The notes under the pieces: model-generated | The model's database searches: none | Told to the model about the DNA's origin: nothing | The model's input: the letters and a program-made list of their open reading frames with translations, nothing else | Shown here: positions 1 through 64,000 of the stretch, piece after piece | Layout of the letters: every line of letters begins with the position of its first letter | How positions within the stretch are numbered: the first letter of the stretch is position 1 | DNA from: an uncultured bacterium | Lineage (GTDB): Bacteria > Margulisbacteria > WOR-1 > CAZGTC01 | Assembly (NCBI GenBank): GCA_964528395.1 | Contig: CAZGTC010000009.1 | Location: forward strand, 1,304-65,303 | DNA length: 64,000 nucleotides | Reading direction: 5' to 3' | Made by a program: the position numbers and the translations under genes

Positions 1-2
1 TT

Positions 3-845
3 GCCCTGCCCCGTTTTTTAATTTCTGAAGCTGTGCGCGGAGAAGGCGGAGTGCTGCTGAATAATCGCAATGAAAAATTCATGGAAAAATACCATGAAAT
101 GCAAGAGCTGGCTCCGCGCGATATTGTTTCCCGCGCTATTTTTAAGGAAATGCAAGATACCCAATCAGACTTTGTTTATTTATCCCTTAAGGGAATCGGC
201 ACGGAAAAGATAAAAAAACGCTTCCCGGTTATTTACCAAACCTGTTTGGAAAGAGGCTTGGATATTACAAAAGATAACATTCCAGTTTCTCCGGCAGCCC
301 ATTATTTTATGGGCGGAATAAAAACCGATATAAACGGAAAAACCAATATTGAAAATTTATATGCTGCTGGAGAATGTACTTCCCTTGGCATCCATGGGGC
401 AAATCGCCTGGCTTCTAATTCCCTTTTAGATGGATTGGTGTTTGGATATCGCTGCGCCAAATGCGCAGGAGAAAAGATATCATCTATTCCAATACCGCAA
501 AAAGCACAAAACTTGCCTTTAATAGAATTGAAGCCTCGCCTCAAAGAAACCGAAATATTAAGAATGCAGATGATCATAAAAACTGCGATGTGGCAGGAAG
601 TGGGATTAAAGCGCTCGGCTCCAATCTTAAAAAAAGCTTTGAATAAAATCGAAATGGCCCAAAAACAAATCCATTTTATTCCCGGAACAAAAGAAGAAAT
701 TGAAATCCGCAATATGGCGCAGTGCGCAAAATTAATTACTCAGGCAGCAATTGACCGCACTGAATCTCGCGGCGCGCATTATCGCGAAGACTATCCGGAA
801 AAAGACGATAAAAACTGGAAAAAACATTTAGTTTTCTCCTCTTAA
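3..845 (+). CDS. nadB: L-aspartate oxidase, 5'-truncated by window edge
   Basis: Frame is open from base 3 (ALPRFLISEAVRGEG); motifs ELAPRDIVSRAI, PAAHYFMGG, GIHGANRLASNSLL, ESRGAHYREDYP; position away from sdh/frd genes favours NadB. Confidence 0.85.
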   Translation, partial: ALPRFLISEAVRGEGGVLLNNRNEKFMEKYHEMQELAPRDIVSRAIFKEMQDTQSDFVYLSLKGIGTEKIKKRFPVIYQTCLERGLDITKDNIPVSPAAHYFMGGIKTDINGKTNIENLYAAGECTSLGIHGANRLASNSLLDGLVFGYRCAKCAGEKISSIPIPQKAQNLPLIELKPRLKETEILRMQMIIKTAMWQEVGLKRSAPILKKALNKIEMAQKQIHFIPGTKEEIEIRNMAQCAKLITQAAIDRTESRGAHYREDYPEKDDKNWKKHLVFSS

Positions 846-856
846 CTTATTAAATT

Positions 857-2080
857 ATGAATTATCTGCAAAACCTCAAAATAGGATTTAAAAGAAGTTG
901 GCGCTCTCCTGGAGCTTTTATAAATTGGGGACAGGAAATTGGAGCAAGAAAAAGAATAATGGCTGGCGCAGCAAAAGCCTTGAACGTTGGCCTTAGTCCA
1001 TTTATTCCTCACGGAATACAGCTAGAAATATTTCAAAAAAGCCAAATAATGCCCCCAAACCCAACCGCAGAAAGAAAACAGGTGGCAAAAGATTTTTTCA
1101 TTGCTTTTCTAAACAGAGAAGCACGTGAATTTGTTAAACAAATGATGATCAAAAGTTATACTGAAGCTATTATGATCCATCATCCCCAAGCTGAAAAATT
1201 AAATTGGGGTAGTATTCAAGCAAAATGCGAAATATTAATAAACACTATCTTTAGAAGATTAGAAGACATACAACCTAAACCAGAATATCTCTTTGAAATT
1301 TTAAAAAGCATGGGGCGGTTAACTCGCGACAACCAAGAAACCGATCTTTGGTTTATAGAATATCAAGAAGCTTATAATTATTATAAGCATAATACAAAAC
1401 TATTAAAAAGAGACCTCCTTCTTTTCCCTCATATTGTAGGAAATAGCTTAGTTGATATTGGATGCGGAGGCGGCGATCAAGTTGCTTATACTATGAAAAA
1501 TCATCCTGATATAACCGAAGCAGCTGGCATAGATATTTTAGATTGGAAAACGGATGGTTTAAAAATTGATTATCATACCTTAGATTTTACAAAACCAGGA
1601 ACTTGTTCCCCTAAAATGTACGATACTGGCATGCTATTGGCAGTCCTACATCATGCAGGAAGAACAAATCAAGAAATAAAAACATTTTTAACTGGGGTAA
1701 AAACTGCAGTTGGAAAAAGATTAATTGTGGAAGAAGATGTAATGATTACAACTCAAGATTTTAGTAATAGATGCTTAAGAGAAAAAGGGTTAAACACAAT
1801 TGAAGAGAAAAAAACAGAACAAAAACTTTTAGCTGCTTATCTTGGCCATTCTCCAGAAACACAAAGAGATATTACTTCAATAGCCGATCTTTTAGCAAAT
1901 TCACTCTCTGTTGGAGTTCCAGAAATGGCCTTTCCTTTTGGTTTTCGTAGTATAGGTAACTGGGTGAAAATTTTTGCTAAAAACGGGTTTGAGTTAAATC
2001 ATCTAGTAATTTTAGGTTTCCAACCTGGAAATTTTAACCAACAATGTCATGTTATTTTTATTTTAGATCGTATGAGATGA
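857..2080 (+). CDS. Class I SAM-dependent methyltransferase with long N-terminal extension
   Basis: VDIGCGGG motif I, GIDI motif II, LLAVLHH and LIVEE downstream; first ~190 aa unrecognised; AT-rich. Confidence 0.7.
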   Translation: MNYLQNLKIGFKRSWRSPGAFINWGQEIGARKRIMAGAAKALNVGLSPFIPHGIQLEIFQKSQIMPPNPTAERKQVAKDFFIAFLNREAREFVKQMMIKSYTEAIMIHHPQAEKLNWGSIQAKCEILINTIFRRLEDIQPKPEYLFEILKSMGRLTRDNQETDLWFIEYQEAYNYYKHNTKLLKRDLLLFPHIVGNSLVDIGCGGGDQVAYTMKNHPDITEAAGIDILDWKTDGLKIDYHTLDFTKPGTCSPKMYDTGMLLAVLHHAGRTNQEIKTFLTGVKTAVGKRLIVEEDVMITTQDFSNRCLREKGLNTIEEKKTEQKLLAAYLGHSPETQRDITSIADLLANSLSVGVPEMAFPFGFRSIGNWVKIFAKNGFELNHLVILGFQPGNFNQQCHVIFILDRMR

Positions 2081-2108
2081 AACTTATTTGCCATTGCTAG
2101 CAACAGTT

Positions 2109-2693
2109 TTAAAATTTCCGAAAAAGCCCTCTTACTTTTCCCTGAACCGCAACATCTTTTACAAAAATCGGCTTCATGCTGCTGTTTGCTGGTTCTAATC
2201 TCACATGATCTTTTTCACGGTAAAGCCTTTTTAAAGTAGCTGATTCATTATTTACCAAAGCCACCACCACATCCCCATCATCGGATGTTTCAGTTTTTTC
2301 AACAATGATCAAATCCCCATCTACAATATGGTCTTCAATCATGCTGTTGCCTTTTACTTGCAGGACATAGCAAGGACGCCGGCCCACTAAGCTAGAGGGA
2401 ACTTCTATTTCTTCTTTTCGATCAACTACATCAATCGGAGCGCCGGCTGCAATAAAACCCAAAAAAGGCAAAGTAACCGTATTAAAACCAAACCCAGTAA
2501 TTTTTATTCCCCGCGATTTACCGCCTCTTTGGATAAAGCCTTTTTCTTCCAAAATTTCTAAATACCTTTGGCCGGCACGCGGCGAAGCAAAATTAAACGC
2601 CCGGCAAATTTCTCGAATAGAAGGCGGAAAACCATTTTGAAGAATAAAATCCTTTATAAAATCCAAAACCTTTTGCTGTTTTTCTTTTAACAT
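2109..2693 (-). CDS. lexA: LexA repressor
   Basis: wHTH PPSIREIC, cleavage site IAAG, VKGNSM serine, ATLKR lysine; start set at ATG 2693 after AAGGAGGT. Confidence 0.95.
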   Translation of the reverse strand: MLKEKQQKVLDFIKDFILQNGFPPSIREICRAFNFASPRAGQRYLEILEEKGFIQRGGKSRGIKITGFGFNTVTLPFLGFIAAGAPIDVVDRKEEIEVPSSLVGRRPCYVLQVKGNSMIEDHIVDGDLIIVEKTETSDDGDVVVALVNNESATLKRLYREKDHVRLEPANSSMKPIFVKDVAVQGKVRGLFRKF

Positions 2694-2710
2694 AAAAAAA
2701 ACCTCCTTAA

Positions 2711-2725
2711 TATACGATTGTATAC
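2711..2725. promoter_or_regulatory. Candidate LexA operator TATAC-N4-GTATA
   Basis: Perfect 5-bp inverted repeat with 4-nt spacer overlapping the lexA -10. Confidence 0.45.
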
Positions 2726-2744
2726 TATTAGAGGTTTTTGTCAA
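2717..2744 (-). promoter_or_regulatory. Sigma70-type lexA promoter TTGACA-N16-TACAAT
   Basis: TTGACA 2744-2739 and TACAAT 2722-2717 upstream of the lexA SD. Confidence 0.6.
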
Positions 2745-2752
2745 GTAATCTT

Positions 2753-4330
2753 TTAAAATTTTACTGCAACTGCTTCAAAGATACCTTCGATTTTAGTCAG
2801 GGCTTCGAGGACTTTTTTATCGACTGGGGCATCAATGTTTAAGACCATAACAGCCTTTTCATTTTGCTTAATTCGGCCAACATCCATGCCTGCAATATTT
2901 ACCTTGTGCTGGCCCAGGAGCGTGCCTACTTTCCCGATCATTCCCGGCTTATCAATATTGGAAAGGATCAACATATAGCCTTGCGGAACAGCTTCTACCC
3001 GCAAATTATCTATAGAAACCAAATGTTCCCCTAAAGTCCCGGAAATAACCCCGCCCACTTCGCGCTGCCCCTTTTCTGTTTTTATTTTTATAGAAATAAG
3101 ATTGGCAAAATCAGATTTAGCATTTTTGGTCTCAGAAATATCCAGCCCCCGCTCTTTGGCAATGACCGGGGCATTCACGTAATTGACTGATTCTTCCAAT
3201 ATTCCGGATAACATGCCTTTTAAAACTGCAATGGTCAGGGGCGCAACTTCGTTTTCTGCAGTCTGCCCAAAATATGAAATCGCCACTGATTGAATCGCGC
3301 CTTGGGCCAAATTACCCGCCAAAATCCCTAGTTTTTCTGCCAAAGGCATAAACGGCTTGACCTTATTGATAACTTCTGGCTTCATGGAAGGGATATTTAC
3401 TGCAGAGCGCGCTTGTCCGCCTTTTAAGACATCAATAATTTGTTCCACTACATCAATCGCCACATTGAATTGCGCTTCCTCTGTTGATGCTCCGAGATGC
3501 GGAACTGCAATTACATTTTCTAATTGCGCCAAAGGACTGTCAGTGCACGGCTCTTTATCAAAAACATCAAGAGCTGCTCCGCCAACTTGGCCAGATTGCA
3601 AAGCTTCTAATAAATCATTTTCTACGATAATTCCGCCGCGCGCGCAGTTAACCAAGCGCACGCCTTTTTTCATCAATTTAATCTTATCCTTATTGATTAA
3701 ACCCGCAGTTTCTTTATTTTTTGGGATATGAAAAGAAATAAAATCCGCTTCTTTCAAAAGGGAGTCTAAATCTTTGTACAATTCAACACCCATGGCCTTG
3801 GCTCTTTCTTCTGTCACAAATGGATCATAAGCAATAACCCGAGTATTGAAACTTAAAGCAAATTCTGCCACCCGCGCCCCGATTTTTCCCAGCCCGACCA
3901 AGCCCAAAGTTTTTTGATAGAGCTCGATTCCCTTGAATTTGCTTCTTTCCCATTTGCATTCTTTTAGCGATGCACGCGCCTGCGGGATATGGCGCACAAG
4001 CGACAGCAGCATGGCAAAAGTGTGTTCTGCTGCAGCCTCGGTATTTCCGCCTGGAGAATTCACTACAATAATGCCTTTTTTAGTTGCAGCATTAAGGTCT
4101 ACATTGTCTACGCCCACGCCTGCGCGGGCAATAATTTTTAATTTTTTTCCAGCTTCAATAATCTTGGCCGTAACTTTTGTTTCAGAGCGCACAACCAGCG
4201 CATCGTATTCTCCGATAATTTTACATAGCTCATCCTCGGCTAAGCCTGTAATCATCTCGGCTTGAAACCCGGATTTTTTTAATAGGTCTAATCCTTCTTT
4301 GGCTAATTTATCCGAAGCAAGAATTTTCAT
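2753..4330 (-). CDS. serA: D-3-phosphoglycerate dehydrogenase (long form with ASB/ACT)
   Basis: RAGVGVDN, GLGKIG, VNCARGG, PHLGASTEEAQ, C-terminal ACT DKPGMIG. Confidence 0.96.
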   Translation of the reverse strand: MKILASDKLAKEGLDLLKKSGFQAEMITGLAEDELCKIIGEYDALVVRSETKVTAKIIEAGKKLKIIARAGVGVDNVDLNAATKKGIIVVNSPGGNTEAAAEHTFAMLLSLVRHIPQARASLKECKWERSKFKGIELYQKTLGLVGLGKIGARVAEFALSFNTRVIAYDPFVTEERAKAMGVELYKDLDSLLKEADFISFHIPKNKETAGLINKDKIKLMKKGVRLVNCARGGIIVENDLLEALQSGQVGGAALDVFDKEPCTDSPLAQLENVIAVPHLGASTEEAQFNVAIDVVEQIIDVLKGGQARSAVNIPSMKPEVINKVKPFMPLAEKLGILAGNLAQGAIQSVAISYFGQTAENEVAPLTIAVLKGMLSGILEESVNYVNAPVIAKERGLDISETKNAKSDFANLISIKIKTEKGQREVGGVISGTLGEHLVSIDNLRVEAVPQGYMLILSNIDKPGMIGKVGTLLGQHKVNIAGMDVGRIKQNEKAVMVLNIDAPVDKKVLEALTKIEGIFEAVAVKF

Positions 4331-4373
4331 CTAAATTGCTCCTTCCCGCGAATTCATTCGCTGGTTCAAAAGT

Positions 4374-5513
4374 TCATTTTACGATTTCTTTTTGGATGGC
4401 AGATAACGAAGCACCAATCTCGATTTTCTGCCCCATTTCTATTAAAGCCTGTTCAATGGCAGAATAAGCAACCAAAATATCTGTTTCTTGCGCATAACCC
4501 AAGTGCCCGATGCGGAAAATTTTTCCTTTGAGATCCCCTTGCCCGCCCGCTAAAGTTATGCCGTATTTCTCACGCACGATTTTTCGCAAAGCCTCGCAGT
4601 CAAAATCTCCGGTAACAGCAGTAACTGCCCGGGAAGCATTTTTGTCTTCAGCTAAAAGCTTTAGCCCCAAAGCTCGGGCTCCAGCTCGGGCAGACTGCAT
4701 CATTTTCTCATGGCGCTTAAACATATTGGGCAAGCCTTCGGCTAAGATCAATTTAAGGGCTTCGTGCAGCCCAACGATCAAAGAAACTGCAGGAGTGGTC
4801 GGGGTTTCTCCTTTTTCATCATAAGTTTTTTTGTACCAGGCCAGGTCCATATAAAATTTGGGGGATTTTGAGTTTTTTTGCACCTCCCAGAATTTTTTGG
4901 AAACCGCAACCATCGCCAGGCCGGGCGGAATCATAAAAGCTTTTTGCGCGCCAGCTACCACCACATCCAATTTCCATTGGTCCATGGGAAGATCCGCGGT
5001 TAAAAGACCAGAGATTGAATCAACCACAGTTAAAACCCCATACTTATGGGCAATTTCAGCCAAAGCTTTTACATCATTTAAAACCGCAGTAGATGTTTCA
5101 TTGTGCTGCAAATAAACTGCTTTGGCATCTTTATTTTCTTCCAAAGCTTTTTGCAGATCTTCCGGCTGCGCGGCTTGTCCGGAGGCATATTTTATTTCTA
5201 CAACCTGCGCACCGTAAGCTTTTAGGATCTTAGTCCAGCGTCCGCCAAAATTACCTGTGTTGAGAACCACAGCTTTGTCATTTGGAGAAATAATATTGGC
5301 AACCGCGGCTTCCATGCCAATGGTTCCAGAGCCGGGCATTACCATAACATCGCCTTCGGTCTGGAAGCATTTTTTGAGCATAGGGATGACTTCTTTGAAA
5401 AGAGCACTAAAATCCTTGGAGCGGTGGCCGACCATTTCACGGGCCATTGCAAGCTTAACTTCTTGGGGCAAAGGGGTTGGGCCGGGGATCATCAACAACT
5501 TTTTCAGCGCCAT
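4374..5513 (-). CDS. Class V PLP aminotransferase (alanine-glyoxylate/serine-pyruvate family)
   Basis: LLMIPGPTP, HNETST, DSIS, GAQKAFM PLP lysine, FRIGHLG. Confidence 0.9.
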   Translation of the reverse strand: MALKKLLMIPGPTPLPQEVKLAMAREMVGHRSKDFSALFKEVIPMLKKCFQTEGDVMVMPGSGTIGMEAAVANIISPNDKAVVLNTGNFGGRWTKILKAYGAQVVEIKYASGQAAQPEDLQKALEENKDAKAVYLQHNETSTAVLNDVKALAEIAHKYGVLTVVDSISGLLTADLPMDQWKLDVVVAGAQKAFMIPPGLAMVAVSKKFWEVQKNSKSPKFYMDLAWYKKTYDEKGETPTTPAVSLIVGLHEALKLILAEGLPNMFKRHEKMMQSARAGARALGLKLLAEDKNASRAVTAVTGDFDCEALRKIVREKYGITLAGGQGDLKGKIFRIGHLGYAQETDILVAYSAIEQALIEMGQKIEIGASLSAIQKEIVK

Positions 5514-5543
5514 AACAAACCTCCTAATAAAAGTAAGAATATT

Positions 5544-6080
5544 TTAACGCTTGCTGAATTGGAAGCTCTTGCGCGCGCGCTTATGCCCGTATTTTTTCCT
5601 TTCTTTCATGCGCGGGTCGCGGGTTAGGCATTCGCCTTTGCGCAAAGGCATTTTTAAAATCGTGCTGTAAGAAACTAATGCGCGGGCAATGGCCATTTGG
5701 ATGGCATCGGCCTGGGCTGCCACTCCTCCGCCATGTACGCGAGCCAAAATATTGAATTTTTTTTGCAGGCTGGTTATCTCCAATGGCCGCATAACCTTGG
5801 ACAAAAGAATGTGGCGGTTAACAAAAAACTCCGGCATGCTTTTGCCATTGACAATAATGATTCCCTTGCCCGGGCGCAAGATTATTCTGGCTACAGATGT
5901 TTTGCGCCGGCCAGTGCCAAAAAAATAATCTTTTGAAGGCTCAATCCGGTGCTTCTTTTTTACCGGAACCTTTTCTACAATCGTAGTAGCATGTTTTTTT
6001 TCTGTTTCCGGAGCTGATTTAACTTCCTTTGTTTTGGGATGGGCTTTTTTGGCAGTTTTAGCTTTTTTTTCTTCAGACAT
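5544..6080 (-). CDS. rpsI: 30S ribosomal protein S9 with N-terminal extension
   Basis: GTGRRKTSVAR, GGGVAAQA, RDPRMKERKKYG, FSKR C-terminus. Confidence 0.97.
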   Translation of the reverse strand: MSEEKKAKTAKKAHPKTKEVKSAPETEKKHATTIVEKVPVKKKHRIEPSKDYFFGTGRRKTSVARIILRPGKGIIIVNGKSMPEFFVNRHILLSKVMRPLEITSLQKKFNILARVHGGGVAAQADAIQMAIARALVSYSTILKMPLRKGECLTRDPRMKERKKYGHKRARKSFQFSKR

Positions 6081-6083
6081 TAA

Positions 6084-6524
6084 TTACACCTCTTGCTTTT
6101 CTGGTTTTTGGGCGGAAAAAGAATGCTGGCTTCCTTTTACAACCTTGAGTTTTCGAAAAATTTTGCGGCCCAGCCGGCCTTTTGGAATCATTCCCCAAAC
6201 TGCTTCGCTGATAACTTTGCAGGGATTCTTTTGCTGCATATCTTTTAAAGCAATCAAGCGATGTCCTCCCGGATACCCGGAATGGGAAAAATAAATCTTT
6301 TGCTCTAATTTTTTTCCAGTAGTCCTTATTTTTTCTGCATTAATGACAACCACATAATCCCCGTTGTCAATATTCGGCGTATAATCCACACGGTGCTTGC
6401 CCATCAGGATATAAGCAACTCGCGCCGCCAAGCGCCCCAAAATCTTGCCGCTGGCATCTACCAAATGCCATTTCTGCTTGACGTCTTCTTTTCTTATTAA
6501 AGTCATTTTTTTTCTTTTTTTCAT
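6084..6524 (-). CDS. rplM: 50S ribosomal protein L13
   Basis: WHLVDA, LGRLA, GDYVVVINAEK, HSGYPGG. Confidence 0.97.
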   Translation of the reverse strand: MKKRKKMTLIRKEDVKQKWHLVDASGKILGRLAARVAYILMGKHRVDYTPNIDNGDYVVVINAEKIRTTGKKLEQKIYFSHSGYPGGHRLIALKDMQQKNPCKVISEAVWGMIPKGRLGRKIFRKLKVVKGSQHSFSAQKPEKQEV

Positions 6525-6542
6525 TTTCTAAAGCACCTTTCT

Positions 6543-7319
6543 CTAATATTCAACATTAACCAGGCATAACCCTCTAGCCGGAACAGCCCTAAAAGCTTTG
6601 CGCCGATCGCGCAATTCCAAAATTTCCAAAATCTCATGCGGCGCGATTTTCTTTTCGCCTACCGCCAAAAGCACGCCTACAATATTCCTGACCATGCGGT
6701 ATAAAAAAGCATTGGCTTTTATCTCAAAACTGATTAAAGCTAATCCTTTTTCTTTTTTTGCGCTGGAAAAAAAAGCCGGAACTTTTTGGCGAGAAATTTT
6801 TACCTGCAAAATATTTCTCCTGGTATTCTTTTGCCCCTTATCGCAATTTGCAAAAGAGGCAAAATCATGGCAGCCCAAAATCAAGCGTGCGGCTTTGCGC
6901 ATAAGGGCTAGATCCAGTTTTTTGCGCACATGATAAGTAAATTTTTCCAGATAAAAAGGTGCGTAGCTGCCGTTTAAAATATGATAAACATAAGTGCGGC
7001 TCTTTGCACTAAAACGCGCGTGAAAACCAGGCTTTTCTTCAAAAATCGCGCGAACTTTTATATCTTTCGGTACATTCCCATTGAGGGCTGATCTTATCTC
7101 CTCAAGAGATTTTTTCGTTGCTAATCGGAAATTAGCTACCTGGCCAATCGCATGAACCCCGGTATCCGTACGCCCAGAACCAATTATCTTTACTTTTTTT
7201 TTCGTAAAGCGAAAAACTGCGTCGCTTAATGCTGATTCAACGCACCTTAAGCCCGGCTGCCTGGCCCAGCCAAAAAAATTCTCGCCATTATACTCGACTA
7301 CCAGCTTAAGATTACGCAC
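6543..7319 (-). CDS. truA: tRNA pseudouridine(38-40) synthase
   Basis: SGRTDTGVHA, FHARFSA, FLYRMVRNIVG; GTG start overlaps the rplQ stop. Confidence 0.96.
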   Translation of the reverse strand: MRNLKLVVEYNGENFFGWARQPGLRCVESALSDAVFRFTKKKVKIIGSGRTDTGVHAIGQVANFRLATKKSLEEIRSALNGNVPKDIKVRAIFEEKPGFHARFSAKSRTYVYHILNGSYAPFYLEKFTYHVRKKLDLALMRKAARLILGCHDFASFANCDKGQKNTRRNILQVKISRQKVPAFFSSAKKEKGLALISFEIKANAFLYRMVRNIVGVLLAVGEKKIAPHEILEILELRDRRKAFRAVPARGLCLVNVEY

Positions 7320-7671
7320 TAATTAATTCTAAAAGAACCATGTCCGCCCCGTCACCGCGGCGCAGGCCAACTTTTACAATCCGGGTAAAACCGCTGCTCT
7401 TATTCCCAAATTTTCCGTCTTTTGCCATTTGCATAAGCTTATTGAGAGTGTTTCTTTCGTGCAGAATCTTATCGATTTGCCGAATATGATGAAGCGTGCC
7501 TTTTTTCGCCAAGGTGATTACTCTTTCTGCCATGCGGCTGACCTGCTTGGCCCGCTTATTCGTAGTTTGCATATGACCGAAATTAATCAAAGCAATCGTT
7601 GAATTTCTTAGCAGCGCAATCCTTTGGTCGGTTGGCTTAGAAAGTTTTCGGTTTTTATACCCGTGCCTCAC
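7312..7671 (-). CDS. rplQ: 50S ribosomal protein L17
   Basis: MRHG..RKL, GFTRIVK, RRGDGA. Confidence 0.97.
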   Translation of the reverse strand: MRHGYKNRKLSKPTDQRIALLRNSTIALINFGHMQTTNKRAKQVSRMAERVITLAKKGTLHHIRQIDKILHERNTLNKLMQMAKDGKFGNKSSGFTRIVKVGLRRGDGADMVLLELISA

Positions 7672-7673
7672 AA

Positions 7674-8639
7674 TTATTCTCCTTTTTCTTCGGTCTCTAC
7701 TTTATCTTCTCGCAAAGTCAATTTATATTCCGCTAATTTATCGATCACTTCATTCAAAGATTTCATGCCGAAATTCTTAAAATTCATGACCTCTTCTTTG
7801 GAGAATTTTATCAGCTCGCCTACGCTTTTTATATTGGCTTCTTTTAGGCAGTTGGTCGAGCGGGCGGACAGTTCAAGGTCTTCTACGCTCATATCCAAAA
7901 TAGATTCCGCTTTGCCAACTTTTTCTTCAGCAGGAGCAGCAATTTCTTCGGCTTTTTGCCCGATATTCTCAAACAAGGCAATATGCTCTGCCAGGATCCT
8001 GGCGCTTTGCTTAACTGCTTCTTCCGGATTAATCGAGCCATTCGACCAGACATCTACTACCAGCTTGTCGTAATTTATTTCCTGGCCTACACGCACATCT
8101 TCAACCGCTAAATTCACTTTTCTGATCGGGGAAAAAATCGCATCCACTGGGATCGTATCAATTCCCAGGATCGATTTTTTATTTTGTTCTGCGGGCTTAA
8201 AGCCCTTGCCCCTTTCCACTACCATTTCCATTTTTAAAGCACCAGTGGAGCCAAAATTCGCAATAACCTTGTCTTTGTTGATAATTTCTATTTCTGCGTC
8301 GTGCTCGATTTCTGCAGCCGTAGTTGCTCCCTTGCCTTTAAAATTCAGCTTAATGATTTTGGGGCCTTCGGCATGGCTTCTTATAACAATTTCTTTGAGA
8401 TTAAGGATAACCTGCAATACATCTTCGATCATGCCTGGAAGAGTACTATACTCATGCGATGCGCCTTCGATCTTCACTGAAGTAATGGCTGCACCGGATA
8501 AAGATGACAAAAGCACGCGGCGCAAAGAATTGCCCAAGGTAGAACCAAACCCGCGCTCAAGCGGCTCAACCACAAAACGCCCGTAACCATCGTCCTGCGG
8601 AACATATTTCACCCAGGGTCGTCCTCCTAGTCTAACCAT
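7674..8639 (-). CDS. rpoA: RNA polymerase alpha subunit
   Basis: EPLERGFGSTLGNSLRRVLLSS, LELSARS.NCL, NFGMKSL. Confidence 0.98.
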   Translation of the reverse strand: MVRLGGRPWVKYVPQDDGYGRFVVEPLERGFGSTLGNSLRRVLLSSLSGAAITSVKIEGASHEYSTLPGMIEDVLQVILNLKEIVIRSHAEGPKIIKLNFKGKGATTAAEIEHDAEIEIINKDKVIANFGSTGALKMEMVVERGKGFKPAEQNKKSILGIDTIPVDAIFSPIRKVNLAVEDVRVGQEINYDKLVVDVWSNGSINPEEAVKQSARILAEHIALFENIGQKAEEIAAPAEEKVGKAESILDMSVEDLELSARSTNCLKEANIKSVGELIKFSKEEVMNFKNFGMKSLNEVIDKLAEYKLTLREDKVETEEKGE

Positions 8640-8672
8640 TAAAATTTTTCCTCCTTATTAAAATTTTTTAAT

Positions 8673-9296
8673 TTATAACGAATAATACTCAACAATCAGG
8701 TTTTCAGCAATGCTGCTTTCTATATCCTCGCGTCCAGGCAAAGCCGCAATTTTTATTTCCAATTCCTGGTCATTGAAATTGAGCCATTTAGGAGTATATT
8801 CCCGATGGCTGATTTCTGCAATTTTCTTTAAAAAATCCTTGGAGCGGTCGAAAACTGTAATCACTTCTCCAGGCTTAACCCGGTAAGACGGGATATCTAC
8901 GCTGCGGCCATTGACCTTGAAGTGCCCGTGTTTTACCAATTGGCGGGCTTGCTGGCGGGTAAGCGCCAAGCAGCGAAAAACCACATTATCCAAGCGGCGC
9001 TCCAAAAAGCTCAAGAGAACTTCGCCGGTGGCACCGCGGGTACGATCAGCTTCTTCAAAATATTTGGCAAATTGCCGCTCCGATAAACCATAAATACGCC
9101 GGGCTTTTTGCTTTTCAGTTAAGCGGATCCCATATTCCGAGAGCTTGTTTTTCATTTTTTTTGCCCCGTGTTGTCCCGGAGCATAAGATCTCCTGCCAAA
9201 AGCGCACTTTTCTGTATTGCATCTGTCACCTTTGAGAAAAAGCTTTTCCCCTTGTCGGCGGCACAATTTGCATTTTGGTCCTCGTGATCTTCCCAT
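8673..9296 (-). CDS. rpsD: 30S ribosomal protein S4 (zinc-ribbon type)
   Basis: CKLCRR..C, PGQHG, LERRLDNVV. Confidence 0.98.
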   Translation of the reverse strand: MGRSRGPKCKLCRRQGEKLFLKGDRCNTEKCAFGRRSYAPGQHGAKKMKNKLSEYGIRLTEKQKARRIYGLSERQFAKYFEEADRTRGATGEVLLSFLERRLDNVVFRCLALTRQQARQLVKHGHFKVNGRSVDIPSYRVKPGEVITVFDRSKDFLKKIAEISHREYTPKWLNFNDQELEIKIAALPGREDIESSIAENLIVEYYSL

Positions 9297-9312
9297 TTAT
9301 TAATTTTCCTCC

Positions 9313-9747
9313 TTAAACTCTTCTACGCTTTGGCGGACGGCAGCCGTTATGCGGAATCGGAGTTTCATCTTTTATAGATTTAACCGTTAATCCAGCAGAT
9401 TGCAGGGCGCGAATCGCAGTTTCCCTGCCTGGCCCGGGGCCTTTAACAAAAACTTTTACTTCTTTTACCCCGATTTCCAAGGCTTTTTCTGCTGCAGCCT
9501 GGGCTGCAGATTGGGCAGCAAAAGGAGTGCCTTTTTTGGTGCCCTTAAACCCAACCGCCCCAGAAGATGACCAAGCCACCACGTCCCCCTTGGCATTGCA
9601 AATAGAAACAATGGTATTATTAAAAGTTGCCTGGATAAAAGCCAAACCCAAAGCGGTTACGTTTTTTATTTTCTTTTTCTTTTTTGCAACACTTTCTTTT
9701 TTGGGCTTAACTTCTTGCGCTTGTTCTTGTTCTTTTTTTTCTGCCAT
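9313..9747 (-). CDS. rpsK: 30S ribosomal protein S11
   Basis: [31 protein letters not shown]. Confidence 0.98.
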
Positions 9748-9770
9748 TTATTTAATATCCCCCTTAAAAA

Positions 9771-10157
9771 TTAGGTCTTTTGCTCTTTTCTGCGGCCAGA
9801 CCCCACAGTTACCCTGCGGCCCCTTTTGGTGCGGGCATTGGTCTTGGTCCTTTGGCCGCGGGCTGGAAGTTTTTTCCTGTGGCGCATGCCGCGATAACAA
9901 CTGATTTCCATCAGGCGCTTAATATTCATAGAAACTTCTTTGCGCAAGTCCCCTTCAACCAAAATCCCTAAATCTTTTATGGCTTCGCGCAATTTGCGGC
10001 TATCGTCTTCAGAAAGCTCATCGGTTTTTATTTCTGGATCAATATGGGCAGCAGCGCATACTTCGAGCGCTAATTTAGGGCCAATGCCGTAAATATAAGT
10101 CATGGCAGCTTTGAGCCTTTTTTTCCTTGGTAAATCAACCCCAGCAACACGTACCAT
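9771..10157 (-). CDS. rpsM: 30S ribosomal protein S13
   Basis: [28 protein letters not shown]. Confidence 0.98.
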
Positions 10158-10181
10158 TATGTCTTTCTCCTTCTTTTATTT

Positions 10182-10295
10182 TTAGCCTTGCCTTTGCTTA
10201 TGCTTTGGATTAACGCAAATCACGCGCAAACATCCGTGGCGCTTAATCATTTTGCACTTCTGGCATATTTTTTTAACTGATGCTCGTGTTTTCAT
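10182..10295 (-). CDS. rpmJ: 50S ribosomal protein L36 (missed by the ORF track, 37 aa)
   Basis: Translated by hand: [37 protein letters not shown]; canonical position between infA and rpsM. Confidence 0.97.
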
Positions 10296-10318
10296 AGTAT
10301 TTTTTCTCCTAAAAAAAT

Positions 10319-10540
10319 TTATTTAACCCGGTAAATTATCCTTCCGCGAGTCAAATCATACGGCGATAATTCTAATTTTACGCTGTCTCCCGGAAGAATA
10401 CGGATAAAATTCTTGCGAATTTTTCCCGAAACATGCGCCAAAATAATCTGTCCGGTTTCTACCTTTACCCTAAATAAAGCATTGGGCAAAGATTCTACAA
10501 TCTTTCCTTCCAGCTCAATGACATCTTTATTCTTGGCCAT
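10319..10540 (-). CDS. infA: Translation initiation factor IF-1
   Basis: [27 protein letters not shown]. Confidence 0.98.
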
Positions 10541-10541
10541 A

Positions 10542-11294
10542 TTAACTTAATACCTTTGTCAAAATTTCTGGATTACCACTCGTAATCAAAATCGTATGCT
10601 CAAAATGGACTGAAACTTTACTATCCTCGGTTACAATCGTCCAGCCGTCTTCTTTGGTAACAATGCGATGCGTTCCCATGTTTAACATTGGTTCAATCGC
10701 AAAAACCATGCCAGCCAAAAGAACCGGCCCTTTATGCGGCTCTCCAAAATTCGGGATAAGCGGGTCTTCGTGCAATTCTTTTCCAATCCCGTGCCCGAAT
10801 AAATCCCGAACCACTGTAAACCCGGCTTTTTGCGCGGTTTTTTCAATGGCATGGGAAATATCTCCCAAATGGTTCCCGCAGCGCGCTTGTTTGATCCCGG
10901 CCTGCAAAGCTGCTTTGGTAGTCTTGACCAGCTTTTCCACTTTTTTGGGAACTTGGCCAATCATAACACTGATTGCCCCATCCCCATAATACCCATCGCA
11001 CAAAGCTCCGACATCTACGCTCAAAACATCGCCATTTTTCAATTGGCGGACATTGGGTATAGCATGTACAACTTCTTCGTTCACCGATAAGCAAGTGGCG
11101 CTGGGATAACCCCGATAGCCTTTGAATGCTGGCTGGGCGCCTTTTTTTATCAAAAGATCTTCAGCAATTTTATCTATATCCAGGGTGCTGATGCCCTCTT
11201 TTATTTGCGGCTCAAGCTCTTTTAAAACTTCGGCTACAATCCGGCTTGACCGCCTAATTTTTTCTATCTCATCCGCATTTTTAATTTTTATCAT
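10542..11294 (-). CDS. map: Methionine aminopeptidase type I
   Basis: [24 protein letters not shown]. Confidence 0.97.
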
Positions 11295-11935
11295 GCTTGA
11301 ATAGACTGGCGCACAGCTAAAAAAACTTTTTCCGGATCCCGACTGCCATCTATATTCATTAACAAATTCTTCGCTTGATAAAAATCAATCAAAGGCTTGG
11401 TGCTTTTTTCATACACTTCAAAGCGCTGTTGAATTGTTTCGGGCTGGTCGTCATCCCTTTGGTATAACCCGGACCCGCACTTATCGCACACATTTTCTTT
11501 TTGCGCAGGAGTATATTTAACATGGTATACTGCTCCGCAACTTTTACAGCTGCGCCGTCCGGAAAGCCTCTCCACCACCACATCCAGCGGCACATTAATG
11601 TACAAAACCCCGTTTAATTTCAATTTGGAATCCGCGAACATCTTTTCCAGCGCTTCGGCCTGAACCAGATTACGCGGAAAACCATCCAAAATAAAACCAT
11701 TTTTGCAATCTGCCTGGCGGATTCTTTCTTTGGTCAAAGCAATGGATATTTCATCTGGCACCAGCTTGCCTTGGTTCATAAAAGATTCCACTTGCTGGCC
11801 AATCGCATTTTTTTCGCGCACTGCTATCCTTAACAAATCCCCGACAGAAATATGCGGCAAATCCAGTTCCTGCTGCATTTTTTTGGCTTGCGTGCCTTTG
11901 CCTGATCCCGGGGGCCCGAGCAAGACAAATATCAT
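11291..11935 (-). CDS. adk: Adenylate kinase (zinc-LID)
   Basis: GPPGSGKGTQ, LDGFPR, CKSC/CDKC, QRDDD. Confidence 0.98.
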   Translation of the reverse strand: MIFVLLGPPGSGKGTQAKKMQQELDLPHISVGDLLRIAVREKNAIGQQVESFMNQGKLVPDEISIALTKERIRQADCKNGFILDGFPRNLVQAEALEKMFADSKLKLNGVLYINVPLDVVVERLSGRRSCKSCGAVYHVKYTPAQKENVCDKCGSGLYQRDDDQPETIQQRFEVYEKSTKPLIDFYQAKNLLMNIDGSRDPEKVFLAVRQSIQA

Positions 11936-13194
11936 GCTAATAACCCCTCGTATTGGCGCGCGACCAAATGAGTTTCGATCTGGCGCACCAAATCCAAAGC
12001 TACTCCCACCATAATCAAAAGCGCCGTGCCCCCTAAACCTTGGAAGCTGGTAATCCGGGTAAGTTTTTCTACAATAGTCGGGACAATCGCAATCAGGGCT
12101 AGAAATAACGCGCCCACCAAAGTCAAGCGCGTAATGATATATTCCAAATATTCTGCTGTGGGCTTGCCCGGACGGATGCCCATAATAAATCCGCCGTATT
12201 TTTTTATGTTCTCTGCCAATTCAACCGGATTAAAAGTAATGGCAGTATAAAAATAAGTAAAGAAAAAAATCAGCGCAAAAAACATAAACATATACAAATA
12301 GCCTCCTGGAGAAAGCCATTGGGATATGCTTTGCATTAAAGGAACCGGGATAAATTGCGCCAAAGTGGCTGGGAACAATAAAACCGACGAAGCAAAAATA
12401 ATCGGAAGCACCCCGCCCTGGTTAATCCGCAAAGGAATATAAGTAGCTTGTCCGCCGTACATTTTGCGGCCAACAATGCGCTTGGCATACTGCACTTGAA
12501 TCCTTCTTTGCCCTTCTTGGATATAAACAATACCGATAATCATGACAATAAAAGCCAAAAGCAAAAATACTACCCCAATAATCGAGGCTCCGCCTTTGAC
12601 CAAAGTTACGGTATTTAAAATATAAGCCGGGATGCGCGTAATAATTCCGATAAAAATAATCAGCGATGCGCCGTTGCCGATCCCGCGCTCGGTAATAAGC
12701 TCGGCAAACCACATAACTAAAGCTGTGCCTGCGGTTAAAGAAGCCACTGTCCCAATAAAAAATATCGGGAAGCTGTAATCCACCAGCATAACTCCTTTTA
12801 ACCAAAACGCCATGCCGGATGCCTGGAACATGGATAAAACAATAGTCAGATAGCGGGTATATTGGGAAATCTGCTTGCGGCCAGAATCGCCTTCTTTGCT
12901 CAAGCGCTCCAGCTGCGGAACCACAATGGTTAAAAGCTGCATAATAATAGAAGCATTGATATAAGGAATAATCCCCATGGCAAAAATAGAAAAGCGCATC
13001 AAGGCGCCGCCGGAAAATAAATCCAAAAATCCCAAGAGGTTCGCTTTCCCAAAAAGGGCTTCCAGCTTAAGGGTATCAACCCCGGCCACAGGAATATGCG
13101 CGCCGAAGCGGAAAATCAAAATCACCCCTAGGGTGTAGAGGATTTTTTTCCTTAGGTCCGGTATGTTATATATGCTTCTTAAGAAATTGAGCAC
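11932..13194 (-). CDS. secY: Preprotein translocase SecY
   Basis: FALG-like FAMGIIPYINASII, GIGNGASL, GGTALLIMVGV. Confidence 0.98.
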   Translation of the reverse strand: MLNFLRSIYNIPDLRKKILYTLGVILIFRFGAHIPVAGVDTLKLEALFGKANLLGFLDLFSGGALMRFSIFAMGIIPYINASIIMQLLTIVVPQLERLSKEGDSGRKQISQYTRYLTIVLSMFQASGMAFWLKGVMLVDYSFPIFFIGTVASLTAGTALVMWFAELITERGIGNGASLIIFIGIITRIPAYILNTVTLVKGGASIIGVVFLLLAFIVMIIGIVYIQEGQRRIQVQYAKRIVGRKMYGGQATYIPLRINQGGVLPIIFASSVLLFPATLAQFIPVPLMQSISQWLSPGGYLYMFMFFALIFFFTYFYTAITFNPVELAENIKKYGGFIMGIRPGKPTAEYLEYIITRLTLVGALFLALIAIVPTIVEKLTRITSFQGLGGTALLIMVGVALDLVRQIETHLVARQYEGLLA

Positions 13195-13628
13195 AAAATC
13201 GCTTGGCCTCCTGATTTTTCGATCGCTTCTTTGGCAGAGGCAGAAAAAGCATGGGCAGAAACTTTTAGGGCTTTTTCTATTTTTCCGCTGCCCAAAATTT
13301 TTATCAATTCGCCGCTCTTAGATAAGCCAGACTTAATAAAAGATTCAAGGTTCACTTCGTTTTCAAAAACATTCAAGTCGCGCAGGTTAATGCCGCGGAA
13401 TTTTTTGGTAAAAGTTAAATTCTTGAAGCCTTTATCCTTTGGAAAACGCCGGTAAATCGGATTTTGTCCGCCTTCAAACCCCGGACGGCTGCCCCCGCCA
13501 GTGCGGCTGTTCTGGCCTTTATGCCCTCTGCCGCAAGTTTTTCCCCGACCCGCAGAAAGCCCGCGGCCTACGCGGATCCTTTTTTTCTTAGCCCCGTATT
13601 TTGGTTTTAATGTGCCTAATTGGTACAT
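13179..13628 (-). CDS. rplO: 50S ribosomal protein L15
   Basis: RVGRG..GRGKT.GRGHKGQ, GFEGGQ. Confidence 0.97.
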   Translation of the reverse strand: MYQLGTLKPKYGAKKKRIRVGRGLSAGRGKTCGRGHKGQNSRTGGGSRPGFEGGQNPIYRRFPKDKGFKNLTFTKKFRGINLRDLNVFENEVNLESFIKSGLSKSGELIKILGSGKIEKALKVSAHAFSASAKEAIEKSGGQAILCSIS

Positions 13629-13631
13629 GAA

Positions 13632-14171
13632 CTATTCTTCTCCTTTTGCCCCAACATAAAAAATATCCAATTTTTTATTGCGGTATTTTTCTTCGGTTTC
13701 TTGGTTTTTTATGCTGCGCAATGCTTCAATAGTGGCGCGCCCCAAGCCAATCGGGCTGCGCGAACCCAAAGATTTTCCTACAATATCTTTTATCCCGGCT
13801 AATTCCAAGACAATGCGCATAGGCCCGCCGGCAATAACTCCGGTTCCGCGCGGCGCTGGCTTCAATAATACTTTGCTGGCTCCCATTGCATAATAAATAT
13901 CATGCGCAATAGTTGTGCCGATAATATTTATTTTGATTAAGCTTTTTTTGGCTTTTTCTACGCCCTTGCGGATCGCAGATGAAACTTCTGAAGCTTTTCC
14001 CACGCCAAAACCAACTTCGCCGTTTTGGTTCCCAACTACTACGGTTGCGCGAAAGCCCATTTTTTTGCCGCCGGTAATAACCTTGGTAACGCGGTCAATT
14101 TTTACTACTTTTTCCTGAAATTCTTTTACTTTATCATCTGATGAAAATTTTTCTTGCAATGAATCAGCCAC
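13632..14171 (-). CDS. rpsE: 30S ribosomal protein S5
   Basis: [24 protein letters not shown]. Confidence 0.97.
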
Positions 14172-14181
14172 TTTTTCCTCC

Positions 14182-14499
14182 TTAAAAATCCAAACCGTTT
14201 TCCCGGGCGCTATCCGCCAGGGCTTTTATTTTTCCATGATACGGGAACCGTCCGCGGTCAAAAACCACTTTTTTAATGCCTTTTTCCAAAGCTTTTTTGG
14301 CCAGGTCTTTTCCTACAATTTTAGCTGATGCAATCGTCTTGCTTTTTTCCCCTAAAGAAGAAGCCGCGCATAAAGTCTTTCCTTCTTCATCATTAATAAT
14401 CTGGGCATAAAGATATTTCAAGCTGCGGTAAATCGACAGCCGAGGACGCGCGCTCGAACCTTTGATATGCGTTTTTTGCGATCGTTTTTCTTTTTTCAT
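14182..14499 (-). CDS. rplR: 50S ribosomal protein L18
   Basis: [13 protein letters not shown]...YHG; start trimmed to ATG 14499 downstream of the rplF stop. Confidence 0.95.
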
Positions 14500-14503
14500 A
14501 AGA

Positions 14504-15055
14504 TTATTTTGCTCCTGCGGTTTTGGCAGCTTTTCCAGCCTTGCGGCGGATATACTGGCCAGGATAGAAAATACCCTTAGCTTTATACGGTTCAACCGGC
14601 CGCAATTCCTTGATATTTGCCGCCATTTGCCCGACCATTTGCTTATCTGATCCAACTACCTTTATTTTGGTTTGGCCTTCGACTATAAATTCAATGCCTT
14701 TGGGCGGATCTATTTCTATGGGATGCGAAAACCCCAACTGGAAAACCAATTTCGCGCCTTGCTTGGATACGCGATATCCAACCCCTGACATTTCCAAAGA
14801 TTTTTCAAAGCCTTTGGTCACGCCGATAACGGCTGAATTTAAAAGCGCCCGCACTAACCCGTGCGCAGCCTTGGCTTTTTTGTTATCGGTCTTGCGCTTT
14901 ACCTGCAGGTGATTTTCTTCTTTTGCTACTTCAATGCCCAAAGGAATAGCCACTTCTAAAGACCCTTTCGGGCCAGAAACAACTACCTTGCTTAATTCAA
15001 TATTAACCTTGACTTCATTTGGAACATTTACTGGCAAACGCCCGATTCTAGACAT
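14504..15055 (-). CDS. rplF: 50S ribosomal protein L6
   Basis: [27 protein letters not shown]. Confidence 0.98.
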
Positions 15056-15064
15056 TTTTATCTC

Positions 15065-15463
15065 CTACCAAATCTCAAATAATAATTCCCCGCCCAATTT
15101 TTTTTGGCGCGCTTCTTTTGCGCTAAAAACCCCTTGGGAGGTGGAAATTACCGATATTCCAAAACCTGCTTTGACCGGATGGATATCCCGAGCCGAAATA
15201 TAAACCCGGCACGATGGACGGCTTACTCTTTTAAAACCGCTGATTAAAGGGATTTTATTGCGGCGATAACGCAAAGTAGCCCGCAATATCTTTCGGCTGC
15301 CTTTGGATAAAATTTCAGTTCTTTCAAGAAAACCTTCTTGGCCCAAAATATGCAAAATCTTTTCTTTAATAATAGAATGCGGAATATCTGCGGCTTTTAA
15401 GCCTCTTTGCTGGGCATTGTTAATCCTGCTTAATAAATCCGCAATTCCATCGGTTACTGGCAT
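15065..15463 (-). CDS. rpsH: 30S ribosomal protein S8
   Basis: DGIADLLSRINNA, SRPSCRVY, ISTSQG, GGE. Confidence 0.97.
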   Translation of the reverse strand: MPVTDGIADLLSRINNAQQRGLKAADIPHSIIKEKILHILGQEGFLERTEILSKGSRKILRATLRYRRNKIPLISGFKRVSRPSCRVYISARDIHPVKAGFGISVISTSQGVFSAKEARQKKLGGELLFEIW

Positions 15464-15473
15464 TTATTTCCTC

Positions 15474-15659
15474 CTACCAACTAGCTTTTTTCACGCCCGG
15501 GAGCAATCCCTGATGCGCGTATTTTCTAAAACAAATCCGGCACAAGCCAAACTTGATCATATAACTTCTGACCCGGCCGCAGCTAAAACAACGGTTGATC
15601 TTGCGCGTCTTAAACTTCGGCTTGCGTTTTAATCTCTCCCACCAAGATGTTTTGGCCAT
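15474..15659 (-). CDS. rpsN: 30S ribosomal protein S14 type Z (zinc)
   Basis: [23 protein letters not shown]. Confidence 0.97.
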
Positions 15660-15673
15660 CTTTTCCTCCTAAA

Positions 15674-16213
15674 TTACTTTCTGAAAGGAAAACCCAGTTC
15701 TTCAAAAAGAGCTTTGGCTTCCTCATCCTTTTTTGCGCTAGTGCAAATAATAATATCCATGCCGCGGGCCTTATCCACTTTATCGTAATTGATTTCCGGG
15801 AAAATCAGCTGTTCTTTTATCCCTAAAGTATAATTGCCTTTGCCGTCAAAAGACTTGGGGTTTATCCCCTTGAAGTCGCGGATGCGGGGCAGGCAGATAT
15901 TGATCAGCTTATCCATAAAATGGTACATGCGGTTGCCGCGCAAAGTTACCTTGCAGCCAATCGGCAGGTCTTTCCTGATTTTAAAAGCAGCAATCGCTTT
16001 TTTGGCCTTGGTAATTAAAGGCTTTTGCCCGGTAATTTGGACTAATTCTTCGGTGGCAATATCCATGGCCTTGGAATTTTGGGTTACTTCCCCTACTCCA
16101 CGGTTAATCACTATTTTTAAAAGGCGCGGGACCTGCATAACATTTTCATAATGAAAGCGCTCCTGCATCTTTTTTATGATTTCTTTCTGGTATTTTTCTT
16201 TTAAAGTTTTCAC
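15674..16213 (-). CDS. rplE: 50S ribosomal protein L5
   Basis: [30 protein letters not shown]. Confidence 0.98.
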
Positions 16214-16226
16214 AAGCTAGCTCCTC

Positions 16227-16520
16227 TTAATTCTTATCCACTAATTCCTGGCATTTTTTACAAATACGGTTTCCGCCAATGCGGGTGGGCTTATGGCAGC
16301 GCGGGCAGATCAACATAACCTTATCTGCTGGCAGCGCCATTGGCCGGTCAATAATCCCGCCCTTGAATTTTTGCGAAGGCTTTTGGTGCTTTTTCACCAA
16401 AGCAACCCCTTCAACAATCAATTTACCTTGATCTTTCAAAATCCGCAGGACTTTGCCTTTTTTGCCTTTGTCTTTTCCAGAAAGAACGATTACCGTATCA
16501 TTTTTTTTCAGGCGTCTCAA
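16227..16520 (-). CDS. rplX: 50S ribosomal protein L24
   Basis: KOW LSGKDKGKKGKV; C-terminal CPRC..CKKC. Confidence 0.96.
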   Translation of the reverse strand: MRRLKKNDTVIVLSGKDKGKKGKVLRILKDQGKLIVEGVALVKKHQKPSQKFKGGIIDRPMALPADKVMLICPRCHKPTRIGGNRICKKCQELVDKN

Positions 16521-16521
16521 T

Positions 16522-16890
16522 CTAAATTACCTCCGGTGCCAATGAAATGATTTTCATGTATCCGCGATCCCTTAATTCTCGAAAAATCGGACCGAACACG
16601 CGCGTGCCAACCGGGTTTCCGGTATTGTCAATAATTACGCAGGCATTTTCATCACAACGAATATACGACCCATCCGAACGCTTAATTTGGTTTTTGGTCC
16701 GTACCACTACTGCCCTGACGATCTTAGCTTTGGCAACTGTCATGCCTGGAGTTGCATCTTTTACTACCACAACAATTACATCTCCAATACCAGCATAACG
16801 GCGGTTGGATGATCCCAAAATCCTGATGACCAGAACTTCTTTAGCTCCGGAATTGTCGGCTACTCTTAATCGGCTTTCCTGCTGAATCAT
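16522..16890 (-). CDS. rplN: 50S ribosomal protein L14
   Basis: MIQQES, ADNSGAK, GTRVFGP, SLAPEV. Confidence 0.98.
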
Positions 16891-16896
16891 TGTTGC

Positions 16897-17154
16897 TTAA
16901 GCTTTTCCTTTCGTTAAAATCTCAACTACCCGCCAGCATTTTTCTTTTGAAATCGGACGGGTTTGCATGAGCGCAACTTCATCCCCGATTTTGCAAGTAT
17001 TTTCTTCATCGTGCGCTTTGAAACGAGATTTGCGGTTCACTTGCTTTTTATACAAAGGGTGCGCAACTTTACGCAATACTTCTACTACAACGGTTTTATT
17101 CATCTTATTGCTAATGACTGTTCCATTGACGCATTGCCGCAAATTTCTTTCCAT
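16897..17154 (-). CDS. rpsQ: 30S ribosomal protein S17
   Basis: SNKMNKTVVV, AHDEEN, TRPISK. Confidence 0.97.
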   Translation of the reverse strand: MERNLRQCVNGTVISNKMNKTVVVEVLRKVAHPLYKKQVNRKSRFKAHDEENTCKIGDEVALMQTRPISKEKCWRVVEILTKGKA

Positions 17155-17157
17155 AAA

Positions 17158-17367
17158 TTACCTCTTTTTACTTTCCAATTGCTTTTCTCGTAAAATTGTC
17201 AGGATCCGGGCAACTTCTTTGCGCTGCAAGCGGATTTCCCGGATATTTTTTAGCTGGCTGGAAGCCTTTTTAATCCTAAGCTTAAGAAGTTCATTGCGCT
17301 TTTCCTGCAATTTAGCCTGCAGTTCTTTTTCATTTAACTGGCGCAGTTCCTTAATTTCCATTTGCAA
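17158..17367 (-). CDS. rpmC: 50S ribosomal protein L29
   Basis: ELRQL, RKEVARILT; position between rplP and rpsQ. Confidence 0.93.
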   Translation of the reverse strand: MQMEIKELRQLNEKELQAKLQEKRNELLKLRIKKASSQLKNIREIRLQRKEVARILTILREKQLESKKR

Positions 17368-17369
17368 AT

Positions 17370-17780
17370 TTACTCCTTAACCACAATTTTGGACCTGAAG
17401 GGCAGCTTATGCGCAGCTCTTTTCAAGGCTTCATGCGCTAGATCCGGCTGGACCCCGCCCAATTCAAAAACAATATGCCCGGGCTTAATGCAAGCTGCAT
17501 ATCCCACGGGATCGCCTTTGCCTGAACCCATGCGAGTTTCAGCAGCGCGTGCTGTATAAGGCTTGTCTGCACAGCAGCGGATCCAAACCCTTCCACCACG
17601 CTTCAAATAGTGCGTAATGGCTTTTCGGGCAGATTCGATTTGATTAGTTTTGAGCCATAAGGATTCAAGCGACATTAAGCCATATTCCCCAAAAACAATC
17701 GTATTGCCAGCAGTGGCACAGCCTTTCATCCGGTTGCGCTGTTGTTTCCTGAATTTAGTTTTTTTTGGAATCAATCCCAT
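17370..17780 (-). CDS. rplP: 50S ribosomal protein L16
   Basis: PKKTKFRKQQR, QIESAR, RMGSGKG. Confidence 0.98.
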   Translation of the reverse strand: MGLIPKKTKFRKQQRNRMKGCATAGNTIVFGEYGLMSLESLWLKTNQIESARKAITHYLKRGGRVWIRCCADKPYTARAAETRMGSGKGDPVGYAACIKPGHIVFELGGVQPDLAHEALKRAAHKLPFRSKIVVKE

Positions 17781-17786
17781 AGTTTT

Positions 17787-18467
17787 TTACTTTTGCTCCT
17801 CGTCTTTTTTCTTGTTTTCATCCTTTTTATTATTTTTATCAATAACCTCGCCTCGGAAAATCCAAACCTGAATACCGATTTTCCCATAAACCGTCAAGGC
17901 TTCGGCAAAACCATAATTGATATCCGCCCGCAGGGTATGCAACGGCACCCGGCCTTTGCGGTACCACTCCTTGCGCGCAATGTCCGAACCATTCAAGCGT
18001 CCAGCCACCCTGATTTTCATGCCTTTGGCTGCTCCGCTTCTTAGGGTTTTGGTCAGGGCCTGCTTCATGGCTTTGCGGTAAGCTACACGCTTTTCCAATT
18101 GCAAGGCAATATTTTCTGCTACCAGCTGGGAACATAAGTCTGGATTGGGTTCTTCTTTGATATTAACCTGGATCTGTTTTTTGACCAGCTTGATGAGTTG
18201 ATCCCTTAAAATGGTAATATCTTTGCCGCTTTTGCCGATAATTAAACCTGGGCGCGCCGCATAAATATCCAATTCAATCTGGTTGGCGCGGCGTGCAATT
18301 TTTACGCGGGAAACCCCAGCACGATATAGTCTTTGCTTAATAAAATTCCTTATCCTAAGATCCTCTTCCAATAATCCTGCATAATTGTATTGCGAATACC
18401 AATAAGCATCCCAATCTTCAATTATGCCCAATCTCAATCCGCGGGGATGTACCTTCTGTCCCATCAA
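17787..18467 (-). CDS. rpsC: 30S ribosomal protein S3
   Basis: MGQKVHP, GRLNG, VPLHTLRADI; start could be 18464. Confidence 0.98.
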   Translation of the reverse strand: MMGQKVHPRGLRLGIIEDWDAYWYSQYNYAGLLEEDLRIRNFIKQRLYRAGVSRVKIARRANQIELDIYAARPGLIIGKSGKDITILRDQLIKLVKKQIQVNIKEEPNPDLCSQLVAENIALQLEKRVAYRKAMKQALTKTLRSGAAKGMKIRVAGRLNGSDIARKEWYRKGRVPLHTLRADINYGFAEALTVYGKIGIQVWIFRGEVIDKNNKKDENKKKDEEQK

Positions 18468-18809
18468 TTACTCCTTTTCTGAAGAAGCAACTGCCACAAT
18501 AATATGGCAGCTTCTCTTTTTTCTTGGAAAAGCCCTTCCGCGCGCGCGCGGACGGATACGCTTAAGCATCGGTGCATCATTAATCTCCACATGGCTCAAT
18601 TGCAAGCTCTCTTCTTTTAATTTGTAATTATGCACGGCATTCGCCATGGCGCTTTTTATAACATCCGCCAAAAGAACAGCTCCCTTATGCGGCATGAATT
18701 TAAGGATTGTCATGGCCGTCTGTGCTTTTTTGCCTCGGACCAAATCCGCGATCCTGCGCACCTTGCGGGCGGATATTCTTTGCCATTTTGCTTTTGCTTT
18801 ACATTCCAT
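18468..18809 (-). CDS. rplV: 50S ribosomal protein L22
   Basis: RISARKVR, SAMANA, PRARGRA. Confidence 0.97.
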   Translation of the reverse strand: MECKAKAKWQRISARKVRRIADLVRGKKAQTAMTILKFMPHKGAVLLADVIKSAMANAVHNYKLKEESLQLSHVEINDAPMLKRIRPRARGRAFPRKKRSCHIIVAVASSEKE

Positions 18810-18820
18810 AAATTTAATTC

Positions 18821-19099
18821 CTATGTCGGTGGCGGCGCAGCTTTTTCTTTTGGAGAACTATGGCCTTTAAAAGTCCGGGTCGGCGAAAATTCTCCCAGCT
18901 TATGCCCAACCATATTTTCTGCAATATAAACCGGGATATGCTTTTTGCCGTTATGCACAGCAATCGTAATCCCGACCATTTCTGGAATAATCGTTGACCG
19001 TCTTGACCAAGTTTTTATAACTTTTTTATCTCCGCTTTTTAAAATCTTCTGCAGGAGATGCTCATCTACAAAAGGCCCTTTTTTTAACGATCTGCCCAT
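18821..19099 (-). CDS. rpsS: 30S ribosomal protein S19
   Basis: [27 protein letters not shown]. Confidence 0.98.
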
Positions 19100-19941
19100 T
19101 ACCCGTTTCTCCTTTTTCTTTTGATCATAATCAACTTATCGCTGTGTTTCTTAGGCTTGCGGGTGAACTGGCCTAGGACTTGGGTTCTCCAGCGATTCGA
19201 AGGCGCTCCGCCGGTACCAGTTTTTCCTTCTCCGCCGCCATGCGTATGGTCGCAAGGATTCATGGCTACTCCGCGCACCTTGGGACGCAATCCGCGATGG
19301 CGAGATTCCCCGGCTTTTCCTAAAACCTTATTAATCTCTTCAATATTTCCCACTTGGCCGATCGTTGCCCGGCAATCAATCAGGACTTTTCTTTGTTCTC
19401 CAGAAGGCATGCGCAAAATAGCGTATTTATCTTTTTCTTCTTTAGCCACTAAATAAATGGCGGCCCCGGCAGAGCGGCCCATTTGCCCGCCCCGGCCAGG
19501 ATACATTTCTACATTATGCACAACTGAACCAACTGGAATGTTTTTTAACGGCATGGCATTGCCAGAGCGGATTTCGGATTGGGGGCCTGACGTTAAAATA
19601 TCATCCACTTTTACTCCCAATGGAGCTAAAATATAACGCTTTTCCCCGTCGCGGTAAAACAGCAATGCAATCCGCGCATTGCGGACTGGATCATATTCAA
19701 TTGACGCAACTCTCGCTGGGATATTATCTTTATCGCGCTTAAAATCAATCAAGCGGTAAAAGCGCCGGCTGCCTCCGCCGCGCCCTTCAACGCTAACCCT
19801 TCCGCCGCCTCCCCGGCCGCCTGTCTTATACATGCGCCTTAAGAGGGATTTTTCCGGCGTTTGCGTAGTGATATCTGCATAATTATCCGCAACCGCATGA
19901 CGCACTCCAGCTGAAGTCGGATTTTTTTTCATTAAAGCCAT
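19099..19941 (-). CDS. rplB: 50S ribosomal protein L2
   Basis: [29 protein letters not shown]. Confidence 0.98.
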
Positions 19942-19943
19942 GG

Positions 19944-20234
19944 TTATATTACCTTTTCCAAAAGATCAATTTTTTGGCCCGGAGCTAATTGGACATAAGC
20001 TTTTTTCCAAGAACTTTTCTTGCCCTGGAAACGGCCCATGCGCGCTTCTTTTCCCCGGCAAAAGCAAGTATTCACGGACAAAACTTTTACTTTGAAAAAA
20101 TTTTCTACGGCCTTTTTTATCTCCGGCTTATTCGCACCAGGGATAACCCTGAAAATATAACGGTTAGTTGCTTTTACCAGCGAAGCTTTTTCTGTGATCA
20201 AAACCGAGCGGATAATTTCTTTCTGGCTAGACAT
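19944..20234 (-). CDS. rplW: 50S ribosomal protein L23
   Basis: ITEKA, ANKPEIKKAVE, WKKAYV. Confidence 0.96.
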   Translation of the reverse strand: MSSQKEIIRSVLITEKASLVKATNRYIFRVIPGANKPEIKKAVENFFKVKVLSVNTCFCRGKEARMGRFQGKKSSWKKAYVQLAPGQKIDLLEKVI

Positions 20235-20862
20235 TTTTATACCGCTCCTCCATTTTTAAAAGCGCATTCTTGGTAACTACCAAATAATTATTTTTTAGCA
20301 AGCGGAAAATATTTATGGCTTGGAAATCGCATAAATCCGCCAGTTTAAAATTCCCGATCGCCCGATTCAAAGTAGTATCTTTTTCCGCATTAACAAACAA
20401 AGCTTTATTATTAACACCAATTAATTTTTGAAAAATCTGCGCGAAATCCTTAGTTTTGCCAGACTCTACGTTCAGATTATCCAAAACCAATATTTTTTTA
20501 TCGCGAAACTTATCCGATAAGACTACGCGGATTGCCTGGCGCCGGGCTTTTTGGTTTATTTTCAGGTGAAAGTTGCGCGCTGGAGTTGGGCCAAAAGTTA
20601 CTCCACCACCCCGCCATAACGGGGAACGGATAGATCCAACACGCGCCCTTCCGGTACCTTTTTGCTTCCAGGGTTTTTTGCCGCCGCCCCTTACCTGTCC
20701 GCGGTTTTTGGTGCTGGCAGTTGCCTTGCGCTGGTTTGCCAGATATGCCACAAGCGCTTCGTGCACCAAAGCATCATTTCTCTTCTGGCCAAAAAGATCC
20801 TCGCTGACAGTTATCTTTTCAACTATTTTTCCTTCAGTATCTTTTACTTCAAGCTCCAACAC
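20227..20862 (-). CDS. rplD: 50S ribosomal protein L4
   Basis: TKNRGQVRGGG, KPWKQKGTGRAR, WRGGG. Confidence 0.98.
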   Translation of the reverse strand: MLELEVKDTEGKIVEKITVSEDLFGQKRNDALVHEALVAYLANQRKATASTKNRGQVRGGGKKPWKQKGTGRARVGSIRSPLWRGGGVTFGPTPARNFHLKINQKARRQAIRVVLSDKFRDKKILVLDNLNVESGKTKDFAQIFQKLIGVNNKALFVNAEKDTTLNRAIGNFKLADLCDFQAINIFRLLKNNYLVVTKNALLKMEERYKNV

Positions 20863-20867
20863 TTTTT

Positions 20868-21506
20868 TTATGTTCTCCTTAAAATAATCAGGTTGCCTTC
20901 TTTGCCTGGGACGCCGCCAGCAACCATAATCAAATTGTTTTCTTTATCAACTTTTACAATCCGCGAAGGTTGGGTAATTCTTTCTCCGCCCATTCTCCCA
21001 GCCATGCGTTTTCCCGGCACTACCCGGCCAGGAGTAGTTCCTGCACCGCTGGATCCGGGATTACGGTGATTTTTCGAGCCGTGCGTCATATCCCCGCGGC
21101 CAAAATGATGGCGCCGAACCGTACCCATAAAACCTTTTCCAATGGAATCGCCGATCAAATCAACGCGATCGCCTTCGGTAAAAATATTCGCGCTAATAAT
21201 TTCTCCGGGTTCAAAATTAGCGCTTTCATCCGAGCGGATTTCTTTTATATAGCGGAAGAAAGTTTCACGGCCTAAAAATTTTTGGATGCCGGCTAAAGGC
21301 TTATTCACCTTGCGGCGATTGTCAAAACCCAGCTGCAAAGCTACATAGCCTTCTTTTTCTTTAGTAAGCTTTTTTACAACTACACACGGGCCTGCCTCCA
21401 GTACTGTTACTGGAAAAACCTTGCCGCTTTCATCATAAATTTGGGTCATGCCCAATTTTTTTGCCAAAAGGCCGTCAAATTTTTTTGTTTTTGCTTCTTC
21501 TGCCAT
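20868..21506 (-). CDS. rplC: 50S ribosomal protein L3
   Basis: KLGMTQI, PVTVL, GKGFMG, MAGRMG. Confidence 0.97.
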   Translation of the reverse strand: MAEEAKTKKFDGLLAKKLGMTQIYDESGKVFPVTVLEAGPCVVVKKLTKEKEGYVALQLGFDNRRKVNKPLAGIQKFLGRETFFRYIKEIRSDESANFEPGEIISANIFTEGDRVDLIGDSIGKGFMGTVRRHHFGRGDMTHGSKNHRNPGSSGAGTTPGRVVPGKRMAGRMGGERITQPSRIVKVDKENNLIMVAGGVPGKEGNLIILRRT

Positions 21507-21515
21507 AAAAAACCT

Positions 21516-21836
21516 TTATTTGAGTTTTATTTCAATATCTACCCCGGCCGGCAAATCCAGCTGCATTAAAGCATCCACTGTTGCCGCCCCAGGATCCAAG
21601 ATATCAATCAAGCGCTTATGCGTACAAATTTGAAAATGCTCGCGCGACTTCTTATCCACATGCGGAGACCTTAACACGCAATAAATTTCCTTTTTCACCG
21701 GCAAAGGAATCGGGCCGGAAACATAGGCCCCGGCGCGCTTTGCAGTATCCACAATTTTTGCCGCGGATTGGTCTAAAATCCTATGGTCATAAGCTTTTAG
21801 CCGGATACGAATTCTTTGTTTTGTACGCACTGCCAT
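21516..21836 (-). CDS. rpsJ: 30S ribosomal protein S10
   Basis: [26 protein letters not shown]. Confidence 0.98.
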
Positions 21837-21849
21837 TTTATTCTTTTCC

Positions 21850-23040
21850 TTAAGCTATAATCTTGCTGACCGCCCCGGCCCCGACTGTATGCCCGCCTTC
21901 GCGAATCGCAAATCTTAAGCCTTCTTCAATTGCAATTTCCGTAATTAATTCAACGGTCATGACAATATTGTCCCCGGGCATAACCATTTCTACTTTTTCC
22001 GGCAACTTGATTTCTCCGGTTACATCCGTTGTACGGATAAAGAATTGCGGCTTGTAGCCTGGAAAAAACGGGGTATGCCGGCCGCCCTCTTCTTTTTTCA
22101 ATACATAAACTTGGGCTTCAAATTTTTTGTGCGGCTTAACGCTGCCGGATTTTGCCAGTACCATGCCGCGGGCTAATTCTTCTTTTTCTATGCCGCGCAG
22201 CAATAATCCAACGTTATCCCCGGCAATGCCTTCATCCAGAGTTTTTCTAAACATTTCAACTCCGGTTACAGTGGTTTTTTTGTGCGCTCCCATCCCGATA
22301 ACTTCGACTTCTTCCCCGACTTTTACCTTGCCTCTTTCAATTCTTCCAGTTCCAACTGTGCCTCTTCCTGTAATGGTAAAAACATCTTCGATTGGCATAA
22401 GAAAAGGCTTGTCAATATCCCTTTTTGGATCTGGAATATAATTATCCAAAGCATTGATCAATTCTTGGATGCATTTTCCAGAATCCCCTTCTCCGCCAGA
22501 TTCCAAGGCTTTTAGGGCTGAGCCGCGGATAATCGGGATCGTGTCTCCGGGAAATTCATATTTTTTCAGCAAATCGCGAGTTTCTACTTCTACTAAATCA
22601 ATTAATTCAGGATCATCTACCATATCAACTTTATTGAGAAAAACAACAATTGAAGGAACGTTTACTTGGCGGGCCAGCAAAATATGCTCCCTGGTCTGGG
22701 GCATGGGCCCGTCAGCAGCAGAAACAACCAGGATCGCCCCGTCCATTTGCGCTGCTCCAACAACCATGTTTTTTACATAGTCAGCGTGGCCAGGGCAATC
22801 GATGTGGGCATAGTGCCTTTTATCGGATTCATATTCAACGTGGGCAATTGCAATCGTGATTCCGCGGGCTTTTTCTTCAGGCGCAGAATCGATTTCATCG
22901 AATTTTTTTGCTTTGGCTTTTCCTTGCTTGGCTAAATATTGCGTAATCGCTGCCGTTAAAGTAGTCTTGCCATGGTCAACGTGCCCGATCGTCCCAACGT
23001 TCAAATGCGGTTTTTTCCTCTCAAATTTTTCTCTCGTCAT
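21850..23040 (-). CDS. tuf: Elongation factor Tu
   Basis: [24 protein letters not shown]; start trimmed to ATG 23040. Confidence 0.98.
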
Positions 23041-23150
23041 TTTATTTTCCTCCCTTTTTCTTTCCTTAAAATATATTTTTTCTCTTGAAAACAAAGTGGA
23101 TATTATATACTATTTTTCAAAAAAAATCCTTGCTATTTTTCTATTTTTTA

Positions 23151-25238
23151 TTATCTTGCAGCACCTTTAAATTTTTCTATAATGCCGTCTGCAATATTTC
23201 TTGGCACCTCCTCGTTATGAGAAAATTCCATGGTAAAAGTTCCGCGGCCCTGCGTTTTTGAGCGCAGGTCCGTTGAATAACCAAACATATTGGCAAGCGG
23301 CACTTTAGTTTTTATAGTTTGTATGCCAGCGTGGCTTTCCATATTTTCAATGCGTCCGCGCCGGCTGTTGAGATCCCCGATGACATCTCCCATATATTGC
23401 TCTGGGACCACTACTTCAACTGACATAATCGGCTCGAGTAAAATCGGCCGTGCCGATAAAACTGCTTTTTTAATCGCCATGGATCCGGCAATTTTAAAGG
23501 CCATTTCGGATGAATCGACTTCGTGGAACGAACCGTCAAACAAAGTACAGCGCAAATCCACGACCGGATAACCAGCCACAATGCCAGTTGACATAGCTTC
23601 TACAATACCTTTTTCAATAGCCGGGATATATTCTTTTGGAATAACTCCGCCCACAATGTCATTGACAAATTCAAAACCTTTGCCCCGCTCGAGCGGCTCA
23701 ATGCTAATCACAACGTGGCCATACTGCCCGCGGCCGCCGGTTTGGCGGATAAATTTTGTTTCAACATCATCCGCTTTGCCATTGACCGTTTCTTTATAAG
23801 CAACTTGAGGCTTGCCGACATTGGCTTCGACTTTGAACTCCCTTAACAAGCGGTCAACAATAATTTCTAAGTGCAATTCGCCCATCCCAGAAATAATGGT
23901 TTGCCCGGTTTCTGGATCGCCTTTAACCCTAAAAGTCGGATCTTCTTCGGACAGGCGGGCTAATGCTAATCCCAATTTTTCTTGGTCAGCCTTGGTTTTT
24001 GGTTCAATGGCTACAAAAATAACTGGTTCGGGAAATTGGATGGCTTCTAAAATAATCGGCTTATCCTCATCGCACATGGTATCCCCGGTAAAAGTATATT
24101 TGAGCCCAACCGCAGCCGCAATATCCCCGGCGCGCACTTCATCAATTTCTTCGCGCTTATTGGCATGCATCTGCAAGAGCCGGCCGATCCTTTCTTTTTT
24201 GTCTTTGGTTGAATTATAAGTATAAGAACCTTTTTCCAGAACTCCTGAATAAACGCGGAAAAAGGTCAAGCGGCCGACAAAAGGATCCGACATGATTTTA
24301 AAAGCTAAGGCTGCAAAAGGCGCTTCGTCTTTGGCTTCGCGCGTATCATCCTGCCCGGATCTTGGATTAATGCCTTTAACTGCTTTAACCTCTGCTGGCG
24401 ACGGGAGGTAGGTAACAATAGAATCTAAAAGGGATTGGACCCCTTTATTTTTGAAGGCAGATCCGCAAGTTACTGGGACGATTTTTGCATCGATGCAAGC
24501 CTTGCGGATGCCGCGGATAACTTCTTCTTTATTTAAAGAACCGTCAGCTAAATATTTTTCCAGCAAATTATCTTCGCTTTCTGCCGCAGTTTCGATCAAT
24601 TTATTATGGTATTCCTGCGCCTGGTCTTTTAGTTCAGCGGGAATATCTGTAACTGAAAACTTAACTCCCATTTCATCTTCATACAAAATTGCTTTCATTT
24701 CTACCAAATCAATAAGGCCTTTGAATTTTTCTTCGCTGCCAATAGGAAGCTGCAATAAAATAGGATTAATCTGCAAGCGCTCCTTCATTTGCTTGACCAC
24801 GCGGAAAAAATCCGCGCCCACGCGATCCATTTTATTTATAAAAGCAATGCGCGGCACTTTATACCGGTTAGCCTGGCGCCAGACTGTTTCAGATTGAGGC
24901 TGTACTCCGCCCACAGCGCAGAAAATAATACAAACTCCGTCTAAAACGCGCATGCTGCGCTCAACTTCTACCGTAAAATCAACGTGGCCGGGAGTATCAA
25001 TAATATTGATGCGGTGGTCTTTCCAAAAAGTCGTAGTTGCCGCAGAAGTAATGGTAATTCCCCGTTCTTTTTCCTGTTCCATCCAGTCCATGGTTGCTGC
25101 GCCGTCATGCACTTCGCCGATCTTATGCAGCTTGCCGGAATAATACAAAACTCTTTCCGTGGTAGTAGTTTTTCCAGCATCAATATGCGCAGCAAAACCC
25201 ATGTTGCGATATTTATTTATTTCCCATTCTCTCGGCAT
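23151..25238 (-). CDS. fusA: Elongation factor G
   Basis: [32 protein letters not shown]. Confidence 0.98.
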
Positions 25239-25268
25239 TTTACTCTCCTTCTTCCAACAGTTCTTCCC

Positions 25269-25736
25269 TTACCAGCGCAAGTGCGCAAAAGCTTTATTGC
25301 TGTCAGCCATGCGGTGCATTTCTTCTCGCTTATTAAAAGCCCCGCCGGTATTATTGTAAGCAGCCAGCATTTCTTCGCTCAAGGCATTTTCCATTGCGCG
25401 TCCGCGCTCGCGGGCAGAATCGCGCAGCCATTGCATGGCCAAAGAAATCCCTCTTTTTCTAGAAACCTCAATCGGCACCTGGTAAGTAGATCCGCCGACG
25501 CGGCGGGATTTGACTTCCATAATCGGCGAAAGGTTGGAAAGAATTTTTTCAAAAATTTCTTTGCCGTCTTTTTTTAATTTTTCTTCCGCTTTTTTTAAAG
25601 CAGAATACATAATTCCTTCGGCTTTGCTTTTTTTCCCATCGTACATAATCTTATTGATAAATTTTGCAATCAATTCGCTTTGATATAAGGAATCAATTTG
25701 CTTAATCCTTTTTATAACTCGGGCTCGCCTAGGCAT
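25269..25736 (-). CDS. rpsG: 30S ribosomal protein S7
   Basis: [29 protein letters not shown]; start trimmed to 25736. Confidence 0.97.
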
Positions 25737-26121
25737 TTTTTGCTCCTCCTTCTTTCGGGCGCTTCGCCCCGTAGCGCGATCTTCCTTGGCGGCGATCGCC
25801 AACTCCGCTGCAATCCAATGGGCCGCGAATAATATGGTAACGCACGCCCGGCAAATCTTTTACTCTTCCTCCGCGAACCAATACTACCGAGTGCTCCTGA
25901 AGGTTATGCCCCTCTCCTCCGATATAAGCTGTAATCTCTTGGCCATTGGTCAATCTGACGCGAGCAACTTTTCTCAAGGCAGAATTAGGTTTTTTGGGCG
26001 TAGTTGTATAAACGCGCGTGCACACTCCGCGGCGGCAAGGATTTTTATCCAGCGCCGGGGCTTTTCCTTTTCGGCTCTTATTTTTTCTTCCCTTCCTGAC
26101 TAACTGGTTAAACGTTGGCAA
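25729..26121 (-). CDS. rpsL: 30S ribosomal protein S12
   Basis: [22 protein letters not shown]. Confidence 0.98.
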
Positions 26122-26137
26122 TTTTCTTCCTCCTTAA

Positions 26138-29100
26138 TTAAACATTGGTAACTGGGACTAACTCCAAGTGGCGGTATCCGCTAAAACCTGTTCCAGCTGG
26201 AATCAATTTCCCGATAATAATATTTTCTTTTAAGCCGTACATATCATCAATGCGGCCTTTCACTGCTGCTTCGGTCAAAACCCTGGCAGTTTCCTGGAAA
26301 GAAGCTGCAGAAATAAAGCTGTCAGTTGAAAGAGATGCCTTGGTAATCCCCAAAAGCACTTGGGTAGCTTCGGCTTTTTCTTCCTTAGCGCTTTCATTCA
26401 TCTCTTGCAGGAGGGTTGTTTCAATCAGCTCGCCCGGCAAAAGAATCGTATCTCCGGATTTGACCACGCGCACGCGCCGCGTCATTTGGCGGACAATTAA
26501 TTCAATATGCTTGTCCGAAATCGTAACGCCCTGGCCTTTGTATATTTTTTGGATTTCATCCACCAGGAATTTGCGGGTTTCTTTCAAGCCGCGGGTGCGC
26601 AAAAGATCGTGCGGATTGATATTGCCTTCAGTTAATTGCGTACCAGGATGCACATGGTCCCCATTGATGACTTTTAGCCGCATGCCGTAAGGAATAATAT
26701 ATTCTTTTTTGTCTTCTTTTTTCGAGCCTTCGACAATAACGTGGCGCACGCCCTCCTGCTCAAATATCTTGACCAAGCCGTCGATTTCTGAAAGCAGGGC
26801 AGCATTTTGCGGCCGGCGGCCTTCAAATAATTCTTCGACTTTTGGCAAGCCTTGGACAATATCGCGGGTTTTGCTTGGGTCGCGATGCACTGATTCTACT
26901 TTTGTGAGAATATCGTATTCTTCGATATCCGCGCCGTCCCTTACCAATAAGCGCGAACCCGCCAAAATAGAATAAATTTCTCCGGGCGCAACTTTGATGC
27001 TCTTATGGTCAGCTTCAAGCACCACGCCGCTTAATGAAGAAACTACGCTGGTTGCGATTTCTTCATTGGCATTTACGCGCGATCCCACTTGGACAAAAAC
27101 TTTGGCTTTTTCCGGAACTTTGAATTCCTTGACGCCTTTGACGCTGTAAACCAAAATATCTCCGTCTTTTTTAGCCAATTCCTCAACAATCTTTTTATCA
27201 TTGATCTTTTTCCTGCGGTGGCTGATTTCAATGGATAAATATTTCACTTTACCCGCGCTAGAAACTACGGTGTAATCATAAGTCGGGTCGTATTCTGCCA
27301 AGACTCGGTGTGCTTCTACGGTTTCTCCGTCTTTTACCAAAAGTATAGAACCGACTGGTAAAATATGCTCTTCTAAGCGATTTTTTACGCGCACATTCAA
27401 AATAGATTCGCGCGTAATCATTTTTACTTTTTCGCCGCTGTCATCTACCGCGTCTTTTACCTCAAAGCCTTCGCCGAATTCTACTTTTCCTTTATGCTTA
27501 TTTTTTAGCGAAACCTTGGCGGTTTTATGCAGGGCAATTCCTCCAATATGGAAAGTGCGCATGGTCAGCTGGGTTCCTGGTTCGCCGATAGACTGGGCGG
27601 CAATAATTCCAACTGCTTCCCCGATATTTATCAAATCCCCGGTAGATAAATCTTTTCCGTAGCAAACGCGGCAAACTCCGCGCTGGGCCTTGCAAGTCAG
27701 GGTAGAACGCACTTCAACGCTGTCAATCCCGGCCTCGGCAATCGCCGGGATATCTTGTTCTGAAACTCTCTTGCCTGCCCGTACTATTACCTCATTGGAA
27801 ATCGGGTCAACCACATTGTGCACCGGCACGCGATCAATAAGCCGGACGCTCAAAGGAATAATTTCTTCAAATCCTTCGCGCACAGCATTTAAAATAATTC
27901 CTTCTTTGCTCTGGCAGTCTTCTTCGGTAACCACCACATCCTGCGCCACATCCACCAAGCGGCGGGTCAAATAACCAGAATCTGCAGTACGCAGGGCAGT
28001 ATCTACCAAGCCTTTTCTGGCGCCATAAGAAGAAATAAAATATTCTGTAATATTCAATCCTTCTTTAAAGTTTGTTTTGATCGGGATTTCAATAATGTTT
28101 CCTAAAGGATCTGCCATTAATCCGCGGATCCCTGCCAGCTGGCGGACCTGCTGGACATTGCCGCGCGCTCCAGAGAAAGCCATCATATAAACAGAATTGA
28201 GCTTGTCAAACTCATCCAGCATCGCCTGGGTAACTTTTTCTGTAACCGTGCTCCAAATATCTAAAGACTGGATAAATTTTTCTTTTGAAGACAAGTCCCC
28301 GGTCTTATAGTGCGCTTCCAGCTGGCTGACGCGGTGCTGCGCATCATCAATAATTTTCTTTTTGGATTTTGGGACGATTAAATCAGAAATAGAAATAGAA
28401 ACTCCGGCTAGAGTTGCATATTTGAATCCCAAGCGCTTAATCTCGTCCGCGACTTCTGCCGCAAGTGCCGAACCAAATTTACGATAAACTTCTTCAATAA
28501 TATCCGAAAGTTTTTTCTTATCTACCACTTTATTGATATATTCAAGCTTAGCTCCCTCTATGCGGTGCGCAATAACGCGATCCAAAGTGTTGTTGAATTT
28601 AATACGGCCAACAGTTGTTTCAATTAATTTGCCTTCTTCGCGGCGCACCTTGATCAAAGCATGCAAATGCACCATTCCCAAATCATTGGCCTGCATGGCT
28701 TCCCAATCATTGGCAAATGTTTTTCCCTTGCCTTCCTTGGCTCTTTCATCTGCAACCGTCATGTAATAAGTACCTAGAACCATATCTTGGGTCGGGGTAA
28801 TAATCGGCTTCCCAGAAGCTGGAGACAAGATATTATTAGAAGAAAGCATGAGAATGCGCGATTCTACCTGGGCTTCAACCAGAAGCGGCACGTGCACTGC
28901 CATTTGGTCGCCGTCAAAGTCTGCGTTAAAAGCCGGGCAAACTAACGGGTGGATTTGAATGGCTTTTCCTTCCACCAAAACTGGTTCAAAAGCCTGGATA
29001 CCCAGCCGGTGAAGAGTTGGCGCACGGTTGAGCAAAACTGGATGGCCTTTGATCACTTCTTCTAAAATATCCCAAACAATCACGTCATATTTTTCAATCA

Positions 29101-30286
29101 AGCGCTTGGCATTTTTTACATTTTGGGCAATGCCGCGATCTACTAATTTGCGGATGACAAAAGGCTTAAAAAGTTCCAGCGCCATTTCCTTGGGCAGTCC
29201 GCATTGGTGGACTTTTAGCGACGGGCCAACCACAATAACCGACCGTCCGGAATAATCGGTCCTTTTTCCTAAAAGATTTTGGCGGAAGCGCCCCTGTTTT
29301 CCCTCAATAATATCGGTCAAGGATTTTAGCGGGCGGCCGGTTGAGCCAGTGACCGCGCGCTTCCTTCTTCCATTGTCAATGAGCACATCCACTGCTTCCT
29401 GCAGCATGCGCTTTTCATTGCGGATAATCATATCCGGCGCACCCATATTCATCATTTTTTTCAAGCGGTTATTGCGGTTAAGCACGCGGCGATAAAGATC
29501 ATTTAAATCAGAAGTCGCAAAACGCCCGCCTTCCAGCTGCACCATCGGCCGCAGGTCCGGCGGCATAACTGGGACAACTTCCAAAATCATCCATTCTGGA
29601 CGATTGCTAGACTTGAGGAAAGATTCTGCAACTCTTAACCGTTTGATAATTTTGAGGCGCTTTTGGCCGGCCGCAGTTTTTAGCTCGCGCCGCAATTTTA
29701 CAACCATTTGCGCAAGATCAATCTGGGCTAAAAGCTCGCGGATGCCCTTGGCTCCGCTTTCTGCTTTCAAAGCTTTTCCTAATTCATCCTTGGCTTCTTG
29801 ATATTGCGCTTCCTTGAGCACTTGGCCGACTTTTATCTTGGTCTTAATGCCTTCATCAAGATGCGTTACGATATAAGAATCATAATAAACCACTTCTTCT
29901 AAAGATTTGGTCGTAATATCCAAAAGCACGCCCATAAAGCTGGGCGTCCCGCGCAAAAACCAAATATGGGCAACCGGCACGGATAAAACAATGTGCCCCA
30001 TCCTTTCGCGCCGGACTTTGGAGGTGGTAACTTCTACTCCGCAGCGCTCGCAAACAATCCCGCGGTAGCGCAAACGGCGGTATTTGCCGCAATGGCATTC
30101 CCAATCTTTGACCGGCCCAAAAATCTTTTCGCAGAAAAGGCCTTTTCTCTCTGGCTTGAAAGTACGGTAATTAATGGTTTCGGGTTTTTCTACTTCGCCG
30201 TATGACCAGCTCAAAATTTTTTCCGTGGAAGAAAGCCCAACCTGCAGCGACGTAAAATCTTCTTTTATCTCAAAAGAAAGTCCCAT
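26138..30286 (-). CDS. rpoC: RNA polymerase beta-prime subunit (single, unsplit)
   Basis: [10 protein letters not shown] catalytic motif, N-terminal Zn finger, [16 protein letters not shown]. Confidence 0.98.
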
Positions 30287-30292
30287 ATTTTT

Positions 30293-33200
30293 TTACCTTC
30301 CCCCTGCTTTTTTCTTTTTCAAAAGCTTGAGCGACAAATTTTTCTTGCCGTCAGAATCCATGTCTAAAACAACTTCTTTGCCGTTTTTATCAATGGTTTT
30401 GAAGTCTAATCCCAAACTTCGCAATTCCTTGAGCAATACCTTGAAAGATTCCGGGACTCCGGGAGTACCCATGGGCTTGCCTTTAATAATAGCTTCATAA
30501 ACCCGAGAGCGGCCATTGACGTCATCGGATTTTACGGTTAAAAGCTCTCTTAAAGTATGCGCTGCGCCGTAAGCCTCCAGAGCCCAAACTTCCATTTCCC
30601 CGAACCTTTGTCCTCCAAATTGGGCTTTTCCTCCAAGCGGCTGCTGGGTAATTAAAGAATAAGGGCCTGTGGCGCGGGCATGCATTTTATCGTCAACTAA
30701 GTGGATTAATTTCATCATATACATGTAGCCAACCGCCACTTTATTGCCAAAAGGCTGGCCCGTGCGGCCGTCCCGCAATTCAACTTTTCCGGTTTTATCC
30801 AACCAATCAATCTTGGCCTTTTTGGCAGCTTCTTCAAGTTTCTTCTCTACTTCTAGGACCGAAGCATCTTCTTCAAAGCGCTCATCAAAAGGAGGAACTT
30901 CAAAATTAACTCCCAAAAGGTGGGCAGCGTGGCCCAAAAGCAATTCTAGAATTTGGCCGATATTCATACGGGAAGGAACGCCTAATGGGTTTAGCACAAT
31001 GTCAATCGGCGTGCCATCCGGCAAATAAGGCATATCTTCGATCGGGACAACTTTTGAAATAACCCCTTTATTTCCATGGCGTCCAGCCATTTTATCTCCC
31101 ACAGATACTTTGCGGGTCTGGGCTAAATAAACGCGCACTAATTGGTGGACTCCAGGAGGAAGCTCATCCCCATTTTCCCGGGAAAAAACACGGACATTGA
31201 TAACTTTCCCAACTTCTCCAGAGGGAACGCGCAGCGAAGTATCGCGCATATCCCGAGCCTTGTCCCCAAAAATCGCGCGCAATAATTTTTCTTCTGCCGG
31301 CAGTTCGGTTTCTCCCTTTGGGGTAACTTTTCCAACCAGAATATCTCCGGGCTGCACTTCTGCCCCTACGCGGATAATGCCGCTTTCGTCTAAATTCCTC
31401 ATGGCTTCTTCAGAAACATTGGGTATTTCGCGGGTGATTTCTTCCATGCCCAATTTGGTTGCACGCACTTCTACTTCTAAGCGGTCAATATGTATAGTAG
31501 TAAAAACATCCGCCCGCACTAATTTTTCACTAATAATAATTGCGTCTTCGTAGTTGTAACCTTCCCAAGGCATAAAAGCCACGAGTATATTTTTGCCCAA
31601 AGCCAGCTCCCCATTGCAAGTAGCAGAACAGTCTGCAATGATATCGCCCTGCTTAATTTTCTGCCCCAGCTTAACCGTGGGCCTTTGGTGCAAAATCGTA
31701 TTTTGGTTGCTGCGGCCGAATTTCGTCAACTTATAAACATTTTTGCTTCCGCTGGAATTTTCAACCACAATTTCTTCGGCAGTAACTTTTTTGACTGTGC
31801 CAGAGCGCAATGCCTCAACCATTAATCTGGAATCCCGGGCAACTACCCGATCCAGGCCTGTAGAAATATACGGGGCTTCGGTAGTTAAAAGCGGCACAGA
31901 CTGCCTTTGCATGTTGGCGCCCATCAAAGCGCGGTTCGCATCATCGTGCTCTAGAAAAGGAATCAAAGCAGTTGTAATACCCACAACTTGTTCTGGCGCA
32001 ACTCCAATGTAATCCACTTCATGGCGGTCTGCAAAAATAAATTCGCGGCGGAAGCGTACCGGGATCTGGTCTTCCATAATGCGGCCTTCGCGGCTGGTCT
32101 TTACATCACAAGGACCAATCTTTTTAAGATCTTCTACATCTGCGGTCAAATATTCAACTTTCCCGGTTAACTTGCCTTTTTCTACCCTTATATAAGGCGT
32201 TTCAATAAAACCAAAATCATTTACGCGCGCAAAAGTTCCCAAAGAAGAAATCAATCCAGCGTTGGGCCCTTCGGGCGTTTCAATCGGGCAGATGCGGCCA
32301 TAATGGGAAGGATGGATATCGCGCACTTCAAAACCCGCACGGTCGCGGTTTAATCCGCCAGGCCCAAGCGCAGATAAGCGGCGCTTATGCGTCAGCTCTG
32401 CCAAGGGATTGGTCTGGTCCATAAACTGGGACAACTGCGAAGAAGCAAAAAATTCATGGATCACCGCTGTCAAGGGGCGGATATTGATCAATTGCTGGGG
32501 AGTAACGTCTTCTGCTGCTTTTGCGGCCATTTGCTCTTTGATCAGCCTTTCAACGCGGGACAAGCCAACCCGAAACTGGCGCTGCAAAAGCTCTCCCACA
32601 GAACGGATGCGGCGGTTGCCCAAATGGTCTATATCATCCGGGATCCCCTCTCCCAAATTAATTGAAATAAGATATTTCACCACTGCTAAAATATCTTCTT
32701 TGGTTAAAACTAATTTATCCATGCCAACTTTTATCCCGAGCTTGGCATTCATTTTGTAGCGGCCGACTTTACCCAAATCATAACGCCGGCTATTAAAAAA
32801 TAAATTGTTCAGGTAGACTTGCGCCCCTTCCATGGTAATCGGGTCTCCTGGGCGCAACAGCTTATATAATTCGATCAAAGCTTCAGCTTTGGGAACAATG
32901 GGATATTCCTTGAGGGAACGGCGCAGAAAATCTCCGCCTTCCAAAGCCTCTAAAATTTCTTTTTCGTTGCAAGCAATCGCAGATAAAAATAGAACCAAAG
33001 GCACTTTTTTGGTGCGGTTGATGCGGGCAAACAAGGCTCCCTGGGAATCCGTTTCTACTTCGAGCCATGATCCGCGATCCGGAATAATGGTGGCAAAACA
33101 AGTTGAACGGCCTTGCCTTTCCACTTTTTTGTTTTCGCGGAAAAAAACGCCCGCGGACCTGACCAGCTGGCTGACAATAACCCGCTCGGCCCCATTGATG

Positions 33201-33574
33201 ATAAAAGTGCCGCGCTCGGTCATAATCGGAAAATCGCCAATAAAAACTTTTTGGGATTTTATTTCCTTGCTCTTCTTATCTACTAAACGGGTACCGACTT
33301 TTAAGGGGGCGCAATAAGTTACTTCTCGGATGAGGCAATCTTCCGCACTGTACTTGGGTTTCCCAAATTCAAAATCACCCGTGAAAATTAATTCGCGGCG
33401 GCCTTCATAATCCTTGACTGGAGAAAAATCAATTAATTCTTCGCATAACCCTTCCTTTAGGAACCTTTGGAAAGAATTACGCTGAAGCTCTAAAAGATCC
33501 GGCATGCCAGACAAACGATTTTTTACGCGGTCGCTGAAAAGCTGGATTCTTTCCCTCATCTTTTCCATAAACAA
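30293..33574 (-). CDS. rpoB: RNA polymerase beta subunit (short, ~1090 aa)
   Basis: [33 protein letters not shown]; exact start among several nearby ATG/TTG uncertain. Confidence 0.98.
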
Positions 33575-33588
33575 TGCGTTATCCCCCT

Positions 33589-33966
33589 TTATTTAATTTC
33601 AACCTTGGCCCCTTCGGCTTCTAATTTTTTCTTGATGTCTTCGGCTTCTTCTTTCTTCGCCCCTTCTTTTATAGTCTTAGGCGCTCCGTCTACCAAAGCT
33701 TTGGCTTCCTTTAATCCCAATCCAGTTACTTCGCGCAAAACCTTCAGCACTTGGATTTTCTTATCTCCGCTGGAAGCTAAAACAACTTCGAATTCATCTT
33801 TGACTTCAGCAGCAGCACTACTCCCGGCAGCAGATGGCCCAGCCATCATGGCAACCGGAGCTGCGGCAGTTACGCCAAACTTGTCTTCCAATTGTTTTAC
33901 CAAATCATTCAATTCCAAAACCGTCAAACCTTCTATATTGGATATGATCTCTGCTATCTTACTCAT
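33589..33966 (-). CDS. rplL: 50S ribosomal protein L7/L12
   Basis: LTVLEL, KKIQVLK, LGLKEAK. Confidence 0.98.
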
Positions 33967-33968
33967 TA

Positions 33969-34499
33969 TTATTTTTCACCCCCTTTTTGCTTTTTTTCAA
34001 TAATTGCAGTTAAAACATAAACCATTTTTCTCTTTGGTCCTTGCAGCACCCCGACAATATTCCGCAGCGGACCCTGGATCCCGCCCAAGGCTTTTGAAAT
34101 CAATTCTTGGCGGCTGGGCAGCTTGGATAATTGCTGGATCTGTTTAGCATCGCAGAATCCCTTTTCAATCAATCCAGCCTTGATGACCAATTTTTCATTT
34201 TCTTTGCAGAATTCCGCCAAGACCTTGGCTGGGCCAACCACGTCTTTTTTAGCAAACACAAAAGCCGTAGGCCCGGAAAAATATTCATCCAGCAGGCTGA
34301 TACCCAAGGAATTGGCCGCAATTTTTGCCAGCGTATTTTTAAAGACGAAATATTCAATGCCTTCTTTAAAAAGCTTTTTTCTTAATTCCGTGGTTTGCTT
34401 GACGGTCATGCCGCGAAAATCCGTCAGGATTACGGCTTGGCTCTGTTCAAATTTTTCTTTAATGCAGGAAACCTGATCTGCTTTTTCTTGACGCTTCAT
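33969..34499 (-). CDS. rplJ: 50S ribosomal protein L10
   Basis: [21 protein letters not shown]. Confidence 0.97.
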
Positions 34500-35206
34500 T
34501 ATTTGCCTGCCTCCAACATTTCTTTTATCTGTTCCTTATCCAGCTTGATGCCGGGCCCCATCGTAGAAGAAATTGAGAAAGATTTCATAAATTCGCCTTT
34601 AATGCCTGAAGGCTTAACTGCGTAAATTGCTTTTAACACTGCGATTAAATTTTCATAAATTTTGTTTTCGTCAAAAGAAGCCTTGCCGATTGCAATGTGG
34701 ATGACTCCGCCTTTTTCTGCCTTGAACTCGATTTTTCCTTTTTTGAATTCTTTGATCGCCTGTACAATATCCGGCGTTACAGTCCCGGATTTTGGATTGG
34801 GCATCAAGCCTTTGGATCCCAAAACCCGTCCGAGCTTCCCGATCTGCGGCATCATATCTGGCGTAGCTAACAGCACATCAAAATCAAAAAATCCGTTTTT
34901 TATTTTTTCTATCAAATCATTTGATCCTGCTGCACAGGCTCCGGCTTTCTCCGCATCCTTCACCAAAGCATCCGAAGTAATGGCTGCAACTTTTTTTTCT
35001 TTTCCTGTGCCAAAAGGCAAAACCAAAGTGCCGCGCACAGACCCCCCGATTTTTTTCAAATCTACGCCGAGCTTAATGGCTAAATCAACGGTTTCATCAA
35101 ACTTGGCCCAGAGGCAAGATTTAAGGAGCTGGACCGCATCTTTAATCACATAAGATTTTTCCGGATTCACTTGTTTTGATTTTTCGATATATTTTTTAGA
35201 AGTCAT
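34499..35206 (-). CDS. rplA: 50S ribosomal protein L1
   Basis: KFDETVD, LGRVLGSKGLMPNPK, STMGPG. Confidence 0.98.
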   Translation of the reverse strand: MTSKKYIEKSKQVNPEKSYVIKDAVQLLKSCLWAKFDETVDLAIKLGVDLKKIGGSVRGTLVLPFGTGKEKKVAAITSDALVKDAEKAGACAAGSNDLIEKIKNGFFDFDVLLATPDMMPQIGKLGRVLGSKGLMPNPKSGTVTPDIVQAIKEFKKGKIEFKAEKGGVIHIAIGKASFDENKIYENLIAVLKAIYAVKPSGIKGEFMKSFSISSTMGPGIKLDKEQIKEMLEAGK

Positions 35207-35214
35207 ATTTTTTC

Positions 35215-35652
35215 CTATCCTTCAATGGTTATTCCCATGCTGCGGGCTGTGCCTTCGACAATTTTCATGGCGGCTTCAACGGTGTGGGCATTGAGATCCG
35301 GCATTTTTATTTGCGCGATTTCTTTGACCTGGGAGCGGGAAATTTTTCCGACTTTATTTTTATGCGGTTCTCCGGAACCTTTTTCAATTTTAGCAAACTG
35401 GGTCAATAAAGAAGCTGCTGGAGGAGTTTTTAAGATAAAAGAAAAAGAGCGGTCTTTATAAACTGTAATTTCGCAGGGAATAACCATGCCCGGCTTATCT
35501 TGGGTTGCGGCATTGTAAGCCTTGCAAAATTCCATAATGTTGATTCCATGCTGCCCTAGTGCCGGGCCAATGGGCGGCGCAGGATTGGCTTTTCCTGCCG
35601 GAATTTGCAACTTTATTTTGGTAATAATTTCTTTCTTTTTTGGTGCTGCCAT
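35215..35652 (-). CDS. rplK: 50S ribosomal protein L11
   Basis: [22 protein letters not shown]. Confidence 0.98.
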
Positions 35653-35663
35653 TTTGTTAGCTC

Positions 35664-36395
35664 CTAATTAACAAATTTTTCTGCGTGTTCAAAATTGACT
35701 TCCACCGGAGTGTCGCGGCCGAAAATACTGATCAGAACTTTTAATTTGCCCTTGGCTGGGGAAATTTCCTTGATCGTTCCGGTATAGCCCCTGAAAGGCC
35801 CGCTAATAACGCGCACAGTTTCTCCTATATCAAAATTCACTTCCAATTTTTCCGCTTTTACTCCCAGCTGCTTCAAAACCCTTTGCATTTCGCGGTCAGA
35901 GGCCGGGGTGGGCCGAGTCTTGGAACCAATAAAACGGGCAACTCCCGGAGCTTGGCGAATCGCATACCAAGTTTCATCATCCAAATACATTTCTACAAAA
36001 ACATAACCCGGGAACATTTTGCGCACGCGCACAACCCTCTTGCCGCCTTTTATTTCTACGGTTTCTTCTTCTGGGACAAGGACTTGGCAAATGCGCTCTT
36101 GCAAATGCATTTTTTCAACGGTATTTTCAATATTCTGCTTGACCTTATCTTCTTTTCCGGTCAAGGTCTGGATGACATACCATCTTTTTTCTGTTGCAGC
36201 CGCAGCTTCATCTTTTTTGGGCTCTTCTATTTCTTCTTCTTCCTGTTCTTCCTGCGGTTCTTGCTCTTTTATTTCTTGTGTTTCTTCTATTTTCGGCTCT
36301 TGCGGAGTATTTTGATTATTCATCTCCGTCATCTCTTCTTTTTTTTCGTTATTGTTATCTTCGTGGATCTGATTATTCTCTTTTTCGTTTTCCAT
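35664..36395 (-). CDS. nusG: NusG with acidic N-terminal extension
   Basis: [32 protein letters not shown]. Confidence 0.97.
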
Positions 36396-36596
36396 TTAAA
36401 ATACCTTTGTTAAATAAGTCATCAGCTTTGCAAAAGAAAAATCCAAAACCGACAAGACAAAACCAATAATCAAGCATAACATTATTATAATAACCGTTGC
36501 TGAAGTAGCGTATTTACGATCTGGCCAAGTTACCCGCTTAACTTCTGTTTGCGTTTCTTTTAAGAAACTTGCAATTTTTTGCGGCCATTTTTTCAT
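36396..36596 (-). CDS. secE: Preprotein translocase SecE
   Basis: EVKRVTWP motif plus one TM helix; between tRNA-Trp and nusG. Confidence 0.95.
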   Translation of the reverse strand: MKKWPQKIASFLKETQTEVKRVTWPDRKYATSATVIIIMLCLIIGFVLSVLDFSFAKLMTYLTKVF

Positions 36597-36638
36597 ATTT
36601 GCTCGCTTTTACCCAAAACCCCAAATTCTTTAAAAACT

Positions 36639-36712
36639 CAGGCGAGGCAGGAGTTGAACCTGCAACCCCTGGTTTTGGAGACCAGTGCTCTAGCCAGTTG
36701 AGCTACTCGCCC
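36639..36712 (-). tRNA. tRNA-Trp (CCA), 3' CCA not encoded
   Basis: GGGCGAG/CTCGCCT acceptor stem, TAGCTCAACTGG D-arm, CTGGT-CTCCAAA-ACCAG anticodon arm, GTTCAAC T-loop. Confidence 0.96.
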
Positions 36713-36714
36713 CG

Positions 36715-36776
36715 ACTAACCAATAACCAATAACCAATAACTAATAACCAGCAACTAAAAACTAGAAATAAAAAAC
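36715..36776. repeat. Degenerate heptamer tandem array (CAATAAC)n, ~8 units
   Basis: caataac x3, then taataac, cagcaac, taaaaac, tagaaat, aaaaaac in 7-nt register from 36721. Confidence 0.75.
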
Positions 36777-36925
36777 TATTTCTTTTCTTTATGTTCTGTG
36801 CGCTTTTTGCAGCGCCGGCAATATTTATTTAATACCAAGCGGTCCTTGGTGTTTTTTTTATTTTTCATGGTGCGATAATTTTCTTCTTTGCAAACTTGGC
36901 AAACTAAAGTAATTCCCTCTCTCAT
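36776..36925 (-). CDS. rpmG: 50S ribosomal protein L33, zinc type (missed by the ORF track, 49 aa)
   Basis: Translated by hand: [49 protein letters not shown]. Confidence 0.96.
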
Positions 36926-37027
36926 TTTTCCCTCAATTCCGTCATTTTTTTATGCCCTGAAAAGACATAAAATCTCCCCCCGCTTTAAATTGGGAAAAGA
37001 TAAAAAAATTAAAACAAACAAGGGCAT

Positions 37028-37056
37028 ATTTTACTCGAAAAAGCAGTGGGTGTCAA
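37028..37056 (-). promoter_or_regulatory. Promoter at the head of the ribosomal super-cluster, TTGACA-N17-TAAAAT
   Basis: TTGACA 37056-37051, TAAAAT 37033-37028, followed by a GC-rich discriminator GCCC. Confidence 0.8.
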
Positions 37057-37082
37057 TACAAAAAGCATATTTTTTTCTGTGT

Positions 37083-38318
37083 TTAAGCCAATTCTTCGCA
37101 AAAAGATTTTAGGCGCTGCATGCCTTCTGTAATATTTTGGTTGGAACAGGCAAAACTCAAGCGAATATGGCAATCCTTTGCCCCTTTTGCTTCAAACGGC
37201 AGGCCCGGGATAACGGCGACTTGCTTTACCTCCAAAAGCTGCTCGGCAAAAGAAATGGATCCTTCAATTATTTTTTTTAAAGAGGGGTGCTTTTTCCCCA
37301 AAACTTTGCGGATATCAATCCATAGGTAAAAAGCCCCTTGGGGAGGGAAATAACCAATCTGCGGATTTTGATCTGCCAAAGAAGAAATTAATTTTAAGCG
37401 TCCGGCATAAGCTGCTGCCATTTCTTCTACTTCTTTTTCTGCGGATCCAGACATTGCTTCCTCGGCCGCAGCCTGGGAAATTGAACAAGGCCCGGATGAA
37501 AAATGCGATTGGTACGCGCTTAAGGATTTGATGAAAGCTTGCGGCCCAAAAACCCAGCCAATGCGCCAGCCCGTCATAGCATATTCCTTGGAAACTGCAT
37601 CTACAATTAAAACTGAATCTTTAAAATCAGCTATAATCTTTTTCAAAGAAACCGGTTCAATGCCCTGTCCGTCCGGCAGGCGGGCAAAAGTTAAACGCTG
37701 GTATACAACATCCAAAATAACTGCAACTTTATTTTCTGCTGCTATTTTCACTAAATTATAAAGCTCGGTTTCGGAATAGACCGCTCCCGTTGGATTAGAG
37801 GGGGAACATAAAATTAAAACTTTGGGCGCGTGTTTTTGGATAAGAGAAGATAAAACCTCCTCTGTAATTTTCATCTGGGCAGCAGAAACATCTATTGTGA
37901 TAGATTGTCCGCGCGCCATAGTTACCATTTCCATATATGAAAGCCAAGCTGGGCATGGAATTAGGACCTTATCTTTTGGGTCCAGCAAAACCTGCAAAAT
38001 CTGGGCAAGGACTTGCTTGGCGCCATTGGATACTAAAATATTTTCTGCTGCATAATCTGACTGGTGCAAGCGATTGAATTTTTGGGCAATGGCCTGGCGC
38101 AAAGATAAATATCCGGCTTCTGGAGAATATTTTGTAAATTGGTCAATGTCTATAGATTTTTTCGCTTTTTCCCGAATCGCCTGCGGCGTTGTAAAATCCG
38201 GCTGGCCTGCGGTAAAAGCAAAAACTTTTTTCCCCTCTTTTTTAAGGGCTTCGGCCTTGGCAGTAATTGCCAAAGTTAAAGAAGGACTGATATCTTCAAC
38301 CCATTTCGCATTTTGCAT
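37083..38318 (-). CDS. Class I/II PLP aminotransferase (aspartate aminotransferase-like)
   Basis: GQPDF, SPSNPTGAVY, VSKEYAMTGWRIG, PQGAFY; start at 38318 after AGGAGG. Confidence 0.9.
   Translation of the reverse strand: MQNAKWVEDISPSLTLAITAKAEALKKEGKKVFAFTAGQPDFTTPQAIREKAKKSIDIDQFTKYSPEAGYLSLRQAIAQKFNRLHQSDYAAENILVSNGAKQVLAQILQVLLDPKDKVLIPCPAWLSYMEMVTMARGQSITIDVSAAQMKITEEVLSSLIQKHAPKVLILCSPSNPTGAVYSETELYNLVKIAAENKVAVILDVVYQRLTFARLPDGQGIEPVSLKKIIADFKDSVLIVDAVSKEYAMTGWRIGWVFGPQAFIKSLSAYQSHFSSGPCSISQAAAEEAMSGSAEKEVEEMAAAYAGRLKLISSLADQNPQIGYFPPQGAFYLWIDIRKVLGKKHPSLKKIIEGSISFAEQLLEVKQVAVIPGLPFEAKGAKDCHIRLSFACSNQNITEGMQRLKSFCEELA
37662..37685. repeat. Short palindrome (CCTGYCY..CCGGCAGGC family) in frame in the aminotransferase
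   Basis: gccctgtccgtccggcaggcgggc, translated ARLPDGQG; related to copies at 51218 and 54941. Confidence 0.6.
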
Positions 38319-38339
38319 TAAAAACCTCCTCAAAATAAA

Positions 38340-38395
38340 TTCCTAATTACTAATTCCGAATTCTTAATTAGACATTAGAAATTAGGCATTAGGAA
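38340..38395. repeat. Heptamer-built imperfect hairpin (4 units + 4 inverted units)
   Basis: ttcctaa ttactaa ttccgaa ttcttaa / ttagaca ttagaaa ttaggca ttaggaa; fills most of the intergenic space. Confidence 0.8.
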
Positions 38396-39667
38396 TTATT
38401 TTAGTCCCACGCGGATAACCGAAGAAACCTCTTTGACAACCTTTAGGCTTTTGATCCGGGCAATGGCTTTTTGGAAATTTTGATCTTTTACTTTATGCAA
38501 AATAATCACCAGCGAAGCGATTGTCCCATTGGTCTCTTGCTGGTGCACGGCATCGATGCTGACTTTTTCACCAGCAAAAAGCCCGGCAATTTTTTCCAGC
38601 ACCCCAAAGTGGTCCTCAACTTTTAAGCGTACGTAATAACGGCTCTCGGTTTCAAAAATACTTTTTATAGGGTAATGGTTTTTTAGTTCTAAATCCGCGC
38701 CATTGCCAGATATAATTTCACTGATATCTCCCCAAATCGCTGATCCAGTCGGCAGAGCTCCGGCTCCTTTGCCAGAAAGCATTTGTTCATCCACTGCATT
38801 TCCTTTTATATATATGGCATTAATTTCATTATTCACGGAAGAAAGCAAATGGTTCTTGGGTAAAAGCACTGGGTGCACCCGAACATCCAAAGATTGGTCC
38901 TCTTTCTTTGCAATCGCCAAAAGCTTGATGGCATAGCCCATGCGATCAGCAAATTGCAAATCTTCTAAAGCAATCTTAGCAATGCCCTCAAAATAAACTT
39001 TGCGGAAATCAATTTTGGAGCGAAAAGCTACGGCGGATAAAATTGCAGCTTTATAAGCCGCGTCCTGGCCCTCAATATCTGACGCTGGATTGCTTTCTGC
39101 AAAACCCATTTCTTGGGCTTCTTTTACGGCTTGGTTGAAAGATTTATTCTCCTGCGCCATTTTGGTTAAAATATAATTAGTTGTCCCATTTACAATCCCA
39201 TAGACTTCGGTAATTTTATTGGCTAAAAGAGGGTTTCTTAAAGTACAGATAATCGGGATGCCCCCGCCCACGGCTGCTTCAAAAAGAATTTTTACGTTAT
39301 TGGCGCGGGCTACGGTTAAAAATTCTTCCAAATGCTTGGCAATAACTTCTTTATTGGGAGTAACAACGTGCTTGCCTTTTTTCAAAGCGGATAAAATAAA
39401 TTCGCGGGCCGGCTTTTCTCCGCCAATCGCTTCTACCACAATATCAATCTGGGGATCATTGATAATTTGCCGGGCATCTTCAGTTAAAATTTCTTTGGCT
39501 AAGCCGGATTTTTTGCGGCAGCTTTCACTTATATCCGCAGCTTTAGCCAGATGAACCTGCACTCCGAGGCGCTCGTTAATTAAATTTTTATTTTTTTCAA
39601 AAAGCGCCGCCACCCCGCAGCCAATATTTCCCAAGCCAATAATACCTAAATTTACTGTTCGTTTCAT
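38396..39667 (-). CDS. hom: Homoserine dehydrogenase with ACT domain
   Basis: GLGNIG, FEAAVGGGIP, NGTTNYIL, GKGAG; start could extend to 39679. Confidence 0.96.
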   Translation of the reverse strand: MKRTVNLGIIGLGNIGCGVAALFEKNKNLINERLGVQVHLAKAADISESCRKKSGLAKEILTEDARQIINDPQIDIVVEAIGGEKPAREFILSALKKGKHVVTPNKEVIAKHLEEFLTVARANNVKILFEAAVGGGIPIICTLRNPLLANKITEVYGIVNGTTNYILTKMAQENKSFNQAVKEAQEMGFAESNPASDIEGQDAAYKAAILSAVAFRSKIDFRKVYFEGIAKIALEDLQFADRMGYAIKLLAIAKKEDQSLDVRVHPVLLPKNHLLSSVNNEINAIYIKGNAVDEQMLSGKGAGALPTGSAIWGDISEIISGNGADLELKNHYPIKSIFETESRYYVRLKVEDHFGVLEKIAGLFAGEKVSIDAVHQQETNGTIASLVIILHKVKDQNFQKAIARIKSLKVVKEVSSVIRVGLK

Positions 39668-39671
39668 AATC

Positions 39672-40628
39672 CTAATCAAAAAGAGAACTTATAGATTTAT
39701 TCTCGAAATTCCTTTTTATGGCCTCGCCCAAAAGTTCATCTACGGATAATATCTTCAGCTCTGGGAACTGCCGCTCTTTGGTTAAAGGAAGAGTATCGGT
39801 TAAAATAACTTCTTTGAATTTTGCGGCTTTTATCCGATCAATGGCTGGGCCGGATAAGATAGCATGCGTTGCCAATAAATAAATATCCTCATTGCAGCTT
39901 TCCTTGCGCAAGGCTTCAACTCCGCGCGTTGCAGTCCCAGCAGTATCAATCATATCATCCACAATAATTACAGTTTTGCCCTGCACTTCACCTACAATAT
40001 GCAAAACTTCGGATTTATGATGGTCTGGCCGGGCTTTATGCAAAATCGCAAGTTCCGCCCCGACCCGATCCGCAAATTTTTTGGCCACTTTTGCCCTGCC
40101 TGTGTCTGGCGCAACCACGACTGGATCCTTTAGTTTTTTGTTTTTTAAGTAATCCGCCAAAAGCGGGGTCGCGGTCAAGTGATCGAGCGGAATGTTGAAA
40201 AATCCCTGGATTTGGTCAGAATGCAGGTCCATGGTAATAATCCGATCTGCTCCAGCGGAAGTTAAAAGATCTGCCATTAAGCGGGAAGAGATCGGCTCGC
40301 GCGATGCGCTTTTTCGATCCTGGCGGGCATAGCCGTAATGCGGAAGAACCACGGTAATGCTTTCAGCGGATGCGCGGCGGAGCGCGTCTATAATAATGAA
40401 AAGCTCCATGTAATCTTCATTGACGCTCAAAGTGGAAGTTTGAATAATAACCGTATGCTGGCCGCGGACATTTTCCAAAATCCGCGCATAAATTTCTCCG
40501 CCGGAAAAACGGGAAAGCTTGATTTTACTTAATTTCATACCCAGGTGCTTGGCAATTTTTTCCGCTAATTCAGGATGGGAACTCCCGCTAAAAAGCATTA
40601 GGCCATTGTTGTTTGCATTAAAGATCAT
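39672..40628 (-). CDS. prs: Ribose-phosphate pyrophosphokinase
   Basis: YGYARQDRK, DLHSDQIQGFF, VAPD.G, VDDMIDTAGT. Confidence 0.97.
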   Translation of the reverse strand: MIFNANNNGLMLFSGSSHPELAEKIAKHLGMKLSKIKLSRFSGGEIYARILENVRGQHTVIIQTSTLSVNEDYMELFIIIDALRRASAESITVVLPHYGYARQDRKSASREPISSRLMADLLTSAGADRIITMDLHSDQIQGFFNIPLDHLTATPLLADYLKNKKLKDPVVVAPDTGRAKVAKKFADRVGAELAILHKARPDHHKSEVLHIVGEVQGKTVIIVDDMIDTAGTATRGVEALRKESCNEDIYLLATHAILSGPAIDRIKAAKFKEVILTDTLPLTKERQFPELKILSVDELLGEAIKRNFENKSISSLFD

Positions 40629-40655
40629 AAAAAATACCCCCTCTTATTTAAAAAA

Positions 40656-40997
40656 TCAAATCAATTTTTGTTTTTTTAAGCTTTCGTAAACTTCAAATAA
40701 AAAATCCTTCAAGCTGATTTCATGCGTAAACATATGTTTTGCTGGATTCTGCCAGGGATGCATATGCCATTTTCCATTATCGCAATCTCGACCAAAGATT
40801 CTCTGTCCATTAATAATTAAAACATAATTTTTTAGATTTTTTTCGAAGTTTATGTATATCTGCACATAAGAAGAAGAGTTAATTAATAATTTAACTTTGA
40901 TAGTATTGCTTGTTTCATCTAGAATCTCATGTTTTTTAAAATATCCTGTTTCTTTAATTAAAACAGAAATGCTTTCTTTGAACTTTACAATATCCAT
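40656..40997 (-). CDS. Small protein resembling DUF6516/TumE-type toxins
   Basis: NYVLIINGQRIFGRDCDNGKWHMHP motif; start trimmed to ATG 40997 just after the partner's stop. Confidence 0.5.
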   Translation of the reverse strand: MDIVKFKESISVLIKETGYFKKHEILDETSNTIKVKLLINSSSYVQIYINFEKNLKNYVLIINGQRIFGRDCDNGKWHMHPWQNPAKHMFTHEISLKDFLFEVYESLKKQKLI

Positions 40998-41005
40998 CAG
41001 GTTTT

Positions 41006-41299
41006 TTAAGCCTTCTCCAATAGTTCCAAATTTTTTTCGAGAGTTTTTATACCGTCTATGGCCTGATCCCAATTATGATAATCTTCTTCTATATCCAAAG
41101 AAAATTTATTTTTAGCAATCATCTTTTTCTTTTCAAATTGATTTAAAGACATCTTGTATTTTTTTGAAAAGAGATAATCCGTAAATTTATATGTAGCTAA
41201 CCGGCGCCTAAGTTCGGTCTTTAGGCTTTCTTCTATTAATTCTTCTTTACTTAAATCAAAATCTTTGGCTATTTTTTCCATTATTTTTATTGGAACCAT
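41006..41299 (-). CDS. Small helical protein, putative antitoxin partner
   Basis: KKYKMSLNQFEKK...EEDYHNWD pattern seen in small TA-associated proteins; strong SD AGGAGG; coupled to the downstream ORF. Confidence 0.5.
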   Translation of the reverse strand: MVPIKIMEKIAKDFDLSKEELIEESLKTELRRRLATYKFTDYLFSKKYKMSLNQFEKKKMIAKNKFSLDIEEDYHNWDQAIDGIKTLEKNLELLEKA

Positions 41300-41392
41300 T
41301 TTTCCCTCCTATTTTATTCAAATAGATTTAGATTTTATCATTTTTAATTGGTCAAAGCAAAATATAATGGGAATCCTGCCTTAAAATTTATT

Positions 41393-41752
41393 TTATATAT
41401 GCGCAGGCTGGCTAATATGTTTTTCAATTTTATGATCAATTCCATCAATCTTATTTTCTAATCTATCGGTTCTCTTATCTGCTTCATCAAACCGCTTGTC
41501 CATAGCATCAAATCTTTTATCCATTCCATCAAATCTCCTATCAACCTCTTCAAATTTTTCATCAACCTGGTCAAATCTCTTGTAGATATTTTTAACATGA
41601 AATTCCAGTTTTTTATCTACCTGATTTATATCTTCTTTCAATTCCTCCTTCATTTCCTGCATTTGCCTATGTAAAATGCTATGGCCCTCCAATGACAACT
41701 TAACATCCCCCCTGATTTCTTCCAACAAAATCTCAAACCGTTCTTTTTCCAT
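41393..41752 (-). CDS. Coiled-coil heptad-repeat protein (F-D-x-x-D-x-R repeats)
   Basis: RFDQVDEKFEEVDRRFDGMDKRFDAMDKRFDEADKR; 21-nt DNA repeats 41487-41577; start set at 41752. Confidence 0.7.
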   Translation of the reverse strand: MEKERFEILLEEIRGDVKLSLEGHSILHRQMQEMKEELKEDINQVDKKLEFHVKNIYKRFDQVDEKFEEVDRRFDGMDKRFDAMDKRFDEADKRTDRLENKIDGIDHKIEKHISQPAHI

Positions 41753-41874
41753 ACAAAAACACTTCCTTTCTTGATAGTTTACTCCTTTATACCTGCAATT
41801 TCCATGCCAGCAAATAGGCATGGTATCACCATTCAAATACAGAGGAAAGATGTTGATTTTTCAGGCAGCGGTGT

Positions 41875-43413
41875 TTATTTTTCCGACGGATAAATACGCA
41901 GGTGGCGGGTTGGTTCTTCTCCAACGGATGAAGAACGTAATCCCATTTCTTCTATGACTTGGTGCTGGAGGCGCCGGATATAAGCATTTTGCGGAGATAA
42001 ATCTTGGGGTTCTTTGGTATTCAAAACTATTTTGCCAGCTTCCCGGGCTTCTTTTTTTGCAATTTCTTCTATATCATCATATTCAACCGCATGGAAATAA
42101 AAGCGCAAAAACTTTACGATCTGGCTGGAAATATTCTTGCGGATAATATGCAGCGGCACGCGATGCTCTTCGGCAATTTTTACAATGCGTGCAGTAGGCT
42201 TGGCCCGGGATTTAACGGTTAAAATAATATCCGCTTCATCCGCGCTGTTAACAACTGCAGCTGGAACCTCCAGCGCATAAATTGCCCGCTCCAGCTGCCC
42301 GCGATTCACAGCAAAAGGATAAATTTTTACCGGGCCTTTTTCTAATTTTTGCGCGGCTTTTTTTTCTTCTTCCTGCGTCATCTCCGGCATCTCTTCTTCA
42401 GCTTTTTGCTCGATTTTTATTTTGCCGTCCGCGGTGCGTACGCGGATTTCCGGGGTTGGTTTTCCTCCGCGCAGGAGCTTGTCAATGGCTTGCGCCACAT
42501 CAAAATAAATCGCAAACTTGTCGCGTTCGCGAATCTCAATTGCAACATTGAAAGTCGGCAGGGCTTTTCTTTCGAGAATAGCTTTTTGGGTGCCGCGGCG
42601 CTTGGATTCTTCATCGGATAAAATTACGCTCTGGATCCCGCCGACCAAGTCTGAAAGCGTGGGATTTTTTAGGATATTTTCTAAGATCACGCCATGAGCT
42701 GTGCCAATGAGCTGAACCCCTCTTTCGGCAATGGTGCGCGCAGCAAAAGATTCTTCTTCGGTGCCGATCTCATCCACGATTACAACCTCGGGCATATGGT
42801 TTTCCACTGCTTCAATCATAACTGCGTGCTGGAACTTGGGAGAAGAAACCTGCATGCGCCGGGCCCGGCCAATGGAAGGATGCGGAATATCCGAATCACC
42901 GGCAATTTCATTGGAAGTATCTACCACCACCACGCGCTTATTGAAATCATCTGCAAGGATCCGAGCAGCTTCGCGCAGCTTGGTAGTTTTTCCAATGCCC
43001 GGAGGGCCCATGAACAAAATATTTTTTCCGGATTCGATCACATCTTTTATAATATCAATGGTCCCGTAAATAGAGCGGCCGACGCGGCAGGTCAAGCCGA
43101 TAATTTTTCCCTGGCGGTTGCGGAGGGAAGAAATGCGATGCAGGGTGCGGGAAATACCCGCCCGATTATCAGAAGTAAATTCGCCGAGGGCAAAAATAAT
43201 TGCGTCAATTTCTTTCTGCGAAACTGGATCACCCGGGATATACATGACGCGGTGGTTGTCAAAGCGGGCTTCAACCGGGCGGCCTAAATCCAAGACTACT
43301 TCAATCAGAGCTGCGCGGTCAGACCCCAAGGATAATTTTTCCCTGACTCTTTCCGGCAAAATATCAATCAGAAGAGAGACCTCTTCTTCTGTGCTAAAAT
43401 CTTTCATTCCCAA
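41875..43413 (-). CDS. SpoIIIAA-like AAA ATPase with C-terminal R3H domain (Ycf45-like)
   Basis: RAGISRTLHRIS, GPPGIGKTT, IVDEIG, IGTAHG, RRLQH R3H. Confidence 0.9.
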   Translation of the reverse strand: MGMKDFSTEEEVSLLIDILPERVREKLSLGSDRAALIEVVLDLGRPVEARFDNHRVMYIPGDPVSQKEIDAIIFALGEFTSDNRAGISRTLHRISSLRNRQGKIIGLTCRVGRSIYGTIDIIKDVIESGKNILFMGPPGIGKTTKLREAARILADDFNKRVVVVDTSNEIAGDSDIPHPSIGRARRMQVSSPKFQHAVMIEAVENHMPEVVIVDEIGTEEESFAARTIAERGVQLIGTAHGVILENILKNPTLSDLVGGIQSVILSDEESKRRGTQKAILERKALPTFNVAIEIRERDKFAIYFDVAQAIDKLLRGGKPTPEIRVRTADGKIKIEQKAEEEMPEMTQEEEKKAAQKLEKGPVKIYPFAVNRGQLERAIYALEVPAAVVNSADEADIILTVKSRAKPTARIVKIAEEHRVPLHIIRKNISSQIVKFLRFYFHAVEYDDIEEIAKKEAREAGKIVLNTKEPQDLSPQNAYIRRLQHQVIEEMGLRSSSVGEEPTRHLRIYPSEK

Positions 43414-43415
43414 TC

Positions 43416-43697
43416 TTATTTTTCCTCTTTGATGACTTTTTTAAGATTGCTGCCTGGAACAAAAGCTGGAGCCTTGGTGGGAGGAATCTTGATTTTATCT
43501 CCGGTTTGGGGATTGCGGCCTTCGCGGGAGGCGCGGGTGCGCACCACAAAATTGCCAAAACCAACCAAACGGACTTTTTTGCCTTCCTTAAGAGCTTGGG
43601 TAATGGTATTTAATAAAGTATCAATAATAAATTCGGCTTCTTTTTTCTTTGAACCAATTTCTTGAGAAATCTTTGCAGCCAATTGTTTTTTATTCAT
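43416..43697 (-). CDS. hup: HU family DNA-binding protein
   Basis: MNKKQL, VRLVGFGNF, GRNPQTG, PAFVPG. Confidence 0.95.
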   Translation of the reverse strand: MNKKQLAAKISQEIGSKKKEAEFIIDTLLNTITQALKEGKKVRLVGFGNFVVRTRASREGRNPQTGDKIKIPPTKAPAFVPGSNLKKVIKEEK

Positions 43698-43725
43698 AAA
43701 AACCCCTCCCCATCAATAGAAAAAT

Positions 43726-44649
43726 TTATTTAGCCTGGCACTTTGCCAGCAATTCTTCCCAGCGGCGGTCAACCTCTTCTTGGATATCCTGCAAAAGTTT
43801 TTCATTCCCGGGCTTAAACAAGTGGCGGAAGCGGTCTTGGGTCTTGAGCAGCTCAACCACAGGTTTTTTTTGCGCGGGCTTTTTGTTCAAAACCCATTTG
43901 CCATCGATCACCTCAAAAAGCGGCCAATAGCAAGTTTCTACTGCTAAGCGCCCGATTTCTGCGGTTAATTCCGGCTTATAGCCCCACCCCAAGCGGCAAG
44001 GCTGCCAAATATTTAGAAATTTCGGACCTGTAATAGAAAAAGCTTTTTCTGCTTTTTTCGTCAAGTCCATCCAGTCCCCTACTACTGCTTGGGCTACATA
44101 GGCAACATTATGCGCTGCAATAATACCCGTAAGGTCTTTTTTGAAAACTTCTTTGCCTTGCTGTACTTTTCCAGCAGGGGCAGTGGTTGTGGAAGCGCCT
44201 TTGGGCGTGGCAGATGAGCGTTGGATCCCGGTATTCATATAAGCTTCATTGTTGTAGCAAACATAAAGCAGGTTATGCCAGCGCTCCATGGCTCCGGATA
44301 AAGACTGCAAGCCAATATCATAAGTTCCGCCGTCCCCTCCAAAAACCACGATATTTACATCTTTATTGTATTTGCCCTGTTTTTTTAGGGACTTATACAT
44401 AGCCTCTACTCCAGAGGCAGTGGCTGCAGCATTTTCAAAAGCATTGTGCAAAAATGGGATATTCCAAGCTGTAAATGGGAAAATCGTGGTGGTTACTTCC
44501 AAGCATCCGGTTGCGCCAACCAAAATTACCGGCTTATCCGAAGATAACAAAACTTGCCTTAAGGCAATTGGCGCCCCGCAGCCAGCACAAGCGCGGTGCC
44601 CGGGGCTTAAAGCTTCTTTTCTTTCTGCTAATTGTTTTAGACTAGGCAT
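43726..44649 (-). CDS. porB: Pyruvate/2-oxoacid:ferredoxin oxidoreductase beta subunit
   Basis: GHRACAGCG, TGC, GGDGG TPP motif, YMNTGIQRS. Confidence 0.92.
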   Translation of the reverse strand: MPSLKQLAERKEALSPGHRACAGCGAPIALRQVLLSSDKPVILVGATGCLEVTTTIFPFTAWNIPFLHNAFENAAATASGVEAMYKSLKKQGKYNKDVNIVVFGGDGGTYDIGLQSLSGAMERWHNLLYVCYNNEAYMNTGIQRSSATPKGASTTTAPAGKVQQGKEVFKKDLTGIIAAHNVAYVAQAVVGDWMDLTKKAEKAFSITGPKFLNIWQPCRLGWGYKPELTAEIGRLAVETCYWPLFEVIDGKWVLNKKPAQKKPVVELLKTQDRFRHLFKPGNEKLLQDIQEEVDRRWEELLAKCQAK

Positions 44650-44660
44650 CTATTTTCCTC

Positions 44661-45839
44661 CTATTCCCGTAATCCAGAGTAATTTATTAATTGGTCAACC
44701 GAACCTTTTTCCATTATTTTGAACCCATGCTCAAAAATCTTTTCGATATCAGCTAAAGTAATTTCCCTGCCGCCCAAGCCATATATGTAATTCAAGCTTA
44801 ACGGCTTTTTATCCAAATCAAACATAGCAGACCGGATTTCGCTGAACAGCGGGCCGCCTTGGGAAGCAAACCCATCGGAGCGGTCAAGCACAATAAAAGC
44901 TTTTGAATTTTTCAAGGCTTGGGTAAGCTCCTGCGCTGGAAAAGGACGGAAAACCCGCAATTTTAAAAGCCCGGCTTTTTTGCCCTGGGCCCTTAATTTG
45001 TCCACCACTGATTTTGCTGTTCCCATAGTAGAACCTAACCCGACTAAAACAATTTCCGCATCTTCCATCTTATAACCATCATACAGTTTATACTCGCGGC
45101 CGTATTTTTTGCCGAATTCCTTGCCAATTTCAATAATAACTTCTTTGGCATTTTTCATAGCCTCGGCTTTTGAACGGACATGCTCAAAATAATAATCCTG
45201 CAGGTCTAATGCCCCAATTGTAACCGGATGGTCAAGGTCTAATAAATTCGGTTCAGCTTTATACTGGCCAATATAACTCTTAACTTCTTTATCTTCCAGC
45301 GTTTCAATTTTTTGCATGCAGTGGCTGATAATAAACCCATCGGTAGTAACCATGGTTGGCAATCTAACCTCTGGATGCTCGGCAATTTTTATGGCTTGCA
45401 GCATATTGTCATAAGCTTCCTGCGCATTTTCGGAAAAAATCTGGATCCAGCCAAAATCCCGTCCAGCCATGGTATCTGAATGGTCGCAATGGATATTGAT
45501 CGGGCCGGATAAAGCACGGTTAACCTCTGCTAAAACTACAGGTAATCTCAAAGCTGAAACAATTGGTAAAATTTCGTACATCAAAGCCAACCCTTGAGAA
45601 GAAGTACCCGTCATGGCCCGTCCGCCTGATGCCGCTGCGCCCAAAACCGCGGACATGGCGCTGTGTTCTGACTCAACCCGGACAAATTCAGTGTCTACTA
45701 AACCGTCGGATACAAAACTGGCAAAAAGCTGCACAATCTCTGTGGCTGGGGTAATCGGATAAGCTGCCACAACATCAGGATTGATCTGGCGCATGGCTTC
45801 GGCCATGGCTTCGTTTCCAGTCTTTGCTAAACTAGGCAT
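44661..45839 (-). CDS. porA: Pyruvate/2-oxoacid:ferredoxin oxidoreductase alpha subunit
   Basis: AAYPITPAT, ESEHSAMS, TGTSSQGL, NIHCDHSD. Confidence 0.92.
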   Translation of the reverse strand: MPSLAKTGNEAMAEAMRQINPDVVAAYPITPATEIVQLFASFVSDGLVDTEFVRVESEHSAMSAVLGAAASGGRAMTGTSSQGLALMYEILPIVSALRLPVVLAEVNRALSGPINIHCDHSDTMAGRDFGWIQIFSENAQEAYDNMLQAIKIAEHPEVRLPTMVTTDGFIISHCMQKIETLEDKEVKSYIGQYKAEPNLLDLDHPVTIGALDLQDYYFEHVRSKAEAMKNAKEVIIEIGKEFGKKYGREYKLYDGYKMEDAEIVLVGLGSTMGTAKSVVDKLRAQGKKAGLLKLRVFRPFPAQELTQALKNSKAFIVLDRSDGFASQGGPLFSEIRSAMFDLDKKPLSLNYIYGLGGREITLADIEKIFEHGFKIMEKGSVDQLINYSGLRE

Positions 45840-46136
45840 TTAAAAACCCTCCTTGTCCATTGTAATGGCATTGCATTTTTTTGGGCATTCATGCGCACAT
45901 ATGCCGCAGCCTTTGCAATGCTTATAATCAATTCCCGCAACCTTGCCATTCTCTAAAATAATGGAACTATCCGGACAATAAATCCAGCAAAGCTTGCAGT
46001 CAATGCAGCGCTCTTTATGCCAAGTGGGGCGATCGCTGCGCCAATCCCCAGTTTCAAATGCCTGGGCGGTTCCGGCTTCTAAAACATCGCCTTGCGGCAA
46101 TTCTTTCCAAGTATGTTTTTTTGAAACATCAAACAT
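45840..46136 (-). CDS. porD: Oxidoreductase delta subunit (2x[4Fe-4S])
   Basis: TGDWRS, CIDCKLCWIYCPD, CKGCGICAHECP. Confidence 0.93.
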   Translation of the reverse strand: MFDVSKKHTWKELPQGDVLEAGTAQAFETGDWRSDRPTWHKERCIDCKLCWIYCPDSSIILENGKVAGIDYKHCKGCGICAHECPKKCNAITMDKEGF

Positions 46137-46138
46137 AG

Positions 46139-46720
46139 CTATTCTCCCTTCACTTCATTATAAGCACGCTTAATGGCTTCCATATTCCCCTTAATCACTT
46201 CGGGCTTATGGGAAAATTTCTTTTTTAGCTTGTCTTCAATATCTGAAAGCATCTGCTCATACTGCAGCAACCCGGTTGTTTTTACCAAAGCCCCCAGCAT
46301 AGGAGTATTGGGAATATTGCGGCCAATTGTTTCAGCTGCAATTTTTGAAGCATCAACAGAATAAACTTTGGCTTTATTTAATTTTAATTCTTTTTTTAAT
46401 TCTTTGGGATCTTTACTGGTATTGATAATAATAATCCCGTCTTCCGGCAAGCCGGCAGTCACCGAAACTTTTCCAATCAGAGTCGGATCCAACACAACTA
46501 CAACCGAAGGATTGATAATTGCACAGTGCAAATCAATCATCTTATCCGAAAGCCGGTTAAAGGAAGCTACCGGAGCCCCCATTCTCTCGGGCCCGTATTC
46601 CGGGAAAGCCTGGATATTTTTTCCCAAGCTCATGGCTGCATCCGCAAATAAAAGTGATGCGGTTTTTGCTCCCTGGCCTCCCCGCCCATGCCAGCGAATT
46701 TCTACAATCTCATTCTTCAT
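46139..46720 (-). CDS. porC: Oxidoreductase gamma subunit
   Basis: EIRWHGRGGQG, FPEYGPERMGAP, PNTPMLGAL. Confidence 0.92.
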   Translation of the reverse strand: MKNEIVEIRWHGRGGQGAKTASLLFADAAMSLGKNIQAFPEYGPERMGAPVASFNRLSDKMIDLHCAIINPSVVVVLDPTLIGKVSVTAGLPEDGIIIINTSKDPKELKKELKLNKAKVYSVDASKIAAETIGRNIPNTPMLGALVKTTGLLQYEQMLSDIEDKLKKKFSHKPEVIKGNMEAIKRAYNEVKGE

Positions 46721-46747
46721 TTTATTGTCCGCTCCTCTCTCAATTGA

Positions 46748-47449
46748 TCAGGCTAATAAGCCAATAATTTTTGGCAGGATCGCCTTGTTTAGAACAAAAC
46801 TTTTGGCCAAAATAATTAAAACCAAAAACAAAAATACCATTCCGAGCTTAAATCCGGATAAAAGGCAAAACCGACGGAGTATTATACTCCATATGTACAA
46901 AGAATAAAGGACTGTTGCAAAAAATATTAGGTTAAACCCCAAAACAAAGAAATTTGCCGAGAGCAGGCCTTTTTGCAAAAAACCCGCCCAGATCAAGCTT
47001 AGCAGGAGAAAATTCAATATCCCGGAAGAATAGAAAAACGCAGAGGTTATTTCTTTTATGTCGCCCTTGCCCCCCAAAAGCCGCGCTATATTCAAAATGA
47101 GAAAACCCAAAAAGCCATAACCAAAAAGCCAAGCCAGCATAAGGAAAGCGCCCAAGATAATAAAAGTTATGCCAAAAAAAACTAAACCTACCAATATCAA
47201 AACCGGCAAAATCAAGAGAAATTTAATCCCAGCGATTCCTTCAACTAAATATTGTCCCAATGGGACATATTGCTGGAAAAAAATAAAAATTGCCAAGCCT
47301 AAAGCAAAAATCCAAGCGGAAAAAACTGCAAAAGTAAAAGGCTTTTCATTCCAATTAGGATCGCGGGCAGAAAAAAAAGCATTTGGAGAAAACAAGACCG
47401 ACTGCAAAACAGAAAAATAATTTTTTAGGAAAAGAAGCAAATTAATCAA
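46748..47449 (-). CDS. Multi-pass membrane protein, Yip1-like
   Basis: VLFSPNAFF N-terminal motif and ~5 hydrophobic segments. Confidence 0.6.
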   Translation of the reverse strand: MINLLLFLKNYFSVLQSVLFSPNAFFSARDPNWNEKPFTFAVFSAWIFALGLAIFIFFQQYVPLGQYLVEGIAGIKFLLILPVLILVGLVFFGITFIILGAFLMLAWLFGYGFLGFLILNIARLLGGKGDIKEITSAFFYSSGILNFLLLSLIWAGFLQKGLLSANFFVLGFNLIFFATVLYSLYIWSIILRRFCLLSGFKLGMVFLFLVLIILAKSFVLNKAILPKIIGLLA

Positions 47450-48038
47450 CTTCCCTTCTGCCTTCTAAGGCTTGCGTCAAAGTGGCATGGTCAGCATAAT
47501 CCATATCCGACCCGATCGGAAGGCCATAAGCCAGCCGGGTTATTTTAACTCCCAGCGGTTTTAAAAGACGGGTCAAATAAATAACCGTAGCTTCGCCTTC
47601 GGTAGTGGGATTCATGGCTAAAAGAACCTCTTTTATAATACCATCTTTTAAGCGCGCTAGAAGCTCTTTGATTTTTAAATTTTCCGGCCCAATCCCGTCT
47701 AAAGGCGAAATAACCCCGCCTAATATATGGTATAAGCCTTTATATTCGCTAGTGCGCTCAATAGCAATAAGATCCTTGGGATCCGCCACCACGCACAAAA
47801 TATTTTTGTTCCGGCTGGCATCCTGGCAAATTTTACAAGGGTCATTGTCCGTGATATTAAAACAAATCGAACAGTTTTTTATGGAAGATTTAACCTTGTG
47901 CATAGACTCTGTTATCATTTTTACTTCCATCTCTGAAGCTGAAAGGATATAGAAAGCCAGGCGCTGGGCAGATTTGGGTCCAATCCCCGGCATTTTCTTA
48001 AAAACCGCAATCAAATTTTCCAAAGATTCCGCGTACAT
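47442..48038 (-). CDS. recR: Recombination mediator RecR
   Basis: PGIGPKSAQRLA, CSIC..C..C, YHILGG, EGEAT, GLPIG. Confidence 0.97.
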   Translation of the reverse strand: MYAESLENLIAVFKKMPGIGPKSAQRLAFYILSASEMEVKMITESMHKVKSSIKNCSICFNITDNDPCKICQDASRNKNILCVVADPKDLIAIERTSEYKGLYHILGGVISPLDGIGPENLKIKELLARLKDGIIKEVLLAMNPTTEGEATVIYLTRLLKPLGVKITRLAYGLPIGSDMDYADHATLTQALEGRREVD

Positions 48039-48046
48039 AAAAATAA

Positions 48047-48102
48047 TTCCTAATTATTAATTCCTAATTTCTAATTATGAATTCGACATTAGTCATTCGG
48101 TA
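48047..48102. repeat. Heptamer-built imperfect hairpin, same family as 38340-38395
   Basis: ttcctaa ttattaa ttcctaa tttctaa ttatgaa ttcgaca ttagtca ttcggta. Confidence 0.75.
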
Positions 48103-48107
48103 TTATT

Positions 48108-48428
48108 TTACATCAGTCCTGGTATGTCTAATCCGCCGGTCAAGCCTTTGAATTGGTTCGCAGCAACTTTTTTTGCATCCCCCAAAGCCCGATTGGTAGC
48201 GTCTTTTATGCACATTTCCAAGCGCCGCATATTCCCATCCTTTATGACAGCAGGATCAACTTTTACTTCTTTTACTTCCATATCCCCAGAAACGGTAACA
48301 CTTACCCCGCCGGACTCCCCTGCCACCAATTCACTGGCCAATTTTTTTTGTATTTCCTTCATATTCTTGCGCATTTCATTGGCTTTTTTCAACATATCGC
48401 CCATTTGACCCAAATTTCCAAACACCAT
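48108..48428 (-). CDS. ybaB: YbaB/EbfC nucleoid-associated protein
   Basis: GESGGVSVTVSGD, DATNRAL, GGLDIPGL; between dnaX and recR. Confidence 0.93.
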   Translation of the reverse strand: MVFGNLGQMGDMLKKANEMRKNMKEIQKKLASELVAGESGGVSVTVSGDMEVKEVKVDPAVIKDGNMRRLEMCIKDATNRALGDAKKVAANQFKGLTGGLDIPGLM

Positions 48429-48446
48429 AAAAAATCCTCCTTTTTA

Positions 48447-48501
48447 AAATTAGGTTGAGACAACCTAATTTACGCGTAGTTGAGGTTGTCCCAACCTCGA
48501 C
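48447..48501. repeat. Pair of related hairpins AGGTTG-N3-CAACCT in inverted orientation
   Basis: aaattaggttg-aga-caacctaattt and gttgaggttg-tcc-caacctcgac; likely also terminator-like. Confidence 0.65.
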
Positions 48502-48512
48502 ACAGCACAAAT

Positions 48513-50093
48513 TCATCTTATTAATTCAGCGCCGAAAACTTCTTTAACCATATCCATAGTATTAGCTTGAGGAAAAGAAACTGCTTTTTCCCCTGAATCC
48601 GCAATTAAACCATCGATCATTATTTTCTGGTTCAAAACTTTTTCCAAAACTTCTTCCACCAAAGATTTATTCCTGATTTCCAACAAGCGATCCTTATGGA
48701 AAGAAAAACCCTTGCGGAAACGAATAACCAGCTTGCCTTTGCTGTTTACTTCCAAAGGCTCGCCTTCGTGCAAAGAAACATAACCAAACAAAGTTTTTTC
48801 TTTAACCAACTGTAATATCTCATCCCATTTTTCTCGTATTGTTTGGAGAATTGTATTATCTGAAAAACTAACTGCTTGAAGAGGGTTTGATTCAATTTTT
48901 ATTTCTGTTCTTTCTTCCTGTAATCTATGGCCTGTGTTCTGTGCTTGCGTGATCTGTGCTCTAATTTCTATTTTCGGCTCTCTAACCTCTGCTTTTTGTA
49001 TTTTATATTCTCCCACTACATCTATAAGGTTCAGCATAGCCACCTCAAAAATCAGCCGCGCGTGCGGGTGCCAGCGCATATCCAGCTCAACCTTGGCCAA
49101 AAGCTGCAGGATTTGGGCAATATTTTCTTCTGTATACTGGCTGGCCTGAATTTTTAGCTGCTGGAAATGCTCTTCCGATACCCCCAAGACCTCTGCGCTG
49201 CCTACTTTTACCAAAAGCAAATAACGGAAATGTTCTAAGAAATCTTTGGCCACTTGGCGCACGGCCCGGCCTTCGGAAATAATTTTATCAATGAGTTTGA
49301 TCGCTGCGGGCCGGTCTTTTTTTATCACTACATCGGCCAGTTCAAAAAGCATTTCAAAAGAAGCGGTCCCCAAAATTGCGACAATATCATTGAGCATAAC
49401 TTTTTTATCGCAAAAAGAAAAAAGCTGGTCCAAAAGCGAGATCGCATCGCGCATAGAGCCTTCGGTTGTGCGGGCGATCATGTCCAGGGCTTTTCCCTCT
49501 ATCTCAAACCCTTCTTTTTGCGCCAGCATGGCAAGCTGGGCTTTGACCTTGGCTAGGTCTATGCGCCGAAAATCAAATCTTTGGCAGCGGGATAGGATCG
49601 TGGCTGGGACTTTTTGGATTTCAGTTGTGGCCAAAACAAAAATCAAATGCGCGGGCGGTTCTTCCAAAGTTTTTAATAAAGCATTAAATGCCTCGGAAGT
49701 TAACATGTGCACTTCATCAATAATATAAACCTTGTAGCGGCCTTCAACCGGCATATAGCGCACTTTTTCGCGCAAATCCCTTATCTCATCAATCCCGCGG
49801 TTGGAAGCAGCGTCAATCTCAATTACATCCACTGAATTTCCTGCAGTAATTTTTTGGCAGTTGTCGCAATTATTGCAAGGATTTTCCAAAGAACTGTTTT
49901 TACAATTCAAAGCTTTTGCCAAAATGCGGGCAGTGGAGGTTTTTCCAGTTCCGCGCGGCCCGGTAAAAAGGTAAGCATGCGCCAAACGGTTTAGCTTAAT
50001 TGCATTTTTTAAGGTCTGGACAATATGCTCCTGGCCAATGATCTCATCAAAGGTCTGCGAGCGATATTTCCTATATAAGGATAAATAACTCAT
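48513..50093 (-). CDS. dnaX: DNA polymerase III gamma/tau
   Basis: LYRKYRSQTF, GPRGTGKTS, EIDAASN, DEVHML, SRCQ; start trimmed to ATG 50093 (ATGA overlap with alr). Confidence 0.97.
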   Translation of the reverse strand: MSYLSLYRKYRSQTFDEIIGQEHIVQTLKNAIKLNRLAHAYLFTGPRGTGKTSTARILAKALNCKNSSLENPCNNCDNCQKITAGNSVDVIEIDAASNRGIDEIRDLREKVRYMPVEGRYKVYIIDEVHMLTSEAFNALLKTLEEPPAHLIFVLATTEIQKVPATILSRCQRFDFRRIDLAKVKAQLAMLAQKEGFEIEGKALDMIARTTEGSMRDAISLLDQLFSFCDKKVMLNDIVAILGTASFEMLFELADVVIKKDRPAAIKLIDKIISEGRAVRQVAKDFLEHFRYLLLVKVGSAEVLGVSEEHFQQLKIQASQYTEENIAQILQLLAKVELDMRWHPHARLIFEVAMLNLIDVVGEYKIQKAEVREPKIEIRAQITQAQNTGHRLQEERTEIKIESNPLQAVSFSDNTILQTIREKWDEILQLVKEKTLFGYVSLHEGEPLEVNSKGKLVIRFRKGFSFHKDRLLEIRNKSLVEEVLEKVLNQKIMIDGLIADSGEKAVSFPQANTMDMVKEVFGAELIR

Positions 50094-51202
50094 ACGTAAA
50101 CTCTTGGAACTCTCTTCCCAATTCCGCAAATCACTTCATAATTAATCGTATTAATTTTTTCCGCAATATCACTGGCAGAAATTGTTTCGCTGCCTTGGGA
50201 ACCAATCAGCACCACTTCATCCCCCACCTTTACTCCGTTTTCAGTAACATCAATCAAGGTCATATCCATGCACACATTGCCAACGACATTAAACCTTTTT
50301 CCAGCAATGAGAACTTGGCCGCGATTGCTCAAAGCCCGGCTGTAGCCATCCGCATAGCCCACTGGAATCGTTGCAATAACAGATTCTTTTTCCGTAACAA
50401 ATGTCCCGCTGTAAGAAAGCGGAACTTTTGCGGAAACCTGTTTAATATACATAACTTTTGACTTAAAAGAAAGTACAGGTATTAATTTGAGGGAATTTTC
50501 TATGCCTTGGGGCAATAAGCCATACATGGACAAGCCGATCCTAACCATATTAAAAGCTGCTTCTTTAAAATTCAAAACTGCCGCGGAATTAGCCGCATGC
50601 TTAATCGGGATATATATGCCTTGTTTTTCTAATTTTTCAATCAAGCGATTAAATTTAATGATTTGCTGAAGGGTAAATTCCCGGTCTTCCCCAGCTCGGG
50701 AAAAATGGGTAAAAATACCTTCAATTACAATATTTTCCAAGCGCGATATTTTTTGCAAAAGCTCAACCGCTTCATCCTCATCCATAATCCCAATGCGACC
50801 CATGCCCGTATCAACCTTAAAATGGATTTTGGCTTTTTTCTTTAGCGCGCAAGCTGCCACGGACAAAGCTTGGGCAAGTTCAAAGCTGTAAACTGTTTGG
50901 GTCAAATCATGGTTCACGACTTCTTTGACCACAGAATCAATGGATTCGCTCAAAATCAAAATAGGAAAAGAAATACCTTCTGCCCGCAATTCTAAAGCTT
51001 CTTTTAAAGTTGCCACGCTTAAATAATCTACGCCGGATGCAACTGCGCAGCGGGAAATTTCTATGGCTCCATGGCCATAAGCATCCGCCTTGACCACTGC
51101 CATAAACTTGGTTCCAGCAGGAATAATTTGCTTCAAAGCTCTAATATTTCCGGCTAAAGCCGATAAATTGATTTCTGCAAAAGTCGGGCCGAGTAATTTC
51201 AT
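50090..51202 (-). CDS. alr: Alanine racemase
   Basis: AVVKADAYGHG, KVDTGMGRIG, PVGYADG, CMD. Confidence 0.97.
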   Translation of the reverse strand: MKLLGPTFAEINLSALAGNIRALKQIIPAGTKFMAVVKADAYGHGAIEISRCAVASGVDYLSVATLKEALELRAEGISFPILILSESIDSVVKEVVNHDLTQTVYSFELAQALSVAACALKKKAKIHFKVDTGMGRIGIMDEDEAVELLQKISRLENIVIEGIFTHFSRAGEDREFTLQQIIKFNRLIEKLEKQGIYIPIKHAANSAAVLNFKEAAFNMVRIGLSMYGLLPQGIENSLKLIPVLSFKSKVMYIKQVSAKVPLSYSGTFVTEKESVIATIPVGYADGYSRALSNRGQVLIAGKRFNVVGNVCMDMTLIDVTENGVKVGDEVVLIGSQGSETISASDIAEKINTINYEVICGIGKRVPRVYV

Positions 51203-52038
51203 ACTTTAGCTGCCTCGCCTCGCCTACCGGCAGACAGGCACATTTTTTCCACATATTTGTCATCAATATAAAATTCTCCCAATTTATAATCCCGGCCCAC
51301 CCCTTCCCCATGGAAATCCGATCCGCCGGTCGGGAATAAATTATTTTTTTCACAGAGGTTGAGATAATTCTTTATCTGGTCAGGATTATGCGATGGATAA
51401 AAAACCTCAATGCCATCTAAACCAGCAGCAGTTAATGACGCGATAATCTGGTCGCAGCGGGAAACCGCAGGATGGGCAAAAACCGCCAAGCCATTTAGCT
51501 TTTTTATCAGCTTAACCGCATCTTCTGGGGATAATTTATAATGGCTGACATAAGCTGGACCGTGAAAACCAATATATTTATCAAAAGCTTCGCTAATGTA
51601 ATTAATTTTTTTTTCTTCCAAAAGAGCTTTGGCAACATGCAAGCGGCCCGGAGCTCCATCGCCTGCGATAGCAAACACCCTCTCTGGATAAATATCTACG
51701 CCGATTTTACTTAGTTTTTCAACCATTTTTAAAACCCGTTCATGCCGGCTATGTTTCATGTCTTTTAAAAGTGCATTTAAAGATGGCTCTTTATAATTAA
51801 TAAAATAACCTAAGATATGAATCTCTGCGCCTTTGGTTTCGCAGGAAAATTCTATGCCCGGAATAACAAAAAGTTCTTCCTTGGCCCCTTCGGATAAAGC
51901 TTCGTGCAAACCATCCACATTATCATGGTCAGTCAGGGCAATCGTCTTAAGATGGCCAGATTTAGCCGCCTGAACAAGTTTCGCAGGCGAATAAGTACCA
52001 TCGGAATGAATGGAATGCATATGCAAATCTGCTGGCAT
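51199..52038 (-). CDS. PHP-domain metal-dependent phosphoesterase
   Basis: DLHMHSIHSDG, ALTDHD, PGIEFS, HILGY, AHP, GGSDFHG. Confidence 0.92.
   Translation of the reverse strand: MPADLHMHSIHSDGTYSPAKLVQAAKSGHLKTIALTDHDNVDGLHEALSEGAKEELFVIPGIEFSCETKGAEIHILGYFINYKEPSLNALLKDMKHSRHERVLKMVEKLSKIGVDIYPERVFAIAGDGAPGRLHVAKALLEEKKINYISEAFDKYIGFHGPAYVSHYKLSPEDAVKLIKKLNGLAVFAHPAVSRCDQIIASLTAAGLDGIEVFYPSHNPDQIKNYLNLCEKNNLFPTGGSDFHGEGVGRDYKLGEFYIDDKYVEKMCLSAGRRGEAAKV
51218..51238. repeat. Short palindrome in the PHP gene 3' end
   Basis: cctcgcctaccggcagacagg, translated CLSAGRRG. Confidence 0.55.
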
Positions 52039-52046
52039 AGGCGGTA

Positions 52047-52055
52047 ATTATAACA
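52047..52055 (-). promoter_or_regulatory. Extended -10 (TGTTATAAT), 8 nt before the PHP ATG
   Basis: Motif read directly; no SD between it and the ATG. Confidence 0.6.
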
Positions 52056-52240
52056 TTACAAGCAGCAAGTCGCGATAAATTTTATAGTGGTAAGTCGCGA
52101 TTTGTCCCTAAAAAGGGATATCTAGCGCCCAAAAAAAATAGTTGTAAAAAATGAAATTTGGCCTGAAAATCAACGAGATAAACTTGCGAGGTCTCGAAAT
52201 CTGAAGAGTTAATAAAACTGTGAAAAGGAACAAGTAGATA

Positions 52241-53683
52241 ATGAAAATATTTACCCGAAACCAACTACGCGAATTAAACGCTTTTGGCCGCTCCAAGCTT
52301 GGTTTTCCTGGACACTTATTCCCTTCGTTTTTAAATGCTGGGAGTAGACTACGAATATGTTTTATGTCCAGCACCGATATTGGCAGGATATGTGATTTGA
52401 TAAACAACCTCCCCTATAAAAAACTTAAGTCTGTTTTTCTAGTCAATCGTGCTAATAAAAGAGATGGTGACAAAAATTATCTAGCCAAAATTTATGCAAA
52501 GATAAAAGATCTTTTAAAAATAGGCAAGGATAATTTAAATCCCAGAAAGAAGGCTATGCTTAAATTATTTTCTGTTATTGCTGATTGTAGTAGTAGTGAA
52601 GTGCTGGGATCTAAAATTTCAGCTACAACAGTTGACGGCTGCAGAAAAGAATATCTTATTCTTAATAAAAAGCCAATTGCTAGAGGGGGATATTGTTCAG
52701 TCTATGAAGGATATGATCCGGAAGAAGCTAAGAGAGTAGCTATAAAGGTATTGAATCCGGCTGCTGGAAATAGTGATCCAGTTGCTAAAGAGAGGTTAAA
52801 GCAAGAATTTGAAATAATGGCAAGGCTAAAGCATCCTGCTATAGTTTCTGCTTTGGCTCAAGGAAGAGTAATTAGGAATAATCGAGAGATTCCCTTTATT
52901 GTGGTTGAGTTTGTTGATTCCCCAACCCTGCGAGAATATCTTGCTAAAAATAGCAACCGTCTTTCCCCATCTGAAGCGATTGATATAGCAATACAAATTG
53001 TCCATGCAATGATCGCCGCAAGACAAAAAGGAATATCTCATCGAGACTTAAAACTGGATAATATTTTTTATTCTAATGGTGTAGTAAAGATTGGTGATTT
53101 TGGTTTGGCAAAAGCAGCTGACCCCGCACAAAAGGAACAAGATATTACCAGAACAGGATTTGTTGTCGGAACGCCGGGCCACTATCCTCCAGTTGGCGCT
53201 AGACTTCTTAAAATGAACAATAGAACGAAAAGGAGTAATGAGGAAAAAAAAGAAATGCAAAGAATTAATTTTTACTACGATCAATATGCACTGGGCGTAT
53301 TATTATATCGATTGTTGATGGGAACAAACTTAATTTTTGAAGGGGAAAATAACGATCCCTTTCAAATTGGCGAGATAAGCATGAATCCGGCCATAAATAT
53401 TGTTTCTCAATCTTCGTTTCAGCGTGATTTCTTGGCCTTTATAGATAGAAGGACGCCTCCAGAAAAAAGATCGGCGCTACAGCGCAAATATAGAATAAAA
53501 AAAACCTTGCCTTATTATGAGATAGAGGCAGGTCGTCTATTAAAAGTTAGTCTCCCTGATAAAATTTGGGATGTTATTTCTAGACTCGCGTCTTTTAATC
53601 CCGAAAATTATTACAGAAATTTTAATGAAGTAAAATATGTTTTGCTCGAACTACAAAGAGAATTTGGTATAGCCCCGCTCTAG
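52241..53683 (+). CDS. Hanks-type Ser/Thr protein kinase, soluble, divergent
   Basis: IARGGYCSVY, VAIKVL, HRDLKLDN, KIGDFGLAK, GTP, DQYALG; no TM or PASTA domain seen; AT-rich. Confidence 0.88.
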   Translation: MKIFTRNQLRELNAFGRSKLGFPGHLFPSFLNAGSRLRICFMSSTDIGRICDLINNLPYKKLKSVFLVNRANKRDGDKNYLAKIYAKIKDLLKIGKDNLNPRKKAMLKLFSVIADCSSSEVLGSKISATTVDGCRKEYLILNKKPIARGGYCSVYEGYDPEEAKRVAIKVLNPAAGNSDPVAKERLKQEFEIMARLKHPAIVSALAQGRVIRNNREIPFIVVEFVDSPTLREYLAKNSNRLSPSEAIDIAIQIVHAMIAARQKGISHRDLKLDNIFYSNGVVKIGDFGLAKAADPAQKEQDITRTGFVVGTPGHYPPVGARLLKMNNRTKRSNEEKKEMQRINFYYDQYALGVLLYRLLMGTNLIFEGENNDPFQIGEISMNPAINIVSQSSFQRDFLAFIDRRTPPEKRSALQRKYRIKKTLPYYEIEAGRLLKVSLPDKIWDVISRLASFNPENYYRNFNEVKYVLLELQREFGIAPL

Positions 53684-53788
53684 TTTGGTCCTAAAATCTC
53701 TCATACATAATATAAATAATAATATCGTCATTTTTTGCCCAAAATTCCGCAAAAACAAAATTATTTATCAGAAAAATCCTTTTTCTAT

Positions 53789-53797
53789 TGTTATAAT
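53789..53797 (+). promoter_or_regulatory. Extended -10 (TGTTATAAT), 8 nt before ATG 53806
   Basis: Motif read directly; no SD. Confidence 0.6.
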
Positions 53798-53805
53798 AGT
53801 AAATA

Positions 53806-54303
53806 ATGTACTACCAAGAAATTATTGAGGCCTTAAATAAAAACAACATCCGCTACGTCATTATCGGAGGATTAGCCTTAGTCTTGCACGGGGTTGTACG
53901 TTTAACTGCTGACCTAGATCTAATTGTTGATTTTGAAGAAAAAAATCTTAAAAAACTCCTAAAAGTTCTAGAACAATTAAATTTTAAGCCCCAACTGCCA
54001 ATAGACGCAAAAAAATTACTAGAAGAGAAAACTAGGAAAAAATGGGAAATCGAAAAAAACATGAAAGCTTTTGCTTTTATTCACAAAAAAGATGATTATA
54101 AGCTTATTGATATCATCATTAATCCCCCCTTATCTTTTAATGAGGTTTATAAGCGTAAACAAGTCATACAAGCTCAAAAAACAAAAATAAATGTTATTTC
54201 CTTTGAAGATTTGATAACTTTTAAAAAACAAGCTGCCAGAACCCAAGATCTAAAAGATATTGAAATGCTGCTAGAATTAAAAAAACATGAAAAAAAGCAA
54301 TAA
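53806..54303 (+). CDS. Minimal nucleotidyltransferase (DUF6036-like)
   Basis: YVIIGGLALVLHG..R.TADLDL, K.AAR.QDLKDI. Confidence 0.8.
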   Translation: MYYQEIIEALNKNNIRYVIIGGLALVLHGVVRLTADLDLIVDFEEKNLKKLLKVLEQLNFKPQLPIDAKKLLEEKTRKKWEIEKNMKAFAFIHKKDDYKLIDIIINPPLSFNEVYKRKQVIQAQKTKINVISFEDLITFKKQAARTQDLKDIEMLLELKKHEKKQ

Positions 54304-54442
54304 ATATAGCTTTAAAATGGATAAACAAAAATTATTAGCTTTATCCAAAATGTCTATAGAATCCCGGCTTAATTGGCTGGAAGAAGCTAATAAATTTATA
54401 AGTCAAGTTAAAAAGAAGCCAAAAAAAGCAGATAAATTCTAA
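54287..54442 (+). CDS. 51-aa partner protein (missed by the ORF track)
   Basis: MKKSNKYSFKMDKQKLLALSKMSIESRLNWLEEANKF...; overlaps the NTase 3' end; MS.E.RL.WLEEAN resembles small NTase partners. Confidence 0.6.
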   Translation: MKKSNKYSFKMDKQKLLALSKMSIESRLNWLEEANKFISQVKKKPKKADKF

Positions 54443-54452
54443 AGGAAACTTC

Positions 54453-54611
54453 ATGAGCTCTGTGCATTTTTCCACAATATTCACTTCTATAAATGAAGAA
54501 TTTACTGACAAAGAATGGAAAAAGTTGGAGCGTCTAAAGAAAGAGAAAGGAAAAGTTTTTAAAAACAGCCGATTTTTTCTAAAACATCTCAAAGCTATGG
54601 TAAAAAAATAA
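54453..54611 (+). CDS. 52-aa ORF, antitoxin C-terminus-like (missed by the ORF track)
   Basis: MSSVHF...EEFTDKEWKKLERLKKEKGKVFKNSRFFLKHLK; stop abuts the sbcD ATG. Confidence 0.45.
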   Translation: MSSVHFSTIFTSINEEFTDKEWKKLERLKKEKGKVFKNSRFFLKHLKAMVKK

Positions 54612-55778
54612 ATGCGCTTTGTACATTTTTCTGATACACACCTTGGTTACGCGGCTTTTCGCAAGATCACAGAAGCTGGGTATAACCAGCGCGAAGAAGA
54701 CTTGAACAATGCCTTTATCCAAGCCATTGATAAGATCATTGAATTAAAGCCGGATTTTGCCCTGCATAGCGGGGATCTTTTTGATTCTGTTAGGCCAACC
54801 AACAGGATTATCCGCTTAGCCATTGAGCAAATTTTACGTCTTATCAAAAATAATATCCCGTTGATCATGATTTCCGGTAATCATGAAACCCCTAAGCAAC
54901 GCTATCTGGGTTCTGTTTTTTCTATCCTAGGGGTCCTGCCCCTGCCTGCCGGCAGGCAAGGCTATCCAGATAATTTATTAAAAGTTTCACACCATGGAAT
55001 ATATGATCAAATCCTAGTGAAAAATAATTTAACCATCCACGCTATTTCCCAATGTGCCAATGGAGAGCTTTTCCAAAAAGAAATAGAAAAAATACAAATC
55101 AACCCGCAAACTTATAATATTTTGACCATGCACTGCGGCATTTCCGGCATGCAGGAATTTTCTCATGGGGATTTTAACGAGCTTTTGGTTGATTACCAAT
55201 TTTTCCAAAACCATAAGTTTAACTACATTGCACTCGGACATTATCATAATTATATCCAAGTCGGGCCCCGAGCCTATTTTGCCGGGTCAACTGAAAGATT
55301 AAGTTTCAACGAAGCGGGAAAACAAAAGGGATTGGTTGAAGTAACCCTAGATAAAGAAACCACGGTTAGATTCCATGAAATTAAAACCCGCCCCATGCTG
55401 GAACTTTCTACTATCAATGCCCAGGATAAAGAAATCAACCAGCTAACTGAAGAAATAGAAAACCACATAAAAAATGCGCAGCCTGAAGGAAAAATCATGC
55501 GCTTCAAAGTTGAGAATGTCCCCTCCCATATTTTTGAACATTTGGACATAAAAAAATTCCGTGAAATGGCTAAAGACGCTTTGCACTTTGAACCCATTAT
55601 TGAAAAAAAAGAAGATCAAAAAAACCACCAAACCTATAAGCCAAAAATTGGGGGATTGGTGGAAGAGTATGGGACATTTATTAATCATCACCCGGGTTTA
55701 TCCGAAGAAGAAAAAAAAGAGCTTCTACAAAACGGACAAACATACCTAGCCAAAGTTTTGGAGGAAAGCAAACAATAA
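54612..55778 (+). CDS. sbcD: SbcD/Mre11 nuclease
   Basis: HFSDTHLG, SGDLFD, GNHE, ALGHYH, AGSTER. Confidence 0.92.
   Translation: MRFVHFSDTHLGYAAFRKITEAGYNQREEDLNNAFIQAIDKIIELKPDFALHSGDLFDSVRPTNRIIRLAIEQILRLIKNNIPLIMISGNHETPKQRYLGSVFSILGVLPLPAGRQGYPDNLLKVSHHGIYDQILVKNNLTIHAISQCANGELFQKEIEKIQINPQTYNILTMHCGISGMQEFSHGDFNELLVDYQFFQNHKFNYIALGHYHNYIQVGPRAYFAGSTERLSFNEAGKQKGLVEVTLDKETTVRFHEIKTRPMLELSTINAQDKEINQLTEEIENHIKNAQPEGKIMRFKVENVPSHIFEHLDIKKFREMAKDALHFEPIIEKKEDQKNHQTYKPKIGGLVEEYGTFINHHPGLSEEEKKELLQNGQTYLAKVLEESKQ
54941..54960. repeat. Near-perfect palindrome CCTGCCTGCC-GGCAGGCAAG in frame in sbcD
   Basis: Translated LPAGRQG. Confidence 0.7.
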
Positions 55779-55781
55779 ATT

Positions 55782-57944
55782 ATGCGATTAGTATCATTAA
55801 AACTAAAAAACTACCGCCAGCATGAGGATACTTTTGTTGAATTTCCGGATGGCTTAATCGGCATCATTGGGTTAAATGGCGCGGGAAAATCATCGCTGAT
55901 TGAAAGCATTGCCTGGACGCTTTTTGGGAGCCTGGCTGCGCGCACCGATAAAGAAGGCATTAAAAGAACCTCGGCTCCTGCAAATGCCAGCGTTGAAACC
56001 AGCCTAGAAATTGAGCTGAACGGAAATTATTACAAAGTCCAGAGAATATTAAAAGGAGACAAGCAAACCGCGCTCGCCTCAATAATTGCCAATGGAAAAG
56101 TAATTGCGGATACTACAAAAGCCTGCGATAAAGAAATTGAATATCTTTTGGGCATGGATTATAAATCTTTTTATACCAGCTTTTTTGCCCGCCAAAAAGA
56201 ATTAAATGCTTTGACTGACTTAAACCCCAACCAGCGGCGCGATATTATCATCCGCATGCTGCGCATTGACGCCATTGACAAGACCATTGATATGATCAGA
56301 AGCGATTCCCGCGACCAAAAAATGCAGGCCGAAGTCTTAAAAAAAAGCCTAAAGGATCCTAATTTATTAGAAAGCCAGAAAATAGCACAAGAAAAAAAAT
56401 TAGGGCAAATACAAGGACAGCTGCAAAAACTAGAAAAGGAATTAGAAAAACAAGAACAAGTTGTAGGCAAATTTAAAGATTTATTTGCGAATGAGAGAAA
56501 AATTTACGAAAAGTATAATGAATTAGAAAATCAAATTATTAAACATAAAACCAAGTTAAAACAAGGACAAAAACAAGCACAAGATATCAAAAAAGAACTG
56601 GAGAATATTAAAGAGCTGGAAAACAAAATAAAAACTATCCGGCAAAGCACTAAAGACTTGGAAAATCTGGAAAAAGAAAAAAAAGCCTTGGATCTAAACC
56701 GCGAGAACAATCTGGTCAAAGCCCAGGAACATTTAACCACAATAGAAAAATCCTTGTCTGAAAACTCTGCCCATTTAAAAATTTTAAGAGAAAAATATAA
56801 AGAGATTGCAGACAGCAAAAAACAAATAACTTCCCGCGGAAAAAATGCCGCCTGCCCCACCTGCCACCGGGAGCTGGGAAACGATTTTGAAAAAATCATC
56901 TCTCATTTTGACGAAGAGTTAAATAAAATAACGAAAGAAGCTGATAGCCTAAAAAAAGAAAATGACTTAAAAGAAAACCAGAAGATTGAAATCAGCCTTA
57001 TAATAAAAAACCTAAGGCAAAACCTGCCGACAAAAACCACGGCTCTACAGATTAGTTTGTTCCAAAAAGAATATAACCCAAAAGAGCTTACAGATATTCA
57101 AGATAAAATTAAAGCAGCACAAAAAGCTAAAGACGAATACGTTAGACTTTCCGCGCAGATCGAGCAAAAACCAAAACTAAAAGATGAAGAACAGAAAATT
57201 AATCGAGAAATAGAACAAATTCAGCAAACACTAGAAAAATTAGAAAAAGAACAAAACGAACTGAAATACAACAAAGAAGAACACAGCAAAATTACCCGCC
57301 AAAACGAAGAAGAAAAAGAAAAACTAAGGATCCTGTCCCAAAACTTAAGCCAAAGCAAGATAGAACTGGTTTCCTGCGAAAAAGAGATCGAAAAATTCGA
57401 TGCAGAGATCAAAAATATTGAAAGCACTAAAAAAGCCATTGAAAAGCTGGCGCAAAGCCAAACCAAAATCACCCAGTTGACGAATATTATGGATGAATAC
57501 CGCACGCATTTGATCTCGCGCATCCAGCCCGAACTATCAAAAACCGCCAGCGACCTATTCATCACCCTAACGGATGGCAAATATTCTGGTATTGAACTAG
57601 ACGATAAATACGACCTATTTATTTATGACGGTAATATTAAATATCCTCTCTCGCGCTTTTCCGGAGGAGAAGCCGACCTGGCAAACCTTTGCCTGCGCCT
57701 GGCAATTTCCCAGCTAATTTCTGCATCCGCTGGCATTGACGGCGGGTTTATTATTCTGGATGAAATTTTTGGCAGCCAGGATGATATACGGAAAAATTCA
57801 ATCCTCAATGCTCTGGCAAAATTATCCAAACAATACCGCCAAATCATAATCATCACCCATATTGAGGACATCAAAGATTCGCTTGAAGCTATTATCGAGG
57901 TTAAAGAAAACGAGCAGGGAACCAGTCAAGTCAAACAAATTTAG
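55782..57944 (+). CDS. sbcC: SbcC/Rad50 SMC-like ATPase
   Basis: GLNGAGKSS, Q-loop FARQ, zinc hook CPTC, FSGGE signature, ILDEIFGSQD, IITH. Confidence 0.93.
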   Translation: MRLVSLKLKNYRQHEDTFVEFPDGLIGIIGLNGAGKSSLIESIAWTLFGSLAARTDKEGIKRTSAPANASVETSLEIELNGNYYKVQRILKGDKQTALASIIANGKVIADTTKACDKEIEYLLGMDYKSFYTSFFARQKELNALTDLNPNQRRDIIIRMLRIDAIDKTIDMIRSDSRDQKMQAEVLKKSLKDPNLLESQKIAQEKKLGQIQGQLQKLEKELEKQEQVVGKFKDLFANERKIYEKYNELENQIIKHKTKLKQGQKQAQDIKKELENIKELENKIKTIRQSTKDLENLEKEKKALDLNRENNLVKAQEHLTTIEKSLSENSAHLKILREKYKEIADSKKQITSRGKNAACPTCHRELGNDFEKIISHFDEELNKITKEADSLKKENDLKENQKIEISLIIKNLRQNLPTKTTALQISLFQKEYNPKELTDIQDKIKAAQKAKDEYVRLSAQIEQKPKLKDEEQKINREIEQIQQTLEKLEKEQNELKYNKEEHSKITRQNEEEKEKLRILSQNLSQSKIELVSCEKEIEKFDAEIKNIESTKKAIEKLAQSQTKITQLTNIMDEYRTHLISRIQPELSKTASDLFITLTDGKYSGIELDDKYDLFIYDGNIKYPLSRFSGGEADLANLCLRLAISQLISASAGIDGGFIILDEIFGSQDDIRKNSILNALAKLSKQYRQIIIITHIEDIKDSLEAIIEVKENEQGTSQVKQI

Positions 57945-57947
57945 AAA

Positions 57948-58502
57948 TTATTTTATGATAGCGCGATCGATGCCGTCTACTTCCAGCAGCTCAACCCGCA
58001 CTTCTTCGCCTTTGGCAGTGGGGATTTTTTTACCGGTAAAATCCGGATGGATCGGCAGTTCGCGGTGGCCGCGGTCAACCAAAGCCACTAATTGGACTTT
58101 TTTGGCTCGGCCGTAATCTTTTAAGCCATCCAAAGCCGCCCGGCAAGTGCGGCCAGCAAAAACAACGTCATCCACCAAAACCACGATCTTATCATCAATG
58201 CTAAAAGGGATGTTGGATTTGCGGACTTCAATATATTGGCCTTTGTTCCTCAAATCATCGCGGTATAATGAAACATCCAGTTCGCCGACTGGGACATCAA
58301 ATTCTTCGGTAGCCTTGATAACTTTAGCCAAGCGCTTAGCAATGGGTACTCCGCGGGCAATAATCCCAATCAAAACAATTTCTTCTGCGCCTTTATTTGT
58401 TTCTACGATCTCATGAGCAATACGATTGATCGCGCGGTTGATCGCAGTTTCATCCATGACAACTTTTTCTTGGCTGGATAATGTTTTTGGCTTTTTGGAC
58501 AT
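57948..58502 (-). CDS. pyrR: PyrR (pyrimidine regulator/UPRTase)
   Basis: RIAHEIVE, LDVSLYRDD, LVDDV..AGRT, DRGHRELPIHPD. Confidence 0.96.
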   Translation of the reverse strand: MSKKPKTLSSQEKVVMDETAINRAINRIAHEIVETNKGAEEIVLIGIIARGVPIAKRLAKVIKATEEFDVPVGELDVSLYRDDLRNKGQYIEVRKSNIPFSIDDKIVVLVDDVVFAGRTCRAALDGLKDYGRAKKVQLVALVDRGHRELPIHPDFTGKKIPTAKGEEVRVELLEVDGIDRAIIK

Positions 58503-58508
58503 GGCTAG

Positions 58509-58517
58509 ATTATATCA
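58509..58517 (-). promoter_or_regulatory. Extended -10 (TGATATAAT), 6 nt before the pyrR ATG
   Basis: Overlaps the PGM stop TGA; no SD. Confidence 0.5.
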
Positions 58518-59951
58518 AATTTTATTGATAATTGCCTTAACATCCTGCTGGATAAGGGATAATTTTTCCAAAGAATCTGACTCAAAATACCCCCTAAGCA
58601 ATGGCTCGGTGCCAGATGGACGAAGTAAAACCCAAGAAGATTGGTCTTCGAGCAAGAATTTAACTCCATCAATAATTTTTAGCTCTTTTACCTTTAGATT
58701 GCCAATAGTTTTTATGCCCTTGGCTGCCTGGGCTAATTTCTCTTTTACCCCGGGTTTTACCGGCAAATTAATTTTTCCCTGATAAAAAGCCCCTAATTCT
58801 TTTTCCAAATCCGCATAAATTTGCGAGAGAGGCTTATTATAAGCATTAAGCATCTCAACCATAAGCAAATCTGCCAAAGTCCCGTCTTTTTCCGGGATAT
58901 GGTTCAGGATTGAAAGCCCCCCGCTCTCTTCCCCGCCTAAGACCACTTTTTCTTTGAGCATGATTTCTGCGATATATTTAAAGCCCACGGGCACTTCGTG
59001 TAATTTAACTTTGTATTTAGTGGCTAACTTATCTAACATATGGGTTGTGCCAACTGATCTCACCAAGCTGCCGCGCCAGCCTTTTTTTTCCATTAAGTAA
59101 TTGGCGAGAAGAACAACCACGCGATGCGCGCTAATAAATTTCCCTTTTTCATCAATTACTCCAAAGCGATCCGCATCCCCGTCATTGGCCAGCCCTAAGT
59201 CACAAGTTTCAATTTTTACGGTTTTTGCCAGCTCATGCAAATTTTCTTCATCGGGCTCTGGAGACCTTCCTCCAAACAGAACATCGCGCTGGCAATTCAG
59301 TGCGATAATTTCATGGCCGAGTGATTCTAAAAAAGCATCAATATAACCTCGGCCTGACCCAAACATAGCATCATAAGCAATTTTTCTTTTGGTTTTCTTA
59401 ATTAAAGCTATATCTAAAAAAGAAGACAAATAATCAAAATAATTGGGGCGGGGATTAAAATGATCGAAGGTGCCTCGACACCTCGACTCCGCTCGGTGTC
59501 CAGAGCTGTCTCGTACCCTGAGCGGAGCCGAAGGGTTCGCTGAGAGCTCGCTTTTTAAATTCTCTTCTATTTCTTTGGTAATCGCTAAATTGGCTGGACC
59601 CGCATATTCTGGAATAAATTTTATGCCGCAATACTGCGCTGGATTGTGAGAAGCCGTGAGCATAATTGCACCAGAAGCTTTTCTTTGTTTTATTTCCCAG
59701 GCAATCACTGGAGTTGGGGTATCGCGGTCAGGAAATAAGCAATTGATTCCAGCCTCATTCATGACTTTAATGATTTCTAAAGCAAACTTATCTGCTAAGA
59801 ATCGAGCATCGTAGCCCACAATTAAAACTTTTTTATCTAATTTGTGTTTTTGCAGGTAAATAGAAATTGCCCGGGCTACTTTTTTGACATTTTCAAAAGT
59901 AAACTCATCGGAAATGATTGCCCGCCAGCCATCGGTTCCAAATTTAATCAT
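58515..59951 (-). CDS. Phosphoglucomutase/phosphomannomutase family protein
   Basis: FGTDGWR, TASHNP phosphoserine, DGDADRF, VPVGFK, GGEESGG, RPSGTEP. Confidence 0.95.
   Translation of the reverse strand: MIKFGTDGWRAIISDEFTFENVKKVARAISIYLQKHKLDKKVLIVGYDARFLADKFALEIIKVMNEAGINCLFPDRDTPTPVIAWEIKQRKASGAIMLTASHNPAQYCGIKFIPEYAGPANLAITKEIEENLKSELSANPSAPLRVRDSSGHRAESRCRGTFDHFNPRPNYFDYLSSFLDIALIKKTKRKIAYDAMFGSGRGYIDAFLESLGHEIIALNCQRDVLFGGRSPEPDEENLHELAKTVKIETCDLGLANDGDADRFGVIDEKGKFISAHRVVVLLANYLMEKKGWRGSLVRSVGTTHMLDKLATKYKVKLHEVPVGFKYIAEIMLKEKVVLGGEESGGLSILNHIPEKDGTLADLLMVEMLNAYNKPLSQIYADLEKELGAFYQGKINLPVKPGVKEKLAQAAKGIKTIGNLKVKELKIIDGVKFLLEDQSSWVLLRPSGTEPLLRGYFESDSLEKLSLIQQDVKAIINKI
59477..59536. 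repeat. Inverted pair of REP-like hairpins in frame within the PGM/PMM gene
   Basis: GACACC-TCGACTCCGCTC-GGTGTC (59477-59500) and ACCCT-GAGCGGAGCCGA-AGGGT (59515-59536). Confidence 0.85.
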
Positions 59952-59959
59952 AGGTGATG

Positions 59960-59999
59960 ATTATACCAGATTGTTTTATAGCCGAAAACCCTTTAAAAT
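59960..59999. promoter_or_regulatory. Divergent promoters for PGM (TGGTATAAT, - strand) and tadA (TTGTTT-N17-TAAAAT, + strand)
   Basis: Each -10 lies 8 nt before its ATG (59951; 60008), with no SD. Confidence 0.6.
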
Positions 60000-60007
60000 A
60001 GTAAGCT

Positions 60008-60457
60008 ATGCATGAAAGTTTTATGAAAGAAGCTTTGAAAGAAGCAAAAAAAGCTTATCAAAAAAACGATGTGCCGGTTGGCTGCGTGGCAGTGAAGAAC
60101 GGAAAAATCATTGCCCGCGCCCATAATCTGCGGGAATCAACCAATGATCCAACTGCGCACGCAGAAATCTTGTGCCTCAAAAAAGCTGCGAAAAAGCAAA
60201 AATGGTGGGTTTTAAAAGATGTAGATATTTATGTAACCTTAGAGCCCTGCCCCATGTGCACAGCAGCAATCATGCAGGCTAGGGCCAGAACTATCATATA
60301 CGGGGCGGACAATTTGTTGTGGGGGGCTTGCAGTAAAAAAATAAAACTAGTTGACAAAAAAATCTTTCAGCATAAAATAAAGATTGTAAAGAATGTTTTA
60401 CCTAAAGAATCTTCAACATTGCTGAAAAAGTTCTTCAAAAAAGTGCGCAAAAAATAA
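60008..60457 (+). CDS. tadA: tRNA adenosine(34) deaminase
   Basis: VPVGCV, DPTAHAE, TLEPCPMC. Confidence 0.92.
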   Translation: MHESFMKEALKEAKKAYQKNDVPVGCVAVKNGKIIARAHNLRESTNDPTAHAEILCLKKAAKKQKWWVLKDVDIYVTLEPCPMCTAAIMQARARTIIYGADNLLWGACSKKIKLVDKKIFQHKIKIVKNVLPKESSTLLKKFFKKVRKK

Positions 60458-60468
60458 ATTCCCGGTGC

Positions 60469-60498
60469 AAGAGACAGTCTAAACGCTGTCTCTTTTTT
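60469..60498 (+). terminator. Intrinsic terminator after tadA
   Basis: GAGACAG-tctaaacg-CTGTCTC followed by TTTTTT. Confidence 0.75.
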
Positions 60499-60503
60499 AT
60501 GGA

Positions 60504-60565
60504 GGTCTCCTCGACTCCGCTCGGAGACCAGGTCATTCAGGTCATTGAGCGAAGTCGAAATGACC
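60504..60565. repeat. REP-like inverted pair upstream of tRNA-Ser
   Basis: GGTCTCC-TCGACTCCGCTC-GGAGACC and GGTCATT-GAGCGAAGTCGA-AATGACC. Confidence 0.88.
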
Positions 60566-60573
60566 GCTATAAT
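60545..60573 (+). promoter_or_regulatory. TTGAGC-N17-TATAAT promoter for tRNA-Ser, -35 inside the repeat
   Basis: -35 at 60545-60550, -10 at 60568-60573, tRNA begins 60590. Confidence 0.7.
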
Positions 60574-60589
60574 ACAACAATAAATTTCT

Positions 60590-60678
60590 GGAAGAGTGGC
60601 CGAGTCTGGTTGAAGGCGGACGCCTCGAAAGCGTCTATACCTGAAAAGGTATCGGGGGTTCGAATCCTCCCTCTTCCG
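60590..60678 (+). tRNA. tRNA-Ser (CGA), 3' CCA not encoded
   Basis: GGAAGAG/CTCTTCC acceptor stem, GACGC-CTCGAAA-GCGTC anticodon arm, long variable arm ATACC-TGAAAA-GGTAT, GTTCGAA T-loop, G73. Confidence 0.96.
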
Positions 60679-60726
60679 TTCCCCGGGTATATTCCGGGCA
60701 CATCCTTTACACTTTTTTATGACCAC

Positions 60727-60788
60727 GTTCCCTTCGACTCCGCTCAGGGAACTGAACAATCGGTCATTGAGCGGAACCGAAATGACCG
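60727..60788. repeat. REP-like inverted pair upstream of the GIY-YIG gene
   Basis: GTTCCCT-TCGACTCCGCTC-AGGGAAC and CGGTCATT-GAGCGGAACCGA-AATGACCG. Confidence 0.88.
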
Positions 60789-60795
60789 TTATAAT
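60767..60795 (+). promoter_or_regulatory. TTGAGC-N17-TATAAT promoter, 6 nt before the GIY-YIG ATG
   Basis: -35 at 60767-60772, -10 at 60790-60795, ATG 60802, no SD. Confidence 0.7.
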
Positions 60796-60801
60796 ACAGG
60801 C

Positions 60802-61179
60802 ATGAAAGGCTACATGTATATTTTAGAGTGTGGAGATGGAACATATTATACAGGCAGCACTAAAAATCTAGAAAAACGTCTGCTAGAACATGGTAATTCT
60901 ATGGGAGCAAACTACACAAAAAAGAAACAACCTCTCAAATTAGTATACTTCGAAGAATATCCAAGAATTGACGAGGCTTTTCATAGAGAAAAACAAGTTC
61001 AAGGTTGGAGTCATGCAAAGAAAAAAGCTCTGATAGAAAGCAAATTCAAAGATTTGCCTCCGTTATCTGAGTGCAAAAATGTTAGCCATTATAAAAACAG
61101 TCGCATCGATTCGACGGACACTTCGACTTCGCTCAGTGTTCGACCCCACTCGGCAACCATCACTCGGTATCCGAGTTAG
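60802..61179 (+). CDS. Small stand-alone GIY-YIG nuclease (UPF0213/YhbQ-like)
   Basis: YMYILECGDGTYYTGST, RLLEH, GANYT, LVYFEE, AFHREKQVQGWS..KKKALI; start set at ATG 60802 because the upstream ORF part overlaps the tRNA. Confidence 0.9.
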   Translation: MKGYMYILECGDGTYYTGSTKNLEKRLLEHGNSMGANYTKKKQPLKLVYFEEYPRIDEAFHREKQVQGWSHAKKKALIESKFKDLPPLSECKNVSHYKNSRIDSTDTSTSLSVRPHSATITRYPS

Positions 61180-61207
61180 TTCGTCATTGAACATAGTCGA
61201 AACGACC
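61116..61207. repeat. REP-like pair downstream of and overlapping the GIY-YIG 3' end, with an internal small hairpin
   Basis: GACACT-TCGACTTCGCTC-AGTGTT; ACTCGG-TAT-CCGAGT; degenerate GTCATT-GAACATAGTCGA-AACGAC. Confidence 0.8.
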
Positions 61208-61259
61208 ACGTAAATATTAATAATCATCAGAATCTATATTTTATATAATCTCAGGAAAA

Positions 61260-61817
61260 ATGTTAAAATACAAACATATGCAAACAACACAATCACTAGA
61301 CCAAATGAAAGCTAATATTGATGGAATTTTTAATAGACGGTTATTAAATATCCCTAACGATATCAAAAAAGAATTTCCAGATATTCTGAAAGCAGAAAAT
61401 ACTCATCAAATAACTTACTATGCAGAAAACAGATATCTTCTTATTGCCTTTTTTTACGCAAAAGAACTCGAAAGAATCAATCAGTTTCTAAATAATAATC
61501 ATCATCCATTTCCCGGCTTAATATCAGAAGACGCGAAAAACCCCGGGGCTTTTAAGTTACAAGATAGCAGAAATATCTTAATTGAAAACTGTACAATATC
61601 AAACACATTTTCATTCTCAAACTGCAAAGATTCAACTATTTTACTAAAAAATCATGAACAGAATATAACTACTAATGAAATCAACCAATTAAACTATAAA
61701 ATTGATTTAGCTTTCATTGTTTTTTTAGGAAAAAATATTAACAATGAAAATTTATTGGAAAACTTAGAAAACTTAACAACCTTTGCAGTCAACAAATGGA
61801 GCTCAAAAATTGGATAA
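61260..61817 (+). CDS. Hypothetical protein, very AT-rich
   Basis: 185-aa ORF with no recognised motif; overlaps the next ORF. Confidence 0.6.
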   Translation: MLKYKHMQTTQSLDQMKANIDGIFNRRLLNIPNDIKKEFPDILKAENTHQITYYAENRYLLIAFFYAKELERINQFLNNNHHPFPGLISEDAKNPGAFKLQDSRNILIENCTISNTFSFSNCKDSTILLKNHEQNITTNEINQLNYKIDLAFIVFLGKNINNENLLENLENLTTFAVNKWSSKIG

Positions 61818-62466
61818 TCCATATGAAGAATTAAAAGGTTTAATTTCTTCTAAAAATAAAAATGAAATCCTGTGTAGGAAATATCTAAAACATACACCTC
61901 AAATTCTATTTAATAAGTCAGTAATAGCCCTTATAAATTTTGATGAGGAAGATCGTGGAAGTTCTGGAGATTCCGATTATGTTATATCCGGAATAGTTAA
62001 AAACGACGCAGGTAGTGAATATAATTTAGCTTATATATGGGAAGTAAAAGCTGCCCAATGTTATATTTTTGAAGAAGAAACAAAAAATAGACTTAAACCG
62101 TCATCAGATTTAGTAAAAGCAGAAAATCAATTAATAAATTATTATAATGACAAAAAAGGAGATGAAAAATTCAGAAATCGTTTTAAAATAACACACTCAA
62201 ATTTTGTAAAAATAGGAGGGATAATAATCGGATCAAATAAAACATTAATAAAATCAAAAAAAATAAAATCAAAACAAACCTTTCTTGAAGCCTCAAGTTT
62301 AAGAGAAAATACTCTATATAAAAGCCCGGGCATAAGATTAATAATTTGGGATACTATTTTAGATCAATTAAAAAATCAAGAATATAACAATAAAACAGAA
62401 AATGGAAAAATAAAAAACATCTCAATCCCAAATGCTCAAACAGCTAATTTCATTAAAATAGATTAA
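61810..62466 (+). CDS. Shedu/DUF4263-like PD-(D/E)XK nuclease domain protein
   Basis: NE..CRKYL...PQIL, SDYV, WEVK, PSSDLVKAENQLINY, IIIGS, IRLIIWDTIL; TTG 61810 follows GGAG (ORF track starts at 61783). Confidence 0.65.
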   Translation: MDNPYEELKGLISSKNKNEILCRKYLKHTPQILFNKSVIALINFDEEDRGSSGDSDYVISGIVKNDAGSEYNLAYIWEVKAAQCYIFEEETKNRLKPSSDLVKAENQLINYYNDKKGDEKFRNRFKITHSNFVKIGGIIIGSNKTLIKSKKIKSKQTFLEASSLRENTLYKSPGIRLIIWDTILDQLKNQEYNNKTENGKIKNISIPNAQTANFIKID

Positions 62467-62516
62467 TAAATTTTTCATAATATATAAATTTAATTCAAAA
62501 TAAAGAAAAGTAACTT

Positions 62517-62632
62517 GGTCGTTGAGCGGAGTCGAAACGATCTTCTTAAAGTACCCTTCGACTCTATAGACACCTCGATTCTGCTCGGTGATCGGATAAC
62601 TCGGTCGTTGAGCGCGGTCACTGAGCGCAGCG
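62517..62632. repeat. REP-like cluster closing the island
   Basis: GGTCGTT-GAGCGGAGTCGA-AACGATC; partial CCTTCGACTC; CACC-TCGATTCTGCTC-GGTG; further decayed TTGAGCG/CTGAGCG copies. Confidence 0.8.
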
Positions 62633-62682
62633 ATACCACATTTGTCATTTGACATTTTTAATTGTTAATTGGAGCGCAGCGA

Positions 62683-63999
<1,317 letters not shown>

Positions 64000-64000
64000 A

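Follow-up and report, generated by a model that had tools for sequence, protein, structure and literature searches.

In the Ssn/SRM systems, a small single-domain GIY-YIG nuclease is flanked on both sides by cognate hairpin repeats (Chenal et al., Nat Commun 2025, PMC11893778). The Ssn proteins cleave ssDNA beside their hairpins and leave dsDNA and RNA uncut, and the characterised relatives do not bind RNA. Rickettsia is among the SRM-rich genomes, and the authors draw an explicit analogy to REP/RAYT/IS200 (PMC11893778). The presence of a GIY-YIG nuclease in the position of a RAYT is therefore an idea already published.

In the window (the whole 64-kb stretch of DNA analysed, from a Margulisbacteria-like genome), a GIY-YIG gene lies within an array of hairpins, and the most probable reading, to which we assign a probability of about 0.65, is that the nuclease and its own cognate DNA hairpins work like Ssn/SRM of Neisseria and other bacteria. 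As with SsnA/NTS of Neisseria meningitidis and its homologues, the enzyme is a stand-alone single-domain protein (~95-125 aa), oriented repeats lie 5' and 3' of the gene, copies of these repeats also lie scattered or in clusters near other genes, and the system is widely spread across phyla. Homology to the window protein can be detected in the NTS-flanked GIY-YIG genes that the analysis recovered (L256, L279 and others). However, the window protein is only 33-35% identical to them (E 2e-12 to 1e-7 in a 1e8-residue space), and its clade lies closer to UPF0213 in a simple tree. Moreover, the loop is conserved and the stem free, the opposite of NTS, in which recognition and conservation concern the stem and a 5' flank and the loop can be dispensed with (PMC11893778). 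The low identity, the tree and the conserved loop all weigh against the preferred reading. The published SRM search pattern has no match in the window. By sequence comparison the system thus appears to be a sister branch of Ssn/SRM, with a constant loop and a varying stem.

The likeness extends to REP, BIME and REPIN elements and their RAYT (TnpA-REP): short hairpin repeats, often in inverted pairs, one gene flanked by repeats with many orphan copies elsewhere, and presumed recognition as single-stranded DNA. Unlike the window enzyme, RAYT is a HUH/Y1 transposase, and no Y1 transposase is found among the window genes scanned. A REP family is conserved whole within a genome, whereas here only the loop and its closing pairs are conserved, across phyla.

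A hairpin array around a small nuclease gene

Ten hairpins at 59477-62594, each with a 12-nt loop near TCGACTCCGCTC and a variable stem of 4-8 bp, surround the GIY-YIG gene, a tRNA-Ser and a 1.3-kb AT-rich two-gene module (Table 1). A hairpin-aware scan of the 64 kb (loop with <=3 mismatches, stem base pairs counted) returns the same ten positions as the preliminary description. In the rest of the 64 kb no further stem of 4-8 bp is seen, all other loop near-matches having stems of 0-2 bp. A scan of the window for TCGAYTYYGCTC with <=1 mismatch gives 10 matches against 2.15 expected, a number reached in 0/100 shuffles, and 9/10 of the matches fall in 59483-62586. The window copies are confined to 3.2 kb and thus give no evidence of dispersal in this genome. 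Inverted pairing, claimed earlier for the whole array, holds for four clear +/- pairs (59477-59536, 60504-60565, 60727-60788 and 61115-61207), but the right-hand cluster at 62517-62632 is less regular (a lone '-', a truncated copy, a '+' and a degenerate '-'). The expected fold of hairpin 8 is not its minimum-energy fold.

Table 1. Features of the hairpin region (positions in the window; loop starts from the hairpin-aware scan)
Feature	Position	Strand	Loop start	Description
PGM/PMM gene	58515-59951	-		contains hairpins 1 and 2 in frame
Hairpin 1	59477-59500	+	59483	GACACC / TCGACTCCGCTC / GGTGTC; folds with 6-bp stem, 12-nt loop; inside PGM/PMM CDS
Hairpin 2	59515-59536	-	59520	ACCCT / GAGCGGAGCCGA / AGGGT; inverted partner of hairpin 1
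Hairpin 3	60504-60529	+	60511	GGTCTCC / TCGACTCCGCTC / GGAGACC; directly 3' of tadA terminator (60469-60494)
Hairpin 4	60540-60573	-	60547	GGTCATT / GAGCGAAGTCGA / AATGACC, then TATAAT; repeat family D1
Promoter-like TTGAGC-17-TATAAT	60545-60573			in hairpin 4, 15 nt upstream of tRNA-Ser; 10/12 promoter matches
tRNA-Ser(CGA)	60589-60679	+		between two hairpin pairs; context only
Hairpin 5	60727-60752	+	60734	GTTCCCT / TCGACTCCGCTC / AGGGAAC
Hairpin 6	60761-60795	-	60769	CGGTCATT / GAGCGGAACCGA / AATGACCG, then TATAAT
Promoter-like TTGAGC-17-TATAAT	60767-60795			in hairpin 6, ending 6 nt before GIY-YIG ATG
GIY-YIG nuclease gene	60802-61179	+		125 aa; PF01541 (Pfam), E 6e-17
Hairpin 7	61115-61142	+	61123	CGGACACT / TCGACTTCGCTC / AGTGTTCG; overlaps 3' end of GIY-YIG gene
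Hairpin 8	61182-61207	-	61189	CGTCATT / GAACATAGTCGA / AACGACC; degenerate: 3 loop mismatches, G-T pairs in stem
AT-rich cargo, two overlapping genes	61260-62466	+		GC 0.31-0.34 against ~0.43 for the window
Cargo ORF1	61260-61817	+		185 aa; no family match
Cargo ORF2	61783-62466	+		227 aa as listed, 218 aa in database; weakly Shedu SduA_C/DUF4263-like nuclease
Hairpin 9	62517-62542	-	62524	GGTCGTT / GAGCGGAGTCGA / AACGATC
Truncated copy	62553-62566	+		ACCCT TCGACTCTA; repeat family D3
Hairpin 10	62569-62594	+	62575	GACACC / TCGATTCTGCTC / GGTGATCG; 2 loop changes, weak 4-bp stem
Degenerate copy or copies	62603-62632	-		GGTCGTTGAGCG / CGGTCACTGAGCGCAGCGA
Remnant GAGCGCAGCGA	~62674-62684			adjoins ahcY stop

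The gene flanked on both sides by these repeats, as originally described, stands alone, and its product appears to be a small single-domain GIY-YIG nuclease of the Slx1/UPF0213-like group. Residues 1-99 comprise the conserved domain and an ECKNVSHYKN tail, while over residues ~100-125 the frame runs on into hairpin 7, a stretch with predicted disorder (pLDDT >90 in the core and <50 after residue 97 of the predicted structure). Y6, Y16, G18, R26, H30 and E63 are invariant, and the catalytic residues are intact. The nearest solved structures by Foldseek are UPF0213 1zg2 and 1ywl, followed by Slx1, and the profile match to BH0048 (1zg2) has an E of 1e-21. The minimal core is thus that of UPF0213 (BH0048, EF2693, YazA/YhbQ type) and of eukaryotic Slx1, which is a structure-selective nuclease. 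We know of no hairpin repeats that accompany UPF0213 genes; the window clade differs from them in its C-terminal half (REKQVQGWS..KKKALI and the specificity tail), which resembles the Ssn type. There is no second GIY-YIG gene in the 64-kb window. As the preliminary description had it, a scan of genes in and around the region turned up no integrase or transposase, and no tRNA 11-mer recurs within 58-64 kb.

Hairpins 1 and 2 are translated as part of the linker between domains I and II of PGM, and compared with 11 homologues the window PGM has 15 extra residues exactly at the pair. The palindromic elements of Rickettsia are similarly short palindromes inserted in frame in coding genes without destroying them, but they belong to another sequence family and another host, and the window offers one in-frame case.

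Gene, hairpins and stem covariation across relatives

The association was examined in 80 independent metagenome loci encoding relatives of the window protein. Hairpins with a generalised loop occur at 2.87/kb within 400 bp of the gene and at 0.074/kb farther out (~40-fold), and at least one lies within 400 bp in 72 of the 80 loci. The canonical loop is found within that distance in 47/80 relatives (1.74/kb near the gene versus 0.038/kb farther out). Orientation is fixed, '-' upstream and '+' downstream: the upstream hairpin is '-' in 36/45 relatives, with which hairpin 6 agrees, and the nearest downstream hairpin is '+' in 54/61 loci, at a median offset of 47 nt. The loop of hairpin 7 starts 54 nt past codon 89, that is, at the conserved downstream position, and in homologues translated hairpins make up C-terminal tails at a fixed position. 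The type of loop tracks the C-terminal tail of the protein (41/16/9 on the table diagonal; chi-square P 3e-23, uncorrected for phylogeny). These results support a specific tie between the hairpins and this GIY-YIG subfamily, and show that gene and hairpins are passed on together, arranged as [+ -] gene [+ -]. The test suggested earlier, whether the subfamily is statistically flanked by the repeats, thereby gives a positive answer; the earlier idea of a RAYT-like arrangement stands as to the specific link but is not new in kind.

The 12-nt loop is constant across phyla and is closed by a T-A and then a C-G pair, and the stem is free in sequence but always complementary. Across 480 unique hairpins, pairing in the inner four pairs is 88-95%, and the 6-mer before the loop takes 151 different forms. 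By a formal count, pairing is 76.6%, compared with 50.8% in shuffles (0/500), and the covariation score of 0.635 compares with 0.203 in shuffles and with <=0.17 once the partner is slid. Local stems are also kept in ~100 solo copies that lack an inverted partner. Taken singly, the window hairpins have little thermodynamic stability (-1.7 to -6.8 kcal/mol, z +0.5 to -2.9); it is covariation, not energy, that argues for structure. When a whole pair is folded as a single strand, the favoured form is a long hairpin whose conserved 12-bp stem is made by the two 12-mers (-14 to -16 kcal/mol); the form recognised could therefore be this stem instead of the loop. The weakness of single hairpins and this preference both count against the preferred reading.

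The hairpins might instead act in RNA, as signals for transcript processing or stability or as the site of the protein on its own mRNA, the DNA pattern being secondary. In line with this, the 3' end of the gene carries its '+' copy at a constant position, often within translated or read-through sequence, and an early survey found prokaryotic Slx1-like GIY-YIG domains fused to tRNA methyltransferase, a hint of RNA roles (PMC1564403). However, hairpins of both orientations exist, mostly in inverted pairs, and some lie in sequence that is untranscribed or antisense; an Rfam search found no family matching them; with large loops and no T-tract they are not terminators; and the characterised relatives lack RNA binding (PMC11893778). 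We therefore consider an RNA role highly improbable.

Exact matches to hairpin pairs number >120 in GTDB genomes of many phyla (well over ten), where by our own calculation about one is expected by chance in 596 Gb. It is possible, if unlikely, that the dependence is reversed: that the hairpins, as REP-like elements, serve the host (as promoters, transcript ends, mRNA stabilisers or protein sites) and spread otherwise, and that the GIY-YIG gene is a selfish homing-type endonuclease gene that uses them as its landing site, which would account for its constant presence among them. Of the dispersed pairs, 117/120 have no GIY-YIG gene in their 8-kb locus, two window copies contain near-consensus promoters, and the gene is found in many unrelated contexts, including R-M operons, with two copies in a single locus (L123). 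The layout (+)(-) gene (+)(-) would also arise if a '(-) gene (+)' unit entered the spacer of a pre-existing (+)(-) pair. Against this, RAYT and Ssn systems likewise have one gene and many orphan repeats (PMC11893778), and the promoter is a local trait of stems ending in ATT, not of the whole hairpin family. No other transposase family or recurrent enzyme is found next to the dispersed copies, so nothing beside these copies points to a RAYT or other transposase, considered earlier as a source of the repeats. If the protein reads the loop, the joint change of tail and loop fits either direction, but under reversed dependence the 'host' elements would have to switch with the nuclease.

AT-rich cargo and defence genes

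The AT-rich two-ORF cargo is as first described. ORF2 matches PF14082 at an E of 1.6e-4, below Pfam's cut-off, and PADLOC SduA at 3e-5; its homologues are full-length at about 200-235 aa, and the partner ORF is conserved alongside them (32-37% identity). The module occurs in six other loci without hairpins, in one beside a tyrosine integrase. These comparisons mark the cargo as a conserved, independently mobile two-gene module and a candidate defence system.

The preliminary description suggested cassette capture, with defence genes gathered at a tRNA. An integron-like system, in which the hairpins are recombination sites that capture and bracket cassettes, especially defence genes, beside the nuclease gene, would resemble attC in bracketing cassettes and in sites defined by structure rather than stem sequence. 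Hairpins 8 and 9, in the same orientation, bracket the Shedu-like module. The supposed direct copies around it are same-orientation family members, ~74-78% identical and not exact duplicates. In the closest relative the gene lies in a DUF499/DUF1156 operon with MNT/HEPN, bracketed by hairpin clusters; several relatives have second clusters 0.6-6 kb away; and in 15/56 related loci the gene has type I R-M subunits no more than 3 kb away, the relatives there lying inside R-M operons. However, no recombinase is present (neither IntI nor an attI/attC architecture), GIY-YIG enzymes are not known to join strands, and the module travels without hairpins. Genes between hairpin clusters elsewhere are ordinary or varied (RhuM-like, HMG-CoA-pathway, outer-membrane), and in the R-M operons the GIY-YIG gene is an inserted passenger, not a collector. 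A tRNA is near the gene in just 1/54 related loci, so its adjacency is incidental and tRNA-Ser is no general partner of the system. We regard integron-like capture as very unlikely; of the earlier proposal, the strong association of relatives with defence loci remains. Neither type I R-M residence nor the tail-loop co-change is mentioned in the Ssn paper (PMC11893778).

How the nuclease may use its hairpins

If the nuclease acts with its cognate hairpins as Ssn does, it would recognise them in single-stranded DNA, on the lagging strand or in DNA entering by transformation or conjugation. The loop would be read, probably through the C-terminal tail, and the cut made nearby. Inverted pairs would offer one recognisable copy on whichever strand is exposed. 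The Shedu-like module is probably an independent mobile island that landed in, or became bracketed by, a hairpin cluster.

Mobilisation of the repeats by the nuclease itself is a conjecture: GIY-YIG enzymes are not known to transfer strands, which leaves the copying step with no established mechanism and counts against the preferred reading. The hairpins may spread as non-autonomous passengers of the nuclease activity or of subsequent repair, which would explain why one pair sits in frame in the PGM linker and why many genomes have dispersed copies. Two '-' copies probably supply promoters, the first to tRNA-Ser and the second to the nuclease gene. From the position of the latter we infer a leaderless transcript, and its location inside a hairpin would allow autoregulation of the nuclease.

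Hairpins and genes around the nuclease

In the repeated element, a short inverted repeat whose sequence varies (the stem) encloses a 12-nt centre (the loop). With up to one mismatch allowed, the whole window has 10 matches to TCGAYTYYGCTC, compared with 2.15 expected and with none of 100 shuffles reaching 10, and nine of the 10 are at 59483-62586. In a stem-aware scan of the 64 kb, no position other than the ten of the preliminary description has a stem of 4-8 bp; these ten are confined to 3.2 kb (59477-62632), and all remaining loop near-matches in the 64-kb window have a stem of just 0-2 bp. From hairpin 1 to hairpin 10 the stems are GACACC, ACCCT, GGTCTCC, GGTCATT, GTTCCCT, CGGTCATT, CGGACACT, CGTCATT, GGTCGTT, and GACACC. 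There are four clear +/- pairs (A to D, hairpins 1 to 8), and the right-hand cluster E also has one truncated and one degenerate copy. The claims that the ten copies occur here and nowhere else in the window, that they are paired in inverted orientation, and that they flank a GIY-YIG gene on both sides (hairpins 5 and 6 upstream, 7 and 8 downstream) are all confirmed.

In single-strand DNA folding, eight of the ten hairpins form a stem with an open 12-nt loop. The folds of single hairpins are weak (-1.7 to -6.8 kcal/mol) and not distinct from those of shuffles, and folding energy was therefore not used as evidence for structure. The hairpins have no Rfam family; a search of 58-64 kb with Rfam (E-value mode) matched the tRNA alone.

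Features in and near the hairpin region, in window coordinates
Feature	Position	Strand	Remarks
AT-rich stretch	52241-57944		GC 0.34-0.39; no hairpins
PGM/PMM gene	58515-59951	-	holds pair A
Pair A	59477-59536		in frame within the PGM gene
tadA	60008-60457		followed by a terminator, then pair B
Promoter-like site	60545-60573		TTGAGC-17-TATAAT; 15 nt upstream of tRNA-Ser
tRNA-Ser(CGA)	60589-60679		between pairs B and C
Promoter-like site	60767-60795		TTGAGC-17-TATAAT; ends 6 nt short of the nuclease ATG
GIY-YIG gene	ATG 60802, stop 61179		between pairs C and D
Two overlapping AT-rich ORFs (cargo)	61260-62466		between pair D and cluster E
ahcY	62683-63993	-	after cluster E

The hairpins lie within as well as between genes. 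Pair A falls in the linker between domains I and II of PGM, as delimited by Pfam domains, and leaves the protein otherwise intact. In an alignment with 11 homologues, the window PGM has 15 additional residues exactly at pair A; its best homologues (55-59% identical) are from Margulisbacteria/Saganbacteria (WOR-1). In this respect pair A is akin to Rickettsia palindromic elements. Over 37 nt that run into TATAAT, the '-' copies of pairs B and C share 89% identity, and their stem and loop supply part of the two promoter-like sites, each of which agrees with the consensus at 10 of 12 positions. The 6-nt gap between the second site and the ATG suggests that the nuclease mRNA is leaderless.

Pfam scans of ten other window ORFs revealed no integrase or transposase, Y1 transposases included, and an HMM scan revealed no second GIY-YIG gene in the window. 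An integrase-type island at the tRNA was rejected, the 3' end of the tRNA having no duplicate within 58-64 kb. For the ORFs scanned, this agrees with the original description of a region devoid of integrase, transposase, and tRNA 3' duplication. The AT-rich stretch preceding the PGM gene, possibly another accessory or defence island, has genes for a Ser/Thr protein kinase, a DUF6036/AbiEii-like nucleotidyltransferase, and an SbcD-like/SbcC-like pair.

The nuclease has GIY-YIG as its sole Pfam domain (E 6e-17, residues 2-74 of 125), and the residues expected to be catalytic (Y6, Y16, G18, R26, H30, and E63) are invariant in the alignment. The AlphaFold (AF2) model has a compact, confident core and is disordered beyond residue 97, where the ORF reads through hairpin 7. 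In many homologues, ends such as FDSAQG, LDSARG, and RSLSGVET are translated hairpin, at a fixed place after the conserved ...ECKNxSHYxN. In the closest relative (P0002, at 4056-4631 of locus L204), the ORF continues through six tandem FDSAQGAA units, which are a head-to-tail array of '+' hairpins with a period of 24 nt. The protein resembles UPF0213 (YhbQ/YazA/BH0048) in sequence and in fold: the closest solved structures are BH0048 and EF2693, followed by Slx1, the profile E-values to UPF0213 are 1.3e-21 (1zg2) and 1.1e-15 (1ywl), and these two take Foldseek ranks 1 and 2. Since identity is just ~30-40%, the protein is considered a relative and not an orthologue of UPF0213. Relatives with 60-80% identity number thousands and come from very different phyla. 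A phage origin was rejected, as the relatives in IMG/VR are distant (at most 55% identity, partial matches). PADLOC gave no match for the protein, NCBIfam gave a single sub-threshold one (group I intron endonuclease, E 0.0019), and literature searches on GIY-YIG proteins with YhbQ/COG2827 or with type I restriction-modification (R-M) found nothing relevant.

Gene and hairpins in other genomes

The association of gene and hairpins was followed from both sides. On the gene side, the material was 80 metagenome loci that encode relatives. Hairpins with the canonical loop (at most 2 loop mismatches, stem of at least 4) occur within 400 bp of the gene in 47 of these loci, at 1.74/kb near the gene vs 0.038/kb farther out. 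The loci without a canonical loop have an identical architecture with other loops: TCGAGnnCCTC, TCGACAnGCTC, or a long TCGATAC...CTC that holds an inner hairpin. When the loop pattern is generalised, hairpins are found within 400 bp in 72/80 loci, at 2.87/kb vs 0.074/kb farther out, which answers in the affirmative the suggested check of whether this GIY-YIG subfamily is statistically flanked by the repeats. They are on both sides of the gene in 34 of the 80. The nearest upstream hairpin is '-' in 36/45 loci and the nearest downstream hairpin is '+' in 54/61, half of the latter within one 25-nt bin; the window conforms to this layout. The gene and its hairpins are one inherited unit.

The loop class tracks the C-terminal tail of the protein. 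Tails of the form xCxNx(S/T) go with loop A (41/44 loci), AYRD tails with loop B (16/18), and NYTQ-type tails with loop C (9/12); with loci counted ignoring relatedness, the chi-square P for tail vs loop is 3e-23. At least four tail/loop classes were observed, and loop and protein tail change together. Tails of the LAKKVF type (L137, L177, L183, L195, and L200) are flanked by long-loop TCGATAC...CTC variants with the inner hairpin. An alphaproteobacterial relative on a plasmid of Sphingomonas parapaucimobilis (L201) has a different tail, yet TCGACTTCGCTC hairpins flank its gene. One locus (L123) has two copies of the GIY-YIG gene (356-781 and 6001-6360), apparently identical in the part examined, and the same hairpin cluster lies upstream of both; the copies are 5.6 kb apart in direct orientation, with ordinary genes between them.

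Starting from the repeat, exact matches to TCGACTCCGCTC-N15-45-GAGCGRARYCGA were sought in one genome per species. At least 120 loci have such a pair, for which we calculate a chance expectation of ~1 match in 596 Gb. Among the matches listed are Bacteroidota, Cyanobacteria, Gammaproteobacteria, Planctomycetota, Myxococcota, Spirochaetes, Fibrobacterota, Zixibacteria, Desulfuromonadaceae, Melioribacteraceae, Margulisbacteria, Sericytochromatia, and Riflebacteria. Leucothrix, cyanobacterial, and Melioribacteraceae genomes have dispersed pairs on several contigs each. Among the matches listed, a GIY-YIG gene lies inside the 8-kb locus in 3/120, and all three have hairpins next to it: L010 (17 hairpins in 1.3 kb) and L041 on both sides, L063 directly upstream of a gene that is cut by the locus edge. 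Neither a Y1 transposase nor any other protein family of interest recurs near the orphan pairs; the recurrent neighbours are ABC ATPases, sensor proteins, and similar. Another transposase behind the dispersed pairs was rejected on this ground; no RAYT or other transposase that could account for the repeats was found, either among the scanned window ORFs or as a recurrent neighbour of the dispersed copies. In Archangium (L021, L119, and L120), cyanobacteria (L050, L056, and L083), and Leucothrix (L002, L014, L057, and L073), a larger repeat unit has the hairpin pair at its core; this unit recurs with the same, partly inverted flanks on several contigs and is MITE- or REPIN-like.

The hairpin structure is under selection. 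Complementarity at the four inner stem pairs is 95, 90, 88, and 88% over 480 unique hairpins, with many pair types and 151 different 6-mers before the loop. When the partner is slid, pairing falls to 21-51% for pairs 2-4; pair 1 keeps 83% pairing when slid by one column because the adjoining base is mostly G and pairs as G-T. In a formal count on 103 sequences, 76.6% of cells are paired vs 50.8% in shuffles (0/500), and the covariation score is 0.635 vs 0.203 in shuffles and at most 0.17 in slid controls. Most stems close with T-A followed by C-G. When a whole pair is folded as one strand, the favoured structure is a long hairpin with the two 12-mers paired to each other (-14 to -16 kcal/mol). 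However, ~100 copies without an inverted partner retain local stems, and stems usually differ between the arms of a pair, which argues that the small hairpin is the conserved unit. Across 496 hairpins (L001-L204 plus the window), one base beyond the stem shows asymmetric conservation: position +7 after the loop carries C (67%) or A (30%), and the 5' side shows no corresponding constraint. This base may be a recognition or cleavage flank.

Relation to Ssn, REP, and integron systems

A system of this kind has been described. Ssn are small single-domain GIY-YIG proteins (CDD cd10448) whose genes have hairpin repeats 5' and 3' (called NTS in Neisseria and SRM more widely), with hundreds of additional repeat copies in the genome (Chenal et al., Nat Commun 2025; PMC11893778). 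They cut ssDNA beside the hairpin, leaving dsDNA and RNA alone, and in N. meningitidis Ssn modulates natural transformation. The authors liken the system to IS200/IS605, REP, and RAYT; R-M is unmentioned in their paper. The central idea of the preliminary description, a GIY-YIG nuclease in the position of RAYT, was therefore already in print: the architecture was correctly recognised, but as a kind of system it is not new, the Ssn family having been described (PMC11893778).

Like Ssn, the window protein is a small, single-domain GIY-YIG protein and its gene is flanked 5' and 3' by oriented hairpins. Unlike in NTS, where the stem and 5' flank are conserved and the loop is removable (PMC11893778), in window-type hairpins the loop is conserved. 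The SRM consensus, HGTCWYN(0-2)YYVSBRHN(0-5)WNVSBRGN(0-2)RNCYNB, has 0 matches in the window and in L201-L203; the control NTS was found. N. meningitidis SsnA was represented by NTS-flanked GIY-YIG genes taken from IMG/VR (for example L256, NTS-gene-NTS). The window protein is 33-35% identical to these stand-ins (E 2e-12 to 1e-7) and 39.5% identical to UPF0213 BH0048 (E 4e-15), and in a simple NJ tree the window clade groups with UPF0213, not with the NTS type. Literature searches with the loop sequences gave only unrelated primer matches. The hairpin that flanks the Ssn-type gene on pSymB of S. meliloti (L203) is a different one, CATCCCTGTG ctcgt CACAGGGATG, and it likewise misfits the published SRM pattern.

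As with REPIN/BIME, the hairpins form inverted pairs, four in the window and at least 120 in other genomes. In those other genomes there is, as with RAYT and Ssn, one gene for many orphan repeats; in the window, all copies lie within 3.2 kb. In REP/RAYT, however, the repeat-flanked gene is an HUH Y1 (IS200/IS605-like) transposase and not a GIY-YIG gene. An integron would have an IntI tyrosine recombinase with attI beside an array of attC-bounded cassettes; scans of genes in and around the region turned up no integrase, and the cargo module is hairpin-free elsewhere. In summary, the window locus belongs to a known kind of system as a distinct variant. Three leads are new: hairpins with a conserved loop as a class, the correspondence of tail and loop, and the association with R-M.

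Cargo, defence neighbours, and possible role

ORF2 of the cargo weakly matches the Shedu domain SduA_C/DUF4263 (PF14082, 22.3 bits with a cut-off of 27, E 1.6e-4) and SduA of PADLOC (E 3e-5), and some of its homologues carry a precomputed PF14082 match. These homologues are full-length at ~200-235 aa and are scattered among bacteria and archaea; classical SduA is longer. A small overlapping ORF precedes the ORF2 homologue in 4/5 distinct contexts fetched, and the two such ORFs compared are 32-37% identical to ORF1. Retention of the partner in other contexts indicates that the cargo is a conserved two-gene module, plausibly a defence system. A frameshifted long SduA was rejected in view of the full-length homologues and the separate, conserved partner ORF. 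The module, also present in L350, L351, and L353, consists of a ~165-185-aa ORF without a family match and a ~227-aa DUF4263-like nuclease, and judged from these matches looks like an undescribed Shedu-like two-gene system. No hairpins were found at the other cargo-module loci fetched, one of which adjoins an integrase and CcdA, so that the module moves without hairpins. A partnership with tRNA was also rejected, a tRNA being near the nuclease gene in 1/54 loci. The notion that the hairpins and nuclease capture cassettes at the tRNA was therefore not upheld.

The nuclease gene itself often resides in defence loci. In relatives with enough flank, HsdS, HsdR, or HsdM is within 3 kb in 15/56, and the hsd genes, usually present on both sides of the GIY-YIG gene, always point the same way as it does. 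The count of relatives with defence neighbours is 20/56 once RhuM and DUF1016 are included. Examples resident in R-M loci are L124, L136, L161, L165, L179, L191, L192, and others, often with RhuM or DUF1016/YhcG nearby. The closest relative (79% identical) is in a DUF499/DUF3780/DUF1156 operon, in which the nuclease gene, an MNT/HEPN pair, and DUF1156 are bracketed by clusters of hairpins. The proposed gathering of defence genes is thus supported as an association with defence loci (type I R-M in 15/56) but not as their capture in cassettes. Overall, the initial observation stands and its interpretation is supported in part.

By analogy with Ssn and from the pattern of conservation, the nuclease would bind the hairpin in single-stranded DNA, read the loop, possibly via its tail, and cut nearby. 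The inverted pairs would present one readable copy whichever strand is single, and the hairpins would spread as passengers. We tentatively propose, at a probability of roughly 0.3, that the window clade is a distinct, so far undescribed sister family of Ssn: hairpin-specific ssDNA nucleases in which the 12-nt loop, not the stem, is read by a short C-terminal tail that switches with the loop. The family would be an accessory module of type I R-M and other defence loci, for example restricting or marking ssDNA that R-M enzymes cannot cut, and its hairpins would be passengers colonising intergenic DNA, promoters, and protein linkers in more than ten phyla.

On its own, the window is an ordinary member of the phenomenon. 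If the inferred recognition of hairpins holds, ends of hypothetical proteins that resemble FDSAQG or RSLSGVE, a very common annotation nuisance in metagenomes, would be explained as translated hairpins, and tail class vs loop sequence would give a simple rule of specificity, useful for ssDNA tools. The class of sequence-specific ssDNA nucleases would extend to a second large clade with a different DNA recognition. Residence of the gene in type I R-M operons suggests that hairpin nucleases are linked to defence against incoming single-stranded DNA or to its control.

Follow-up and report, generated by a model that had tools for sequence, protein, structure and literature searches.

An inverted pair of hairpin repeats in frame within a PGM/PMM-family phosphohexomutase gene of a free-living Margulisbacteria lineage

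Described palindromic elements and the repeat family of this genome

The Rickettsia palindromic elements (RPE) are reportedly a multi-copy palindromic family, a large share of which lies in frame within intact housekeeping genes, where the extra peptide occupies surface loops and where the orthologues of relatives lack the copies. The hairpin repeat described here shares these properties, the loop placement by prediction; the insertions in PGM, MetRS and TatD, for example, are all missing from the orthologues of a close relative. The hosts differ, in that RPE are found in an obligate intracellular alphaproteobacterium whereas the present repeat belongs to a free-living Margulisbacteria lineage from groundwater. 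The elements also differ in size (100–150 bp for RPE; here a 24-nt unit and a doublet of 57–72 nt, which by size places the repeat outside RPE-1 to RPE-10) and in the part that is conserved, which is the arms in RPE and the hairpin loop here. Fungal mitochondria contain double-hairpin elements or GC clusters, which are small, GC-rich and composed of two hairpins, reside in AT-rich genomes and also land in coding regions; these elements are organellar, however, with unrelated sequences and no GIY-YIG cassette of the type found here.

REP/REPIN elements, which are accompanied by RAYT transposases (PMC3116915, PMC3337134) and are known within genes (PMC3733652), resemble the present repeat in being short imperfect palindromes that frequently form inverted doublets able to fold into one long hairpin, in clustering around a single small nuclease-type gene, and in having some copies inside genes. 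REPs are mainly extragenic, whereas about 60% of the loci here are intragenic. At one end, REPs also have an unpaired tag, GTAG or CGTC, that is conserved (PMC3733652). Neither tag was found in our alignment of units (A3), whose flanking columns 1–4 vary and whose invariant columns belong to the loop. No RAYT gene was found beside the repeats; the sole Y1_Tnp match is weak (PF01797, C5:50840, E 3.4e-4) and is 18 kb from the nearest unit. A classical MITE, with the terminal inverted repeats of an IS and a target-site duplication, is not matched either, a 24-nt insertion in MetRS being without duplication. The repeat is a new member of the RPE/REP-like kind of element, a kind that is already known.

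GIY-YIG nucleases of the Ssn family cut flanking hairpin repeats as single-stranded DNA (Chenal et al. 2025, PMC11893778); the available text of that report deals with cleavage and with how transformation is affected, and mentions neither transposition nor insertion in frame. The Ssn system resembles the one found here in having a small single-domain GIY-YIG gene with copies of a genome-wide hairpin repeat on both flanks, and perhaps in that a homologous nuclease adjoins the same repeat in distant phyla. The SRM pattern given there, HGTCWYN(0-2)YYVSBRHN(0-5)WNVSBRGN(0-2)RNCYNB (PMC11893778), has 12 matches in this genome (1–5 in shuffles), none of them at 59–66 kb of contig C9 and none on the units there.

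The 1.72-Mb genome contains 53 candidate units at approximately 31 loci, with 13 of the units placed in doublets of the form X..rcX. A unit consists basically of a conserved 12-nt loop, TCGACTNCGCTC, enclosed by a short stem of variable sequence. With up to one mismatch allowed, the 12-mer loop has 42 matches genome-wide, all with 3–6 of 6 flanking stem positions paired, as against mostly 0–2 of 6 for background matches with three mismatches; CYTCGACTCCGCTCRG, at the same stringency, has 35 matches versus 1 for the reversed control. Stems covary, with 88% of cells paired versus 64% in shuffles and 25–44% with slid partners. A search of Rfam assigned the hairpins to no family, tRNA-Ser being the sole match, and in the collection of papers searched the 12-mer loop occurred only within unrelated primer-like strings.

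The phosphohexomutase insert and the corresponding empty site

Both hairpins of one inverted doublet lie within an open reading frame for a PGM/PMM-family phosphohexomutase in the window (the whole stretch of DNA that was analysed, 64,000 nt). The original observation of a full repeat pair in frame in a phosphomutase is thereby borne out, and its position (59470–59545) is only a few bases off the 72 nt that differ from the relative. The features of this locus are as follows.

58515–59951, minus strand: PGM/PMM-family phosphohexomutase gene, 478 aa, intact with no internal stop (ORF and translation)
59475–59546, minus strand: repeat-derived GC-rich segment of 72 nt coding for L136–R159 (alignment with the relative at protein and DNA level, composition, low-pLDDT loop)
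59477–59500, plus strand: hairpin unit P, GACACC / TCGACTCCGCTC / GGTGTC, stem 6/6 paired, loop 12/12 to consensus
59501–59513, no strand assigned: 13-nt spacer between units P and Q, CAGAGCTGTCTCG
59514–59537, minus strand: hairpin unit Q, inverted copy, gene strand AACCCT / TCGGCTCCGCTC / AGGGTA, stem 5/6 paired, loop 11/12
Elsewhere in the genome, C12:39824–41197: PGM/PMM paralogue

P and Q are inverted units, each with a 6-bp variable stem around TCGACTCCGCTC or its complement; on the plus strand Q reads TACCCT-GAGCGGAGCCGA-AGGGTT, and the spacer is partly conserved across doublets (e.g. CAGGAATATCTCG). Because the loops of P and Q are reverse complements, the PGM RNA can also fold as a whole into a single long hairpin, at -40.4 kcal/mol (z -2.6). 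The 60 nt at 59470–59529 are the most GC-rich part of the gene (67%, compared with about 40% for the genome and 35–42% for its contigs). Translation across the insert gives ...EIEENLKSELSANPSAPLRVRDSSGHRAESRCRGTFDHFNP..., identical to the peptide originally reported; SELSANPSAPLR is an example of peptide from the insert region.

The empty site is provided by a close relative known from Logan contigs alone (92% amino acid and 85% nucleotide identity). Its PGM contig (L160), to which the 90% cluster of PyrR, encoded next to PGM, had led, reads ...NLKSE-KFSLAKKK-GAFEHFNP, with 8 residues where this genome has 24, and the DNA at that site is an unrelated AT-rich 24-mer (KFSLAKKK). With 72 nt here and a linker of 24 nt in the relative, this genome has therefore gained 16 codons (48 nt) on balance. 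Measured from T125 to F165, the linker has 39 residues here, 23 in this nearest relative, and 21–35 (mode 24) in 63 more distant orthologues; the outgroups show the short linker to be the ancestral one. The linker had been noted to look longer than usual, and the proposal was to fall if repeat-less orthologues had equally long, alignable linkers; their linkers are shorter. Given these shorter linkers and the unrelated DNA in the relative, the repeat was therefore gained in frame and in this lineage, and the locus is very probably a lineage-specific insertion of an inverted doublet into the domain I/II loop of a working PGM/PMM gene, as anticipated in the proposal of RPE-like new peptide in a tolerant linker.

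The target-site signature that was also sought in PGM did not emerge, as no placement of the gap is favoured against the relative: one 48-nt gap and two 24-nt gaps score alike at every placement. The relative's native 24 nt are not recognisable within the insert, and in the PGM alignment two inserted modules cannot be told apart from a 72-nt block that replaced 24 nt. Short direct repeats (AGCTCT, 41 nt apart, in PGM; CCCGAT in ValRS) were considered as a signature and judged uninterpretable. No closer PGM homologue was found in the protein database than 59% for the full-length query and 52% for a 203-aa fragment. The insertion is younger than the split from the relative at dS ~0.96, and the proposed recent activity holds in that relative sense only; there was no recent burst of the repeat, because the similarity between any two doublets of this genome does not exceed 89%.

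All four Pfam PGM_PMM domains are found in the 478-aa protein, with domain I at aa 2–135 and domain II at aa 170–270, and the invariant catalytic residues and motifs are retained. An AF2 model has a mean pLDDT of 91.7, mostly at least 90 outside the insert loop, and an intact PGM fold (TM 0.85/0.90 to 9DU5, with 1WQA and 1TUO similar; overall 0.85–0.91). Residues 141–160, between a helix (122–136) and a strand (162–165), have pLDDT of 62–64. Mapping onto a predicted structure, which had been suggested as a check, thus puts the added residues into a loop of low confidence that is predicted to join domains I and II outside the folded core. The 16 added residues make up what is probably a disordered surface loop; presumably the enzyme that carries them still works. 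A selfish repeat would then have written new peptide into an enzyme of essential type and left that enzyme unbroken, in a case where the protein is known in its states before and after.

Unit length, other host genes and rival explanations

In each of five nested copies, a canonical unit with its outer loop exact is recovered once precisely 24 nt are taken out, and a cut after loop nucleotide 7 is compatible with 5/5; a strict scan for nested copies over 18–30 nt scores at 24 alone in this genome. The 24-nt quantum was rejected as a universal rule, since the few nested cases in 120 loci of other genomes are 25–26 nt. The relative's MetRS has a 24-nt unit, without target duplication, where this genome is empty, while this genome's MetRS has 45 nt at a site that is empty in the relative, and TatD shows a net gain of 12 nt. 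Net gains are not always multiples of 24 (TatD, MetRS), and therefore small deletions accompany or follow insertion. The A-rich 9-mer GGCAAAGAA occurs at the PGM site in its empty state and also at one empty site in MetRS. Insertion in this genome is by modules of 24 nt, made up of 4 nt of stem, 12 of loop, 4 of stem and 4 of tail; since this amounts to eight codons, the reading frame is kept by construction, and PGM has gained two modules' worth (48 nt net). The family was active after the lineages split, as each holds copies missing in the other, and the loops of older copies also receive new ones.

In-frame copies inside intact, Pfam-supported genes make up 19 of the approximately 31 loci, with open frames in 19/19 and Pfam matches flanking the insert on both sides; besides PGM, at least 17 intact genes of this genome hold the repeat in frame. 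The hosts are as follows.

Part 1: ValRS, MurF (twice), MetRS, TatD, MiaB-like, HemN-like, LysRS, GlcD-like, RdgB
Part 2: PrmC, GltB, PabB/TrpE-like, DUF366, IspE, Poly_export, DUF559, giant surface protein, PGM

Eight host proteins with in-frame copies stand as intact proteins in public records, and PDB homologues of RdgB, MurF and ValRS are without the extra residues. Cluster look-ups for eight other hosts and the cassette proteins returned singletons or variants from this genome itself, and no further empty sites for doublets. Copies are located at Pfam domain boundaries in PGM, MurF, GltB, PabB-like and MiaB-like proteins. Selection presumably acts as a filter, so that the copies left are in frame and located in linkers, termini or loops. 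With about 60% of its loci in frame in intact genes, this small genome is a free-living counterpart of the Rickettsia case.

The placement of many copies exactly at Pfam domain boundaries might instead mean that the hairpins are kept for a function as an RNA or DNA structure (a translation pause at the domain boundary that aids co-translational folding, mRNA stability or a site bound by a host protein) and are not tolerated passengers. Consistent with this, loops are near-invariant and stems covary even for copies within genes and in differing reading frames, and the same 16-mer occurs in hairpin context across many phyla. Purifying selection alone, however, would leave the placement at domain boundaries, and stems would be expected to covary if copying were limited to hairpin-competent copies. 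Furthermore, the close relative and 63 orthologues manage without the insert, and copies are found in both orientations, in four or more reading frames, and at termini and in intergenic DNA alike, all of which make retention for function improbable as an account of the insert.

Orthologue linkers do vary (21–35 residues), as they would if slippage or local duplication had produced the long linker, or if a linker already long in the ancestor had diverged, with a likeness to the repeat by chance. This ordinary origin is scarcely credible, being already contradicted by loops that match the genome-wide 12-mer at 12/12 and 11/12 positions within paired stems, by the 84–89% identity of the PGM doublet to copies on other contigs, and by the unrelated DNA in the relative; the GC content of the insert, so far above that of the genome, also counts against it. 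Nor is it at all likely that a paralogue does the work and that the gene itself is an assembly chimera or a pseudogene in decay, even though the source is a metagenome-assembled genome and three further genes of the PGM/PMM superfamily are present. The reading frame is uninterrupted from end to end, with the invariant catalytic residues in place, dN/dS against the relative's orthologue is 0.053 (dS ~0.96), the orthologue group was found in 41/41 class genomes searched, and Logan contigs from three runs of one study have the identical sequence with the insert, at an even depth of 13–14x in two. The contigs of those three runs contain no empty PGM allele, though assembler contigs would miss rare alleles; a tRNA-Ser query found no additional runs with the locus.

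The GIY-YIG nuclease and the movement of the units

A GIY-YIG nuclease gene lies 1.3 kb from the PGM insert, and 10 of the 53 units are found within 3.2 kb around it. The features of this neighbourhood are as follows.

60505–60564, no strand assigned: doublet 1, between tadA and tRNA-Ser, missing in the relative
60589–60679, plus strand: tRNA-Ser(CGA)
60728–60786, no strand assigned: doublet 2, immediately upstream of the GIY-YIG start codon
60802–61179, plus strand: small single-domain GIY-YIG nuclease gene, 125 aa (Pfam PF01541, E 1.4e-16), its 3' tail entering doublet 3
61117–61206, no strand assigned: doublet 3, downstream of the GIY-YIG nuclease
62518–62592, no strand assigned: doublet 4, units in opposite order, at the far end of a Shedu-like two-gene module

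Against NCBIfam the nuclease has a sub-threshold match only. Homologues that adjoin the same hairpin are 63% identical in a Gammaproteobacteria MAG and 43% identical in a Bacteroidota MAG. Among 120 loci from other phyla that bear the motif, 2 pair nuclease and repeat, and the motif was found within 1.5 kb of GIY-YIG homologues at none of the 15 best in-class loci. DUF559 was rejected as a partner, with no DUF559 homologue in the 120 motif-bearing loci. In this genome a single unit is located at the 3' end of the DUF559 gene (C11).

The tie between the PGM insert and the nuclease is circumstantial. In one comparison, the relative is without both the entire nuclease cassette (contig L161) and the PGM insertion; against a link, the PGM doublet is closest to copies on other contigs (89% to one on C13, 84% to that in MurF), and only 69–73% identical to the copies that flank the GIY-YIG gene. 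The units would be moved by a hairpin-recognising enzyme that acts on single-stranded DNA, and the best candidate, a tentative one, is the neighbouring Ssn-like GIY-YIG nuclease.

A more speculative joint reading, which we consider doubtful as a whole, is that the 24-nt hairpin module is a mobile unit by itself, among the smallest known, which an Ssn-like GIY-YIG single-strand nuclease would copy into single-stranded DNA without target duplication. Preferred targets would be A-rich sites like GGCAAAGAA or, in units already present, the loop at the point after its nucleotide 7. In this lineage the length of eight codons would make every insertion frame-preserving, with loops of 8 or 16 residues added steadily to housekeeping proteins. 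The nuclease cassette may have come by horizontal transfer beside tRNA-Ser; the closest homologue of the nuclease (63%) is in the Gammaproteobacteria MAG, and the sister lineage is without the cassette. Three features are relevant to whether nucleases of the Ssn type move their hairpin repeats: the 24-nt quantum, the targeting of loops by units of the same family, and a GIY-YIG neighbour that recurs. The available text of the Ssn report (PMC11893778) does not take up this matter.

Inserts of this kind lengthen linkers and also lead to gene calls that extend too far, as in the public GIY-YIG ORF, which runs through a tRNA gene.

A repeat doublet within an intact phosphomutase gene

As the original prediction held, with positions off by only a few bases, two hairpins lie within the open frame of a PGM/PMM-family gene. 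Each is a unit with a variable stem around a conserved 12-nt loop, and the two inverted units form a doublet:

58515-59951, minus strand: intact PGM/PMM-family gene (PGM) of 478 codons, from open reading frame and translation
59477-59500, plus-strand reading: hairpin 1, GACACC-TCGACTCCGCTC-GGTGTC
59514-59537, plus-strand reading: hairpin 2, TACCCT-GAGCGGAGCCGA-AGGGTT

The frame stays open across the hairpins, its translation including ...EIEENLKSELSANPSAPLRVRDSSGHRAESRCRGTFDHFNP..., and five of the six reading frames of this copy are open. The two loops are mutual reverse complements, so the doublet can alternatively fold as a single long hairpin (RNA minimum free energy -40.4 kcal/mol, z -2.6). 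GC content reaches 67% at window positions 59470-59529, between domains I and II, on contigs of 35-42% GC.

The host gene appears to be alive, as judged from its sequence and predicted structure: all four Pfam domains are found (domain I, residues 2-135; domain II, residues 170-270); every catalytic motif and invariant residue of the family is kept; dN/dS against a close relative is 0.053 (dS 0.96); and the AlphaFold model (mean pLDDT 91.7) matches solved PGM/PMM structures with TM scores of 0.85-0.91. In that model, residues 141-160 form a low-confidence loop (pLDDT 62-64) connecting the helix that ends domain I (122-136) with the strand that opens domain II (162-165). The identical locus sequence occurs in contigs of three runs, two of them with even 13-14x depth.

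Insertion since divergence from a close relative

The linker was predicted to be longer than usual, and it is: 39 residues separate the invariant T125 and F165, compared with 21-35 (mode 24) in 63 orthologues of 52-59% identity, some of them Margulisbacteria/Saganbacteria and others on metagenome contigs that carry no label; the Thermus homologue 1TUO has 19 residues fewer at this site. A protein database search yielded no close PGM homologue; PyrR, encoded next door, has a 90% cluster in which one protein comes from a Logan contig of 3.5 kb (L160), and this contig encodes the PGM of the close relative for 449 residues to the contig end (identity 92% amino acid, 85% nucleotide). There the linker reads ...EIEENLKSE-KFSLAKKK-GAFEHFNP, with 8 residues in place of the 24 (L136-R159) found here, and an AT-rich 24-mer, AAATTCTCCTTGGCAAAGAAAAAA, stands against 72 GC-rich nucleotides at 59475-59546, a net difference of +48 nt. 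At the level of sequence, this comparison is decisive for reading the PGM copy as an insertion; because the outgroup linkers are short, the gain is placed in the lineage of this genome. When aligned with L160, this PGM shows no recognisable trace of the relative's native 24 nt, and the alignment prefers no one position for the 48 additional bases.

In genome G033, the equivalent linker of the PGM orthologue reaches 35 residues through a different palindrome, ~75 nt long (L002:2415-2495, minus strand): CTCACCCC...CCCCTCTCCATCT AAG ATGGAGAGGGG...GGGGTGAG, in which GAGCGGAGCGAAGGGG resembles a loop. Here, in a separate family of the class, a repeat has inserted independently into the corresponding place.

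Another of the relative's contigs, L159 (11.9 kb), is largely collinear with contig C1 of this genome, with aligned blocks of 82-91% nucleotide identity. MetRS here contains a nested double unit (+45 nt) at a site that is empty in the relative, and at another MetRS site the relative contains a 24-mer, CACTTCGACTGCGCTCAGTGCAAG, that is absent here, its position unambiguous and without target duplication. In TatD, 27 nt here replace 15 in the relative; small deletions appear sometimes to accompany insertion. In five nested copies (MurF, MetRS, RdgB, GltB and Poly_export), excising exactly 24 nt restores the canonical unit, a cut after loop nucleotide 7 is compatible with all five, and in a strict scan of removal lengths from 18 to 30 nt, 24 alone scores in this genome. 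Together, the filled and empty MetRS and TatD sites and the nested copies imply insertions after the split in both lineages, with a quantum of 24 nt. The empty sites in PGM and at one MetRS position both contain the 9-mer GGCAAAGAA, a lead rather than a finding.

The repeat activity that the original prediction called recent is borne out in that copies have inserted since the split, but it was no recent burst, doublet copies within the genome being only 59-89% alike; the closest to the PGM doublet are an intergenic copy on contig C13 (89%) and the MurF copy (84%). The two genomes differ also by a 999-aa gene in the relative only (L159:444-3619 versus G000 C1:197155-197156) and a 2.4-kb stretch in this genome only (G000 C1:203927-206370).

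A family of hairpin units, often in frame

Scanning all 19 contigs of the assembly (1.72 Mb, in which the window occupies C9:1304-65303) gave 42 matches to the 12-mer TCGACTCCGCTC with at most one mismatch, two of them tRNA T-arms. All 42 have 3-6 of 6 flanking positions complementary, versus mostly 0-2 in the three-mismatch background. Looser rules give 53 candidate units at ~31 loci, of which 13 are inverted doublets with spacers of 10-13 nt (a few longer). In an alignment of 40 units the loop is invariant and the stems vary, and the stems covary strongly (88% of cells paired, versus 64% when shuffled and 25-44% with slid partners; double changes at all six pairs). The motif is absent from Rfam and from the papers searched.

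Nineteen of the ~31 loci fall inside genuine genes with long open frames, Pfam matches flanking the insert on either side: ValRS, MurF (two sites), MetRS, TatD, MiaB-like and HemN-like radical-SAM enzymes, LysRS (C-terminus), a GlcD-like oxidase, RdgB, PrmC, GltB, a PabB/TrpE-like enzyme, DUF366, IspE (C-terminus), a Poly_export protein, DUF559 (C-terminus), a giant surface protein and PGM. PDB homologues of RdgB, MurF and ValRS are without the extra residues. Units occur in either orientation and at least four reading frames, many at Pfam domain boundaries or protein termini, a placement that is the expected residue of purifying selection. Further repeat-derived peptides, again in frame within housekeeping genes, are VIASEAKQS in the HemN-like protein and VISHKSQ in MurF and ValRS (G000 C1:262191-263432, C1:157468-158970, C1:23652-26498); a TTTCGGA heptamer run adjoins the MurF doublet, and two palindromic arrays of AATTCCT-type heptamers lie in the window (38318-38403 and 48039-48124).

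Beyond this genome, exact copies of the 16-mer CCTCGACTCCGCTCGG turn up in at least 120 genome stretches that span many phyla, usually as part of a hairpin. A few hundred bare matches are expected by chance in a collection of such size, so hairpin context and multi-copy loci carry the weight. The hairpin, often GATCCC-TCGACTCCGCTC-GGGATG (genome contig matches L039-L158), is found in Verrucomicrobiota, Bacteroidota, Myxococcota, Acidobacteriota, Planctomycetota, Patescibacteria, Cyanobacteria and others, some loci having several copies per 8 kb, and represents a pan-bacterial family whose loop is conserved.

Known systems and a candidate partner

Rickettsia palindromic elements (RPEs) are a known case of intragenic palindromic repeats, and the PGM repeat resembles them in being translated within a housekeeping enzyme. 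Intragenic palindromic repeats being already well known (PMC3733652), the value of the PGM case lies in its clean empty site, the many copies kept in frame, and a 24-nt quantum that goes with self-targeting of loops. The repeat works like the RPE, REP/REPIN and Ssn systems but is assigned to no named family, because defining features fail: it differs from RPEs in size; it shares the architecture of REP/REPINs without their GTAG/CGTC tag or RAYT transposase; and, despite a possible Ssn-like nuclease partner, its units do not match the published SRM pattern.

Ssn-family GIY-YIG nucleases cleave flanking hairpin repeats as single-stranded DNA (PMC11893778). Here, ten of the 53 units fall within 3.2 kb around one small GIY-YIG gene (60802-61179, plus strand), with doublets on both sides, and this clustering speaks circumstantially for a tie between nuclease and PGM repeat; the PGM copy itself, however, is least similar to the nuclease-flanking copies (69-73%), its nearest match being the C13 copy. 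The relative lacks both the nuclease cassette and the PGM insertion, in a single comparison: its contig L161 runs tadA, tRNA-Ser, one degenerate unit, ahcY, without doublet 1, the GIY-YIG gene or the Shedu-like two-gene module. Two of the at least 120 loci have a GIY-YIG homologue beside the CCTCGACTCCGCTCGG hairpin (a Gammaproteobacteria MAG, 63% identity; a Bacteroidota MAG, 43%), and the motif is absent within 1.5 kb of the best 15 in-class homologue loci. The GIY-YIG protein is accordingly a tentative candidate for mobiliser of the units, with the balance somewhat against it; a RAYT partner is unlikely, and DUF559 shows no association with the motif in the at least 120 motif-bearing loci.

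Within G000 C11:61440-62060 (L037), the DUF559 gene (61589-62005) has a CCCTCTCCC...GGGAGAGGG hairpin upstream, and its 3' end is formed by a unit that sits inside a CCTTCTCCC...GGGAGAAGG hairpin. With direct repeats AACCCAAAACCGCTTCGT bracketing the whole, the stretch has the look of a mobile cassette of small size.

In the relative, the tadA-ahcY gap of ~280 nt (L161:540-850) holds tRNA-Ser(CGA) and the degenerate unit, and ~2 kb is missing relative to window positions 60457-62683, including the other doublets. The tRNA-Ser genes are 77% identical and the flanking genes 88-89%, which suggests an integrated cassette that carried in its own tRNA copy. Public calls of the GIY-YIG gene (P0351 and P0352; 226 and 189 aa; window 60499-61179) place the start before the likely ATG (60802), and the longer call runs across tRNA-Ser and two of the hairpin doublets. 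The protein's C-terminal tail (...DTSTSLSV...) is itself encoded by a hairpin unit.

Follow-up and report, generated by a model that had tools for sequence, protein, structure and literature searches.

The -35 boxes in the terminal repeats of insertion sequences (IS) join resident -10 elements, and the Correia (CREE) elements of Neisseria carry promoters. Promoters of leaderless mRNAs, in which the -10 lies a few nucleotides before the start codon, are well known in Actinobacteria and Deinococcus. The REP/BIME-RAYT systems (REPINs; PMC3116915, PMC2817692) are built of short alternating hairpins, in pairs or arrays and mostly intergenic, around a small nuclease gene, and T4 SegB (PMC2330249) is a free-standing GIY-YIG homing endonuclease in a tRNA cluster. 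The locus described here lies in a 64,000-nt stretch of DNA, referred to as the window, and shares features with each of these. As in the hybrid promoters of IS and small repeats, a mobile repeat would give an outward promoter element, here the -35, ahead of more than one gene; as in leaderless promoters, a TATAAT lies 6 nt before an ATG that has no Shine-Dalgarno sequence, as one also does for pyrR, PGM and further genes in the window; as in REP/BIME-RAYT, short alternating hairpins in pairs and arrays, mostly intergenic, lie around a small nuclease gene; and as in SegB, a GIY-YIG gene adjoins a tRNA gene.

We propose, with slightly better than even confidence and on the basis of sequence, that two hybrid promoters, each made of a -35 from the repeat and a -10 from the flank, are at work in this locus. 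One of them (module 2) would transcribe the GIY-YIG gene and the other (module 1) would contribute in part to transcription of an imported tRNA-Ser(CGA).

Two hairpin modules and the repeat family

The modules are located at 60545-60573 (module 1) and 60767-60795 (module 2) of the plus strand, which carries all features below unless stated otherwise. Both read TTGAGC-N17-TATAAT and give 10 of 12 matches in a consensus scan, with TTGAGC scoring 4/6 and TATAAT 6/6, and they thus have hexamers and spacing of the sigma-70 type. Such a reading is reasonable here because ribosomal protein L2 has its affinities outside the Bacteroidota, being ~60% identical to proteins of Margulisbacteria, Saganbacteria and Firmicutes. 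Module 1 is built on a 26-nt hairpin, GGTCATT-GAGCGAAGTCGA-AATGACC (B1, 60540-60565), which recurs with the same stem and three loop changes (loop GAGCGGAACCGA) in module 2 (B2, 60762-60787), where shuffled sequences predict none. In both, the -35 (60545-60550 and 60767-60772) is situated at the 5' junction of stem and loop, and the -10 (60568-60573 and 60790-60795) begins 2 nt past the hairpin. The gap to the tRNA-Ser(CGA) gene downstream of module 1 is ~16 nt, and that from module 2 to the GIY-YIG ATG at 60802 is exactly 6 nt. The initial annotation had placed near-identical modules at 60540-60575 and 60762-60797, with the -35 inside the hairpin, the -10 just outside it, the tRNA gene after the first and the GIY-YIG ATG 6 nt after the second, and its sequence statements all hold.

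Each module is the right-hand ('B') hairpin of a hairpin-pair repeat, of which two copies lie next to each other. The left-hand partners, both assigned to family D8, are A1 (60504-60529, stem GGTCTCC/GGAGACC) and A2 (60727-60752, stem GTTCCCT/AGGGAAC), which have the loop TCGACTCCGCTC, and the loop of B1 is the reverse complement of this A-type loop. In a third unit, 3' of the nuclease gene (61116-61207), a spacer that includes a further small hairpin separates A3 (61116-61141) from a degenerate B3 (61182-61207; 70% to family D6). This unit is followed by B4 (62517-62542) and A4 (62570-62590). One further A-B unit, without assigned strand, is located in frame inside the PGM/PMM gene (59469-59552) between Pfam domains I and II, a site at which one relative has 36 different nucleotides.

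These hairpins belong to a repeat family found in many phyla, in which a 12-nt loop, TCGRCNNNGCTC or its complement, is the conserved part while the stems are variable and complementary (87 different stems, e.g., GGTCATT, GGTGGTT and GTTCGTT). Of 520 distinct cores in the fetched loci, 334 are flanked by an uninterrupted stem of 5 bp or more, where a shifted control gives 6. A and B hairpins alternate in orientation and flank the nuclease gene, with arrays in two of the loci (L001 and L003). They lie within 400 nt of a GIY-YIG gene in the loci of 67 of 80 species, and their density within that distance is 3.18/kb as opposed to 0.07/kb farther off (~45-fold). In a permissive Rfam search of 59000-63000 the tRNA was the sole hit, and the hairpins matched none of the known RNA families. 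We also found no account of the family or of its UPF0213 link in the searchable literature, a body that leaves most subscription journals outside its coverage.

The B hairpins whose stem ends in TT all carry TTGAGC, and the TTGAGC of both modules is contributed by the repeat and is, judged by its sequence, a usable -35. The -10 has a different origin. The hairpin identical to B1 occurs in more than 120 metagenome stretches, and TATAAT at N17 follows none of its 116 non-redundant copies, with matches of at least 5/6 at background level; nor does TATAAT stand at N16-18 after any of 279 TTGAGC-type hairpins in other genomes. Within the window it follows two of the four B copies, B1 and B2, and is lacking after B3 and B4. 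Hence the TATAAT is a local addition from the flank and not part of the repeat consensus. The two copies therefore have the arrangement of a hybrid promoter, with an outward -35 inside the repeat and a correctly spaced -10 in the adjoining DNA. The initial annotation had regarded the repeat as a portable promoter, which is correct in that the repeat supplies the -35 but fails for the TATAAT and so for the promoter as a unit. That the repeat itself carries both elements, spreading and driving whatever lies downstream, has in its favor that the two window copies face genes at suitable distances. It is nevertheless very improbable given the counts above, the B hairpins of the closest GIY-YIG homologues, which lie 15-45 nt 5' of the ATG with no -10 after them, and B4, which faces no gene.

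The copies are 89% identical over 37 nt, including 11 nt past the hairpin, GYTATAATACA (family D6 for the hairpin with this extension), of which 10 of 11 positions are the same in both. These shared extra bases point to a local duplication of the hairpin together with its 11 flanking bases, the direction of which we infer from the sequence; such an event would have created the two hybrid promoters. The promoter match itself does not exceed chance, and 10/12 matches are common in such AT-rich DNA. Promoter-like matches are not enriched as a class in the surrounding 6 kb (21 compared to 15.7 ± 4.5 expected), and perfect TATAAT with a -35 of at least 4/6 shows no excess in the whole window (6 sites, 6.5 expected). 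What stands above chance is the repeat with its shared 11-nt extension. The four substitutions between the copies all spare both hexamers, which is not significant given the constraint of the hairpin (estimated p ~ 0.14).

A further stretch, CTTTTTTATG, precedes both A hairpins (60492-60501 and 60712-60721), and the unit that was duplicated or targeted may thus be longer than the hairpin and 11 nt, with a shared flank whose meaning may be other than that of a promoter. It is conceivable, but quite improbable in our view, that CTTTTTTATG before A and GYTATAATACA after B are the ends or the preferred target of a mobile unit of ~85 nt, and that the likeness to a promoter is incidental or secondary. 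The two units are indeed alike in layout, with 84 and 86 nt between the flanks, and the family behaves as mobile DNA, as seen in the arrays and in the PGM insertion that is absent from a relative. The flanks, however, are missing beside the PGM unit, A3-B3, B4-A4 and the 116 metagenome copies, and the left flank of the first unit is simply the tadA terminator, an ancestral feature that relatives lacking the repeat also have.

A predicted leaderless layout for the GIY-YIG gene

The gene downstream of module 2 (60802-61179) encodes a UPF0213-like GIY-YIG nuclease of 125 aa, and its 3' end reads through hairpin A3. GIY-YIG is the sole significant Pfam domain (PF01541, 6e-17); a T5orf172 match falls below the cut-off and no NCBIfam domain was found. 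The protein matches the UPF0213 structures PDB 1ZG2 (1.3e-14) and 1YWL (4e-9), and a contig index has no entry for the protein itself. Its N-terminus, MKGYMYILEC, is conserved, and in 80 homologous loci the codon aligned to ATG 60802 is ATG 55 times and GTG twice. An alternative start at ATG 60814, for which AAAGG would be the Shine-Dalgarno sequence, was rejected because homologues keep the first methionine and some replace the second.

The absence of a Shine-Dalgarno sequence before ATG 60802 goes together with a pattern seen throughout the window. Among 58 open reading frames of at least 150 aa, six have a TATAAT that ends 5-10 nt before the start, where 0.14 would be expected, and a TATAAT 6-10 nt before the ATG is the usual layout of leaderless promoters in this organism. 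The 6-nt gap of module 2 is the same as that of pyrR, with 8 or 10 nt in the other native genes, and the start of PGM is fixed by Pfam domain I, which begins at residue 2. An extended -10, TGnTATAAT, is found in four of the native cases, those of pyrR, PGM and two genes whose starts lie at 52038 and 53806, and the native leaderless promoters are predicted to work with this element and no canonical -35. The modules read CGC-TATAAT and CGT-TATAAT and lack the extended -10 of the native cases, so the TTGAGC borne by the repeat plausibly substitutes for TGn. On these grounds module 2 is most likely the working promoter of the GIY-YIG gene, with a predicted start at or next to the A of ATG 60802. 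Its transcript would thus be a leaderless mRNA, with TTGAGC standing in for TGn.

The tRNA-Ser(CGA) cassette and transcription from tadA

The tRNA-Ser(CGA) gene (60590-60678; ARAGORN, and 52.3 bits with the Rfam tRNA model) lies between the two modules, downstream of tadA (60008-60457), which encodes a tRNA adenosine deaminase (Pfam MafB19-deam, 3.8e-37; dCMP_cyt_deam_1, 1.1e-30). Two relatives, L205 (the nearest) and L206, allow the locus to be compared. In these tadA is 87-90% and in L205/L206 ahcY is 86% identical to the window at the nucleotide level, as opposed to 76-77% for the tRNA. In L205 the order is tadA, hairpin, tRNA, 145 nt and ahcY, and the nuclease gene is absent. In L206 the 5' half of the old tRNA is kept and is followed by another GIY-YIG gene and then by a new tRNA.

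The tRNA genes of L205 and L206 begin with GGAGGAGTGGC right after TTTTTTAT, the same position at which the window has GGAGG (60501-60505), after which it diverges from 60506 onward. This GGAGG is probably what is left of the 5' end of the resident tRNA-Ser(CGA) that was displaced, and it marks the left edge of a cassette. The right edge falls at ~62569, since A4 aligns with the A hairpin located after the tRNA of L205. The segment from 60506 to ~62569 (~2.06 kb) is a lineage-specific cassette that contains the tRNA, the GIY-YIG gene, ORF185 (61260-61817, with its own TATAAT at 61244-61249) and the Shedu-like ORF227 (61783-62466), the last two also absent from L205. The Shedu similarity of ORF227 is weak (SduA/DUF4263; SduA_C 1.6e-4, below the Pfam cut-off; PADLOC SduA 3.1e-5), and the nuclease, ORF185 and ORF227 all lack a named family in NCBIfam. 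The divergent tRNA allele of the cassette replaced the resident tRNA-Ser(CGA), and the housekeeping tRNA of the initial annotation is thus not a resident gene that was invaded. We also considered that a unit of ~89 nt had entered an otherwise resident tRNA at its 5' end, GGAG/GGAA being the target duplication, but regard this as less likely than replacement of the whole tRNA, because the bodies of the tRNAs are 24% different and several stems show compensatory changes.

Transcription of this tRNA probably depends in part on what lies upstream. The tadA gene is followed by a terminator-like hairpin and TTTTTTAT (60469-60500), with a 10-bp stem at 60469-60494 and then T6. The stem contains G+C and stands directly before the T-run, and the RNA fold has -14.8 kcal/mol (z = -3.8). 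The hairpin is conserved in both relatives, with the tRNA (L205) or its 5' half (L206) starting right after it. The complete tRNA-Ser(CGA) of L205 begins 2 nt past the T-run and has no repeat (TTTTTTAT, then tRNA), which leaves no room for a promoter, and it must therefore be transcribed from upstream. Since this tRNA abuts the T-run, the tadA hairpin is unlikely to isolate it fully, and the layout argues that termination there would be only partial. Hence, of the proposal that a terminator after tadA isolates the tRNA, the hairpin stands and full isolation is unlikely. L205, a relative without the repeat of the kind that the initial annotation had suggested comparing, likewise does not support its view that the tRNA needs a repeat-derived promoter.

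A candidate for the upstream source, besides the tadA promoter, is TTGACA-N16-TAAAAT in the 3' part of tadA (60351-60378), the top sigma-70-type match of the 6-kb region (11/12). It is conserved in L205 and L206 and lies in a 74-nt tract (60320-60393) with zero substitutions in the three genomes (permutation p = 5e-5). Module 1, with a predicted start at ~60580, would probably initiate ~10 nt before the tRNA and would supplement transcription from one of these upstream promoters, and it would not be the sole source of the tRNA. Read-through could also serve the tRNA wholly, as is required in L205.

The same observations bear on an alternative that we consider unlikely, although it deserves more weight than those discussed above, namely that both modules are non-functional. 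A TTGAGC repeat with its AT-rich flank would simply have been duplicated, and the tRNA and the nuclease would be read from tadA or from the internal promoter through the hairpin. The necessity of read-through in L205 speaks for this alternative, as do the position of the promoter-like site within the invariant tract, the new tRNA of L206, which lies 4 nt past the GIY-YIG stop codon without a promoter of its own, the chance level of promoter-like matches and the lack of a canonical terminator between the tRNA and GIY-YIG genes in the window. However, it does not account for a perfect TATAAT at a distance of exactly 6 nt from a conserved ATG, in keeping with the pattern of the native genes, or for the retention of the 11-nt extension in both copies, and a read-through transcript with no Shine-Dalgarno sequence would translate the nuclease poorly. 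That either module fires is what we infer from these sequences, with module 2 as the promoter of the nuclease gene and module 1 as a supplement for the tRNA.

Relation to known systems

The promoter aspect of this locus is modest, as it would add a further case of a mobile repeat that lends a -35 to a neighboring gene, and, if true, it would show a horizontally moving nuclease gene adapting to a host with leaderless transcription. Across phyla the GIY-YIG nuclease gene has an identity of 60-80%, a level suggestive of horizontal spread. The repeat and its GIY-YIG gene are the more novel lead, since UPF0213 GIY-YIG genes of many phyla are accompanied by hairpins with a conserved loop, which can also occur in frame within a housekeeping gene, and since a tRNA-Ser(CGA) was replaced by a cassette bearing its own copy of the tRNA. 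We tentatively suggest, as a possibility to which we give rather less than even weight, that the hairpin repeats and the UPF0213-type GIY-YIG genes form an undescribed REP/RAYT-like mobile system that crosses phyla and in which the nuclease recognizes the 12-nt loop. In the window such a system would have replaced the tRNA, brought in defense-like genes and given rise to the hybrid promoters. UPF0213 would thereby gain a role open to testing, as the enzyme that partners a family of repeats. The proteins in PDB 1ZG2 (BH0048) and 1YWL (EF2693), to which the nuclease has direct sequence similarity, carry the depositors' name 'Hypothetical UPF0213 protein' with no function assigned.

Compared to the promoters of IS ends and of MITEs of 100-150 bp, the repeat here is a hairpin of 26 nt whose loop is conserved, and its promoter function is a prediction. 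It also differs from the IS and Correia promoters in that the repeat gives only the -35, with the -10 present at two local copies among several hundred. Compared to the native leaderless promoters of the window, which have TGn without a -35, the module lacks TGn and has TTGAGC at N17. The difference from REP/BIME-RAYT lies in the enzyme, which is a GIY-YIG nuclease and not an HUH/Y1 (IS200-like) transposase, and in the repeat, where conservation resides in the loop and the stems vary, the reverse of the situation in REPs, and where there is no GTAG or CGTC tag.

As for homing of the SegB kind, the relatives show presence and absence of the gene and swapped tRNA alleles (L205 empty, L206 with another GIY-YIG gene and the window with this one), a polymorphism that nuclease-driven gene conversion would produce. 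A family-wide tie of the elements to tRNA genes was considered and rejected, as the 1.1 Mb of fetched loci contain 12 tRNA genes, about the typical bacterial density by our own estimate. Hence, in contrast to SegB-like enzymes, members of the family elsewhere have no enrichment of tRNA genes nearby, and the protein has, beyond its catalytic domain, just a short tail and no recognizable DNA-binding domain.

Two promoter-like modules in a hairpin repeat family

We propose, with moderate confidence, that local duplication of a hairpin and its flank would have produced two hybrid promoters, with the -35 taken from the repeat and the -10 from the flank, the downstream module serving as the actual leaderless promoter of the GIY-YIG nuclease gene and the upstream one as an additional promoter for an imported tRNA-Ser(CGA). 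In the upstream module, a 2-nt gap separates hairpin B1 (60540-60565; stem GGTCATT/AATGACC, loop GAGCGAAGTCGA) from TATAAT (60568-60573). The downstream module has the same gap between hairpin B2 (60762-60787), whose stem is that of B1 but whose loop has three changes, and TATAAT (60790-60795), here 6 nt before the ATG at 60802 that starts the nuclease ORF. The initial annotation had described these near-identical TTGAGC-N17-TATAAT modules, with the -10 just outside the hairpin, and its positions and sequences were confirmed: the repeat finder gave 89% identity over 37 nt, including 11 nt past the hairpin (GYTATAATACA), and the promoter scan scored both as 10/12. The TT of TTGAGC is the stem end and GAGC the loop start. 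This DNA is AT-rich (42% G+C), and promoter-like sites are not enriched in it over chance, with 21 found in 6 kb versus 15.7 expected and, for a stricter class across the whole window, 6 versus 6.5. What is non-random at the modules is the repeat and the common 11-nt extension, rather than the promoter match as such.

The repeat itself had been suggested to be a portable promoter, a reading that the two modules invite but that a census of copies contradicts and that we consider very improbable. Among the matches listed, none of 116 non-redundant identical hairpins has TATAAT at spacer 17, and at these hairpins matches of at least 5/6 to TATAAT are no more frequent at that spacer than at other offsets. 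TATAAT was likewise absent at spacer 16-18 from all 279 distinct TTGAGC-type B hairpins of any stem and from downstream of B3 and B4, the other B copies in the window, while in the closest nuclease homologues (74-79% identity) the ATG is preceded at 15-45 nt by a B hairpin with no -10 behind it. Only the -35-like TTGAGC is intrinsic to the repeat, with TATAAT lying outside it, and since 11 bases are common to the B1 and B2 flanks and the -10 is absent from other copies, the sequences indicate that hairpin and flank were duplicated locally. These common flanks, together with CTTTTTTATG ahead of each A hairpin, could instead be the ends of a longer mobile unit or its target, an explanation to which we give little credence.

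The hairpins are of two types, A with the loop TCGACTCCGCTC and B with its reverse complement GAGCGRARYCGA, and in the window their stems vary between copies with complementarity kept. Pairs occur at five places and nowhere else in the 64 kb: within the PGM gene (59469-59552), upstream of the tRNA (60504-60565), upstream (60727-60787) and, with a degenerate B, downstream (61116-61207) of the nuclease gene, and in B-A order before ahcY (62517-62590). The fetched DNA contains 520 distinct cores in all; 334 of them, versus 6 in a shifted control, are flanked by a stem of 5 or more contiguous base pairs, with 87 stem types in use, and a loop conserved across covarying stems implies selection on the hairpin itself. 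The exact B1 hairpin is present in at least 120 metagenome stretches, and in fact more, among the matches listed. No Rfam family covers the hairpins, and no description was found in the searchable literature. Cruciform extrusion or nuclease binding was initially suggested as a possible means of regulating both modules; a hairpin of 7 base pairs closing a 12-nt loop is ill suited to extruding from a DNA duplex.

Long tandem arrays of these hairpins are present at some homologous nuclease loci from other phyla (L001, 3290-3440; L003, 2600-2960), where gene callers translate them into the nuclease C-terminus (e.g., six AAFDSAQG repeats) and so inflate annotated lengths in the family from 100 to about 200 residues. 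The PGM/PMM gene (58515-59951, minus strand), a housekeeping gene, contains its complete A-B unit in frame between Pfam domains I and II, encoding ...LRVRDSSGHRAESRCRGT..., and a relative (~88% identical, run X4) has 36 unrelated nt at that position. A 70-nt AT-rich palindromic repeat (TAATTCCTAATTA... type), unrelated to these hairpins, occupies two intergenic gaps 9.6 kb apart (38333-38402 and 48040-48109; 81% identity).

Leaderless layout in the host and at the downstream module

The host is a deep-branching groundwater bacterium whose ribosomal protein L2 shows ~60% identity to its counterparts in Margulisbacteria, Saganbacteria, Atribacteria and Firmicutes, and it lies outside the Bacteroidota, in which such promoter hexamers would carry little meaning. 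Of the 58 ORFs with 150 aa or more, 6 have a perfect TATAAT with its end 5-10 nt upstream of the start codon (0.14 expected); among them are pyrR (6 nt) and PGM (8 nt), the start of the latter being fixed by homology as its Pfam domain match begins at residue 2. Leaderless mRNAs have this layout. The native cases have TGn ahead of TATAAT and no -35, and this host seems as a rule to transcribe its genes leaderless from an extended -10. Native TGnTATAAT sites with a 6-8 nt gap to ATG and neither -35 nor Shine-Dalgarno are at 58509-58514 and 59960-59965 (both minus strand), with further examples at 52047-52052 (minus) and 53792-53797 (plus).

TGn is missing from both modules, which instead have TTGAGC at N17. 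Because a -35 can make up for an absent extended -10 in sigma-70 promoters, it is plausible that the repeat-borne TTGAGC makes a real rather than decorative contribution. By its sequence, the downstream module fits the host layout exactly, with a 6-nt gap, no Shine-Dalgarno upstream of the ATG and a conserved start codon (at the aligned position in 80 loci, ATG in 55 and GTG in 2), and the N-terminus MKGYMYILEC is conserved in the family. From the upstream module, the predicted start near 60580 would give the tRNA (60590-60678) a leader of ~10 nt.

Replacement of tRNA-Ser(CGA) next to tadA

The hairpin and T-run after tadA (60469-60500) were initially read as a terminator that would isolate the tRNA; the structure is present, but full isolation would be at odds with a relative. 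Loci of two close relatives, L205 and L206, were recovered through the tadA protein cluster (87-90% nucleotide identity to the window tadA). In L205, tadA is followed by the same hairpin and T-run, by tRNA-Ser(CGA) directly after TTTTTTAT and, 145 nt on, by the end of ahcY; this tRNA has no repeat pair ahead of it, and the nuclease gene is missing, as are ORF185 and ORF227, the two ORFs that follow it in the window. As there is no room for a promoter between hairpin and tRNA, the L205 tRNA would have to be read through the hairpin. Such transcription could come from a candidate site within tadA, TTGACA-N16-TAAAAT (11/12) at 60351-60378, which is conserved in all three genomes and lies in a 74-nt tract (60320-60393) with zero substitutions (p = 5e-5) in genes that otherwise differ by 7-13%. 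The tract may hold an embedded promoter, or it may result from gene conversion beside an insertion hot spot. The main rival reading, possible if rather unlikely, is that neither module fires and that tRNA and nuclease gene are both read from upstream; the read-through predicted for L205 would accord with this, and the leaderless fit of the downstream module favors our proposal of two hybrid promoters. Elsewhere, tandem GGTTATT units (36713-36760, minus strand) directly precede tRNA-Trp with no clear promoter, so this tRNA may share a transcript with the upstream rpmG-like gene.

The window tRNA is 76-77% identical to those of L205 and L206 (83% to each other), whereas the flanking protein genes are 86-93% identical, and from this greater divergence it follows that one tRNA allele was swapped for another, rather than a resident copy having merely diverged. 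GGAGG (60501-60505) is the sole remnant at the old tRNA position, and the lineage-specific cassette (60506 to ~62569) has a right edge that aligns with the A hairpin after the L205 tRNA. In L206 (1278-1706), a 38-nt 5' piece of the old tRNA remains beside the tadA hairpin, broken off in the anticodon loop. Small CCGCC/GGCGG-type hairpins and a different GIY-YIG gene, of 80 aa, come next, and a new, complete tRNA-Ser(CGA) starts 4 nt past the stop codon of that gene; one site has therefore been struck independently by two different GIY-YIG elements. The proposal that a resident housekeeping tRNA depends on a repeat promoter thus gives way to an allele imported with the cassette, for which the module may supply a promoter of its own. 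The housekeeping label would be weakened further in that tRNA-Ser(CGA) is dispensable in some bacteria with tRNA-Ser(UGA). In the fetched loci, tRNA genes are not enriched beside these hairpin/GIY-YIG elements elsewhere, so the tRNA link is local. ORF185 (61260-61817) has no family match and ORF227 (61783-62466) has a weak match to Shedu SduA/DUF4263 (Pfam 1.6e-4, below cut-off; PADLOC 3.1e-5), and they may form a small defence module moving with the nuclease and tRNA.

The nuclease gene and known systems

More than 4,600 relatives of the GIY-YIG protein occur in many phyla (best hits 60-80% identity). The protein is similar to UPF0213 proteins with solved structures, which their depositors list as hypothetical. 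At 67 of 80 species' loci, a stemmed hairpin with the family core is found no farther than 400 nt from the gene, and the density is 3.18 per kb nearby versus 0.07 farther out. This repeat/UPF0213 system and the tRNA-replacing cassette are more novel than the promoters. The repeat/nuclease pair is similar in layout to REP/BIME with RAYT but differs in enzyme class and in which part of the hairpin is conserved. A polymorphic tRNA locus is shared with free-standing GIY-YIG homing endonucleases such as T4 SegB (PMC2330249), from which the window protein differs in having no DNA-binding domain. The complete promoter that defines Correia-type repeats was looked for in the window's repeat and is absent from it, whereas the modules would resemble, in the way they work, leaderless promoters and the hybrid promoters that arise from IS ends and small repeats.

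Follow-up and report, generated by a model that had tools for sequence, protein, structure and literature searches.

How a Shedu nuclease without a sensor domain is kept harmless to its host and directed at phage is a question left by both structural studies of this defence system, and it concerns those Shedu proteins, roughly 30% of the total, in which the nuclease domain stands alone. These type 2 proteins (2,286 of 7,687 Shedu proteins) were proposed by Gu et al. (2023/2025) to be constitutively active and restriction-like, and Loeff et al. (10.1101/2023.08.10.552762) considered that type II Shedu, as they call it, probably requires additional cofactors. The locus described here occupies positions 61260-62466 of the window, that is, of the whole stretch of 64,000 nucleotides that was analyzed. 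For one branch of these nucleases, divergent in sequence and widespread in Bacteria, Archaea and viral contigs, it points to a partner encoded by the operon itself, and such a partner may answer the question of how type II Shedu is regulated. In the reading that we favor, and consider reasonably probable, the locus was acquired horizontally as a two-gene, Shedu-like module whose partner keeps the nuclease in check or otherwise regulates it, and an orphan copy of the partner on a phage-like contig is a candidate anti-defence gene.

The effector gene of the module, 61810..62466 on the forward strand, is predicted to encode a DUF4263-only, Shedu-like PD-(D/E)xK nuclease of 218 aa that starts at a TTG codon. 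Counted from its first TTG, the open reading frame extends over 61783..62466 (+) and 227 aa, and it contains no in-frame ATG; the public gene call for an identical protein (P0001) has 218 aa and starts at TTG 61810, a start which matches the N-termini of all homologues in the alignment. The initial annotation had recognized a Shedu/DUF4263-type PD-(D/E)xK nuclease with a QxxxY helix in this frame, and the motifs which it quoted are all found in the translation (NEILCRKYLKHTPQIL, GDSDY, IWEVK, KPSSDLVKAENQLINYY, GGIIIG and LIIWDTIL). Pfam, PADLOC, the family alignment and the predicted fold agree with that assignment, with one reservation. The Pfam SduA_C profile (PF14082, DUF4263) matches residues 19-182 over nearly its whole length (profile positions 4-157 of 159, E 1.4e-4), but its 22.3-22.5 bits lie under the gathering score of 27. 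The SduA model of PADLOC matches with an E-value of 3e-5, and a search of NCBIfam gave no match. Among the 62 homologues of the nuclease, nearly all of which are 200-250 aa long, 56 were aligned, and SduA_C is matched by 41 of these (E<0.01; best 3e-7).

Structure prediction, which had also been proposed as a check, places the protein beside SduA. The AlphaFold2 model, built on the alignment, has a pLDDT of 89 and a pTM of 0.83, and in a Foldseek search of the PDB its sole significant match is 8ti9_B, a chain of the B. cereus Shedu nuclease-domain octamer (E 1.7e-5, probability 1.0, TM 0.52/0.59, identity 17%); the second-best match has an E-value of 0.03. Searches of PDB sequences with the single protein or with the family profile did not reach the SduA chains, and the connection to Shedu is thus visible in the PDB by fold search only. 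By predicted fold and by motifs, the protein is a member of the DUF4263/Shedu superfamily. Since its Pfam score falls below the gathering threshold and a PDB search with its family profile misses the SduA chains, it is best placed on a distant branch of that superfamily.

Thirteen positions are invariant in the alignment of 56 proteins (G53, D56, W77, E78, Q83, R94, P97, A104, E105, N106, L108, G137 and I140), and a further four (E19, K80, Q107 and Y111) are conserved in at least 90% of the sequences. From these we propose E19 as motif I, D56 as motif II, E78-x-K80 as motif III and Q107-x3-Y111, the QxxxY helix, as motif IV; their spacing resembles that of E204/D249/E264/K266/Q295 in BcSduA, and they were assigned by order and spacing against that protein rather than by residue-level superposition. 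The nuclease begins just 18 residues ahead of motif I, and an N-terminal extension is missing in all 62 homologues. The architecture is accordingly, as judged from the family alignment, that of type 2 (Gu et al.) or type II (Loeff et al.) Shedu, with the DUF4263 domain only. Here the initial annotation did not hold, for it had described a single-gene Shedu system with a variable N-terminal sensor: the protein has no N-terminal domain, and its gene is the second of a conserved operon whose first gene, ORF1, had been missed. The resemblance to type 2/II Shedu extends to the lone PD-(D/E)xK domain, the lack of a sensor, motifs I-IV and the fold of the B. cereus nuclease domain. The differences are that type 2/II proteins have been described as single-gene systems, either 'likely constitutively active' or served by host cofactors, whereas the operon here encodes a dedicated partner, and that the nuclease is distant in sequence, as its sub-threshold Pfam score also indicates.

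The partner gene, ORF1 (61260..61817, forward strand), encodes 185 aa and was recognized by the conservation of its homologues upstream of related nucleases. Its stop codon, TAA at 61815-61817, overlaps the start of the nuclease gene by 8 nt, and ORF1 contains within its 3' end a Shine-Dalgarno-like GGAG, read from the sequence at 61799..61802 (+) and situated 7 nt ahead of TTG 61810. This placement, together with the overlap of the genes, would suit translational coupling of ORF1 to the nuclease. ORF1 matches no family in Pfam, NCBIfam, PADLOC or PHROG. Its AlphaFold2 model is moderate (pLDDT 72, pTM 0.73), the modelled fold has no significant match in the PDB or BFVD, and the partner profile has none among PDB sequences. 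The family is nevertheless large: an exhaustive profile search of 1.84 billion representatives found at least 186 clusters (50% identity), nearly all of them of proteins of 160-200 aa, which share a PFPGLI motif, a moderately conserved central consensus N.FSFS.GKDST, and Y146..L150-A. The models of Pfam, NCBIfam, PADLOC and PHROG miss every one of these clusters; annotation pipelines would label the locus as nothing at all or as a single-gene Shedu, and the alignment model of the partner built here would allow the pair to be recognized.

The pairing recurs across distant genomes. In the first five homologous loci inspected, a gene of 161-178 aa with 24-36% identity to ORF1 overlaps the start of the nuclease gene by 4-17 nt. 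A scan at one genome per species gave 25 loci, hosted by Bathyarchaeota, delta-, alpha-, beta- and gammaproteobacteria, WOR-1, CPR3, Patescibacteria, LCP-89, Poribacteria and Chloroflexia, and a scan of viral contigs (IMG/VR) added two more. When HMMs of partner and nuclease were applied to the 33 non-redundant loci to which the nuclease had led, 28 showed the partner domain immediately ahead of the nuclease gene, in the same orientation and abutting or overlapping it; these 28 come from Bathyarchaeota, Proteobacteria, WOR-1, CPR3, Patescibacteria, Poribacteria and Chloroflexia and from the two IMG/VR contigs. The five exceptions are of three kinds. One locus (L021) has an upstream Fic protein with an N-terminal stretch that resembles, by eye, the protein of another locus (L025) that has a weak match to the partner domain; three (L026, L028 and L118) belong to a branch whose nucleases bear a C-terminal extension; and in the fifth (L032) the nuclease is truncated. 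Conversely, seven of the eight loci found via the partner are pairs. The pairwise identities of partners and nucleases are correlated over 25 pairs (Mantel r=0.61, with none of 5000 permutations as high). Judged from these comparisons, ORF1 and the nuclease form a conserved two-gene operon, the genes of which are predicted to be translationally coupled.

The closest relative of ORF1 is encoded apart from any such operon. This protein, P0064, is 63% identical to ORF1, while the next-best operonic partner reaches about 35%; at the DNA level the two genes share 79.7% identity along a 473-nt stretch that breaks off just before the end of ORF1. The comparison of the two copies yields a dN/dS of 0.31 at a dS of 0.8, which argues that both are maintained by selection. 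The gene for P0064 lies on contig CAZKNU010000002.1 among small genes on the same strand, including those for a virion structural protein (PHROG 8510), YopX and members of other PHROG families. The contig is phage-like, and may be a prophage in a metagenome-assembled genome. No nuclease was detected near P0064 at E<=10 in the 17 kb examined of the 40.8-kb contig. It is the one orphan phage copy of the partner found, and a scan of viral contigs with P0064 gave no match. An orphan antitoxin used by a phage in counter-defence has a precedent in DarTG1 (PMC11825919), and by analogy the phage copy may be a gene for counter-defence. P0064 would then be a specific candidate inhibitor of phage origin.

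The restraint of Shedu nucleases by other parts of the protein suggests how the module may work. Taken by themselves, the DUF4263 domains of both BcSduA and EcSduA proved toxic; in the whole proteins, N-terminal parts or linkers restrain them (bioRxiv 10.1101/2023.08.10.552793; 10.1101/2023.08.10.552762). In the type 1 proteins (B. cereus SduA, E. coli SduA and VcSduA), with which the present nuclease has the core and catalytic motifs in common, the regulatory module is fused in cis and drawn from 79 families of N-terminal domains; here, restraint by a non-catalytic module is likewise proposed, but that module would be a separate polypeptide. ORF1 may thus be a cofactor supplied in trans, its stoichiometry fixed through translational coupling. 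The partner would bind the nuclease oligomer and hold it in an inactive or regulated state, a phage cue during infection would free the nuclease, and DNA would then be cut. The orphan partner carried by a phage could be a captured mimic which holds the nuclease off. We infer the formation of a complex, inhibition as the direction of regulation, the trigger and the anti-phage function of the module.

An upstream gene whose stop codon overlaps the start of the next is the order typical of antitoxin-toxin pairs. This gene order, the toxicity of isolated DUF4263 domains and the cofactors predicted by Loeff et al. together suggest the inhibitor reading, and the orphan antitoxins directed against DarTG1 make it sensible that a phage should carry the partner as a mimic. 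One sequencing run (X3) yielded a shallow contig (2.6x) in which the frame of ORF1 is shifted close to its 3' end; if real, this shift would argue against an essential antitoxin. If the off-switch reading is true, it would explain why 'sensor-less' type II Shedu nucleases are harmless, and the partner would be a naturally occurring protein that inhibits a system of the Shedu family; the literature searched yielded no such inhibitor. The fullest form of this proposal can be put forward only tentatively: that ORF1 is the founder of a protein family without earlier description, its fold being unmatched in the PDB or BFVD, which acts in trans as the off-switch of DUF4263-only Shedu-like nucleases and which phages have captured to serve by itself against Shedu.

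Regulation might also run in the opposite direction, as the small partner in KELShedu of E. coli is a DNA binder which stabilizes and sensitizes its nuclease, rather than a plain inhibitor (PMC12577705). The partner would then be a positive cofactor of the KELA kind, binding DNA, targeting or stabilizing; the nuclease alone would be inactive or unstable, and the partner would recruit it to phage DNA or sense a metabolite, for example the level of NTP. KELShedu (KELA+KELB; Sci Adv 2025) is the sole characterized two-gene Shedu: its proteins form a complex, both genes are required, and KELA acts positively, in that it binds dsDNA, solubilizes KELB and sets the NTP sensitivity of KELB (PMC12577705). 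The two systems are alike in that a small gene of unknown fold lies directly upstream of a DUF4263 nuclease gene in a two-gene operon. By its published description, KELShedu differs in that KELB has 362 aa and an N-terminal domain of its own, with DUF4263 at 146-313, and in that KELA has 111 aa compared to 185 aa for ORF1. A positive role would also suit the cofactors 'for target recognition' which Loeff et al. predict for type II Shedu (10.1101/2023.08.10.552762), and some partners bear N-terminal extensions of the sort expected of a sensor or adaptor, namely Fic/DOC domains in alphaproteobacteria and, in P0124, a weak, sub-threshold trypsin-like match. Yet a lone activator of a host nuclease would offer a phage no obvious gain, and the orphan is under purifying selection; moreover, in two Shedu proteins the DUF4263 domain shows activity and toxicity by itself. 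We therefore regard a positive cofactor as unlikely, though it is the strongest competitor of the restraining partner.

Two-component Shedu is thus already known, and what appears to be new here is the pairing of a DUF4263-only nuclease with a partner of about 175 aa. None of the two-gene models of PADLOC v2 matches such a pair, and no description of one was found in the searchable literature.

The same gene order could be that of a plain toxin-antitoxin addiction module, which would stabilize a small island or mobile elements and have no role in defence against phage. As in type II toxin-antitoxin defence modules (for example DarTG1 with its T4-like orphan antitoxin; PMC11825919), a small upstream gene overlaps that of a downstream enzyme, here a nuclease, and the upstream gene is found by itself in a phage. 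The likeness lies in the gene order, the overlap and the phage-borne orphan; ORF1 exceeds the usual size of an antitoxin, and no profile recognizes a DNA-binding motif in it. Several homologous loci lie on mobile or prophage DNA, such as the pair of Pseudomonas rhodesiae, which sits in the tail region of a prophage, and in the window itself the module is surrounded by housekeeping genes, with no defence island. On the other hand, several homologous pairs adjoin defence genes: Cas1 (fragments), GmrSD and SIR2_2 are found beside them, as are an integrase and CcdA. This company fits a role in defence or in mobile elements. A tblastn search with both proteins gave no match among GenBank phages or PLSDB plasmids. 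Furthermore, the tested members of the nuclease superfamily protect from phages, and addiction and defence can coexist in one module, so that a role in addiction only seems to us improbable.

A stand-alone, single-gene type 2 Shedu, with ORF1 as an unrelated neighbour, would agree with the DUF4263-only architecture, which is that of the 2,286 type 2 proteins of Gu et al.; it is very improbable in view of the upstream partner that recurs in most of the loci, in two domains of life, and co-varies with the nuclease. That ORF1 and the nuclease are a single gene split by a frameshift or a sequencing error in the run of five A residues at 61807-61811, the true product being a type 1 Shedu of about 400 aa with ORF1 as its N-terminal sensor, can be dismissed as next to impossible, for although the overlap lies in adjacent frames, the deletion of one A would fuse them and the combined length would suit type 1, the fusion is ruled out by the lack of fused homologues (no nuclease homologue has an N-terminal extension, and no fusion occurs among the 150 listed of the 186 partner clusters or among the 62 nuclease clusters), by dozens of unrelated assemblies in which the split is seen again, with overlaps of differing length, and by three independent runs which agree in sequence at 13-14x depth.

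The module that we favor as a restrained nuclease also looks foreign to its surroundings, as the initial annotation had supposed. Its claim that the sequence is markedly AT-rich is borne out by a GC content of 0.268 for 61260-62466, compared to a mean of 0.421 (sd 0.039) for the window; among 628 sliding 1.2-kb windows, just one has a lower value, and it overlaps the same stretch. The GC3 of the nuclease gene is 0.137, compared to 0.35-0.47 in neighbouring genes. Together with the patchy distribution of the nuclease family across Bacteria and Archaea, these extreme values of GC and GC3 give the stretch the look of horizontally acquired DNA. The initial annotation also inferred an arrival without an integrase. 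No integrase was found within 58-64 kb of the window, and no direct repeat of the 3' end of tRNA-Ser, a possible att site, was detected. A synteny test found no relatives of TadA, and a search with AhcY returned 80 loci at no more than 77% identity, none of which shared tadA, PGM, pyrR or GIY-YIG neighbours. In the population sampled by three groundwater runs, the depth of the island equals that of its flanks, and no island-less variant was seen in the reads or contigs.

The module had further been described as cargo bounded by repeats, and repeats do flank it; the same repeats, however, also bracket a tRNA gene and a small nuclease gene, and occur elsewhere. They form a palindromic, hairpin-forming family of about 70-115 nt. 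Eight matches to the repeat core were found in the 64-kb window, all within 59.48-62.54 kb, where 0.24 are expected by chance, and the copies together span 59468-62650. On the left flank of the operon, U3 (61108..61222, +) overlaps the 3' end of the GIY-YIG frame and is accompanied by weak promoter-like hexamers at 61197-61224. On the right flank, U4 (inverted) and U5 (direct) are adjacent or overlapping at 62505..62650, between the stop codon of the nuclease gene and a convergent S-adenosylhomocysteine hydrolase-like gene (ahcY). Another copy lies in-frame inside a phosphoglucomutase-like gene, where it corresponds to some 19 extra residues in comparison with PDB 1tuo, and loose contig ends at 62640 indicate more copies on other contigs of the same metagenome. 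The presence of copies around the tRNA-Ser and GIY-YIG genes, inside the phosphoglucomutase-like gene and on other contigs argues that the repeats are a dispersed REP/MITE-like family, rather than demonstrated ends of a mobile element. Two further copies each precede a gene: U1 (60496-60580) lies ahead of tRNA-Ser(CGA) (60589..60679, +), and U2 (60719-60802) ahead of the small GIY-YIG nuclease gene (60802..61179, +; Pfam GIY-YIG, E 1.4e-16). In the promoter scan, both carry the same sequence, TTGAGC-N17-TATAAT.

Several loci carry a lengthened gene in place of the short partner (ORF1, 61260-61817) that precedes the Shedu-like nuclease gene in the window, and the overlapping nuclease gene still comes next in all five of them (L021, L023, L025, L124 and L125). 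The longer upstream genes at L023 (981-2123) and L025 (2682-3983) code for an N-terminal Fic/DOC domain together with a match to the partner domain, the match at L025 being weak, while the gene at L021 (2631-3920) codes for a Fic domain with no detectable partner domain. The protein at L124 (P0124) gives a weak, sub-threshold trypsin-like match. The N-terminal extension of the L125 protein (P0131) has no match in Pfam, and part of the partner domain may be duplicated within it.

Within the nuclease family, a divergent branch from Caballeronia, Paraburkholderia and a metagenome contig (L026, L028 and L118) exhibits a C-terminal extension of ~110-140 aa, and no partner of the ORF1 type is detectable upstream of these nucleases. 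The extension may represent a replacement for the partner in cis. At L028, a GmrSD gene lies ~1 kb upstream of the nuclease. The partner is also found by itself: an orphan copy (L034, 10001-10564) resides on a phage-like contig (NCBI GCA_964554235.1, CAZKNU010000002.1), with no nuclease in the 17 kb of contig covered. This orphan shares 63% protein identity and 80% DNA identity with ORF1, with a dN/dS of 0.31.

Decayed copies of the module occur at L001/L010, where the partner is truncated at its N terminus, at L029, where both the partner and nuclease genes are frameshifted, and at L032, where the nuclease is truncated. In one groundwater sequencing run (X3, the third sample), a TT insertion follows window position 61744, in a single contig whose depth (2.6x) is too low to be trusted. 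The insertion would put the final ~24 codons of ORF1 out of frame and lead to a stop at 61774-61776; should it prove genuine, it has a bearing on how essential the partner is.

The palindromic repeats upstream of the module may serve as portable promoters: the copies at 60496-60580 and 60719-60802 contain an identical promoter-like TTGAGC-N17-TATAAT, and are directly followed by tRNA-Ser(CGA) and a small GIY-YIG nuclease gene (60802-61179; Pfam E 1.4e-16), respectively. The latter gene is flanked by two repeat copies, its 3' end reaching into the second (U3, 61108-61222), and could represent a repeat-associated element of selfish or homing type. A further copy (59468-59552) lies in-frame inside a housekeeping gene, the phosphoglucomutase/phosphomannomutase-like gene (58515-59951, minus strand), where, with Thermus PMM (1tuo) as reference, it corresponds to an insertion of ~19 residues (…SAPLRVRDSSGHRAESRCRG…) in the product. 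In this it resembles the Rickettsia palindromic elements, which also insert into coding regions.

Further upstream, the window codes for a DUF6036/AbiEii-like nucleotidyltransferase (53806-54303), the toxin type of type IV TA systems. The adjoining low-GC patch (53.2-53.8 kb) lies within the 3'-terminal part of a Ser/Thr kinase gene. An SbcD/SbcC-like gene pair occupies 54612-57944, and the AT skew, very strong between 56.3 and 57.5 kb, is no anomaly: it stems from the coiled coil of the SbcC-like product, which is K/E-rich.
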